Part shown: one piece after another, positions 1 to 32,000 of the stretch
Layout: every line of letters begins with the position of its first letter
Position numbering within the stretch: the stretch's first letter is position 1
From: Planctomycetales bacterium
Lineage (GTDB): Bacteria; 4484-113; JAFGCY01
Assembly: GCA_022646745.1 (NCBI GenBank)
Contig: CP060262.1
Span: 3,840,001-3,872,000, forward strand
Direction of reading: 5' to 3'
Length of the DNA: 32,000 bases
Program-made: the position numbers and the translations under genes
Notes under the pieces: generated by a model
Database searches by the model: none
The model's input: the letters and a program-made list of their open reading frames with translations, nothing else
What the model was told of the DNA's origin: nothing

Positions 1-3000
1 GTTGTAGTCGAATGCCGGAAACTGTGTGTCTGGATCATACTTGTCCTCGTAACTGAATGTCAGGGGGCCTGACACGGCTTCCTTCACGCCGGGAATCAGG
101 CTCGGGTCGTCACCTTTGCCGTCAAAATATTCCAATGACCAGTAGCAGCGGTAGGTAATGTCATCACTGACATCATAGTCGGGGCCATCCAGAGCAGGGT
201 AGAAGTACATTGCTACTTCACCATCATAGGACCATGAAAGCCGATAAAAATCGCTGAGCTGAGGGACAACAGTGATGTTATCCGAAATAGGTTCCACAAA
301 GACCGGAGGGATAGTATCCTCAACTGTCAGCGTCGTTGATGTGGTGTTTGGTGTAGTCACGCACTGATACTCCCTAGCATAAGGAGCTCCTGAGGTTTCA
401 AAGGCCCAGATTCCGAAGTTGATTGTGTTACCAGTGCTGTTGATATCAGCCCAGATAGGATCATCCATATCCAGATTGAAGGAGAAGTCCATGGTGCCGC
501 TCTGGGCACCAGCAACGCCATCACCCTGGTCCCAATGCTGCCTTCCGGCATATATCCAATTTGCATTTGTGAATAACGCAGAGCCCGTGTCCGTTCTAGA
601 AGCATACAGCCGGTAGCTGACATTGTCGGAGAGCCAGTCCAGTCCGGGGATGGATGTGTTCCAGTACACATCGTCAGCAAGATCATAGTTTACATTGAGA
701 CTAACATTGCTTGCCAACTGTTCGGTCACGGATATGGTGTTTATACCGCGTCCAGTGCTGTTGCCTGGCGGGGGGTTTGAACCATCTCTGTACTGCGGAC
801 CATAATCCCAACCAGTCTCGTCCAGGAAGGTCCACTCAACCGTTGTTGTATTGGCAACATAGTTGCCACTGCCTCCGGGCTCGTACTCCTCCAATTCACT
901 GCCGCTCTCCTCAAAGGCTCGAATCCCGAAGTAAGCTGTCTGACTGACAGAGAAGTCAAGCCCAAAGGTGCTGATTTCGGACGGAGTGAATGTAACCAGC
1001 ATTGATCTTCTTGTCAGCGACTCTTCCTTGTCTTCTCCCTCCACCCAGGACTTGCCTGTCAACTCGTTGCTGAATACGTTTGCTTCTGTCAACGAACCAT
1101 AGAGCTGATACCGGACATTCTTCGTCTCATTATTGTTCGCCCACTTGTTGGCTGCGCCCTCCGGCACCACATCATCCGCGTTGTCATAGACGAACTGAAG
1201 ACAGTATTCATCAGACTGTCCAATCATCAATAGTCCGTTTCCCGAGCTGTCGTTGTCGGGCTGCGACAACCCAGTGTTGTACTGGGGCCCAAACGTGTCA
1301 GCCTTGTACGAAAATGCTCCAATCACCCTTGATGCTGGTCCTCGGTAGATCTGAGAACCATCGTAATAGTATGGGTAAATCAGAAAGTCATATGTCGTAT
1401 CCGAAGATGGTTCGGTGTCCCAGAAACTGGATGCTGAGAAGGTCGTTTCAATCTCATCCTTCCAGTAACGTTTGCCTTCCGAGTTATTAGGCGTGGTGTG
1501 ATAGCGCTTGGTGTAGGGTTTCGGCTCCGGAGTGAGTGGCGCGGGGTCAATCCCGTCCCTGTCCCAGTTCGCAGCGCAGATCGTGTCGTAGTAGGGGCTG
1601 TCAGGATTTGTGGGGATTGCAGGCGTGCCACTGCTGTAGGAGTAGTTACTGCTGTTCTGCGGGATCGTATAGACCTGGTATCCTGTGATTCGTTCATTGA
1701 AGTGGTTGTAGATCGGGCCCACGTCGCCTGGGCGCTTCATCGTCGGAGTGTCGTAATACTCTTCATAACCCTTTGGCCCTGCTCCATCTGGATCGTAGTT
1801 TGGCCAGTCCAGGACAAATCCGTCCCAGTTGCCATCAATGGCGTCAGCAACCTGCGTGCTTGGCAAGTTCTCTACGTTGTCAGCATTATATTCGTACGAT
1901 GTGGGGTCGGTCCAGCCAACCTGGTCCAGGTACCAGAACACATTGATGTCGTTCTCTCCCGCTCCTTGAAAATCATCAATGCTCTCTTTGAGATTGAGCC
2001 ATTCTTCAGGATGAGCAGCGTCATGGACACCACGTCGTGCTGTGTATGTGAAGTCCTCCTCGTCACCATGCATGAACTGGGCAATCTGCGTGATGTCGTT
2101 GATATTCACCACACCGTTGTTGTCATAGTCTCCGATGAGATTCTCATGGAATGTGAAGGTGGGTGAAACGAACTCGTCTCCTTCCGTGTAGCTGCTGCCG
2201 ATGGAGTCGTGGATCGTGGGATGCAAGAGAAGGTCTACACTGCTCGCCGTCAGTTCTCCACTGCTGATTTCACCGTCCTTGCTGGATACATCGCCAATCA
2301 GTCCGTCAAGTCGGTAATCCACTGTCCCATAGCCATCTATGACGGGGAAGAATCCATTATTGTATGAACTCCAGATCACACCAACTGTAGTGTCCGTAGT
2401 GAAATTGCTGGCACTGCGGGATCCCGCGGGGCGCAGGAACACCTGGGCAAATTCTCCACCGGCTCTGGAAGCTCCTGAAGCCTGTCCCACAGGCAGGTTG
2501 TTGATGGCCAGCACGCCGGGGGCTTCCTCGACGGCGATGGCAACGAATTTCTCCGTGCCCCAGGGGTTCTTGCTGACGACCCCGTCAATTTCCCATCTGG
2601 CTGGGTCGAAGCGGAAATGGGACTTCAGGTTCTCAGTCTCATCCGCGATCAGGCTGTAAGCCCGAAGATCTTCAGCCGAGCCTAGCTCCAGGCGTTCCAT
2701 CCGTAACTGCTCACGCCTGCCCGGTTCCGGCATGAGTCTGTCATCAAGCGGAACCAGATGCATGCCCTCCTGCCCTATATAGGAGCCAGGGTCATAGCTG
2801 TACTGGGGCTGAGCCTTGAGTGTGCCCTCTAGCATGCGGTAGGCTCCGGTATAGCGGCCGGAATCTTCCCTGCTGTTCCCGGTGTCAGCAAGTTCACGAA
2901 AGCTGATCCCAGCGCCTCCGGAACCGCCACAGCCGGCGCACAGCAGGCTGAGAACAAAGACGCACACGACAAGGATGTCGCTAAAGTGGTAGTATTTCAT
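1..3000 (-). CDS. Large secreted lipoprotein-like protein with a dockerin-type Ca-binding repeat; the C-terminus runs off the left window edge
   Basis: The minus frame with ATG at 3000 is absent from the ORF track, and every listed minus ORF in 1-3000 is in a different frame. This fits one frame that stays open to the window edge. Hand translation of the start gives MKYYHFSDILVVCVFVLSLLCAGCGGSGGAGISFRELADT, a signal peptide with a Cys-containing lipobox-like motif. Hand translation around 2090-2150 gives LIGDYDNNGVVNINDITQIAQFM, a dockerin/EF-hand-like repeat. Only parts were translated by hand. Confidence 0.6.
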   Translation of the reverse strand, partial: MKYYHFSDILVVCVFVLSLLCAGCGGSGGAGISFRELADTGNSREDSGRYTGAYRMLEGTLKAQPQYSYDPGSYIGQEGMHLVPLDDRLMPEPGRREQLRMERLELGSAEDLRAYSLIADETENLKSHFRFDPARWEIDGVVSKNPWGTEKFVAIAVEEAPGVLAINNLPVGQASGASRAGGEFAQVFLRPAGSRSASNFTTDTTVGVIWSSYNNGFFPVIDGYGTVDYRLDGLIGDVSSKDGEISSGELTASSVDLLLHPTIHDSIGSSYTEGDEFVSPTFTFHENLIGDYDNNGVVNINDITQIAQFMHGDEEDFTYTARRGVHDAAHPEEWLNLKESIDDFQGAGENDINVFWYLDQVGWTDPTSYEYNADNVENLPSTQVADAIDGNWDGFVLDWPNYDPDGAGPKGYEEYYDTPTMKRPGDVGPIYNHFNERITGYQVYTIPQNSSNYSYSSGTPAIPTNPDSPYYDTICAANWDRDGIDPAPLTPEPKPYTKRYHTTPNNSEGKRYWKDEIETTFSASSFWDTEPSSDTTYDFLIYPYYYDGSQIYRGPASRVIGAFSYKADTFGPQYNTGLSQPDNDSSGNGLLMIGQSDEYCLQFVYDNADDVVPEGAANKWANNNETKNVRYQLYGSLTEANVFSNELTGKSWVEGEDKEESLTRRSMLVTFTPSEISTFGLDFSVSQTAYFGIRAFEESGSELEEYEPGGSGNYVANTTTVEWTFLDETGWDYGPQYRDGSNPPPGNSTGRGINTISVTEQLASNVSLNVNYDLADDVYWNTSIPGLDWLSDNVSYRLYASRTDTGSALFTNANWIYAGRQHWDQGDGVAGAQSGTMDFSFNLDMDDPIWADINSTGNTINFGIWAFETSGAPYAREYQCVTTPNTTSTTLTVEDTIPPVFVEPISDNITVVPQLSDFYRLSWSYDGEVAMYFYPALDGPDYDVSDDITYRCYWSLEYFDGKGDDPSLIPGVKEAVSGPLTFSYEDKYDPDTQFPAFDYN

Positions 3001-3038
3001 GTCTTTTCCCTGTCTCCTTAAGGCCAGGGGATTGTCTG

Positions 3039-3058
3039 GCCGGGGTTGCAGCCCCGGC
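3039..3058 (-). terminator. GC-rich hairpin between the two co-oriented lipoprotein genes (weak or non-canonical terminator, or an RNA-stabilising stem)
   Basis: gccgggg-ttgcag-ccccggc forms a 7-bp GC stem about 14 nt downstream of the 3073 stop. The T-run (tttt) lies on the plus-strand side only, so there is no U-tail in the sense of the minus-strand genes. Confidence 0.3.
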
Positions 3059-3072
3059 TTTTCAGTTTCTGC

Positions 3073-5505
3073 CTACGGAACCGGACGCGGGTCCACACGT
3101 GTGCAGAAAAGCTGGACCTCTGCTTGGTGATTCACCTCCCCCACTAATTCTGAAAATTCTTTTCCACCTTTAACTACTATTACTGCATAGACTTCTCCTG
3201 ATTCCGTTGCGAGAGCATCAAAGTAACTGGCTCGAATGGGCTGAATCTCAATTGGCATTGAATAAACATCCTCATGTACCACTGTTCCATTTGCCTGGCA
3301 TAAGTCGTGATACACGGCCTTCCTGTTCTGGCCAGTAACATCCACCCCAATGTAACTCAGGAACGATTCGCCTCTCCCACCACTGTAGAACTCCTGTTTC
3401 GTAGCCGTGTCATCCCGCAATGCTGAGGGGGAATTACTGTTTGCTGGATTGACTAGAAAATATGTATAGCTATAGACATCAGTGATGTCCAGGTAGGCAA
3501 CGAATAGTAGCTTCCTGCTCCCAGAAGAATTGAATAACTGAAATTGGCCAGTTATTCCCTCGAATTCCGATGCGAAATGAAACAACTCGTCGTAAATCCA
3601 CTCCCCATCTGTGCTCCTTCTCTGTACATGAACTTTCTGTGGCTCGTCAGGATAGTTGACACCAAGCAGAATGCTCATTGCGCCGTTGTCTTCAACAAGT
3701 AGAGATCTTGCATGCCGGGGATGAGCCATATCTTTGGTAGTCCAGCCGCTGTACTCTGAACTGATATCACCATTATGATATTTCAAAACGTAATACTTGC
3801 TTGCCTTGAATCCTAACCCATCCACCCCTTGCGTCGTATCGGATACCAGGCTGTAAAACAAGCCCGGCTCAATCTGATCGATTTTCCCGTTGATTGCTCC
3901 TCTGTTTACGCCTCCGATGGGTATTTCCCCTTCGAAGACCATCTGCGTATCCCATGTTCCTCCCTGGCTTCTCTCGGACATGAACATCACATAGCTGTAT
4001 CCGCCGAACACCAGCTGGCTCACGGTAAATAGCAGTACCGGCTCTCCATTCTGCTGCCAGCCTATCTCGGTGTTTACAGCACTGCCGTTGAGTTCATCCA
4101 GAATGCTCCCTTCATGCTGCAGGACGCTTTCCTCCTGCCAGTCACCGGAATTGCTGCGTCGGGCAAATCGCATCCCGGCAGGGATGTCCAGATAGCTCCT
4201 GTCCACATTTCCGCAGATCACGATCTCGCCTGTGGCAGGATCGATCTCCATGTCCTGCACAATGAAGCTGACTTCGTTGCCAGGGGGGTCAAAGGTTGGA
4301 TCATCAGCTGAAATGACTTCGTGGACCCATCCTGAGATGCCCAGCTGCGCTGAATCACTATCCGCGGCCCCGGCATTGTCCATGACTTCGATAGTGGGTT
4401 CAAGATATTCGGCAAACCCCTGCCGGTAGGTCACCTTGACCACTCCAGGATTAACTTCCTCGAAGCTGTCCACCGTGCCGTCGCTGCTCTGCTCCGGCAG
4501 GGGATCCGTGCTCAGCCAGTCGGTGATGCCGTCGCCGTCGAAGTCCCATTCCCAGGCGGCGATGCTGCCATCCGGGTCGTAGCTCGCGGTGGCATCAAGC
4601 GTGATCTCTGCAGGTGCTCCGGCGAAGTCCGGCGAAACACTCAGGCTGGCCACCGGGGAACTGTTCACCGTGCCGGTGTCGAGGTCGATGCTGACGATGC
4701 CGCTGGCCGGTCCCTGCTCCTGCGACTGCAGGTCGAAAGGCGCGACGTAATAGAGGTAGATGCCACTTGTAGTTGCGTTGTCATCCGCGAAGCCGTACAG
4801 CACGGGAGCATTGCCTGGTGCAGTTGGGTGATCCACGCTGAGGCCGTCGGATGTGCCGGCGTTGCCAGGGACAATAGTGAACTCGCTCTCACCCGGAGCC
4901 TGGCGGTAGATGCGGTAACCTGACAACGCTTCCTGCCAGTGTACAGCAATAGGCGTGATGTCTGCCTGGGTCAGCAGGCCGTTGCGATCACCATCAATGC
5001 GAGCCAGCCGCCAGTTGGCAGCCGGGCTGCCGACTGCGGGCGGTGTCTCCCCGCCGTCATCATAGGGATCACCTGCTGGCCAACCTGCAAAGCCGCCGTG
5101 CAGGGACTTGTCGTCGTAAGCCACCGTGCCGTTCAGCTCACGGCCCAGCGGCGTCAGGTCGGAAACATTCACCTGCCCGTTCTGGTCGTAGTCCCCGACC
5201 AGCACTTCACTCCAGTTGATGGAAACTCCTGTGGGCGGATCGCCTCCGGGGCCGTCCGGGTCAATCAGTACGAGGTCGAGGTCGAACACGCGGTTGGCAT
5301 CTCCCGTTGCGGCCTCCGATGTGGTCTTCATGGGGTCCTTGCCCAGGCGGGCGAGTTCAGCCATGAGAAAATCGTGGAGCTCATTGGATTGATCACCGAT
5401 TCGGTTGTCAAGCGAAGTTGAAGCTGTCTCAGCCCCTTTGCATCCTGCGACCAGCAGACCAATCAATACTCCGACGAAAATGACTCTCAATTTCCTTACC
5501 TTCAC
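3073..5505 (-). CDS. Secreted lipoprotein with two dockerin-like repeats, a PKD-like domain and a large C-terminal domain of unknown fold
   Basis: 810-aa ORF with a GTG start. The N-terminus MKVRKLRVIFVGVLIGLLVAGCKG is a signal peptide plus a classical lipobox (VAGC). Dockerin-like repeats are VGDYDQNGQVNVSDLTPLG and RIDGDRNGLLTQADITPIA. The PKD-like signature is ATASYDPDGSIAAWEWDFDGDGITDW. Confidence 0.75.
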   Translation of the reverse strand: MKVRKLRVIFVGVLIGLLVAGCKGAETASTSLDNRIGDQSNELHDFLMAELARLGKDPMKTTSEAATGDANRVFDLDLVLIDPDGPGGDPPTGVSINWSEVLVGDYDQNGQVNVSDLTPLGRELNGTVAYDDKSLHGGFAGWPAGDPYDDGGETPPAVGSPAANWRLARIDGDRNGLLTQADITPIAVHWQEALSGYRIYRQAPGESEFTIVPGNAGTSDGLSVDHPTAPGNAPVLYGFADDNATTSGIYLYYVAPFDLQSQEQGPASGIVSIDLDTGTVNSSPVASLSVSPDFAGAPAEITLDATASYDPDGSIAAWEWDFDGDGITDWLSTDPLPEQSSDGTVDSFEEVNPGVVKVTYRQGFAEYLEPTIEVMDNAGAADSDSAQLGISGWVHEVISADDPTFDPPGNEVSFIVQDMEIDPATGEIVICGNVDRSYLDIPAGMRFARRSNSGDWQEESVLQHEGSILDELNGSAVNTEIGWQQNGEPVLLFTVSQLVFGGYSYVMFMSERSQGGTWDTQMVFEGEIPIGGVNRGAINGKIDQIEPGLFYSLVSDTTQGVDGLGFKASKYYVLKYHNGDISSEYSGWTTKDMAHPRHARSLLVEDNGAMSILLGVNYPDEPQKVHVQRRSTDGEWIYDELFHFASEFEGITGQFQLFNSSGSRKLLFVAYLDITDVYSYTYFLVNPANSNSPSALRDDTATKQEFYSGGRGESFLSYIGVDVTGQNRKAVYHDLCQANGTVVHEDVYSMPIEIQPIRASYFDALATESGEVYAVIVVKGGKEFSELVGEVNHQAEVQLFCTRVDPRPVP

Positions 5506-5652
5506 CCGACTTGTCTTTAAAATCAGGTTGCTCGCATGAGAGATTAACCTATTATTAATATAAGTTCAAGTGATTATGCTTCATCTTGCAATTGAGATTG
5601 GAAATCAAATTGTAAGAGACTCAGTTAACCTAGTTTTGTAGAATAGAGTCAT

Positions 5653-5883
5653 ATGTCTCCAAGTAAACCAAAGACTGACCAGAAGAGGACACCTGGAACT
5701 AAGCGGACAAAGAACCCGCCTCGCATTGACCTAACAGTCAGGGATGTGGGGCTTCTCCGGTCTGTTAATGACTATCGTTACCTCAGCACGTACCAGCTCT
5801 GATGGCTCATTCCTATCTCTCGTAAGAAGGACCCGACCAACCGGCTTAGGCTTCTGTTTCAGCATAGGTATCTCAAGGGTTAA
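5653..5883 (+). pseudogene. N-terminal fragment of a replication-relaxation (Replic_Relax-like) family gene with an in-frame TGA
   Basis: Hand translation from ATG 5653 gives MSPSKPKTDQKRTPGTKRTKNPPRIDLTVRDVGLLRSVNDYRYLSTYQL*WLIPISRKKDPTNRLRLLFQHRYLKG*. The pattern LT.RD..LLR....R.L...Q...(stop)...R...RL..L...G.L matches my recollection of the N-terminal winged-helix of replication-relaxation proteins. These normally continue for more than 200 aa. The TGA is at 5800-5802 and the TAA at 5881-5883. Confidence 0.45.
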
Positions 5884-5914
5884 AGCTGCGGTCGCAACCT
5901 AACCTCATTAGGCT

Positions 5915-6160
5915 CTACCGGCAGGACTTCGGCTTCCAGTACTTCGGCAACCTGATGTCTTTTAACAGGTCGGCTGGCTCGCATTGCAGAGCTCTGGCAA
6001 TCTGGCAAAGGTTGAGCAGTGCGACGTTGCGTTCTCCTCGCTCGATGGATCCGATGTAGGTCCGATGCAGTCCCGACCGGTAACCAAGCTCCTCCTGTGA
6101 AATGCCCATGGCTTCGCGCAAACGCCGAATATTCAGCCCCAAAGCCTGCTTTACTTCCAC
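5915..6160 (-). CDS. XRE-family helix-turn-helix transcriptional regulator
   Basis: 81-aa ORF with a GTG start. LGLNIRRLREAMGISQEELGYRSGLHRTYIGSIERGERNVALLNLCQIARAL is a canonical HTH_3/XRE signature (Q-x-x-LA...IS..E.G.R.P). It is divergent from the 6232 gene. Confidence 0.85.
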   Translation of the reverse strand: MEVKQALGLNIRRLREAMGISQEELGYRSGLHRTYIGSIERGERNVALLNLCQIARALQCEPADLLKDIRLPKYWKPKSCR

Positions 6161-6177
6161 GAAGTAACGCTAATGAC

Positions 6178-6206
6178 TTGCATTTTATAGGTCTACAGAC
6201 TATAAG
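6178..6206 (+). promoter_or_regulatory. Sigma70-like promoter for the Zn-ribbon/OB-fold gene, in the divergent XRE intergenic region
   Basis: TTGCAT (6178-6183), a 17-nt spacer, then TATAAG (6201-6206). It lies about 26 nt upstream of a GGAGG Shine-Dalgarno and ATG 6232. Confidence 0.4.
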
Positions 6207-6231
6207 TAGCAGGACAATGTTGGAGGTGACA

Positions 6232-6942
6232 ATGACTGGATCAACATCCTCTTGTGAATTGTGTGGCAGGGAGCTCGCGGAGCATTACCAATCTACTGTC
6301 TGCAGAGTCTGCAAACAGGAATTCGAGGACCTCAAGCAGCGCTCAGAACAGGCATCAGAATCGACTCTTTCTTTATCGGATGTGCCTATAGAGTCTGCGG
6401 CATCTTCCAATGTCTCCAATCCCAGCACCACTTCCAAGGAAGCAGCCGCTGCCAAGGAATCAGTCTTACCTCAATCCAGGATGCAGATCGAGAATGGCCA
6501 AAAAGCGAAGGTAACGACTAGAACAATCAGCTGCTTGGTGACAATCTTTACGGCAGTGGTGATCTGGGCAATGTTCTTCAATCCATTCACTGACAGTTTG
6601 AGATCCTATGGCAACGCTGTCTCAGCATCCACCCTCTATAAGGAGTTCGAGGACAACGAAATCGCCGCCAACAGCAAGTGGCAGAACACCTTCGTGATTG
6701 TCACGGGAAAGATCGACTCCATCAAGTCGGAGCTGGGTACTCTGGATTCTCATCGGGCCTACATCATGCTTGACGGAAGCGGCACATTTCGAGGTGTTCA
6801 GTGTGTTTTCGAGAAGTGGAATAAGCAGAAGTTCAGCTCTCTGAAAGCCGGGCAGAAGGTGACGATCGAAGGAAAGGTCCTGGGACAGCTGGACACGGGG
6901 GCTGTCCTGGTCTACGACTGCAAGTTCTTCTCAGCGGATTGA
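6232..6942 (+). CDS. Membrane-anchored protein: N-terminal CxxC...CxxC zinc ribbon, one TM helix, C-terminal OB-fold (tRNA_anti-like family)
   Basis: GGAGG at 6222-6226 precedes ATG 6232. The track start at 6019 overlaps the XRE gene, and ATG 6217 is an alternative. Motifs are CELCGRELAEHYQSTVCRVC (zinc ribbon) and ISCLVTIFTAVVIWAMFF (TM). LYKEFEDNEIAANSKWQNTFVIVTGKIDSIKSELG...AYIMLDG resembles the tRNA_anti-like OB-fold signature (L..ey..Ne.aAd.kY.gk.i.vtG.v..i). Confidence 0.7.
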   Translation: MTGSTSSCELCGRELAEHYQSTVCRVCKQEFEDLKQRSEQASESTLSLSDVPIESAASSNVSNPSTTSKEAAAAKESVLPQSRMQIENGQKAKVTTRTISCLVTIFTAVVIWAMFFNPFTDSLRSYGNAVSASTLYKEFEDNEIAANSKWQNTFVIVTGKIDSIKSELGTLDSHRAYIMLDGSGTFRGVQCVFEKWNKQKFSSLKAGQKVTIEGKVLGQLDTGAVLVYDCKFFSAD

Positions 6943-6978
6943 TCCGCATCCAAAGTGCTATGATGCTAGATAACAGTA

Positions 6979-7863
6979 ATGGATCAGAATCTCACTACTT
7001 CAGGAGCCATTGCGCAAGCAATTCGTGGGCATAATCGCTTGGTTCAAGCTGTGTTGTTGTATTTTGAATGGCAAGTTCAATATTTTGGCGGGTTCTGTTT
7101 AGATACCAATGATTTATATTTGTTTCTCAAATCCAATGGAGTGATGAAAGGCAACCAGCGACTAAATGACTTGCTACTGAAGAAGCTCTTAGTACATGAA
7201 GGTAAGTTCATCCTGTCAATCGATAATGGTGATGGACAGCATAACTATTCCAGGATGGAAGATGTACTGCCTCAAGAGCGGATTCCTCTATGCAGTCTGT
7301 TCATTGAATTAGGGTTTAGATATGATGTGTTGACAACTTCTGCAGGTCTTTCATCTCGGCAGTCCAGATATCCACAACTTAAGCCGTGCTGGATTTACAA
7401 GGCCAGTTCCAGTTCGAAGGTGATGTTGACAAATCAGGACGTCCGGGCTCCAGCGAAAAAGAAGGAGTTTCAATATGATGAGAATGGCAAGTTGATTTCA
7501 GATTCTAGCCAGGCTTTGAAATCCGCAAATAAACTCAGAAGTGACAACTCAGCTAAGAACGGGAAGTCCCGAAAGAAAAAGTCGCGATCTAAGGGTTCAA
7601 AGCAAAATGCTGCCAATGGATCCAAAACGAAGCAGAACACCAATACTGATAAGGCAGTAGATCTATACCAAATCCTTGAGCGTATTGTGCGTGCTGAGTT
7701 GGCTGGCAAGGTCCCTCAGTACATACTGGATCGATACGACCAGCGTCTCAAAGACAAGGAAACAGAGAAACAGAGACAGAAAACTAAGCTTGCCAGGAAA
7801 GATGGAGATGCATGGCATTCCGTCATTCTGAATGGAACAGGCGGCAAGTTTAAGAAGAAGTAA
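6979..7863 (+). CDS. Hypothetical protein with a Lys/Ser/Asn-rich, very basic C-terminal half
   Basis: 294-aa ORF from an ATG, AT-rich relative to its neighbours. The basic low-complexity stretch is KSRKKKSRSKGSKQNAANGSKTKQNTN. I recognise no family motif. Confidence 0.55.
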   Translation: MDQNLTTSGAIAQAIRGHNRLVQAVLLYFEWQVQYFGGFCLDTNDLYLFLKSNGVMKGNQRLNDLLLKKLLVHEGKFILSIDNGDGQHNYSRMEDVLPQERIPLCSLFIELGFRYDVLTTSAGLSSRQSRYPQLKPCWIYKASSSSKVMLTNQDVRAPAKKKEFQYDENGKLISDSSQALKSANKLRSDNSAKNGKSRKKKSRSKGSKQNAANGSKTKQNTNTDKAVDLYQILERIVRAELAGKVPQYILDRYDQRLKDKETEKQRQKTKLARKDGDAWHSVILNGTGGKFKKK

Positions 7864-7913
7864 GCTGGGGAGTGCCCCTAGACTTGTGCCTATCTGACAA
7901 ACGCACCTCAACC

Positions 7914-7942
7914 TTCAGGGTATTGTATCGCTGTTCTATAAT
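7914..7942 (+). promoter_or_regulatory. Possible promoter of the DISARM-like operon
   Basis: A perfect -10 TATAAT sits at 7937-7942. A weak -35 TTCAGG sits at 7914-7919 with a 17-nt spacer. Confidence 0.3.
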
Positions 7943-7971
7943 TGAAACGAGGCAAGCCAAAGTCCTAGTAT

Positions 7972-10968
7972 TTGTTTCACAACATTTCACGGAATGCAAG
8001 GTTGCCACAAAGAACGGTAAATCTAGTCACTGACCCAAACGAAGGTTGTCCGGTGGGAAGTAGCGATTACGAAAAGCCTGCGAAGAGCCTAACTCCTGGC
8101 TCCATTGTCCATTGCCGCAACAGGGACTGGGTGTACATGCCCGCGGATGATCCCAGTCTGATTCTGCTTCGACCTCTTTCCGGCGTGTCTGACGATGTTA
8201 TCGGGATACGTAAGGACCTGATGGAGCTTATTGGCTACACGCTACCAACAGAGCGAATCCAGCCGTCTTCGTTCACCATCCCCTCCACTACTGACATCTC
8301 AGATGCCGCAAGCACTCACCTGCTGTACCAGGCTGCTCGTCTCGCGCTGCGTGAAGGTTCCACTCCCTTCAGGTCCCTCGGCCACATTTCCGTCAGGCCA
8401 CGAATCTACCAGTTTGTCCCGCTTCTGATGGCTCTGCGGCTGGATCTGATCCGCCTCTTCATTGCGGATGACGTTGGCATAGGGAAAACTGTAGAAGCAT
8501 TGATGATTGCCAGGGAGATGTTCGACCGTGGTGAGATCCGCAACTTCTGCGTGCTTTGCCCACCATATCTCTGTGAACAGTGGCAAGCCGAGATTACCGA
8601 AAAGATGAACATGGATGCCGTTGTGATCCGTTCCGGCACTACCACCCAGCTGGACCGCGCCAAGCCGGCATCTGAAAGCATCTACGCCCATTATCCTGTC
8701 CAGGTTGCCAGTATCGACTTCATCAAGACTGACCGCAATCGCCATGCATTCCTGCAAGACTGCCCGGATATGGTGATTGTTGACGAAGCACACGGTTCAG
8801 CCAACTCCAACAACAACTCTGACAATAAACACTATCGCCACAAGCTGCTGCGTGATATAAGCAACCTTACAGACAAACAGCGCCATCTGATCTTATTGAG
8901 TGCCACACCACACAGCGGCATTGAATCTGCTTTCAGCTCACTACTTGGATTGCTGAACCCGAAGTTCGAAAGCTGGCAGATGGATTCGCTTAGTGAAGAC
9001 CAGCGCATTGAACTTGCCAGGTACTTCGTCCAGCGGACTCGGCCTGACATTAAGCAGGACTGGGATGGAGAGCATTGCTTTCCTGAACGGGATCCTTCAG
9101 ATGAAACATACGCGCTTTCTGCTGCCTACAGGAAGCTGTTTGATAAGACATACGACTTCTGCTCAGAGATAGTCGAATCCGGTCAAAGCCTTGCAAAGAA
9201 CAAGCGACGCGCACGCTTCTGGGGTGCCCTGGCACTGATGCGTTGTGCGATGTCAAGCCCTGCGGCAGCATTGGCAACACTGGAATCACGGCATGACAAG
9301 CTTGATGACAGTGATGATGAGCTTGAATTCCGCGGCTATGTGTTCGAGTCCAGTGAAATGCTCACGGATGATGAGCAACCCCTTCCTCCCGTGGATTCTG
9401 CCGAGGCCACACTTGGCGATTCAGATCGAAGGAAGCTGCGAGCGCTTGGCAAGTTGGCAAAGGAGCTGCTCGATTCAAAAGATGACACCAAGCTGAACCA
9501 ATGCATCAAACTGACCATAGAGCTGCTGGACGATGGCTTCAACCCGATTATCTGGTGCCGCTTCATTGCAACTGCTGAGTATGTTGGCAATGCCCTGCGT
9601 AAGGAACTTTCCAAAGGAAAGTCAGATGTGCAGGTAGTCACCATCACCAGTCGGATGGGAGATGACGAGCGCCAGGCAAAGATCCAGGAGATCAATGGAG
9701 ATCTGCCACGGGTGCTTGTCTCTACAGACTGCCTTAGCGAAGGTATCAACCTGCAGCATGTATTCGATGCGGTGCTACATTACGACCTGCCCTGGAATCC
9801 AAACCGGCTGGAGCAGCGTGAAGGCCGCGTTGATCGTTTCAACCAGCCCTCCAAAGTAGTGAAGAGCATCCGCTATTACAGCCCTGAAAACCCGGTGGAT
9901 GGCGTTGTACTCGAAGTGCTGCTCAACAAAGCCCGGACAATCCACAAGGCGCTTGGAACTTACGTTCCTGTCCCTGAGGAAAGTCAGTCGGTGTTTGAAG
10001 CTCTCCTGAATTCCCTATTCCTGCGTGGCAGACGAGACCAGAATGACCAACTGCGCTTTGACTTCGAAATCGATGATCTCCAGCGGAAGCAGCAACTGCA
10101 GGAGCGCTGGGACAGGGATGTTGAGCGTGAACGTATCAACCGCACCAGGTTTGCCCAGCGCTCGCTAAAGCCTGCAGAAGTCCGCGCTGAACTGGAATCA
10201 ATTGATGAAGTGCTTGGTGACAGCGACGCTGTCAGGCATTTCGTGCTTGCTGCTGCCCAGCGCCTGGACCTGCAGATCAGCAAGGCCGGCGACAAGGATG
10301 TTTACAACGTTGCTGTTGCCAGCACGGCAATAGCCACCGTGCCGCCAGCGATCAGTTTTGCATTGCCTCCCGTTAAAAGTGGAAAGTGGAAGATAACCTT
10401 TTCCTCTCCTACCCCAGAAGGCGCGGAGGATGCGGAGTACATCGGGCGCAATCACAAGCTCGTTGCAGCCATCTCGCGCTACCTGATTGAGGAAGCGCTT
10501 GCCGAGAATGGCAACCCTGCCGTATCCAGGTGTGGAGTCATCCGCTCAAAGAGAATCGCCAACAGGACTACCATCCTGTTACTGCGAATTAGATACCTTC
10601 TCAAGAAACCGGACGGTCATACTCAGATGTCCGAGGAAGTGCTGGTGATGGGCTATGAGGGAAGCAAGCCTTCCCTGCCAAAGTGGCTGCCTGATTCCGA
10701 AAGCCTGCGCCTGCTTGCAGAAGTCCTGCCCGATGCAAACATTCCACTGAATGAAAAGCAGGCATTGCTCAGTCCCGTGCTTGATAACTGGTCAGAACTT
10801 GAAGGCGCCATCGTGCCGAAAATCGAGGAACGAGCAGCAGCCCTTGAAGCGGCGCATAAGCGAGTTCGCCAGGCGTCTTCACAGATCGTGCGTGGCCTCA
10901 AGGTTGAAGCACAGCTGCCGCCCGACCTCCTGGGAATCGTGGTCATCGATCCGCTGGGGGACAAATGA
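7972..10968 (+). CDS. drmD: SNF2/RapA-like superfamily-2 helicase, DISARM DrmD-like
   Basis: Motif I is IADDVGIGKTVEAL, motif II is VIVDEAHGS and motif III is LLSATPHSG. The helicase-C region is VLVSTDCLSEGINLQHVFDAVLHYDLPWNPNRLEQREGRVDRFNQ. The start is uncertain: TTG 7972 in the track, or GTG 8053 preceded by GAAGG. The stop overlaps the next start (ATGA at 10965-10968). Confidence 0.8.
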   Translation: MFHNISRNARLPQRTVNLVTDPNEGCPVGSSDYEKPAKSLTPGSIVHCRNRDWVYMPADDPSLILLRPLSGVSDDVIGIRKDLMELIGYTLPTERIQPSSFTIPSTTDISDAASTHLLYQAARLALREGSTPFRSLGHISVRPRIYQFVPLLMALRLDLIRLFIADDVGIGKTVEALMIAREMFDRGEIRNFCVLCPPYLCEQWQAEITEKMNMDAVVIRSGTTTQLDRAKPASESIYAHYPVQVASIDFIKTDRNRHAFLQDCPDMVIVDEAHGSANSNNNSDNKHYRHKLLRDISNLTDKQRHLILLSATPHSGIESAFSSLLGLLNPKFESWQMDSLSEDQRIELARYFVQRTRPDIKQDWDGEHCFPERDPSDETYALSAAYRKLFDKTYDFCSEIVESGQSLAKNKRRARFWGALALMRCAMSSPAAALATLESRHDKLDDSDDELEFRGYVFESSEMLTDDEQPLPPVDSAEATLGDSDRRKLRALGKLAKELLDSKDDTKLNQCIKLTIELLDDGFNPIIWCRFIATAEYVGNALRKELSKGKSDVQVVTITSRMGDDERQAKIQEINGDLPRVLVSTDCLSEGINLQHVFDAVLHYDLPWNPNRLEQREGRVDRFNQPSKVVKSIRYYSPENPVDGVVLEVLLNKARTIHKALGTYVPVPEESQSVFEALLNSLFLRGRRDQNDQLRFDFEIDDLQRKQQLQERWDRDVERERINRTRFAQRSLKPAEVRAELESIDEVLGDSDAVRHFVLAAAQRLDLQISKAGDKDVYNVAVASTAIATVPPAISFALPPVKSGKWKITFSSPTPEGAEDAEYIGRNHKLVAAISRYLIEEALAENGNPAVSRCGVIRSKRIANRTTILLLRIRYLLKKPDGHTQMSEEVLVMGYEGSKPSLPKWLPDSESLRLLAEVLPDANIPLNEKQALLSPVLDNWSELEGAIVPKIEERAAALEAAHKRVRQASSQIVRGLKVEAQLPPDLLGIVVIDPLGDK

Positions 10969-13900
10969 GCAACTACCCCGCAATCAGGATCGAAGGTGGA
11001 CTGATCAGCTCAGACCTGCTGGACCAGATCTCCGCCGCTGAACTGCCGGGGCTCAAGCCTGCGGACTTCGGCCTTCCAGCCAAACGCAACCTGACAGATG
11101 AAATAGCTGCAATCTTTGCTGAGGCTCGCGCCCAATACGAAGTCTTCAAGAGCCGCCGCGATCGCCTGCAGGTGGATGATATTGGCACGAGTACTACCCG
11201 CGACTTCTGGATGATTCCGCTGTTGTCAACTCTTGGCTATCAGATGACTTACAATCCCAAGGCATACGAAGCCGGCGGCCTGAGCTTTGCCATCTCGCAC
11301 CGAGCAGGCGACGATGAAGACTCATTGCCACTTCACATCGTCGGCTTCCGGCAGGAGCTCGGCAAGCTGCCCGCCTCAGGCCGTCCACGCATGGCTCCGC
11401 ATACCCTCGTGCAGGAATATCTCAACCGCACCGAGCATGTCTGGAGCATTGTCAGCAACGGCCTAACCCTGCGCGTGCTGCGCGACTGCAGCTTCATCCG
11501 GCGCCAGGCCTATATCGAATTCAACCTTGAGCAGATCTTCGAGGACCAGCGCTTCCCCGAGTTTCGCCTACTCTACATGCTGCTGCACCGCAGCCGTTTC
11601 CCGCAGGGCATTGACGACTCCGAGTCCTGCCTGATTGAGCAGTATTACAAGCACAGCGTTGAGCAGGGTGGCCGTGTCAGGGAGAACCTACGTGATGGCG
11701 TGGAGCAATGCATTGAGATGCTGGCCAATGGCTTCCTCAGCCATTCTGCCAATGATTCTCTGCGCAACAAACTGACTCTACCCAGCTCAGACCCTGACCA
11801 CCTCAGCGCTATCAGCCTCTACCGCCAACTGCTGCGGCTGGTCTATCGTTTCCTCTTCTTGCTTGTGTCCGAGGAACGCGGGTTGATCAGTTCTGATCCC
11901 GCCTACAGGAAGTACTACGGCATCTCCCGGCTGCGTAAGGCGGTTGACAACCGCTCCGCCTACTCCGCATATGACGACATCTGGCAGGGTCTGCGTGTGC
12001 TGTGGCAGGTGCTGTCCGATGAGCGGATGGCAGCTATGTTCAATGCCGCCCCGCTCAATGGTGAGCTGTTTGCCCACCAGACTCTTGACTCCTGCTCGAT
12101 CCATAACAAGGACTTCCTTGAGGCGCTGCACAGGCTTGTCTACTACGAAGAGAAGAAGGGTGCTCCCTTGCGCCGGGTCAACTATGCTGCGCTGGATGTG
12201 GAGGAGCTCGGCTCTGTCTACGAAAGCCTGCTGGAGTTCCATCCGGAAATCTCGAAGAATGGACGCGGGCTGCCCAGCTTTGAGCTTGTCTCCGGCTCAG
12301 AGCGCAAGACCACAGGCTCCTATTACACTCCGCCGCAGCTTGTGAATGAACTGATCCGCTCAGCGCTGGAGCCTGTGATCGAGGAACGGCTGCAGGCAGT
12401 AAAGGATAAGGTTCCCGACAGGACCAGCCTGGACTACAAACAGCGGGCCAGCAAATCACTGCTGGGCCTGCGTGTCTGTGACCCGGCCTGCGGCAGTGGG
12501 CATTTCCTGCTGGCAGCCGCACGGCGCATTGGCAAGGAGCTTGCCAGGGTTGTCTCCGGTGAAGAGGAGCCGGCTCCGGACCAGACAAGGGAATCCGTGC
12601 GTGAGGTGATCTCGCACTGCATCTATGGCGTGGACAAGAACCCGCTGGCTGTGGACCTCTGCCGGGTAGCACTCTGGCTAGAAAGCCACTATGGAGAGAA
12701 GCCCCTCTCCTTCCTGGACCACCATATCCGCTGCGGCGATTCCCTGATTGGCATCTTTGACCTGCATGTGCTCAGCCAGGGCATTCCTGATGCCGCCTAC
12801 AAGGACCTTGAGGGTGATGACAAGGAAGTCGCCAGGAAGTGGAAGAAGGTAAATAAGGAGCAGCGCGAGGGTGGCAACAGCCTGTTTGGAGTTGATCCAG
12901 GGCAGGCTCTGGATCAACTGGCGCAGGCTGGACGGGAGGTTGACCAGCTCGGGGATGACTCCCCGGAAGCAGTGCGCCGCAAGAAGCAGGTTTACATCCA
13001 GAACCACAATGACGAACATTGGCTGCAACTCAAGACAGCCTGCGACATGTGGTGCGCAGCCTTCTTCCAGCCGTACCAGAAGGGACAGCCTGCAATCACA
13101 ACGGAGCATGTCAACGACGTGCTTGGCAACAGGCCGGTGGATGAACGGCTAAACGGGATTGCGCTGGAGTATAGCGAGAAGCTGCCATTCTTCCACTGGC
13201 CGCTGGAGTTCCCGGAGGTGTTTGCGGATGGTGGCTTTGATGTAGTGCTTGGCAATCCACCTTGGGAACGAGTGAAGCTGCAGGAAAAAGAATTCTTTGC
13301 CAGCAGAGATTCTAAAATTGCAAATGCCGCAAATAAAGCTGCACGTGACAGGATGATCAAGGCACTTTTGCAGCAATCTGAGAATAGCCATCAGTGGCAA
13401 CTTTATCAAAGCTTCCGGGAAGCAAAGCGTGAGGCCGAAGCAATTAGCCAGATCCTGCGAAACAGCGATCAGTATCCACTCTGTGGGCGCGGTGATGTCA
13501 ATACATACTCCGTGTTCGCTGAGCGAAATCGCAATCTGATACGCCCGACCGGTCGGGTAGGCTGCATCGTGCCAACCGGCATTGCCACTGACGACACCAC
13601 CAAGTTCTTCTTCCAGGACCTGATGCGTACCAAATCATTGGCAAGCCTGTATGACTTTGAGAACCGAGCCAAACTGTTTCCGGCAGTGGACAGCCGCATG
13701 AAATTCTGCCTGTTGACACTGACGGGATTGCAGGTCGGAGTCTCGAAAGGCGCAGACTTTGTCTTCTTTGCACATGAATCTTCAGACCTCAATGAAGATT
13801 GGCGACACTTCCGCCTGACCGATGCGGATATAGCATTGCTGAATCCGAATACTATGACGTGTCCGGTGTTTCGCGGGGCGCGAGATGCTGAAATCACAAA

Positions 13901-15215
13901 ACAAATATATAGACAGATACCAATTTTAGTGAGTTTAACTACTCATGGTGAATTGGACTGGTCTGTCAATTTGTCAACAATGATCCACTTGACCAATGAT
14001 TCAAACTTGTTAATTCCAAATGATAACGATGTTCATGCAGATTTACCAACAGCAATGGAAAATGATGAAACCCTGTCACCAACTTTCCTGCGCTTGTTTG
14101 AAGGAAAAATGGGACATCAATATGATCACAGATTTGCGGGTTATTATGAGAGTGACTATGTTCTAACGCCTGTTAGGAACAAAATAGATCCTTTGTTTCA
14201 GATTCGTTCTAAGTATTTAATGAACTTAAATGATTTCATCGTTGTTGGATCAAAGTGGCACGAATCTAGTGCATCTTGCTTTCTAGGATTTCGTCGCGTA
14301 TCTAGAAATAATGATGAGAGAACTAGTATCGCCTGTATACTTCCGCAAGAGCCAAATACTTATGGATGGATTGTTTCATTAGGAATTTCAGGAAGTGAAC
14401 AATGCCTTCTATTGGCCAATTACAATTCCTTTATATTAGATTACTGTTTACGTAACACATTAAGCCAACCTAGTATTCCCCAAGGGACTTTCGAGCAACT
14501 CCCTGTGTTGCCACCATCAACTTATAAGCAAGCAACCCCTTGGCAGGCCGAGCTCACACTCTCCGACTGGATCAGGCCGCGTGTGCTGGAGCTGTCATAC
14601 ACCGCCTGGGACTTGGAACCCTTTGGACGGGATCTTGTCAGCGTGGCAGATCAGTCCTTCCGCGACTATGTCAAGGCCGTACCCTTCGACCCGGCAAAAG
14701 TGCCCTACAACCTGGATCACCTGCTGGGGAGGCCTGGTATCAGTCAGGCAAATGGAGCTGCGGCGCAAGTCGGACAACCGTACGCTAACAATGATGATCT
14801 TGTAGTTGATGGACACATCGAAGAAGTTGCAACACCCTTCACCATCCCGCCCTACCGCTGGGACGAGGCTCGGCGCTTTCTGCTCCGTTGCGAACTAGAC
14901 GCGGCCTACTTCCACCTCTACGGCATCCAGCGTGATGACGTAGACTACATCATGGACACGTTCCCGATTGTCAAACGAAAGGATGAGGCGCAGTACAAGT
15001 TGAAGGTGCTGCCGGGAGAACCGGGCTACCCTGCAAACCCCAGCGAATACAAAGCAGCTGAAGACGGCTCAGTCGAGATCGGCGACTATCGCACCAAGCG
15101 TGTAATCCTGGAGATCTACGACGAAATGGCGCGCGCTCAAATGCGCGGCGTGCATTATAAGACGAGACTAGAACCACCTCCGGCCAGCCCGGAGTGCCAG
15201 CATGATTGGGAGTAG
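10965..15215 (+). CDS. drmMI: Large gamma-class N6-adenine DNA methyltransferase (YeeA/Eco57I-like), DISARM DrmMI-like
   Basis: 1416 aa. The SAM-binding motif I is VCDPACGSGHFLLAAARRI and catalytic motif IV is VLGNPPWERVK. GSYYTPPQLVNELI is present. Family-typical C-terminal motifs are EGKMGHQYDHRF and RCELDAAYFHLYGIQRDDVDYIMDTFPIVKRKDE...GDYRTKRVILEIYDEM. GGGGGA precedes ATG 10965. Confidence 0.85.
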   Translation: MSNYPAIRIEGGLISSDLLDQISAAELPGLKPADFGLPAKRNLTDEIAAIFAEARAQYEVFKSRRDRLQVDDIGTSTTRDFWMIPLLSTLGYQMTYNPKAYEAGGLSFAISHRAGDDEDSLPLHIVGFRQELGKLPASGRPRMAPHTLVQEYLNRTEHVWSIVSNGLTLRVLRDCSFIRRQAYIEFNLEQIFEDQRFPEFRLLYMLLHRSRFPQGIDDSESCLIEQYYKHSVEQGGRVRENLRDGVEQCIEMLANGFLSHSANDSLRNKLTLPSSDPDHLSAISLYRQLLRLVYRFLFLLVSEERGLISSDPAYRKYYGISRLRKAVDNRSAYSAYDDIWQGLRVLWQVLSDERMAAMFNAAPLNGELFAHQTLDSCSIHNKDFLEALHRLVYYEEKKGAPLRRVNYAALDVEELGSVYESLLEFHPEISKNGRGLPSFELVSGSERKTTGSYYTPPQLVNELIRSALEPVIEERLQAVKDKVPDRTSLDYKQRASKSLLGLRVCDPACGSGHFLLAAARRIGKELARVVSGEEEPAPDQTRESVREVISHCIYGVDKNPLAVDLCRVALWLESHYGEKPLSFLDHHIRCGDSLIGIFDLHVLSQGIPDAAYKDLEGDDKEVARKWKKVNKEQREGGNSLFGVDPGQALDQLAQAGREVDQLGDDSPEAVRRKKQVYIQNHNDEHWLQLKTACDMWCAAFFQPYQKGQPAITTEHVNDVLGNRPVDERLNGIALEYSEKLPFFHWPLEFPEVFADGGFDVVLGNPPWERVKLQEKEFFASRDSKIANAANKAARDRMIKALLQQSENSHQWQLYQSFREAKREAEAISQILRNSDQYPLCGRGDVNTYSVFAERNRNLIRPTGRVGCIVPTGIATDDTTKFFFQDLMRTKSLASLYDFENRAKLFPAVDSRMKFCLLTLTGLQVGVSKGADFVFFAHESSDLNEDWRHFRLTDADIALLNPNTMTCPVFRGARDAEITKQIYRQIPILVSLTTHGELDWSVNLSTMIHLTNDSNLLIPNDNDVHADLPTAMENDETLSPTFLRLFEGKMGHQYDHRFAGYYESDYVLTPVRNKIDPLFQIRSKYLMNLNDFIVVGSKWHESSASCFLGFRRVSRNNDERTSIACILPQEPNTYGWIVSLGISGSEQCLLLANYNSFILDYCLRNTLSQPSIPQGTFEQLPVLPPSTYKQATPWQAELTLSDWIRPRVLELSYTAWDLEPFGRDLVSVADQSFRDYVKAVPFDPAKVPYNLDHLLGRPGISQANGAAAQVGQPYANNDDLVVDGHIEEVATPFTIPPYRWDEARRFLLRCELDAAYFHLYGIQRDDVDYIMDTFPIVKRKDEAQYKLKVLPGEPGYPANPSEYKAAEDGSVEIGDYRTKRVILEIYDEMARAQMRGVHYKTRLEPPPASPECQHDWE

Positions 15216-15945
15216 GAGGTATGAATTGAAAGACATTATAAAAGAATCTATGGAGCGTTCTAAGAATGAGCTAGGTCCTGCGTTTCAGTTTTTTGTGCTT
15301 CCATTAACGCCAGATGCTAGCGGAGAAGTATTCATACCGAATGCTCAACGAGAACCAGCGTGGAACATGTTGATTTACGAACTTCAGCAGTTTGGTTTTA
15401 CTGCAGAGCACTTTTCCGAAAAACTCAATGCAGTATTCGGATCAAGTAATCAACTAGAAGTTCTTCAAGAAATTGCACGACGAGTAGAAGCAGGAAACCT
15501 TCCAGCATTCTATGACGTATTTAAGAGGTACCCAGAATTTAAACAGAATTACAGCAAACTATCTGACGGCACTTACTTCTTCGCTGTTGGCGATCCTGAA
15601 TATTTCTACTTACGGGGCTTGCTGAATACTGCCACAGATGTTCGTAGAGAAAATGAACAGGAAACAACTAGAAAGCACGAGTTCAGATTGGGTTTACTCA
15701 ATACAATTGTCGCTGCGCTCATCACTGCTACTACAACAATTCTAATCGCGATCCCTAGCTGCATTAACAATGAGTATGAGGGCCTAGAGAAGGCTATTGG
15801 AGATACTAACAGCAAGCTGGTTGATTTGCAGAGAGTTATACAAGATAAGCAAGTCGCAGGTGAAGTGGAGATTTCGAATGACGTGCTTTCTGTTGAGCTT
15901 GAACAGGACAATCCGCAGCAGGTCAATCATTCCGGAGCAAACTAA
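15202..15945 (+). CDS. Hypothetical single-pass membrane protein (about 165-aa N-terminal domain, TM helix, coiled-coil-like tail)
   Basis: 247-aa ORF. The TM segment is LGLLNTIVAALITATTTILIAIP. ATG 15202 overlaps the methylase end by 14 nt. TTG 15226 is an alternative start, 6 nt after a strong AGGAGG (15214-19). The TAA at 15943-45 lies 1 nt before the next ATG. A sampled line has about 40% GC. Confidence 0.6.
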   Translation: MIGSRRYELKDIIKESMERSKNELGPAFQFFVLPLTPDASGEVFIPNAQREPAWNMLIYELQQFGFTAEHFSEKLNAVFGSSNQLEVLQEIARRVEAGNLPAFYDVFKRYPEFKQNYSKLSDGTYFFAVGDPEYFYLRGLLNTATDVRRENEQETTRKHEFRLGLLNTIVAALITATTTILIAIPSCINNEYEGLEKAIGDTNSKLVDLQRVIQDKQVAGEVEISNDVLSVELEQDNPQQVNHSGAN

Positions 15946-15946
15946 G

Positions 15947-17026
15947 ATGCCCCTGACTGAAGACATTCGTGCCGAAGCTGTCCAACGCTACTTCCGTGAG
16001 CGCGATCGATATGCAAAACTCGCCGAAGCAGTAGAGCACCGTGTTCGCCAAGTCGTTGATTTTCGCATGGTGCATGCAGTAATCCAGAGCAGAGTCAAAA
16101 CCGTCGAAAGCTTTAATGGCAAGCTTTTACGTTGGATGAAGAATGGCAGCAAGGACGATGAGATCAACTCGGTGGATGATGTGTTTCGTGTAATGGGCGA
16201 CCTGGCAGCGGTCAGAGTGCTGACCTACCTGGAAGAAGACAGAGAGAAGGTAGTCGAAATGTTCTCCCAGGCTTTCGTCAATAAACAGGGAAATCGGTTG
16301 CGCTCCGCGCCCGGTGATGTAGAAAGGAAACCTGACCCAAACGACACGAGTGGAAAGTCCAGCCAGAATTATCGCGCTACACATTGCAGGGTATTTCTGC
16401 ATGAGGATGAGTGTGAAGGTGTGCATGAGAACCTATCAGGTACGCCATGTGAGATCCAGGTCTGCAGCCTGCTTGCCCATGTCTGGAACGAGATTGAGCA
16501 CGATATCGGATATAAGCCATACGGTGGCGAATTGAGCACGGATGAGAAGAAGTATCTACAGCAACTCGCGGACCTGACAGTTGACGGTGATGTGATTATC
16601 AAGCAGCTGATTGCGGCATCGAATGCCAAGGCTTATGAGCTTGAGGGCGATTTCAAGAACCAGCAGGACTTCTGGTTCAGGCTGAAAGAATTGATCGGTT
16701 TCCCAGCAGACATGTCGCTGGTTGATGAGACGTATTACGAGATGATCGCCTGCGGTCTGAAATCACCATTGGATGTACAGACTAAGTTGCTTACCGGCGA
16801 CTACCATAAGAGGGCTCAGCAACTCATCCGGGACTTCAACCAGTATTGTGAAGAAAAGGAATTGACAATTAGGTTAGAGGTTGATGAATGGCTCACCGTA
16901 CTTTTCGTATCGGAGTGCTGGCAGCAGATCCTGAAGCGTGCAGATAAGAAGGTCCAAAAAGCTCATCCACGACGAATCGTGACAATCGCCGAATCAATGA
17001 AGAGGATGCTAAAGGGCGGAAAATGA
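15947..17026 (+). CDS. RelA/SpoT-homologue (RSH) nucleotide pyrophosphokinase domain protein, small-alarmone-synthetase/toxSAS-like, with a C-terminal extension of about 130 aa
   Basis: All four synthetase-domain motifs occur in order: SRVKTVESFNGKLLR (R.K...S...K), GDLAAVRVLTY (D.aG.R), NYRATHCRVFL (Y.s.H) and CEIQVCSLLAHVWNEIEHDIGYKP (EiQirt...h.Wa..eH...YK). I take ATG 15947 as the start, since the track's 15797 start overlaps the previous gene. The stop overlaps the helicase start (ATGA at 17023-17026). Confidence 0.75.
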   Translation: MPLTEDIRAEAVQRYFRERDRYAKLAEAVEHRVRQVVDFRMVHAVIQSRVKTVESFNGKLLRWMKNGSKDDEINSVDDVFRVMGDLAAVRVLTYLEEDREKVVEMFSQAFVNKQGNRLRSAPGDVERKPDPNDTSGKSSQNYRATHCRVFLHEDECEGVHENLSGTPCEIQVCSLLAHVWNEIEHDIGYKPYGGELSTDEKKYLQQLADLTVDGDVIIKQLIAASNAKAYELEGDFKNQQDFWFRLKELIGFPADMSLVDETYYEMIACGLKSPLDVQTKLLTGDYHKRAQQLIRDFNQYCEEKELTIRLEVDEWLTVLFVSECWQQILKRADKKVQKAHPRRIVTIAESMKRMLKGGK

Positions 17027-20000
17027 CAATCTTCGACCTACATGCATCTGTTCTCTCCGACTACCGGGAGTTTGTCCGCGCCTACTTTTCCGTAGCTGAT
17101 GAGCGTGTCCGCGCTTTCATTGACAAGGCACTGGAAGAGGACAAAACGCTCTGGCCAGACTACCTGCTGCAACTCAGCCCCTCCTACAAGCGTGTTGCCA
17201 CGGTGGACGAACTGGCCCAGCAGGGAAGCCTCCAACAGGAGACTGCACGAGTCTTCCAAACAGACGAGGGTGAGCCTTATTGGCTGTACAAACACCAGGT
17301 TGAAGCAATCGAGAAGGCAGCCCAGGGGCAGAGCTACATCGTCACGAGTGGCACAGGCTCCGGTAAGAGCCTGACCTACTTCATCCCCATCGTGGATTCC
17401 CTGCTGCGCAATCCACACGGGGGCAACTCCGTCGCAGCGCTGGCCATCTTCCCGATGAATGCGCTGGTCAATTCCCAGCGCCAGGCCCTGCAGAAACTGC
17501 AGGATGGCTACCAGAGCAGATACACAAATGAGTTCCCGTTCACGTTCGAGAAATACACAGGCGACACATCCAGCACACGGCGCGAGGAACTGCGCAACCA
17601 TCCGCCTCAGATCATGCTGACCAACTATGTGATGGCGGAGCTGATGCTGGTGCGCCCCGAGGACCAGGTATTCCTCAACCGCAAGGATGGCGGCCTGCGC
17701 ATGCTGGTCTGCGACGAGCTGCATACCTACCGTGGCAGGCAGGGTGCAGATGTGGCAATGCTGATCCGCCGTCTGAAAGAGCGCTGTGCCGCAGAAGGCC
17801 TGCTGCATATCGGCACCAGTGCCACTATGGTCTCGGACAAGGATGTCAGCCCGGTAGCCCGCAGGGAGGCCGTATCCGACTTCGCCTCTCGCTTCTTCGG
17901 CCACAGCTTCAACGAAAACCAGGTGATAGAGGAAACCTTGGTCACATTCACGGAAGGCTCTGCCCCTACCCAATCAGAACTGCAAAACGCAATGCAGGCT
18001 CCCCTGCCCCAGACAGCAGCTGAACTGAAGCAACATCCAATTGTCCGCTGGGCTGAGTATGGATTCGGAGTGGAGCCCGATGCTGAAGGGCAGCTCAGGA
18101 GACGGACACCACGCACGCTCGCTGATGCCGCTGCCGAACTGGCAGCTGCGAGTGTAGTCAGTGAAGCCGAATGTGAAGCAAAGCTGCAGGAACTGCTGGC
18201 GGTCAGCGGAAACCTTGCCAGGGAGGGAGCCGGCAGCGCGATGGCTTTCAAGCTGCACCAGTTCATCGGCCAGGGCCGGGCGATCTACTCCTCATTTGAA
18301 TCCACTGATGAGCGGATATTCAGCATGGATGGCCAGCTCGTCGCCTCAGAAGGGCGCAGGCTGGCACCGATCAAGTTCTGCCGAACCTGTGGACAGAATT
18401 ACTACCACGTCCAGCAGGGCATGCATGAGTTCCTGCCCCAGCCGCTGGGCTGGCTGAGCGAGGAAGAGGAAGGAAACCAGGAAGGCTACCTGATGATCGC
18501 TCCGGCGGAAAACAACTGGAGCGAGGAGCAGATCCCGCAGGAATGGTATGACGCCAGGGGCCGGCTATCCTCGACTTGGAAGGAGCGGGTGCCGCGGCAG
18601 GTCTGGGTTGACATTGAAGGTGGATACAGCACCGCTGACACTGCCAACGGCCTGTGCATGTGGTGGCAACCAGCCCCATTCGCGATCTGCCTGAACTGTG
18701 GGGAGTACTACACGAGGCGGGAGAAAGACTTCACCAAACTGGCATCGCTGTCAAGTGAAGCCCGCTCCAGTGCAACAACCGTCATTGCTGCCTCAGTCCT
18801 GCGCCATACTTCCCATGCAGGCACGGCAGCCAGCAAGCTGCTTTCATTCACGGACAACCGCCAGGATGCAGCTTTGCAGGCTGGTCACTTCAATGATTTC
18901 GTGAAAGTATCGGGTCTGCGGGCAGCCCTCTATGCAGCTCTCAAGGACAAGGGGCATCTCACCTATGAGAATGTTGCCAGGGAAACCCTGGCACACAGTG
19001 GCCTGACAATCCGGGATATTGCTGAGAATGCCCAGTTGAACCCGCAGGCACAGGCTGCCCAGAAGGTCTGGGAAATATTCCAGGAGCTGACCGAGTACAG
19101 GCTGTACAACGACCTGCGCAGAAGCTGGCGAGTTGTCCAGCCGAACCTGGAGGATGTCGGATTGCTCAAGATGGGTTTCCGAGACCTGGATGAAGTGACT
19201 GGCAACGACCATCTCTGGCACTGGCATCCGGCAGCAGCCCATATGTCGGTGGCAGACCGAAAACGCCTGGTTGAAACAATCCTCAGGCAGTTCCGCCAGA
19301 AACTGGCGATCAGCTGCGGTGTACTAACAGAAACCAGGCAGCAACAGATTCGAAAGAAGGCTGAGCAGCAACTAAATGAGTTCTGGGGTCTGGATCACGA
19401 GATAGATGAGTTGAGCACTGCTCGCCAGTACGTGCAGTTAGGTGAAGCAGACAGGTTGCCGTACTCAGCAATCTACCTTACATATAGAAGTGCAATCGGC
19501 CGCTTTATCAGAACATCCCTTAGCCTCAGCACAGATGAATATGATGCAGCTCTCACCGGTCTGCTTGAAATGCTCGTCGGACAAGGATTCCTGCGCAGGC
19601 TTGATCCCGTGGAGGACCATCAGATTTATCAACTGGATGCGTCCTGCCTGCTTTGGCAACTTGGCGATGGCAGCCCACCCCCACCCGATCCGATGTATGT
19701 TCGTCGCGGAACAGCATCAGGCTACTCAGATGTTCAAGTGCCAGTGAATCAATTCTTCAAGAGCTTCTACAGTGAACAGGCTGCTGCAATGGCTGAGTTC
19801 GAAGCTCGCGAGCATACGGCGCAGGTTGTCATGCAGGGTGAACGAGAACGAAGGGAACGTAGGTTCCGCTGGGAGGACAGTGACACCGCAAAGGAAAGCG
19901 AGCTTGGTAGAAGGCTGCCATACATCGTCTGCTCGCCGACCATGGAGCTCGGGATTGACATCGCGGACCTTGACATAGTGCATATGCGTAACGTCCCGCC

Positions 20001-22083
20001 CACACCTGCTAACTACGCCCAGCGCAGCGGTCGAGCGGGACGGCAAGGCCAGCCGGGCCTCGTCTATACATACTGCGGTGCCTTGAACAGTCACGACCAG
20101 TACTTCTTCAATCGCCGGGAAGACATGGTTGCAGGAAGCGTCAAAGCTCCTCGACTGGATCTAGGTAATGAAGCGCTTCTAAAGGCTCATATCCATGCAA
20201 TGTGGTTGGCAAAGGTCCGCCTGCCACTTGGACAGTCAATCGAAAATGTGCTTGACGTCGAAAGCGACGGCCAACCGTTGAACGAGAATGCGGCAGGCCA
20301 GATTCAACTGAAAGACCCAGTCATTAATGAACTAGGAATGAGCATACACAAGATCCTGAATGAGGAACTTGAAGTCGGCGGGTCCATGCCGGGAGTCTCC
20401 CTTGAATGGATCAGGAATGTCCTTGCCACCGCCCCGGAGCAGTTTGACAGGGCCTTCGATCGCTGGCGCGAACTATATGATGCATCCGAAAAGCAGTTTG
20501 ATGCAGCCATGAAGGCCAGAAGGAAGGCAAGGACTAAAGATGACCAGCTTGCCGCATCCATACAGGAAAGGGAAGCTGAGCGCCAGCGAAACCTGTTGCT
20601 GCAGATTGACACACAACGTGAAGAAAGCGACTTCTACCCTTATCGCTATCTGGCAAGTGAGGGTTTCCTGCCTGGATATAACTTCCCTGCCCTGCCAGTG
20701 CGCGCTTGGATTTCACGGGCTGGTGGAGAGTATATTGCCAGACCAAGATTCCTTGGTGTGCGCGAGTTTGCACCTGGCAACATCATCTATCACGAAGGTG
20801 TCAAATGGCAGGCCGATTCCTTCCAGGTTCCTCCCGGCGGCTTGTCAGAGCGGACATCACGAAAGCGGATCTGCCAAAGTTGCGGTGCATTCTGTGAACC
20901 GGAACTGGATCTCTGCCCGGCATGCCATACCAGATTTGATGCCGGAAACAGCACTTTTATTTCTGTTCTTGAAATGCCAAATGTCAAGGCAAGAAAGAGA
21001 GACCGCATTACCTCCAATGAAGAGGAAAGAAGGCGGCGCGGATTCGAACTCGAAACCAGTTTCCAGTTTGCACCAGAGGATGGACGCGTAAGAGTACAAA
21101 AGGCAGACGTTTACATTGGCGACAACCCGGCTATTCAGCTGACTTACGCCCCGGCAGCGACAATCATGAAGATCAACAATGGCTGGCGCTCCGGAAACCA
21201 TACCGGGTTCCTGATAGACATGGAGACTGGGACTGTTGTCAGCGGAGAGGAAGGAGCACCATCGATTGCTTCACAACTAAGTCTCCAGAATGTCAGACTG
21301 ATGGTAAGGGGAACGCATAATCTGCTGCTCCTGAACATCAATCCCAGCTACATGGAAGTGAGCACGGGATTCCTGGCAACTCTTCAATACGCCTTGCAGC
21401 GAGGTTGTGAATCCGTTTATCAACTAGAAGAGTCAGAACTTTCAGCGGAGAGGATTGGCGAACTTGAACATAAGTCCATCATGTTCTACGAGTCCAATGA
21501 AGGTGGCGCTGGAGTCCTGGAACGGATTATCATGCGCCCGGATGCAATTGCTCGCATCGCTGAGGAAGCACTGATCAGATGCCACTTTAAACCGACAGGT
21601 GAAGACATCAAACCGAACTGCGAAGCTGCCTGTTACGAGTGCCTACTCAGCTTTGGGAATCAGCATGAAGCATTGATGATAAATAGGCATGACATCAGAC
21701 AGAATCTGGTGGATCTGACTGGTTCAAGGACACTGACGAGATATGGCGACAGGAACTGGCATGAACACCTTGCCTGGCTAGAGTCACTGACTGACTCCAG
21801 ATCAGAGATTGAACGAAAGTTATTATCTGCACTAGTGGATGGCAACTACCGACTGCCTGACCAGGCACAGAAGTCGATAGATCAGCTCAAGTGCATTCCG
21901 GACTTCTTCTTTGAGCCGAACGTCTGCGTATTCTGCGATGGCACTGTTCATGACGAGCCCAATCAGAAGAAGAAGGATAAGGAGCTTCGTGAGGAGCTGA
22001 AACTTCAAGGGTACAGAGTTGAAGTGATCCGCTATGACCAGCCCTTGGATAAACAGGTCAAGAAAATGATGCGGAATATGTAA
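17023..22083 (+). CDS. drmA-drmB: Fused DrmA-like DEAD/DEAH (DELH) helicase, DrmB-like DUF1998 (MrfA Zn-binding) domain and C-terminal Vsr/DUF559-like nuclease fold
   Basis: 1686 aa. The helicase motifs are motif I VTSGTGSGKSLTY, motif II LVCDELHTYRG and motif III IGTSATM. The helicase C-lobe, CSPTMELGIDIADLDIVHMRNVPPTPANYAQRSGRAGRQGQPG, comes only after a roughly 700-aa insertion. DUF1998-like elements are CQSCGAFCEPELDLCPACH, MFYESNEGGAGVLERI and CEAACYECLLSFGNQHE. The C-terminal 96 aa carry ERKLLSAL...IPDFFFEPNVCVFCDGTVHD...DKELREELKLQGYRVEVIRY. Confidence 0.8.
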   Translation: MTIFDLHASVLSDYREFVRAYFSVADERVRAFIDKALEEDKTLWPDYLLQLSPSYKRVATVDELAQQGSLQQETARVFQTDEGEPYWLYKHQVEAIEKAAQGQSYIVTSGTGSGKSLTYFIPIVDSLLRNPHGGNSVAALAIFPMNALVNSQRQALQKLQDGYQSRYTNEFPFTFEKYTGDTSSTRREELRNHPPQIMLTNYVMAELMLVRPEDQVFLNRKDGGLRMLVCDELHTYRGRQGADVAMLIRRLKERCAAEGLLHIGTSATMVSDKDVSPVARREAVSDFASRFFGHSFNENQVIEETLVTFTEGSAPTQSELQNAMQAPLPQTAAELKQHPIVRWAEYGFGVEPDAEGQLRRRTPRTLADAAAELAAASVVSEAECEAKLQELLAVSGNLAREGAGSAMAFKLHQFIGQGRAIYSSFESTDERIFSMDGQLVASEGRRLAPIKFCRTCGQNYYHVQQGMHEFLPQPLGWLSEEEEGNQEGYLMIAPAENNWSEEQIPQEWYDARGRLSSTWKERVPRQVWVDIEGGYSTADTANGLCMWWQPAPFAICLNCGEYYTRREKDFTKLASLSSEARSSATTVIAASVLRHTSHAGTAASKLLSFTDNRQDAALQAGHFNDFVKVSGLRAALYAALKDKGHLTYENVARETLAHSGLTIRDIAENAQLNPQAQAAQKVWEIFQELTEYRLYNDLRRSWRVVQPNLEDVGLLKMGFRDLDEVTGNDHLWHWHPAAAHMSVADRKRLVETILRQFRQKLAISCGVLTETRQQQIRKKAEQQLNEFWGLDHEIDELSTARQYVQLGEADRLPYSAIYLTYRSAIGRFIRTSLSLSTDEYDAALTGLLEMLVGQGFLRRLDPVEDHQIYQLDASCLLWQLGDGSPPPPDPMYVRRGTASGYSDVQVPVNQFFKSFYSEQAAAMAEFEAREHTAQVVMQGERERRERRFRWEDSDTAKESELGRRLPYIVCSPTMELGIDIADLDIVHMRNVPPTPANYAQRSGRAGRQGQPGLVYTYCGALNSHDQYFFNRREDMVAGSVKAPRLDLGNEALLKAHIHAMWLAKVRLPLGQSIENVLDVESDGQPLNENAAGQIQLKDPVINELGMSIHKILNEELEVGGSMPGVSLEWIRNVLATAPEQFDRAFDRWRELYDASEKQFDAAMKARRKARTKDDQLAASIQEREAERQRNLLLQIDTQREESDFYPYRYLASEGFLPGYNFPALPVRAWISRAGGEYIARPRFLGVREFAPGNIIYHEGVKWQADSFQVPPGGLSERTSRKRICQSCGAFCEPELDLCPACHTRFDAGNSTFISVLEMPNVKARKRDRITSNEEERRRRGFELETSFQFAPEDGRVRVQKADVYIGDNPAIQLTYAPAATIMKINNGWRSGNHTGFLIDMETGTVVSGEEGAPSIASQLSLQNVRLMVRGTHNLLLLNINPSYMEVSTGFLATLQYALQRGCESVYQLEESELSAERIGELEHKSIMFYESNEGGAGVLERIIMRPDAIARIAEEALIRCHFKPTGEDIKPNCEAACYECLLSFGNQHEALMINRHDIRQNLVDLTGSRTLTRYGDRNWHEHLAWLESLTDSRSEIERKLLSALVDGNYRLPDQAQKSIDQLKCIPDFFFEPNVCVFCDGTVHDEPNQKKKDKELREELKLQGYRVEVIRYDQPLDKQVKKMMRNM

Positions 22084-22156
22084 CTCTCTGGTTCTACAGA
22101 AAGACCTACGAGTCAGTTGATACTACATTGGATGCGTTGTCCTCATTCGAAATCTT

Positions 22157-22483
22157 TTAACGCTCTACCACCTCCAGCAGGTCATCGCATCGCCGCATCT
22201 TCTGCTTCTGCAGCCAATACAGATAGTGGCGCAGCACTCTTACAGTCCTTTCAATAGTGCGAGGTGCCAATGCCCTGCCCTTGCGGCTATGCAGCAAGGC
22301 ATCGCTCTGCAGGAACAGTTCTATCTGACTTGGCAATATCTCCTTGACGCGACGGTACTCTCCCAGGAATCCAACCGCCTTCATCAGGTCGGTCTGATAT
22401 TGCAGTACGGTGTGCTCCTTGAACCCCTGCTCTCGCAGGTGATCCATGAATGCCAGTGCTGTCGAGATTATTGATGTCTTCAT
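22157..22483 (-). CDS. Orphan tyrosine-recombinase N-terminal SAM-like (core-binding) domain protein; no catalytic domain follows
   Basis: 108 aa. FMDHLREQGFKEHTVLQYQTDLMKAVGFLG....ILPSQIELFLQS....GRALAPRTIERTVRVLRHYLYWL fits the Phage_integrase SAM-like domain pattern. GGAGG lies 5 nt before the ATG. Only 73 nt separate its stop from the convergent helicase stop. Confidence 0.5.
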   Translation of the reverse strand: MKTSIISTALAFMDHLREQGFKEHTVLQYQTDLMKAVGFLGEYRRVKEILPSQIELFLQSDALLHSRKGRALAPRTIERTVRVLRHYLYWLQKQKMRRCDDLLEVVER

Positions 22484-22577
22484 GTTGTCCTCCTGACGAC
22501 GTCGTTGCGTCGATTGGCTGACAACATAGCTCGATTGTGCAGATTAGCAAGTGATCAGTTCGGGCCAGCTGCAGCAT

Positions 22578-23138
22578 TCATTCCCTGTAACGTCTCACCC
22601 TGGGACGTCCATCGAGCTCCTCCTGCGAGAAGATCTGCTTGTGCCAGAATTCCGGCCTGCGCGCTTCCGCTCTCTTTGGCCAACGCCAATCCCGATATAC
22701 GTTACTGGCGCTCCAGCCTCCCCAGCCCAGACCTCCGCCTACGGCGGCATCTATCAGCAATAGCGGCGCGGTATCACGTGTCTCCACGATCAGCACCTCA
22801 CTTCTGCGAATCGGTGGTGTGGTTTCCAGATAGGCGAAGATCAGCTGAGGATGTTTCAGGTTCCTGAGTTCAACCAGATCCATGGCCTCCTGGAAAACCT
22901 GCTCAGGTGTCTTCTCGGGATGCTGCGGGTGTCCTAATGCCGAGTACTGCTGGTGGTAGCAGCACTGCAGGGGATGTTGGTCAACGAACTCATTTCGTTG
23001 AATCTGATACCACACACCTGCAGGACCCTTCGGTACAGTGACACCTTCAGGAATGGTAATGTCCCACCATTCGACAAACAGCCGCACTGTCTTGATACAT
23101 GTCTGTGCATGCGTCTCACGGTTCTTCTTGAACTCCAT
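22578..23138 (-). CDS. Hypothetical protein
   Basis: 186-aa ORF co-oriented with the recombinase module. I recognise no motif. Confidence 0.45.
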   Translation of the reverse strand: MEFKKNRETHAQTCIKTVRLFVEWWDITIPEGVTVPKGPAGVWYQIQRNEFVDQHPLQCCYHQQYSALGHPQHPEKTPEQVFQEAMDLVELRNLKHPQLIFAYLETTPPIRRSEVLIVETRDTAPLLLIDAAVGGGLGWGGWSASNVYRDWRWPKRAEARRPEFWHKQIFSQEELDGRPRVRRYRE

Positions 23139-23170
23139 GATTTCCTCACAACAATTGAGATTTGGCTTCC

Positions 23171-23710
23171 CTAGCTTTCGTTGAACAGGCTCATGCTGCC
23201 ACTGCCCTTGGCAACATGTCGGTTGGTTTTCGGCTTCAACACAGGCGACGAAGATGTAGAACTCAAATTAGCTGCCACGTTGTCCCTGTTGGCAGCATCC
23301 GCCTTTGGATCCGTCACCACAGGAGCTTTTTCAGTCGCATATTGTCGTGGCTCAAATCCATACTTCCTGCGCTGCTCATCCCAGTTGAGTGGCAATCCCT
23401 TCTGTAGCCGGGCAAGGCTGGTACCGGATGGCTCGCGGCCGTTTACTATCTCCTCAACAATGAAGGGATCCAGCAGGGTCAGATTCAGAATGCGCGACAG
23501 GTATGAGAAGTCAACCTTGAGATGCTTGGCCAAGGCATTCATGTTGTCAAACTCACCGGCGTCCAGCTTCTCCTGCCATGCAAAGGCAAGGGCAAGGCTG
23601 ACCAGCAGCGGCTTCTGCGCCCGCCAGTCTGCTTTGGCGTCATCCTTGGCGAGCTTGATTTCGCGCTTTCCACCCCGCTTCTTCATTTCAAATGGAACTC
23701 GTATTAACAT
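23171..23710 (-). CDS. Serine-recombinase-associated small protein (HTH-like)
   Basis: 179 aa, starting 4 nt after the recombinase stop. KKRGGKREIKL...ALAFAWQEKLDAGEFDNMNALAKHLKVDFSYLSRILNLTLLDPFIVEEIVNGREP resembles a conserved ORF or C-terminal extension I recall next to large serine recombinases (motif ...SY..R.LRLTLLAPDIVEAIL.GRQP). Confidence 0.5.
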   Translation of the reverse strand: MLIRVPFEMKKRGGKREIKLAKDDAKADWRAQKPLLVSLALAFAWQEKLDAGEFDNMNALAKHLKVDFSYLSRILNLTLLDPFIVEEIVNGREPSGTSLARLQKGLPLNWDEQRRKYGFEPRQYATEKAPVVTDPKADAANRDNVAANLSSTSSSPVLKPKTNRHVAKGSGSMSLFNES

Positions 23711-23713
23711 CCC

Positions 23714-25249
23714 CTACTCCACCGAGATAATTTCAGTCCCAGCTTTTCGTATCTCCCTGACCAAGGAAGCCAAACCGTCATCAAAAAGCTCTATCAGCAC
23801 CTCCCCCTTTGCAACCGTCACAGACTTGACTAGCAGCTTGGCAATCCGCTCCTGCTCGCGCGGGAACAGGTTGTCCCAGATCCGGTCGAAGACCTGCAGC
23901 TCATTGGCCACCTCACCCTTAGAGATGGGAGCCAGTTCCAACCTGTTACATTGAGCTGTGATTTCCTTGAGCTCTCCATCCAATTGCTTCTGACGACCTG
24001 AAGTCCGTACTCCTTCTTCCGATTGATTGGATTGAATGAGAGATTCAAGCTTCTGTTTACGCGCTATGAGTATCTTCAACGTCCGCTCCCGCTCTCCATC
24101 CAGCTGCTTGAGTACCGTTAGATAGACCTCATCAGTCCGTAGTGCAACCCTGATTTGCTCTACGACCAATGCTTCAAGCTGCTTAGCCGGAACTGAAGGA
24201 TTAGGGCAGAAGCGGTACCCCTTATTCCGTGCAGTTCGACAGACGTACTCGTAGTATGCACGCTCACGCGGACCTGCATACTTGGGGGCCATGGGCTCGT
24301 TACAAGACTTGCAGAATACGATGTGCTTGAGCAGAGCCTGAATCTCGCTCCGTTCTCGACTGTGTTTGATGTAGGCGTTCTGGTTCAATAAACTCTGTAC
24401 CCTGTCAAACAGCTCTTTGGCAACTATCGGCTCTTGCAGTCCCGGGAATGTTTCACCTGTTCGGTGGTACTCCTCTACACCGATGTAAGTACGATTGGCC
24501 AGCAGTCTGGATATATAGGACATGGTGAAAGGACCCGGATCATGAGGTTCTCCGTTCTTCATGGTCCAGGTTTTTCGAGTTTTGCCTTCAGCGTTCAACT
24601 CGCGGACTAGGTCTCCTTTCTTGGGCTTATCCGCAAAACGCTGAAAAATCTCATTGACCAGCTTCGCCTCTTCCTTGTTTACGATGTACTGCTTAGTGAC
24701 CGGGTCAATGTCGTAGCCAAGAATCGGCCGACCCCCGGTACGCATTCCGCGCTTCCTCATTGCATATGCCTTCTCTCTCTGGCGCTCACATGTGATGTCT
24801 ACTTCAAATTCGGCGAATGTCATTAAGATGTTGATCAGCATTCTTCCCGCTGCAGTTGATCCGTCAATCTCCTGTTGCACGGAAACTAGGCCTACGTTGT
24901 TTTTTTCCAGGATTGGAATGACTTGCTGGTACTCAGACATGCGGCGGACGAGACGATCAAGTCTATGAACAATTAGAATATCGAAATTCTGATCTTGAAT
25001 ATCATGCATTAACTGCTTGAACTGAGGTCTGTTGTTGCTACGCGCAGTGATACCCGCTTCCCGGTACTCATGGAAAAACGTCCAGTTATTGCATGCGTTG
25101 TTTTCGATCTTTTCTAGGCAAGTAGCAAGTTGGTTATCTAAGGAAGTAAACTCAGTATTGAGTCCTTCTTCACTGCTGACCCGGGTGTAAATGGCACATC
25201 TTATTACTTGTGATGAACTCTGTAGTTTGATCTCGGAAGTTCTATTCAT
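23714..25249 (-). CDS. Large serine recombinase (resolvase catalytic domain, recombinase domain, zinc-ribbon, coiled coil)
   Basis: The catalytic N-terminus RCAIYTRVSSEEG carries the Ser nucleophile. LIVHRLDRLVR and STAAGRMLINILMTFAEFE (E-helix) are present. The recombinase domain includes GGRPILGYDID. The Zn ribbon is CKSCNEPM...YEYVCRTARNKGYRFC. I prefer ATG 25249, 7 nt after GAGGAG. The track start is 25303. Confidence 0.85.
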   Translation of the reverse strand: MNRTSEIKLQSSSQVIRCAIYTRVSSEEGLNTEFTSLDNQLATCLEKIENNACNNWTFFHEYREAGITARSNNRPQFKQLMHDIQDQNFDILIVHRLDRLVRRMSEYQQVIPILEKNNVGLVSVQQEIDGSTAAGRMLINILMTFAEFEVDITCERQREKAYAMRKRGMRTGGRPILGYDIDPVTKQYIVNKEEAKLVNEIFQRFADKPKKGDLVRELNAEGKTRKTWTMKNGEPHDPGPFTMSYISRLLANRTYIGVEEYHRTGETFPGLQEPIVAKELFDRVQSLLNQNAYIKHSRERSEIQALLKHIVFCKSCNEPMAPKYAGPRERAYYEYVCRTARNKGYRFCPNPSVPAKQLEALVVEQIRVALRTDEVYLTVLKQLDGERERTLKILIARKQKLESLIQSNQSEEGVRTSGRQKQLDGELKEITAQCNRLELAPISKGEVANELQVFDRIWDNLFPREQERIAKLLVKSVTVAKGEVLIELFDDGLASLVREIRKAGTEIISVE

Positions 25250-25745
25250 GTGACCGCTCCTCATTGTCATAAAGGAATGAAGCTGAAAATTGCCATAGCG
25301 CATTCATTGTTAAGCGGCCGGCCGCAGTTGTTGTGTCAACCGCCTGATTCACTGACACGAATCCAACATCAGCCTGTGTGAGCTGAGACAGAAAGTCGCA
25401 CATGTCCCTACTGCTTCGCCAGAGCCGATCAAAGCTGGCAACCAGTATGACGTCCAGTTGGCCTTTGCCAAGGTCTGCAAGCATTCGCTGAAGAGCAGGC
25501 CGGTGCTTATCAGCTGCACCGTAACTACCGTCATAGTATGTGGCGGTGACGCGCCACATATCATCAGCTCGAGCTGATACATAACTGGAGCAGCGTTCAT
25601 ATTGGTTAATCAGAGCAGCGCACTCTGTTGGCAGGCCTTCTTCTGTTCTGGCTCTGGTATATATGCCACAGCGCACGATTGTCGAGGGTGTATGACTTGA
25701 ACCGCTCCTGACACTTGAATCGTTTCTGACAGATGAATGACACAT
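25242..25745 (-). pseudogene. Degenerate, truncated resolvase-domain ORF (Arg at the Ser-nucleophile position; ends within the E-helix)
   Basis: It reads VRCGIYTRARTEEG where the neighbour has IYTRVSSEEG. It retains ILVASFDRLWRS and TTAAGRLTMNALWQF, then diverges and stops (167 aa from ATG 25745). AAGGAG lies 6 nt before that ATG. It overlaps the next gene by 8 nt. It may still be translated. Confidence 0.55.
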
Positions 25746-25755
25746 AGTTGTCTCC

Positions 25756-26211
25756 TTAGCTTGGAATTCCCCACCACTTCCGACCGTTCTTCTTACTTCC
25801 AGCAATTGCAACTGCGGCTGCAGAGGGAGATGTGTACCGCTTGCCGTTGACATCTACTCCCTGATCCAGGATTGTCAATGTATAATCCTGACCTCTATAG
25901 ACTCTTCGATAGGTGGTCCCAGCTGGTGGCAGCCACCGCTTCCGCTGTACCACTTTTCCCTTTTGAAGAAACGTAACGCCTCCCAGGGGATTGATCTGTC
26001 GCTCCTCTAATGCGCGATTCAGTTGCCCCCTTGCAACTTCCGAAATTCCTCCGTGATGCATTTCCTGTATTCTGTAGCTCAGGCGACGGATCAGGTGGCT
26101 GCGCGAGTATGCAGGGGGCTCTGTTCCAATCAAATCAGACCACCTCTGCTTCAGCTCATCAGTTGAAGATTTCTCTAACTCTGCCAGTGCAACCAACACT
26201 TGATCATTCAT
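25756..26211 (-). CDS. DUF2924-family protein (recombinase-module accessory)
   Basis: LAELEKSSTDELKQRWSDLIGTEPPAYSRSHLIRRLSYRIQEMHHGGIS matches my recollection of the DUF2924 N-terminal signature (L..L....L...W..lfg.ePp.....fL..rlayriQe...GgLs). I take ATG 26211, 5 nt after GGAGG, as the start. Confidence 0.7.
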   Translation of the reverse strand: MNDQVLVALAELEKSSTDELKQRWSDLIGTEPPAYSRSHLIRRLSYRIQEMHHGGISEVARGQLNRALEERQINPLGGVTFLQKGKVVQRKRWLPPAGTTYRRVYRGQDYTLTILDQGVDVNGKRYTSPSAAAVAIAGSKKNGRKWWGIPS

Positions 26212-26509
26212 GACTGCCTCCGTAATCATTGCCGTGCAATGAACGCTCGAGGTGCCCCTTTGAGTCAAGTCTTTTAGCCAAGGATTCTGCTGAAGCTGCG
26301 TCACTCGATGCAAACTGCTTCACTCTTCCACATCTCTGGCGAACCAGAGCACGTGCCAGGAGCTGTCCAATCTCGATGACCCGATCAGCAGAAGTCATTG
26401 CTCCAGGTGGAACCTGGCTCACTTTGCTTGCATCGATGTCATTCTTGGATTCTGCCGTTGCCGTAGTTTCCTTTCGCATGTGAGAGTAAACCGGCAACTG
26501 CGGGAACAT
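26204..26509 (-). CDS. Hypothetical small protein, first gene of the recombinase operon
   Basis: 101-aa ORF whose stop overlaps the DUF2924 start by 8 nt. The start is uncertain (ATG 26509 or 26479). Confidence 0.4.
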   Translation of the reverse strand: MFPQLPVYSHMRKETTATAESKNDIDASKVSQVPPGAMTSADRVIEIGQLLARALVRQRCGRVKQFASSDAASAESLAKRLDSKGHLERSLHGNDYGGSHE

Positions 26510-26667
26510 GAGATAAAGTTACACTCGATATTCAACTTGCACAGTTCCCATCTGAGCTTGGTGGCAAATAGAAGAGTCTAGTCGATCATGTATGGCGCAG
26601 GTGCTGCTGATATGAAGGCCGTGAATCTTGCGCACACTTCTCACTAGGTTTGAAAATGCAGTACCAA

Positions 26668-26687
26668 TTGCACGAGAGCTCGTGCAA
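26668..26687. promoter_or_regulatory. Perfect 9+9 palindrome between the 26729 gene and the recombinase operon (operator or hairpin)
   Basis: ttgcacgag-ag-ctcgtgcaa lies 42 nt downstream of the 26729 stop and about 160 nt upstream of the 26509 ORF. Confidence 0.25.
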
Positions 26688-26728
26688 CCAGCTTCCTGTT
26701 TTTTGGGTAGTAGTGTCGGCGGCTACTG

Positions 26729-27451
26729 CTAAACGGCCTGGTTCTGCTTCTCGGTGCGTGAATTCAATCCAGACCGAGTTCCCTTGACAAGTTCCACGTG
26801 ATTGTCAATCAATAACTCAGGGGTATGATACTCGCGCTGCCACCGAAGCACCCAAGCTATCAACGTCTTCTTGGTAGGCATCTTTTCACCTTCAGCAATT
26901 ACGTCCTCCGCTCTGAGTTTCTTCTCTTGGTTGCGAATCAACTTATAAAATTCATACCCGGTCACGCTGCAATCTGGTGATAGCTCGAGGTACTTGATCT
27001 GAAGTCTCCGCATACATGGAGATTTTGCATTCTTGATGATGGGGAGTTTATTCATGTTCCATAGTTCTCGCTGAATAAGGTCATTCGCATTATCTTGTTT
27101 TATCAACGCCAGGAAATGAAGGTAGTCACGCAGACAGCAGATCAGCATCATTCCACGTCCGCTGCTGATTTCCATTTTCAGTTTGTAGGAGTTTGCCACC
27201 CCGCGGTTCACTCTAATGTAAAGGTACTTGATGCACCTGAAACCTCTTGTCCTGGCATCCTCCAGAACCGCCTCAGCCATCTCAGCCGTGAACTGCTTTA
27301 GCAACACGCCCATTCCTGGACCAACAATCCTTCCTAGCTTGGCCAGTGCATTACTGTCGATAACAAGACCATGAACTCTTAGCAGCGGTTCGGCGGCCAA
27401 GCTCGCCCGGAACTTAGCAAGTTGTCGCTTCTGAAATGGAGGTCGTCGCAT
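26729..27451 (-). CDS. Hypothetical protein
   Basis: 240-aa ATG-initiated, AT-rich ORF between ssrA and the recombinase module. I recognise no motif. Confidence 0.5.
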   Translation of the reverse strand: MRRPPFQKRQLAKFRASLAAEPLLRVHGLVIDSNALAKLGRIVGPGMGVLLKQFTAEMAEAVLEDARTRGFRCIKYLYIRVNRGVANSYKLKMEISSGRGMMLICCLRDYLHFLALIKQDNANDLIQRELWNMNKLPIIKNAKSPCMRRLQIKYLELSPDCSVTGYEFYKLIRNQEKKLRAEDVIAEGEKMPTKKTLIAWVLRWQREYHTPELLIDNHVELVKGTRSGLNSRTEKQNQAV

Positions 27452-27872
27452 GACGAAAGTTTAACGACCCAAGCAATATTGTCAATTGATTTCTTTGTCT
27501 CGAATAACATCCAATAATACAATTGAAGAATTGCGAGTGCATGCATTTCCTCCTATCATAACCTGGCAACGCACAAATAATAAAGGTATGTCTTTCGAAC
27601 TGTAGTTTATAGGCCGACCTCTTGATCGGCATGAACACTGGCCTCAGGGCACTTGACTCAAACAGCGGTCGTCAAGAGCTATTGGAGCACACTGCCTGAT
27701 ATTACCCCGAATTGCACCCATCTGGTTGCCTGGGGATTTGATCGCGTCAAGTGCTTTGCGCGGTTGGCCATCTAGCGCCGGGGCTTGTCCCCGCCAGGAC
27801 GGGACTCATTGCACAGGGTGGAATTACCGGTTGCGCAGATGCCCGAGCACCCGCACTACTCGACAAGTACAT

Positions 27873-28225
27873 TGGTGGAGGTGGGGGGAGTCGAACCCCC
27901 GTCCGATACGATGTCCCTGCCTGCGTCTACATTCATAGTCAGCGGGATTGTCTTAGGGCCAGACCCCGCATCCGTTGACACTCGGAGTAAGGCCAGCAGC
28001 CCTTATCTCATCCGCAGGTCGGGCAGTCTGCGGACCAGCCCGAAAAGTTTACGCTACGCTGACGCCTCGGGACCGGGCGGCAGTTTCACGGGTTGCTGGA
28101 TTAAGCAGCAGCCAGTTCAAAGTTGGTGTTGCCAACTAGTTGTTTTGGCCAGTTTGTAACGCGGTTAGCTCCGCCGCGGAATGCAACAAGCGCTTCGACC
28201 GTACCGTCGAAACCGGATCACCCCC
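27873..28225 (-). ncRNA. ssrA: tmRNA (transfer-messenger RNA)
   Basis: The minus strand starts GGGGGTGATCCGGTTTCGACGG and ends GGACGGGGGTTCGACTCCCCCCACCTCCACCA. The 7-bp acceptor stem GGGGGUG/CACCUCC has a G3:U pair (alanine identity), a T-arm GGGGG-TTCGACT-CCCCC and a 3' ACCA. The internal tag frame ...GGC AAC ACC AAC TTT GAA CTG GCT GCT GCT TAA encodes (A)GNTNFELAAA. The resume codon is uncertain. Length is 353 nt. Confidence 0.9.
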
Positions 28226-28250
28226 ATTGTCAATGTACTCAGCCAGTGAT

Positions 28251-28272
28251 CAGGGACCTGGGACCGGGGACC
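28251..28272. repeat. Left arm of an inverted repeat: three tandem GGGACC hexamers at 7-nt spacing
   Basis: The sequence is caGGGACCtGGGACCgGGGACC. The reverse complement of 28419-28440 matches it at 21 of 22 positions. Confidence 0.7.
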
Positions 28273-28275
28273 AGG

Positions 28276-28304
28276 TTTATATCCTGATGCCCTGCCCTGT
28301 CCAA
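28276..28304 (-). promoter_or_regulatory. Candidate sigma70-like promoter for the ssrA precursor
   Basis: The minus strand reads TTGGAC (28304-28299), a 17-nt spacer, then TATAAA (28281-28276). The -10 lies about 50 nt upstream of the mature 5' end. Confidence 0.35.
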
Positions 28305-28418
28305 CCATGACCACTGGCCAGGATGTAGTACCACTGAAGTGGTGTGGAATCTCTCTCTGTCTGCCATCGCCATTTCCGATCCGGCTCAGGCCTTGCTCCC
28401 TGCGGGTTCCTGATCCCG

Positions 28419-28440
28419 GGTCCCTGGTCCCAGGTCCCTG
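28419..28440. repeat. Right arm of the inverted repeat: three tandem GGTCCC hexamers
   Basis: The sequence is GGTCCCtGGTCCCaGGTCCCtg. It pairs with 28251-28272 and encloses about 146 nt that contain the putative ssrA promoter. Confidence 0.7.
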
Positions 28441-28458
28441 TCACGCCGCAGGCGTGAC
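28440..28458 (-). terminator. Hairpin immediately after the ftsH stop codon (no U-tract)
   Basis: gtcacgcc-gca-ggcgtgac has a perfect 8-bp stem abutting the TAG stop. No T-run follows on the minus strand, so it is not a canonical intrinsic terminator. Confidence 0.3.
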
Positions 28459-30446
28459 TAGCCCGCCGGGGCCGGGCCGGGGCGCCAGGGCTGGTCCGGC
28501 TGCTTGCCATTGCTCTCCGAGCGTGACTTCTCCGCCCTCTCGCGCTCACGCAGGGCCGCCGTGGTGGCACCGCTGCGCTTGATCGGGAATGGCGTGAAGT
28601 CGGCCGGCGGCTCCTCGTCCATCAGGCGTACGAAGTCGTCACGGTCCAGCTGCTCCTCACGGATCAGGATGCTCGCCAGGTAGTCCATCTTGCGACGGTT
28701 CTCCCTGAGCACTTCCAGCGCGCGCGCGTAGCAACCCATCACGAGCTTGCGCACTTCCTCGTCGATGCGGAAGGCCACCTCGTCCGAGTAGTTGCGGTCC
28801 TCGCCGAAGCTCTTGCCAAGGAAGGGGTTCTCGTTGGCACGGCCGAACTGGATCGGGCCCAGCTCCTCGCTCATGCCGTATTTGGTGATCATGTCGCGGA
28901 TCATCTGCGTCGAACGCTCGAGGTCGTTGGAGGCACCGGTGGTGATGTCGCCAAACACGATCTCCTCCGCAGCCCGGCCGCCGAGCGCCATGCTGACGCG
29001 GTCGAGGATCTGCTTCTTGCTGACCAGGAAGCGGTCCTCCGCCGGGAAGTTGAGCGTGTAGCCCAAGGCCTGGCCGCGCGGCAGGATGCTGATCTTGTGC
29101 ACCGGGTCGGTGTTCTCCAGCTCGTGGCTGACAATCGCATGCCCCAGCTCGTGGTAGGCGATCACCTGCTTCTCATGCTCGTTGATGATGCGGCTCTTGC
29201 GCTCCGGGCCGGCCACCACGCGGTCGACGGCCTCGAACAGGTCCTCGCTCGAGATGCGGGTCTCGCCGCGGCGCGCCGCCAGCAGCGCGGCCTCGTTGAC
29301 ACTGTTCTTCAGGTCGGCACCGCTGAAGCCCGGCGTACGCTGGGCCAGCGCTTTTAAGTCGATGTCAGCGGACATCGGCTTGTTCTTGGTGTAGATCTCG
29401 AGGATGCGGATGCGGCCGCCGAGGTCCGGGGCGTCGACAACCACGCGGCGGTCGAAGCGGCCGGGACGCAGGAGCGCCGGGTCCAGCACATCGGGACGGT
29501 TGGTGGCCGCCAGCACGATGATGCCGCTGTTGGCCTCGAAGCCATCCATCTCGACGAGCATCTGGTTCAGGGTCTGCTCACGCTCGTCATGCGTGCCGCC
29601 GATGCCGGTACCGCGATGGCGGCCGACGGCATCCAGCTCGTCAATGAAGATCAGGCATGGGGCGCGGCGCTTGGCCTGGTCGAACAGGTCGCGCACGCGG
29701 CTGGCACCGACGCCGACGAACATCTCGACGAAGTCGGAACCGCTGATGTAGAAGAACGGCACATTGGCTTCGCCGGCCACGGCCTTTGCGAGGTGCGTCT
29801 TGCCGCAGCCCGGAGGGCCGATGAGCAGCACGCCCTTCGGGATCTCCGCCCCGAGCGCCTCGTATTTCTTGGGATCGCGCAGGAAGTCCACGACTTCCCG
29901 CAGCTCCTCTACCGCCTCGTCCACGCCGGCGACATCGGCAAAGGTGATCTTCTTCTTGCCGTCACTCGCCAGGCGCGCCCGGCTCTTGCCGAAGTTGATC
30001 GCCTGGTTGTTGCCACCGGATTGCATCTGGCGGTTCATCAGCCAGAACAGGAACACGATCGGGATCGTGAACACCGCCACCAGGAGCAGCGTGTTCGGAC
30101 TGAGCAATGTGTCCCAGAAGCTGACGGGCACGATGTCGAACTTGACGTTGTTCTCCCGCATCATGCCGATCAGTTCATCCGTGAACTCAGTCTCGATCAC
30201 GGCTGTGAAGGCGTCCTTGTTGTCATGGCTCTTGATCGCCTCGGCGCCCGGCTTGAACTTGCCGATCACACGGCCGGAGTTCTTCTCGATGTTGAGCTCC
30301 ATCACCTCGCCGTTGTTGATCCGGTCCACGAGTTCACTGAACCCGATCGAGACCGTGTTGGCGGACTTGAGGTACTGCAGCATCATCACCACGATGATGA
30401 TCACCCCGAAGGTCAGGAGAATTTGTGAGAAACGATTTGTCTGCAT
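28458..30446 (-). CDS. ftsH: ATP-dependent zinc metalloprotease FtsH
   Basis: Two N-terminal TM helices are present. Walker A is [18 protein letters not shown] and Walker B is [11 protein letters not shown]. The second region of homology is [21 protein letters not shown]. The Zn protease motif is HELGHAIV. I prefer ATG 30446 ([20 protein letters not shown]); the track's 30617 start adds an implausible 57-aa leader. Confidence 0.95.
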
Positions 30447-30778
30447 AAATATATTTAAATGTGTCAGAGTTTCCGCTAGGGGGAAAATCTTAACACATCC
30501 TGAGATTGTACCCTTGATGCCAGGACGCTGCCGTCCCGGCCGGCTGGCCACCCGCTTCCTTAGACGAAGCAAAGGGCGGATTGGTTTTATCAATCGCGGG
30601 AAACACGCCGATGGCAAACTTCCCGGGAGCTTTTACCTCGTTAAGCGGGGAGCTATTTCAGCTATCCCGCGGCAGGCTCTTTGCAATCAGCCCCCCCCGA
30701 TTCGATATCGGTATATGAACCGCCGGACTTAATCACAGTCCTAATGCGGTACTGAAAGTGACCGAAAAGGAGATTTCC

Positions 30779-31177
30779 ATGATGACCAGCCGAATCAGGA
30801 TCCTGTTCCTCGCGGGCCTGCTGTGCTTTGCCACCAGCTGTGGAGCGGCTCTGGCCGTCCTGCTGGTGCGCGAACTGCTCAACGATGAAGCCCCGAAGCG
30901 GACATGGACCGGCACGGTGCGTGATGCGGAGGGCAATGGCGTGGGCGGCGTACTCGTGCAGGTGCGCGCCAATGTCAGCGGCGATGATGACACCGTCAGC
31001 TACAGCGACGAGACTGATTTCACCGGTGCCTACCAGATCGGCTACCGCTGGAATGAGAAGGTGGACTACTCGATCCGCGTGGTATTCGAGGAGCAGGTGC
31101 TGTTCGAGGAGCAGGTCGGCAAGATTGAGCTCGGCGACCAGCAGAAAGACATGGTGGTGGCGCTGCCCAGCACCTGA
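30779..31177 (+). CDS. Small lipoprotein with a carboxypeptidase-regulatory-like (CarboxypepD_reg) domain
   Basis: AAGGAG lies 6 nt before ATG 30779. The N-terminus MMTSRIRILFLAGLLCFATSCG is signal peptide/lipobox-like. GTVRDAEGNGVGGVLVQV is typical of the first beta-strands of CarboxypepD_reg-like domains. Confidence 0.65.
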   Translation: MMTSRIRILFLAGLLCFATSCGAALAVLLVRELLNDEAPKRTWTGTVRDAEGNGVGGVLVQVRANVSGDDDTVSYSDETDFTGAYQIGYRWNEKVDYSIRVVFEEQVLFEEQVGKIELGDQQKDMVVALPST

Positions 31178-31277
31178 TGGGGCGGCGCTTCACTGCAGCC
31201 GGAACTGAACTAGGCTAGAATCTAGTTCAACGGTGCCGGGCACGGGGCAAATTCGAGGGCCCGGCGCTGGAGGGTAT

Positions 31278-32000
31278 ATGAGAGCAATCAGCCTGATGCT
31301 CGTTTCACTTTTCTGTGCGGCCGCACTGGCCACCAGCTGCGAGACCGTCGTGGCCGGCCTGCTGGTGCGTGAGCTGCTCAATGACGAGGCACCGAAGCGT
31401 AAGTGGAACGGACGTGTGGTGGACACCAAGGGTGAGGCCGTCGGTGGTGTGCTGGTGCAGGTGCGGGCCGAGGTGAATGGCGATAACGACCTGCTGACCT
31501 TCAGCGATGAGACGGACAACTCCGGTGAGTATGAAATCGGCTACCGCTGGCACAAGGATGTGAACTACACGATCCGCGTGGTCTATGAGGGCCAGACCCT
31601 TGCCGAGAGCTTCGAAGGCAAGATCGAGCTGAAGGACCAGGAGACTGACTTCGTACTGCAGGCCACGCTCACAAGCGAGGTCAGCGGCGTGGTGACGGAT
31701 GCCGACGGCAACCCGCTGTCCGGCGTGGTGGTGGTGGCAGCCTCCGCCCAGAGCTTGGGCGGCGTGCCGAGCCCCTTCCTCAATGACCTGAGCACGCCGA
31801 AGTACGTCGTGACCGGCGACTCCGGCATCTTCCAGATCGAGGGTGCAATTGCCAAGTACGGCATGGTCTGCGCCTTCCATCCGGACTACGGTTTCGCATA
31901 CGACTACGATGAGGACCACGACGCCAATGGCAGCATCGCACTGAGCCTGAAGATGGGCAGGAGCGGCAACCATGAGGTGAAGGTGCAGGTGCGCGACGGC
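31278..32000 (+). CDS. Paralogous lipoprotein with two CarboxypepD_reg-like repeats; the 3' end runs off the window
   Basis: ATG 31278 follows GGAGG. Hand translation gives MRAISLMLVSLFCAAALATSCETVVAGLLVRELLNDEAPKRKWNGRVVDTKGEAVGGVLVQV...VSGVVTDADGNPLSGVVVVA..., and I saw no stop in this frame to base 32000. It is absent from the ORF track because it is open-ended. The first about 130 aa are collinear with the 30779 product. Confidence 0.65.
   Translation, partial: MRAISLMLVSLFCAAALATSCETVVAGLLVRELLNDEAPKRKWNGRVVDTKGEAVGGVLVQVRAEVNGDNDLLTFSDETDNSGEYEIGYRWHKDVNYTIRVVYEGQTLAESFEGKIELKDQETDFVLQATLTSEVSGVVTDADGNPLSGVVVVAASAQSLGGVPSPFLNDLSTPKYVVTGDSGIFQIEGAIAKYGMVCAFHPDYGFAYDYDEDHDANGSIALSLKMGRSGNHEVKVQVRDG

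Follow-up and report, generated by a model that had tools for sequence, protein, structure and literature searches.

The five genes at positions 7972-22083 of the window (the whole 32,000-nt stretch of planctomycete DNA analysed here) very probably make up an anti-phage operon of ARMADA Type I, with its core genes in the reversed order armA-armB-armC and with two cargo genes. ARMADA stands for 'disARM-related Antiviral Defense Array' (PMC12458937). The system itself is already catalogued: Bell et al. 2025 list armC (H7A35_15510 / UNM08238.1, CP060262.1) in their Table S1 as "ARMADA Type I helicase". The sole unreported feature of the operon is a strain-specific extra gene pair in a variable slot between armB and armC. 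This cargo slot is the modestly interesting part of an otherwise known system.

Gene layout and core proteins

All five open reading frames are real and lie on the + strand. They are the SNF2 ORF (armA, 7972-10968, 998 aa), the methylase ORF (armB, 10965-15215, 1416 aa), a third ORF with a longest form of 247 aa (15202-15945), a fourth with a longest form of 409 aa (15797-17026), and the helicase ORF (armC, 17023-22083, 1686 aa). The ATGA overlaps at 10965 (armA/armB) and 17023 (RelA/SpoT-like gene/armC) reported in the initial annotation are both seen in the sequence, and its domain calls (SNF2 helicase, Eco57I/N6_Mtase methylase, DEAD + DUF1998 helicase) are borne out by Pfam. For the fourth gene, ATG 15947 is the most likely start; it lies 2 bases past the upstream stop codon and gives 359 aa. 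Similarly, the most likely start of the third gene is TTG 15226 behind AGGAGG, in agreement with the 239-aa NCBI product, while armA probably starts about 35-40 codons downstream of TTG 7972. The sole sigma-70-like promoter candidate before the operon (TTGAAA-18-TAGTAT, 7942..7971, + strand) is a consensus match alone, as the region has no more such sites than expected from shuffled sequence. The cassette borders show neither promoter-like nor terminator-like sites. The downstream neighbour is convergent, as had been noted, and turned out to be an integrase N-terminal fragment (22157-22483). The operon sits on a mobile island beside serine recombinases and a tmRNA gene.

The armA product is an SNF2/RapA-like (BrxHII-like) helicase (Pfam SNF2-rel_dom, Helicase_C) with the motifs GIGKT (Walker A, aa 174-178) and DEAH (aa 276-279), and its top solved-structure match is RapA. 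It shows 27% identity to E. coli ArmA (E 1e-44), and its orthologues, with 36-60% identity, adjoin the helicase in related loci. The armB product is an N6-adenine DNA methyltransferase of the PglX/YeeA/Eco57I type (Pfam Eco57I, N6_Mtase, MmeI_Mtase). Its SAM motif DPACGSG begins at aa 506 and its catalytic motif NPPW at aa 764, and it matches E. coli ArmB with 113 + 63 bits. Of the 160 related loci, most of those with enough flank have adjacent SNF2 and methyltransferase orthologues. The reversed SNF2-MTase-YprA order is a published Type I variant, mentioned for archaea and cyanobacteria (PMC12458937).

The armC product is identified as an ARMADA Type I YprA-family DEAH helicase-nuclease by Pfam (DEAD, Helicase_C, MZB), by the catalogue, and by an NJ tree. 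It possesses Walker A GTGSGKS at aa 110-116, DELH at aa 231-234, CxxC pairs at 453/556 and 1284/1298, and MZB (= DUF1998) at aa 1454-1541. In the tree, it nests with canonical-order Type I helicases, away from E. coli Type II ArmC and DruE. It scores 770-1900 bits against the helicases of 80 reference-genome loci and about 230 bits against E. coli ArmC or DruE. Published ARMADA Type I has the same core, namely a BrxHII/RapA-like SNF2 protein, a PglX-like methyltransferase, and a YprA helicase whose single chain includes MZB and, at the C-terminus, a Vsr-type nuclease (PMC12458937; bioRxiv 10.1101/2025.09.15.676423). The present locus differs from it in the planctomycete host and in the p239 protein and RelA/SpoT-fold enzyme encoded between armB and armC.

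A candidate PD-(D/E)xK nuclease domain, Vsr/DUF559-like, lies at aa ~1593-1671 of armC (21799..22035, + strand), the C-terminal position at which Bell et al. 2025 predicted a Vsr-type nuclease (PMC12458937). Its residues D1627, D1639-G1640, H1643, and D1644 are invariant. The C-terminus matches Pfam DUF559 with an E-value of 0.004, under the gathering score, and the AF2 model of aa 1556-1686 has a pLDDT of 86. A profile search and Foldseek both put I-Bth0305I (3r3p), a Vsr-like endonuclease, first, with a Foldseek probability of 0.98 and TM 0.62 and with sequence E-values of 0.18 and 0.07. Three methods agree on this predicted Vsr-like nuclease, the sequence scores being sub-threshold.

Relation to DISARM, Druantia and ARMADA Type II

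The initial annotation regarded the locus as a class 1 DISARM of non-canonical form that combines DrmA with DrmB in a single compacted protein and has lost the PLD nuclease DrmC. As a loose description of shared gene types, 'DISARM-like' holds. ARMADA and class 1 DISARM (DrmD, DrmMI, DrmA, DrmB, DrmC) both combine an SNF2 helicase, a PglX/YeeA-type N6-adenine methylase, and a YprA-family helicase (PMC12458937). The set found here, with a DEAH helicase that carries DUF1998, resembles DrmD, DrmMI, and DrmA/B, and a methylation-linked restriction-like logic is presumed for both. DrmMI is also the best PADLOC model for the methylase (283 bits; type IIG, 206 bits), and DrmD models match the SNF2 protein (292 bits in PADLOC). 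As an identity, however, DISARM is very improbable. The NCBIfam DrmD score of armA, 329 bits, is under the cut-off of 610, and the DrmA scores of armC are negligible: 38 bits in PADLOC, where DruE3 reaches 300, and 18 bits against the NCBIfam DISARM_DrmA cut-off of 950. The solved-structure matches of armC are DruE (9tu7, the best) and MrfA/YprA, with no DrmA or DrmB chain among them. Separate DrmA and DrmB genes are a hallmark of DISARM, whereas single-chain helicases are ancestral in other clades; here, helicase and DUF1998 form one chain, which belongs to a different YprA clade.

The claim of a DrmA-DrmB fusion does not survive the comparison with homologues. More than 7,900 of them are single chains, with lengths almost all of 1680-1700 aa among the 120 listed, so that a single chain of about 1690 aa is the rule and neither a local fusion nor a frameshift is involved. 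Since armC is not derived from such a fusion, the size comparison with DrmA plus DrmB is moot, and so is the suggested domain loss or compaction. The PLD gene is absent, as had been stated: no PLD domain turned up in any of the operon's five proteins, nor in the scanned ORFs from 3073 to 30617. A nuclease does not seem to be lost, though, the putative Vsr-like domain being fused to the armC C-terminus instead. Scores and structure matches set armC apart from DrmA/DrmB, and the catalogue places it in ARMADA. A DISARM identity was rejected, armC grouping with another system.

The best PADLOC models point in a different direction, to a variant of Druantia or Dpd. The helicase is matched by DruE3 (300 bits) and DruE1 (281 bits), and E. 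coli DruE is its best solved-structure match; the SNF2 protein is matched over its full length by the DpdE model PDLC02853 with 607 bits (BrxHII, 173 bits). Nevertheless, this assignment is hardly credible. DruA-D, DruM/F/G, DruH, and the Dpd 7-deazaguanine genes were not found in the 32,000-nt stretch, and the NCBIfam scores are far from their cut-offs: 177 bits vs. 500 for DpdE, and 72 bits vs. 800 for DpdJ. The DruE matches arise because the ARMADA clade is sister to Druantia (PMC12458937). Furthermore, PADLOC v2 (2023) is older than ARMADA, and therefore its nearest models absorb these proteins. Druantia Type III DruE (PDB 9TU7), a large single-chain YprA-family protein of the ARMADA/Druantia branch, is the closest solved helicase. 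It has PLD-like C-terminal domains and acts together with DruH, whereas armC has the Vsr-like domain together with SNF2 and methyltransferase partners.

ARMADA Type II (armABCD of E. coli NCTC 12900, EDL933, and ATCC 8739) shares the armA-armB-armC order and domain logic with the present operon. The latter differs in having no downstream ArmD (RelE-GajB/UvrD) and in a shorter ArmC (1686 vs. 2113 aa) without the extra EEP and second Vsr domains. Its proteins are 23-30% identical to E. coli ArmA, ArmB, and ArmC, and its helicase falls in a separate clade. Experimental defence is documented for Type II only, with the helicase Walker motifs and the methyltransferase NPPW motif being required (PMC12458937). 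That defence is direct and non-abortive, and all genes and catalytic motifs are needed (PMC12458937).

The variable slot and the exchanged module

The slot between armB and armC is occupied in 24 of about 25 reversed-order relatives, by genes that vary from locus to locus; in relative L001 it is empty. An insert of more than 400 bp is present at the armB-armC junction in 10 of the 11 scorable reversed-order loci, compared with 28/206 for other junctions (Fisher p about 9e-8), although the events are not fully independent because the approximately 25 loci behind these statistics are phylogenetically related. The contents include PDC-S01, AbiEii, GmrSD/HEC-05, AriA/GajA/OLD-like ATPase, HEC-01B, and PDC-M04A/B, as well as Schlafen, deaminases, an MBL-fold protein, ParE-UvrD, and IS200. 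Among the reversed-order relatives, a RelA/SpoT-fold enzyme appears only at this locus. The junction is thus a preferred slot, filled with unrelated, mostly defence- or toxin-type genes. A term search of the main text of Bell et al. 2025 (PMC12458937) returned no mention of such inserts or a variable slot.

Comparison by blastn with the sister island (L169) delimits a strain-specific exchanged module of 3.66 kb (13361..17022, + strand). Identity is 92.1% over 5774-13360, nothing aligns over 13361-17022, and identity is 99.4% from 17023 onward, so the breakpoints are 13360/13361 and 17022/17023, with the right edge exactly at the armC start codon. The module consists of the armB C-terminal ~620 codons, presumed to be the target-recognition (specificity) part, the p239 gene, and the RelA/SpoT-like gene. 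It also holds the low-GC stretch 13965-14564 (GC 0.39). Correspondingly, the methyltransferase identity is 84-100% for aa 1-800 and then 19-41%. In the sister strain, the helicase is 99% identical, the RelA/SpoT gene is absent, and the operon is intact. The p239 and RelA/SpoT genes were acquired with a new methylase C-terminal half in one recombination event.

Effectors embedded in defence operons have precedents. PrrC is embedded in the EcoprrI Type I R-M operon and fires as a backup toxin on phage inhibition. In BREX, auxiliary or backup nucleases are unrelated effectors lodged inside the core operon (Rakesh & Krishnan 2026). The present case differs from both: ARMADA Type I is the host system, a single defined junction beside armC serves as the slot, and the cargo is exchanged along with the C-terminal half of the methylase.

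The cargo genes and a proposed mechanism

The first cargo gene (15226..15945, + strand) encodes p239, a near-orphan protein for which hydropathy of the 239-aa form predicts one transmembrane helix at about aa 158-180. The GC content of the cassette genes differs from that of the rest of the operon, p239 having GC 0.42 and GC3 0.38. No family for p239 was found in Pfam, PADLOC, NCBIfam, or PHROG. Its two relatives are P0242 (30% identity), encoded by the final gene of a Type I R-M operon, and the 246-aa product of the gene that occupies this slot in the sister island (23% identity, E 3e-15).

The second (15947..17026, + strand) encodes a 359-aa RelA/SpoT-fold nucleotide pyrophosphokinase, as indicated by Pfam RelA_SpoT (E 1e-9), AF2 (pLDDT 92.4), and Foldseek (TM 0.77 to B. 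subtilis SAS1, with CapRel also matched). It comprises an N-terminal small-alarmone-synthetase domain and an all-helical C-terminal domain of about 140 aa, and every catalytic motif is invariant across 40 homologues. With CapRel and other toxSAS, which are toxin-antitoxin RelA/SpoT enzymes of the fused or two-gene kind, it shares the catalytic fold, intact motifs, a size of ~360 aa, a C-terminal helical extension, and occurrence as a single gene in defence islands. However, no sequence-level match to CapRel, FaRel2, or Tas1 was obtained, and the full-length superposition on CapRel is poor, the C-terminal domain not superposing (rmsd ~23 Å); a toxic or autoinhibited role would therefore be a matter of analogy.

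The gene might instead encode an ordinary stress-response small alarmone synthetase that has no defence role and owes its place in the operon to chance. Its nearest structure and sequence matches are indeed the housekeeping RelQ, RelP, YjbM, and YwaC. Yet this seems improbable for a strain-specific gene that a mobile island carries within a defence operon. Its homologues stand by themselves in surroundings that resemble defence islands, with PIN, TIR, and Mrr genes nearby; it matches a PHROG phage family with 63 bits, and RelQ and RelP lack its conserved extra C-terminal domain.

Alongside the observed system identity, domain content, slot statistics, and module exchange, a mechanism can be drawn from the example of ARMADA Type II, which has been tested experimentally, and from those of DISARM, BREX, and Druantia; from these analogies we infer all biochemical activities and the cargo role. 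ArmB would methylate a motif in host DNA as a self mark. ArmA and ArmC would engage invader DNA that is unmarked or contains ssDNA, and ArmC would unwind it and cut it with its own nuclease domain, so that a separate PLD gene would not be needed. Such defence would be direct, not abortive. On this reading, the p239 and RelA/SpoT genes do not belong to the core but are cargo, and they most likely share the operon's transcript. The RelA/SpoT enzyme is most likely a self-contained second-line module of the abortive-infection type, which would pyrophosphorylate tRNA or nucleotides and thereby shut down translation or nucleotide pools.

It is also conceivable, though unlikely, that the inserted genes are integral parts of a distinct ARMADA subtype in which the ARMADA complex restrains or activates the RelA/SpoT enzyme, either as a backup toxin firing when a phage inhibits ARMADA or as a functional analogue of the RelE-like toxin domain of Type II ArmD. 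Packing of the five genes is tight, the RelA/SpoT stop codon and the armC start share an ATGA, and the cassette has no promoter-like site of its own. Toxins or effectors recur in the slot beside armC, among them ArmD-like ParE/RelE-UvrD proteins in Type I loci; ArmD is essential in Type II, and embedded backup effectors are documented for BREX. Moreover, all three p239-like proteins observed are encoded immediately after a methylase or specificity gene of the restriction type. Against this, neither the sister island, whose operon stays intact, nor any of 160 related ARMADA loci has the RelA/SpoT gene, and the gene's homologues stand alone elsewhere. The empty slot of L001 and the deviating GC of the cassette genes also argue for cargo. 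Since the slot contents are mutually unrelated, opportunistic cargo fits better than a specific partner.

Assignment of the operon to ARMADA Type I

Five close-set ORFs, all on the + strand, form the operon. The first, armA (7972-10968), encodes a SNF2 helicase with the Pfam domains SNF2-rel_dom and Helicase_C, and the second, armB (10965-15215), an N6-adenine methylase matching Eco57I/N6_Mtase/MmeI_Mtase. After two cassette ORFs (15202-15945 and 15797-17026) follows armC (17023-22083), coding for a YprA-family helicase of 1686 aa. DEAD, Helicase_C and MZB all lie within this single ORF, MZB (the present name of DUF1998) at aa 1454-1541. The catalytic motifs are intact: GIGKT and DEAH in the SNF2 protein, DPACGSG and NPPW in the methylase, GTGSGKS and DELH in ArmC. 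The initial annotation had read these genes as a non-canonical class 1 DISARM system with a fused DrmA-DrmB and no PLD protein DrmC. Its ORFs, domain calls and both ATGA start/stop overlaps seen in the sequence were borne out by ORF scan, Pfam and the sequence itself, with small corrections of start sites. The SNF2 gene probably starts 35-40 codons inside its longest ORF. The third gene most likely starts at TTG 15226, which is preceded by AGGAGG and gives the 239-aa product of NCBI, and the fourth most likely at ATG 15947, giving 359 aa.

ARMADA was defined by Bell et al. (2025; PMC12458937), who sorted the helicases of the YprA family into clades. Its ArmA is a SNF2 helicase of BrxHII/RapA-like type, its ArmB a methylase resembling PglX, and its ArmC a YprA helicase in one chain. 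According to the authors, the closest relatives of ArmC are the Druantia helicases, and ArmC ends in a Vsr-type nuclease, predicted to be active, in the place of the separate PLD gene of DISARM. The DrmA/DrmB split is the hallmark of DISARM, and ARMADA Type II is distinguished by the addition of ArmD. These clade features cover every apparent anomaly of the operon. Furthermore, 'ARMADA Type I helicase' is the entry in Table S1 of that paper for the window helicase (H7A35_15510) and likewise for MCB1221665.1, which is 99% identical to it. The operon belongs to ARMADA Type I, is already in the catalogue and does not represent a new DISARM architecture; what had been observed is real and already explained.

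The search with the helicase returned more than 7,900 homologues. The 120 listed come from many phyla and are nearly all 1680-1700 aa long; leaving aside the sister copy (99%), they share 57-62% identity with the window protein. A one-chain protein is the usual form of this helicase and not a fusion of DrmA with DrmB. Since the listed homologues are uniform in length and an independent assembly carries a 99%-identical copy, a local fusion, a frameshift and an assembly artefact are excluded. In a neighbour-joining tree the window helicase falls inside the Type I clade, among helicases of canonical-order loci, apart from DruE and from the Type II ArmC of E. coli, which sits on a separate branch. 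It scores 770-1900 bits against the helicases of 80 reference-genome loci, vs. about 230 bits against E. coli Type II ArmC (23-29% identity in partial alignments); DruE is similarly distant. The reference sequences were armABCD and druE of E. coli ATCC 8739. For ARMADA Type I helicases, a BrxA-like insertion behind RecA1, a beta-barrel zinc module and a MarR-like domain within RecA2 are expected; the window helicase has two invariant CxxC pairs (C453/C456 and C556/C559) between its RecA halves, a position that fits this expectation. In 160 related loci, drawn from both genomes and metagenomes, orthologues of the SNF2 and methylase genes adjoin the helicase almost everywhere with enough flank. 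Most of these loci have the canonical Type I order, and one subclade has the order of the window, SNF2-methylase-helicase (hereafter, reversed order). Among solved structures, ArmA is best matched by RapA, and a sequence search for solved relatives of the methylase found none. The helicase is best matched by 9TU7, which is E. coli DruE, then by 9wae and by MrfA/YprA; DrmA and DrmB chains were not reached in this search.

For DISARM, the helicase obtains 18.4 bits on NCBIfam DISARM_DrmAS (cut-off 950) and, in PADLOC, 38 bits on DrmA vs. 300 and 281 on DruE3 and DruE1, so that neither DrmA membership nor class 1 DISARM identity holds. The SNF2 protein reaches 329.5 bits on the DrmD equivalog NF038317, where the cut-off is 610, and is related to DrmD but below the family threshold. 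The best PADLOC model for the methylase is DrmMI (283 bits), its top stretch covering aa 439-769 only and type IIG models following close behind; no DISARM methylase match was found in NCBIfam. Class 1 DISARM has DrmA and DrmB as separate adjacent genes, whereas here there is one ORF. It also has the PLD nuclease DrmC, whereas a PLD domain was not found in the operon or the neighbouring ORFs scanned, as had been stated initially. Druantia was rejected as well: DruE models top the PADLOC results for the helicase, but DruA-D, DruM/F/G and DruH were not found in the operon or neighbouring ORFs. In the case of Dpd, the SNF2 protein alone matches PADLOC DpdE, the NCBIfam scores are 177 (cut-off 500) for DpdE and 72 (cut-off 800) for DpdJ, and the 7-deazaguanine modification genes DpdA/B/C were not found in the window. 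ARMADA Type II, in turn, carries ArmD (a GajB/UvrD-like helicase with a fused RelE-like domain) directly after ArmC. In the window, by contrast, the next gene is, as noted before, convergent, and it encodes the N-terminal part of an integrase (22157-22483); the window ORFs scanned included no gene of UvrD type.

The main value of these results is corrective, in that what looks like a damaged or fused DISARM turns out to be an ordinary ARMADA Type I operon. PADLOC v2 and NCBIfam, built before late 2025, scatter ARMADA genes over DISARM, Druantia and Dpd labels. With PADLOC, ArmA scores 607 bits across its entire length on the 'DpdE' model PDLC02853, far above any DrmD/BrxH model. Sequences of ARMADA ArmA proteins are probably included in this model, so that loci labelled Dpd in older annotation may in fact be ARMADA.

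The C-terminus of ArmC is predicted to be a Vsr-type PD-(D/E)xK nuclease. Residues ~1593-1671 match DUF559, a Vsr-like family, at a sub-threshold E of 0.004 in Pfam, and the region has the invariant residues D1627, D1639-G1640, H1643 and D1644 (D, D-G-x-x-H-D). In a fold search, an AF2 model of aa 1556-1686 (pLDDT 86) matched I-Bth0305I, a homing endonuclease of Vsr-like type, best (probability 0.98, TM 0.62), ahead of other PD-(D/E)xK nucleases, and I-Bth0305I also tops the sequence-profile search. These three individually weak lines agree with the published prediction.

The cargo slot between armB and armC

The methylase-helicase junction holds an insert of more than 400 bp in 10 of the 11 scorable reversed-order loci (median 1.8 kb), vs. 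28 of 206 other junctions (Fisher p about 9e-8). With contexts fetched by exact protein look-up included, the slot is filled in about 24 of 25 reversed-order loci. Its contents vary from locus to locus. They comprise PDC-S01-type AAA_14/DUF4143 ATPases, AAA_15/21 (AriA/GajA/OLD-like) ATPases, AbiEii, GmrSD/HEC-05, HEC-01B, PDC-M04A+B, a Schlafen/AlbA_2 protein, deaminases and an MBL-fold protein, as well as XisH with a ParE-UvrD (ArmD-like) fusion, IS200-type transposases and unknowns. In canonical-order loci, UvrD-type, GmrSD, Fic or other genes occasionally occupy the junction directly after the helicase. Embedded backup effectors have been documented in BREX (Rakesh & Krishnan 2026), and a term search of the main text of the ARMADA paper (PMC12458937) found no mention of a cargo slot. 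What had not been reported is the cargo itself, embedded and recently exchanged, and the general slot that it brings to light. A highly occupied, fast-turning slot beside armC in ARMADA Type I operons is a useful lead of moderate interest.

Several related loci show further variation. Several Type I loci (L013 7597-9669, L108 13435-15417, L030 12301-14124 and L028 6928-8973) have, next to the helicase, a UvrD-type helicase whose N-terminus is extended by ~210-230 aa; in L013 the extension is ParE/RelE-like. An ArmD-like component, said to typify Type II, is thus optional in Type I too. In two close relatives a small gene for a bAvd/23S_rRNA_IVP-like four-helix bundle lies between the SNF2 and methylase genes (L171 115-495; L172 954-1340), and this junction is a second, rarer insertion point of the operon. 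The helicase match in L090 (8001-15335) spans 7.3 kb and not 5 kb, which suggests an insertion within armC. In L128 (5960-8001) aa 6-675 of the methylase run directly into the helicase, which is present from its aa 176; this looks like a deletion fusing or inactivating both genes.

The cassette genes and their exchange

The slot of the window holds two genes, H7A35_15500 and H7A35_15505, directly before the helicase gene. The first product, p239, has one predicted TM helix, and its gene has an unusually low GC of 0.42 (GC3 0.38). HMMER, run exhaustively over 1.84 billion representatives, gave one real relative of p239, encoded at the end of a Type I R-M operon beside a large serine recombinase. 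The second product is a RelA/SpoT-like protein (Pfam E 1e-9) of a family of ~350-370 aa with 409 matches, in which the catalytic motifs R-x-K, D-x4-R, YRxxH, ExQ and HxxNExxHD are invariant. Its model (pLDDT 92.4) consists of a small-alarmone-synthetase domain and a ~140-aa helical C-terminal domain and matches B. subtilis SAS1 with a TM of 0.77; CapRel is also matched, at the fold level only and with poor global superposition. Neither the single sequence nor a 40-sequence profile of the enzyme reached the PDB chains of CapRel, FaRel2 or Tas1. The enzyme thus shares with toxSAS/CapRel proteins the RelA/SpoT synthetase fold and intact motifs, whereas by sequence it is not a member of the described toxSAS subfamilies (CapRel, FaRel, FaRel2, PhRel, Tas1).

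No homologue of either cassette gene was found in any of the 160 related loci. An HMM of the three known p239 members matches nothing among 6,403 ORFs of the fetched loci, and p239 was rejected as a hidden conserved fourth component. A conserved two-gene module was also rejected, each gene being found without the other. Homologues of the RelA/SpoT gene stand alone among PIN, TIR, Mrr and SNF2-NOV genes, outside ARMADA operons and without p239. One metagenome (JGI 3300075153) contains, on different contigs, the only non-island relative of p239 (context P0242) and one of the closest RelA/SpoT relatives of the cassette enzyme (context P0123, 46% identity). Both have restriction-type neighbours, a Type I R-M operon for the former and Mrr_cat two genes downstream for the latter.

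A comparison with GCA_020440665.1 resolves the exchange at base-pair resolution in one sister-strain pair, where it is coupled to a changed methylase C-terminal half. The island occurs there too (L169), flanked by the same genes and with a helicase 99.05% identical to that of the window. At the nucleotide level, 5774-13360 of the window matches L169 at 92.1% identity and the stretch from 17023 onward at 99.4%, whereas no similarity was detectable in 13361-17022. On the left, the break falls ~30 codons past the NPPW motif of the methylase, which is 84-100% identical before the break and 19-41% after it; on the right, it coincides with the start codon of armC. In L169 the methylase has 1326 aa, and the slot holds a single gene for a 246-aa protein, a remote p239 homologue (23% identity, E 3e-15), and no RelA/SpoT gene. 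It follows that p239-like proteins accompany the methylase C-terminal half and that the RelA/SpoT gene is a strain-specific addition. A sharp GC trough inside armB (13965-14564; GC 0.39, GC3 0.335) falls in the exchanged C-terminal half, presumed to be the target-recognition region. Judged by base composition, this hints at a foreign origin of the specificity part.

Possible roles of the cargo and the island context

Experimental anti-phage defence has been shown for ARMADA Type II only (PMC12458937). By homology to tested systems, ArmB would mark self DNA, ArmA and ArmC would translocate on, unwind and cut unmarked invader DNA, and defence would be direct and non-abortive. We favour the reading that the RelA/SpoT enzyme acts as a self-contained second-line toxin co-transcribed with the operon. 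Co-transcription is assumed because no promoter-like site was found at the cassette borders; this is a weak negative, as promoter and terminator scans gave site counts not above those of shuffled sequence. That the enzyme is functionally wired to ARMADA seems unlikely to us.

A more far-reaching reading, which as a whole we hold to be improbable, makes the armB-armC junction of reversed-order Type I operons a dedicated dock for interchangeable second-line effectors. These would be co-transcribed, swapped together with the methylase specificity half and wired to ARMADA, much in the way that PrrC is to EcoprrI, and would fire once the primary defence is blocked. They would include AbiE, GmrSD, OLD-like and PDC-S01 ATPases and deaminases and, in the window, a RelA/SpoT toxin of a new, CapRel-like kind and its membrane partner. 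If so, the RelA/SpoT family of the window would be a new single-gene toxSAS-type defence family. A functional link of the cargo to ARMADA would provide a compact natural model for layered immunity and a route to mining new effectors, including the ~360-aa RelA/SpoT family and the orphan p239 family. As things stand, the self-contained toxin is the reading we prefer.

The surroundings of the operon suggest an ssrA-associated mobile island. Beside it lies a tmRNA gene (ssrA; 27873-28225, - strand; tag peptide GNTNFELAAA), and between operon and tmRNA are the integrase fragment, a large serine recombinase (23714-25303), a second resolvase-domain ORF (25242-25853) and small ORFs of no assigned function. 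Direct repeats of the 3' end of the tmRNA gene, sought as a sign of the island edge, did not exceed 12 nt. Just upstream of the operon, on the + strand, are genes for an OB-fold (tRNA_anti-like) protein (6019-6942) and a 294-aa protein (6979-7863). This pair and the downstream small ORFs are common to the window and the sister island; having no homologues in the 160 related loci and no PADLOC match, they were rejected as ARMADA parts. Table S1 of Bell et al. lists a second 'ARMADA Type I helicase' in CP060262.1, H7A35_15240, 54 locus-tag steps before H7A35_15510 and outside the window, so that two ARMADA I systems lie within one neighbourhood of this chromosome.

Follow-up and report, generated by a model that had tools for sequence, protein, structure and literature searches.

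A RelA/SpoT-homolog synthetase family recurrently embedded in modification-based defense loci

The 359-amino-acid RelA/SpoT homolog (RSH) described here belongs to a widespread family of proteins of ~350–370 amino acids whose genes are recurrently embedded in modification-based defense loci. Its gene was found in a 32,000-nucleotide stretch of a Planctomycetales genome (the window), where it is an accessory passenger of a DISARM-like operon, placed between methylase and helicase in a slot whose cargo varies, and not a DISARM component. On balance, we lean toward the view that the protein is a self-contained, embedded second-line effector, a pyrophosphokinase of the abortive-infection type.

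The host operon

The host operon resembles class 1 DISARM (DrmD, DrmMI, DrmA, DrmB, DrmC) in combining an SNF2 helicase, an N6-adenine methylase (283 bits against PADLOC DrmMI), and a DUF1998/MZB helicase in one co-oriented unit (Table 1). It differs in several respects. A gene for a PLD protein (DrmC) did not come to light, which makes the operon DISARM-like but non-canonical. The SNF2 gene scores 607 bits against the PADLOC DpdE model and 292 bits against DrmD, and its 329 bits against NCBIfam DISARM_DrmD fall under the cut-off of 610. The downstream helicase fits DruE models far better than DrmA models (300 versus 38 bits in PADLOC); this DruE-like protein, which resembles a DrmA+DrmB fusion, is a single 1686-amino-acid polypeptide with a weak DUF559-like match at its C-terminus (Pfam, E 0.0066). 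The DISARM-like label of the initial annotation stands, while the helicase that it had called DrmA-like lies nearer to DruE; the operon as a whole can be termed DISARM/Druantia-like.

Table 1. Features of the RSH-containing operon and its upstream neighbors
Feature	Coordinates in the window	Strand	Basis
Two co-oriented ORFs upstream of the SNF2 gene (307 aa, tRNA_anti-like OB fold; 294 aa, function unassigned)	6019..7863	+	Pfam
SNF2 helicase, DrmD-like; host operon gene 1	7972..10968	+	Pfam SNF2-rel_dom and Helicase_C
N6-adenine DNA methyltransferase, DrmMI-like/type IIG-like; host operon gene 2	10965..15215	+	Pfam Eco57I, N6_Mtase, MmeI_Mtase
ORF247/ORF239, orphan single-pass membrane protein (predicted)	15226..15945 (alternative ATG start 15202)	+	Kyte-Doolittle
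RSH N-terminal synthetase (toxSYNTH-like) domain, residues ~1–195	15947..16531	+	Pfam RelA_SpoT, Foldseek
RSH C-terminal family-specific all-helical acidic domain and basic tail, residues ~196–359	16532..17026	+	Homolog conservation, AF2
DEAD/DEAH helicase–MZB (DUF1998) fusion; host operon gene 3	17023..22083	+	Pfam DEAD, Helicase_C, MZB

The genes are packed as initially described. The methylase ends with a TAG at 15213–15215, and the ORF that follows spans 15202–15945 if an ATG start is used (ORF247); the deposited 239-amino-acid protein (ORF239) fits a TTG start at 15226, 6 nt past an AGGAGG (15214–15219). The ORF247 stop (TAA, 15943–15945) leaves a gap of 1 nt before the RSH ATG at 15947, and the RSH stop (TGA, 17024–17026) overlaps the helicase ATG at 17023 (ATGA). 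No promoter-like or terminator-like sites were seen inside the ORF247–RSH cassette, and the RSH gene is probably co-transcribed with the methylase and helicase genes. Operon membership of the two ORFs upstream of the SNF2 gene is uncertain: neither has a counterpart in the related operon L083, and the 294-amino-acid ORF has a low GC content (0.433).

The synthetase domain

All four RSH motifs named in the initial annotation are present in order: SRVKTVESF (residues 48–56), GDLAAVRV (84–91), YRATH (142–146), and EIQVCSLLAHVWNEIEHDIGYK (169–190). Pfam RelA_SpoT matches residues 48–191 with 38.8 bits (E 1.2e-9), above its gathering score of 27. The AlphaFold2 model of the full protein is confident (pLDDT 93.2), matches CapRel, RelQ, and RelP with a Foldseek probability of 1.0, and aligns to RelQ, RelP, and SAS1 with TM scores of 0.67–0.75 on the target. 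R49, K51, D85, R90, Y142, H146, and E169 are invariant in all 96 homologs compared, as are Q171, H178, N181, E182, D186, Y189, and K190. Three invariant cysteines, C147, C168, and C173, are specific to the family. IQVCS in place of the usual IQIRT is no peculiarity of the window gene but a signature of the entire family. The window gene is a genuine and, by its sequence, apparently catalytically competent RSH synthetase.

The C-terminal domain

Along the protein, the synthetase domain leads through a long helix to an acidic helical domain, and the chain ends in a basic tail. The C-terminal extension spans ~165 amino acids (residues ~195–359), longer than the ~130 first estimated, and it still falls outside known families: Foldseek returned no match in the PDB (best E 1.0), CapRel included, or in BFVD (best E 0.48), and every protein that a profile search returned for the domain was an RSH-family member or fragment. 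Because it is seen in no other architecture, the idea of a swappable sensor receives no support. The domain is conserved along its full length in RSH homologs and, modeled alone, reaches an AF2 pLDDT of 89. Its net charge averages −9.8 over 96 sequences (range −4 to −17), with the window protein at −10, while the basic tail carries +9 in the window protein (residues 326–359) and +3.8 on average across the same number of sequences. An AT-hook-like GRGxGRPxR motif occurs in the tail of 79 of the 96 sequences; the window clade lacks it.

Genomic settings of the RSH family

Neighborhood counts were based on 80 species loci. Of these, 25 are phosphorothioate (Dnd-Pbe) loci with the order RSH, sigma-like HTH gene, pbeABCD, adjoining dnd genes and with the RSH upstream of pbeABCD; 18 place the RSH within type 1 BREX (brxC|pglX or pglX|pglZ), at least three after hsdM or hsdS of type I restriction–modification (R-M) systems, and one (L052) beside another DISARM-like pair. 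Genes of the OLD or AIPR families adjoin the RSH in three further loci. The RSH is co-oriented with its neighbors, with overlaps of 1–4 nt at many junctions, and no small neighbor gene is conserved across the loci. The nearest homolog (54%) lies on a short 1.7-kb contig without flanking ORFs, and another (46%) adjoins an Mrr_cat gene. This breadth is at odds with the initial proposal of a hybrid specific to DISARM.

That BREX, DISARM, and type I R-M operons take up extra defense genes has already been described, and guilt-by-embedding is a validated approach (Payne et al. 2024, bioRxiv 10.1101/2024.01.29.577857); it serves here as a precedent for a defense reading of the RSH. About 30 of the 80 loci have no obvious defense neighbor, an observation that weighs against a self-contained effector; among other settings, four Dysgonomonas RSH genes sit 3' of a nitronate monooxygenase gene.

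A second reading, which we hold as possible but clearly less probable, is that the RSH is an integrated guard or back-up arm functionally wired to its modification-based (epigenetic) host system. PrrC with EcoprrI and PARIS with Ocr follow a parallel logic. With its acidic, possibly DNA-mimicking C-terminal domain, for example, the RSH might dock on a DNA-binding methylase or restriction complex. Inactivation of that complex by an anti-restriction protein of a phage (an Ocr-like DNA mimic, an Stp-like peptide, or a SAM lyase) would then set the RSH off. Consistent with such wiring, 47 of the 80 loci belong to systems that mark self by DNA modification (BREX-1, dnd-pbe, type I R-M, DISARM-like), the C-terminal domain is negatively charged in every sequence, and the AT-hook-like tail is common. 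Dnd-associated and BREX-associated RSHs are each near-monophyletic in clades that span phyla, a pattern that also fits stable functional integration and so tells against an independent module, and the RSH is retained in BREX operons although its position varies, differing even between sister sequences (brxC|pglX in L071, pglX|pglZ in L079). However, location alone is no proof of coupling, because BREX, DISARM, type I R-M, and Hma operons gather embedded genes of many kinds (Payne et al. 2024). Family members also stand alone or in non-defense contexts, relatives of the window operon do without the RSH, the suggestion of DNA mimicry derives from charge, and the window clade is the one without the AT-hook-like motif.

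The cargo slot and ORF247

Related operons (L083–L085) encode helicases 57–59% identical to that of the window, and in L083 the SNF2 and methylase counterparts are 57% and 52% identical. L083 and L085 have the same SNF2–methylase–helicase operon without the RSH or ORF247. At their methylase|helicase junction, the cargo is instead a Phd/YefM-like ORF, itself sub-threshold, and after it a short ORF reading as PIN-like; L085 also has an IS transposase there.

Such cargo in the same slot would suit an RSH toxin, autoinhibited in cis, that mainly stabilizes the operon or island and senses no phage. Two serine recombinase genes adjoin the defense operon, so it probably lies on a mobile island, and RSH-family members also occur on Rhizobium plasmids. 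We nevertheless consider such an addiction role unlikely. Classic post-segregational killing needs a separate labile antitoxin, and none is conserved beside the RSH. When embedded in defense loci, toxin–antitoxin modules often act against phage in their own right (Payne et al. 2024).

ORF247 encodes a putative membrane protein with one predicted transmembrane helix (Kyte-Doolittle 2.04, ~residues 161–179 of the 239-amino-acid form). It has no match in Pfam, PADLOC, or NCBIfam, and a search of 5.8e9 proteins returned only itself. Among 1.8e9 representatives, one true homolog was found (30% identity, E 1e-14), alike in length and architecture; it lies directly 3' of hsdM-hsdS at the end of a type I R-M operon, and no RSH gene was called in the surrounding locus. 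The initial annotation had offered ORF247 as a possible antitoxin or sensor, and its tight packing with the RSH would fit a two-gene toxin–antitoxin or sensor–effector cassette serving as a dedicated DISARM arm under the helicase complex. That model is very improbable and already contradicted by the comparative data: tblastn found ORF247 in none of the 80 RSH loci, its GC3 is 0.383 versus 0.57 for the RSH gene (itself under the 0.59–0.62 of the flanking genes), the related DISARM-like operons have neither gene, and the RSH of L052 is not the sister of the window RSH and lies upstream of the SNF2 gene. From its sequence and distribution, ORF247 is another embedded passenger, acquired independently, and not an RSH partner.

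Comparison with known RSH enzymes and embedded systems

CapRel provides a precedent for an RSH enzyme as an anti-phage effector (PMC9712102). CapRel (for example CapRel-SJ46; PDB 7ZTB, 9ERV), a fused toxSAS toxin–antitoxin, is the top Foldseek match of the window RSH (E 4e-7) and, like it, a single polypeptide of comparable total length (343 versus 359 amino acids) with a C-terminal extension, a shared G-loop tyrosine (Y142 in the window RSH), and no separate antitoxin gene. Full-chain superposition is poor (rmsd 23 Å, TM 0.35, 13% identity), the window C-terminal domain is all-helical and acidic, and a sequence profile does not retrieve CapRel. Their settings also differ: the source of CapRel-SJ46 is a Salmonella phage, and the loci in which CapRel genes originally drew notice are bicistronic and toxin–antitoxin-like, whereas the window family lies in R-M-like operons.

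A second precedent is Pag1B, the GRel toxSAS of type I PANGU, an anti-phage effector that produces (pp)pGpp (bioRxiv 10.64898/2026.04.06.716658). Compared by described layout, it shares with the window RSH three parts, an alpha-helical linker joining the N-terminal synthetase to an acidic C-terminal domain, and neither shows classical antitoxin neutralization. What defines PANGU is an adjacent gene for a YejK-like nucleoid-associated protein, which activates Pag1B; none turned up in the window operon or in the recurrent RSH neighbor families. That the acidic domain of Pag1B can serve a DNA-binding activator as docking site is a further point for the guard arrangement above.

Like the validated embedded systems (Payne et al. 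2024; PrrC in EcoprrI; PARIS and BrxU in BREX), the RSH genes are co-oriented, nested between core genes, and found in several host system types as well as alone. Those systems use nucleases or ATPases, whereas the RSH chemistry is that of a pyrophosphokinase. PADLOC-DB v2 holds no model for the family, the sole match being a weak one of the catalytic region to the candidate PDC-S33 (E 2e-5 to 4e-3), and our literature search found no report tying RSH enzymes to BREX, Dnd, or type I R-M.

By sequence, the nearest solved relatives are the non-toxic housekeeping synthetases RelQ and RelP and not CapRel or FaRel2, which is a point against a self-contained effector. RelQ and RelP (PDB 5DEC, 6EWZ, 2BE3) give the best sequence-profile and domain-level structural match to residues ~40–195 and share the ATP and G-loop motifs. 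An ordinary small alarmone synthetase making (p)ppGpp for stress physiology, placed in the operon by chance, is nonetheless hardly credible, even with some family members in non-defense neighborhoods: identity is just ~18–20%, the family has its own 165-amino-acid C-terminal domain and invariant cysteines, the share of loci within rare defense operons is far above chance, and the patchy distribution, with 120 confirmed matches among 185,579 species genomes scanned, points to horizontal transfer and not to a core role.

Proposed mechanism

The comparisons above show what kind of domain the RSH carries, that its catalytic residues are conserved, that it is accessory, and that its family is repeatedly embedded in modification-based defense loci. 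In the self-contained effector model, toxicity, autoinhibition, trigger, and substrate are all features that we infer. In uninfected cells, the RSH would be kept inactive by its own C-terminal domain or oligomeric state, a self-restraint proposed because no antitoxin gene is conserved. A phage-derived cue would then lead it to move pyrophosphate from ATP onto a 3'-OH acceptor. This acceptor would be the CCA end of tRNA or a purine nucleotide, in which case (pp)pGpp or (pp)pApp would form; either way, growth would be arrested. Its recurrence inside BREX, Dnd-Pbe, and type I restriction operons makes the RSH family a strong candidate for a novel anti-phage module acting as back-up.

Organization of the RSH-containing operon

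The RelA/SpoT-homologue (RSH) gene of the window belongs to a row of seven genes (6019-22083) that are all co-oriented on the + strand. The three junctions around it and ORF247, a small membrane-protein ORF just upstream, are exactly as the initial annotation described them: the methylase gene stops with TAG at 15213-15215, the ORF247 TAA (15943-15945) is separated from the RSH ATG by 1 nt, and the RSH TGA and helicase ATG overlap as ATGA (17023-17026). The 239-aa deposited form of ORF247 fits a TTG start at 15226, with AGGAGG 6 nt ahead. Neither a promoter-like or terminator-like site nor flanking direct or inverted repeats, as a transposon footprint, were found within 15.2-17.0 kb of the window, which is consistent with read-through transcription. 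The RSH gene is probably co-transcribed with the operon.

Two other regions of the gene row stand out in composition. The methylase gene has a sharp GC trough at 13900-14600 (0.395 vs ~0.54 gene-wide), in which promoter-like matches on both strands cluster; it could mark an exchanged specificity region or a promoter within the gene. The 294-aa ORF upstream of the SNF2 gene may be another passenger. Given the two recombinase genes just downstream, the defence operon probably sits on an integrative island.

Coordinates of features in the window and in related loci (L-numbers)
Feature	Location	Strand	Basis or remark
307-aa ORF, OB fold	6019-6942	+	Pfam
294-aa ORF, function not assigned	6979-7863	+	low GC (0.433); without counterpart in L083
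SNF2 helicase, 998 aa	7972-10968	+	domain and defence-model scans
Eco57I/N6_Mtase-type methylase, 1416 aa	10965-15215	+	domain scans
ORF247	15202 or 15226 to 15945	+	ORF call; deposited form 239 aa
RSH gene, 359 aa	15947-17026	+	Pfam RelA_SpoT
Three family-specific Cys (RSH residues 147, 168, 173)	16385-16465	+	
DEAD helicase with MZB/DUF1998 domain, 1686 aa	17023-22083	+	domain scans
Large serine recombinase (Resolvase + Recombinase + Zn_ribbon_recom)	23714-25303	-	just downstream of operon
Second resolvase-domain ORF	25242-25853	-	just downstream of operon
ftsH	28458-30617	-	beyond recombinase genes
Cargo in methylase-helicase junction	L083:7469-8019		Phd/YefM-like and PIN-like ORFs
Cargo in methylase-helicase junction	L085:3367-5646		Phd/YefM-like and PIN-like ORFs; DDE transposase
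RSH-HTH-pbeABCD	L001:9989-18329		
RSH-HTH-pbeABCD	L082:12001-20156		Rhizobium sp. NXC14 plasmid

The synthetase domain

Pfam RelA_SpoT (PF04607) matches residues 48-191 of the RSH protein at 38.8 bits (E 1.2e-9; gathering score 27), confirming its assignment, and all four RSH motifs first read from the DNA occur in the translation. A nucleotidyltransferase-type synthetase fold is supported by the predicted AlphaFold2 model (96 homologues; pLDDT 93.2, pTM 0.82), for which Foldseek against the PDB gives probability 1.0 to CapRel (9ERV, 7ZTB), RelQ/SAS1, RelP and Rel, with a TM on target of 0.67-0.75 for small synthetase structures. Among PDB sequences, a profile of the family finds RelQ- and RelP-type chains and no others (best E 8.8e-7).

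The window protein contains the RxKxxxS motif, the GDxxxxR aspartate, the G-loop YRxxH, ExQ and the HxxNExxH helix. R49, K51, D85, R90, the G-loop tyrosine Y142, H146, E169 and Q171 are invariant in 96/96 homologues, as are H178, N181, E182, D186, Y189 and K190; the serine of RxKxxxS is kept in 67/96, unlike the other catalytic motif residues (96/96). Because the catalytic residues are invariant across the 96 homologues, the window protein is, by its sequence, an active-looking RSH synthetase.

IQVCS is no oddity of the window gene: CEIQVCSLLAHVWNEIEHD is a signature of the whole family. Three cysteines are also characteristic, with C147 present in 96/96 sequences, C173 in 94/96 and C168 invariant in a 25-sequence alignment. 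They lie on the two strands bearing H146 and the catalytic E169 and Q171, and may form a metal or redox site replacing the usual IQIRT arginine. Since the synthetase domain is not basic (mean net charge -2.9), a nucleotide acceptor is weakly favoured over tRNA, as a guess.

An acidic C-terminal domain and a basic tail

In the AlphaFold2 model, residues ~196-359 comprise a long helix (198-233) followed by six further helices in a bundle. This part is conserved full length in homologues of 350-370 aa, and modelled alone it reaches a pLDDT of 89. Foldseek returns no match for it in the PDB (best E 1.0) or among BFVD viral structures (best E 0.48), and a profile of the domain finds only RSH-family proteins or fragments, with no other architecture. 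The predicted acidic helical domain thus appears novel.

The domain is acidic in 96/96 sequences (mean net charge -9.8, range -4 to -17; -10 in the window protein) and is accompanied by a basic tail with a mean charge of +3.8, or +9 in the window protein (residues 326-359). In 79/96 sequences the tail has an AT-hook-like GRGxGRPxR motif, which reads HPxGRGxGRPxR over the columns of alignment A2 equivalent to window residues 335-345. KAHPRRIV takes its place in the clade formed by the window protein and the two relatives nearest to it.

Genomic contexts of the RSH family

The RSH family associates with modification-based defence loci. Scanning 185,579 GTDB species, each represented by a single genome, gave 120 confirmed hits; the 80 best, chosen with two peptide patterns, were retained as loci. 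A 5.8e9-protein collection holds 409 hits at E <= 0.001. Genes in these loci are mechanical, crude ORF calls clustered by BLAST, and cluster names derive from a PADLOC or Pfam scan of one representative per cluster.

The largest group, 25 of the 80 loci, adjoins dndBCD(E)A. Here the RSH gene is followed by genes for a sigma-like HTH protein (~870 aa), a PLD/DEAD helicase that scores 894 bits as PbeA, an SMC-like ATPase and a 160-aa protein. A RefSeq-annotated example is found on plasmid pRspNXC14a of Rhizobium sp. NXC14, and its gene sizes fit pbeABCD (PMC6459918). In these 25 species, two extra genes stand ahead of pbeABCD, encoding RSH and the ~870-aa Sigma70_r4 HTH protein, with the RSH stop often overlapping the HTH start. 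The phosphorothioate-dependent Pbe module seems not to have been described in such a six-gene form.

Type 1 BREX accounts for 18/80 loci, with the RSH gene located at the pglX-pglZ or the brxC-pglX junction, and IMG/VR supplies a 19th case (L086). At least three of the 80 are type I R-M loci, arranged as hsdM-hsdS-RSH (L042, L066) or hsdM-RSH (L034). A single DISARM-like locus, L052, has the order RSH, SNF2, methylase, and three loci have other defence neighbours, namely an OLD-family ATPase-TOPRIM (L002, L038) or AIPR (L010). The gene is nested in the same orientation between core genes in the window, in the 18 BREX loci, in at least three type I R-M loci and in the further DISARM-like locus; many junctions in RSH operons are 1-4 nt overlaps.

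About 30 of the 80 loci have no obvious defence neighbour. Four from Dysgonomonas (L061, L064, L067, L068), in which the RSH gene shares 8 nt with the end of a nitronate monooxygenase gene, have no defence genes nearby, and this subclade may have a different role. The closest relatives of the window protein also speak for a passenger: P0002 (54%) lies on a 1.7-kb contig with no flanking ORFs, and downstream of P0003 (46%) come a 73-aa ORF and an Mrr_cat gene.

In a distance-based neighbour-joining tree without bootstrap, Dnd-linked and BREX-linked sequences form two clades spanning phyla, and the window RSH, P0002 and P0003 group in a deep clade of their own. The window RSH does not have L052 as its sister, which indicates that DISARM-like operons gained RSH at least twice. 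A phage origin was rejected: IMG/VR gave three weak or contextual matches, one of them a BREX operon, and a Vibrio phage record contained a single distant RSH.

A variable slot in a DISARM-like operon

The operon resembles DISARM only in part. The SNF2 protein scores 292 bits with PADLOC DrmD, but the DpdE model scores higher (607 bits), and its 329 bits with NCBIfam DISARM_DrmD fall under the cut-off of 610. The methylase matches PADLOC DrmMI at 283 bits. A single 1686-aa protein combines DEAD, Helicase_C and MZB/DUF1998 domains (Pfam) and scores 300 bits as PADLOC DruE vs 38 bits as DrmA. Class 1 DISARM has the phospholipase-D-family nuclease DrmC, whereas no DrmC-type PLD domain was found in the seven co-oriented proteins or the downstream ORFs scanned. 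The helicase C-terminus (residues ~1593-1671, window 21790-22083) gives a weak match to DUF559, a Vsr-like endonuclease (E 0.0066), and this end could stand in for the missing DrmC.

Three metagenomic contigs encode helicases 57-59% identical to that of the window. On one of them, L083, the SNF2 protein and methylase are 57% and 52% identical to their window counterparts. The methylase gene is followed by a 100-aa ORF with a sub-threshold Phd/YefM match (23 bits) and an overlapping 83-aa ORF, with the helicase gene directly after. The 83-aa product has no Pfam match; by its N-terminus, MIAYLDSSALVKRYV..., we read it as resembling a truncated PIN toxin. L085 carries the same pair of ORFs plus a DDE transposase. 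As both operons lack ORF247 and the RSH gene and carry other genes at this position, the methylase-helicase junction is a variable slot and a cargo hotspot, and the RSH gene is an accessory in the operon. The initial annotation is upheld for the gene, its motifs and its packing, and is set aside where it proposed a DISARM-specific hybrid with ORF247 as antitoxin or sensor.

ORF247 has no match in Pfam, PADLOC or NCBIfam; its product is predicted to carry a single hydrophobic helix (Kyte-Doolittle 2.04) and to end in an acidic tail. A word-indexed protein search found nothing besides ORF247 itself, and exhaustive phmmer against 1.8e9 representatives found a single true homologue, P0122 (239 aa, 30% identity, E 1e-14), with the same layout; two further matches, P0123 and P0124, were rejected as repeat-protein artefacts. 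The P0122 gene lies 19 nt after hsdS of an hsdR-hsdM-hsdS operon, with no RSH gene called in its locus. A serine recombinase follows both P0122 and the window operon. ORF247 has no tblastn match in the 80 RSH loci, and its GC3 (0.383) differs from that of the RSH gene (0.572) and the flanking genes (0.59-0.62). Absence from RSH loci, the RSH-free P0122 locus and the GC3 difference together identify ORF247 as a separately acquired second passenger that is linked to R-M operons in its own right, and not as an RSH partner, antitoxin or sensor.

Comparison with known RSH and embedded defence systems

No gene family is conserved next to RSH across contexts in the 80 loci. A candidate antitoxin of ~79 aa in Bacteroidota (cluster C17) was judged to reflect lineage synteny, since its position and distance vary and it lies beside housekeeping genes. 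In this respect the family differs from the toxSAS modules FaRel, FaRel2, PhRel and PhRel2, which have a conserved adjacent antitoxin.

CapRel (PMC9712102) and the PANGU enzyme are established RSH anti-phage effectors. The likeness to CapRel holds for the synthetase fold but not for the full chain, as whole-chain alignment to 7ZTB and 9ERV is poor (rmsd 23-24 A); CapRel has a pseudo-zinc-finger C-terminal domain, whereas that of the RSH protein is all-helical. Pag1B, the GRel toxSAS of type I PANGU, is built from a synthetase part, a helical linker and a 'DNA-mimicking' acidic domain, and makes (pp)pGpp when activated by a YejK-like nucleoid protein (bioRxiv 10.64898/2026.04.06.716658). The window protein is alike in architecture only. 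Type I PANGU has an adjacent YejK-like nucleoid-associated gene, but none lies beside the window RSH: the domain is absent from the seven operon proteins (Pfam), from the recurrent neighbour clusters and from the top families among the matches listed from 134 neighbours scanned.

RSH genes of this family are currently annotated 'GTP pyrophosphokinase'. Attempts to place them in a named subfamily with PADLOC, NCBIfam and PDB sequences gave only weak PDC-S33, sub-threshold YjbM and RelQ-type matches. Of the eight family members tested against PADLOC v2, six weakly match PDC-S33 (14.7-22 bits, E 2e-5 to 4e-3), in the catalytic region only, and none matches another model; we take PDC-S33 to be a separate RSH-like candidate. 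Payne et al. reported that extra defence genes nest in BREX, DISARM, type I R-M and Hma operons with 96.7% co-orientation, released 145 PDC candidates, and validated seven of nine tested embedded candidates (bioRxiv 10.1101/2024.01.29.577857). Their supplements contain no occurrence of PDC-S33, RelA_SpoT or PF04607. A 2026 BREX survey of auxiliary effectors (Krishnan) does not mention RelA, SpoT, ppGpp or alarmone, and a literature search found no papers tying RSH enzymes to BREX, phosphorothioation or type I R-M. The window RSH gene is a variant of toxSAS-type defence effectors and of embedded defence genes.

Possible mechanism and significance

The RSH protein would be inactive at rest. As no conserved antitoxin gene accompanies it, control would have to come from its own C-terminal domain, its oligomeric state or an activator encoded elsewhere. 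A phage cue would then switch the enzyme on, and it would pyrophosphorylate a 3'-OH acceptor, stopping growth.

The main rival to an accessory effector of this kind is a protein wired to its host defence system as a guard against anti-restriction. The Dnd-linked and BREX-linked clades, the persistence of RSH in BREX operons in spite of its changed position, and the charges of the C-terminal domain and tail all speak for such wiring, but defence operons have a general tendency to collect passengers. In its fullest form, this rival makes the family a dedicated, co-evolving arm of BREX, Dnd-Pbe, DISARM-like and type I R-M systems, which recognise self by DNA modification. An acidic, possibly DNA-mimicking domain and an AT-hook-like tail would link it to their DNA-binding modification or restriction machinery, and it would fire once phage anti-restriction factors block that machinery or unmodified DNA is encountered; we consider this unlikely. 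By analogy, RSH would then be the pyrophosphokinase equivalent of PrrC and PARIS. Another possibility is that pyrophosphate is placed on a nucleic-acid 3'-OH instead of a free nucleotide; if true, this might account in part for the way in which the non-degradative systems BREX and Pbe halt phage replication.

The known role of RSH enzymes is in stress regulation, to which those of toxins (toxSAS), a phage-capsid sensor (CapRel) and a nucleoid-damage effector (PANGU) have lately been added. The window locus, with its accessory RSH gene, points to a further uncharacterised RSH family, preferentially nested in modification-based immunity operons. The same operons with and without RSH, and the two RSH positions inside BREX, provide natural paired controls. 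The signature CEIQVCSLLAHVWNEIEHD, three invariant cysteines, an acidic helical domain and a GRGxGRPxR tail can serve to annotate defence candidates. A co-transcribed pyrophosphokinase would be a concrete second layer in how BREX, Pbe and DISARM stop phage and meet anti-restriction.
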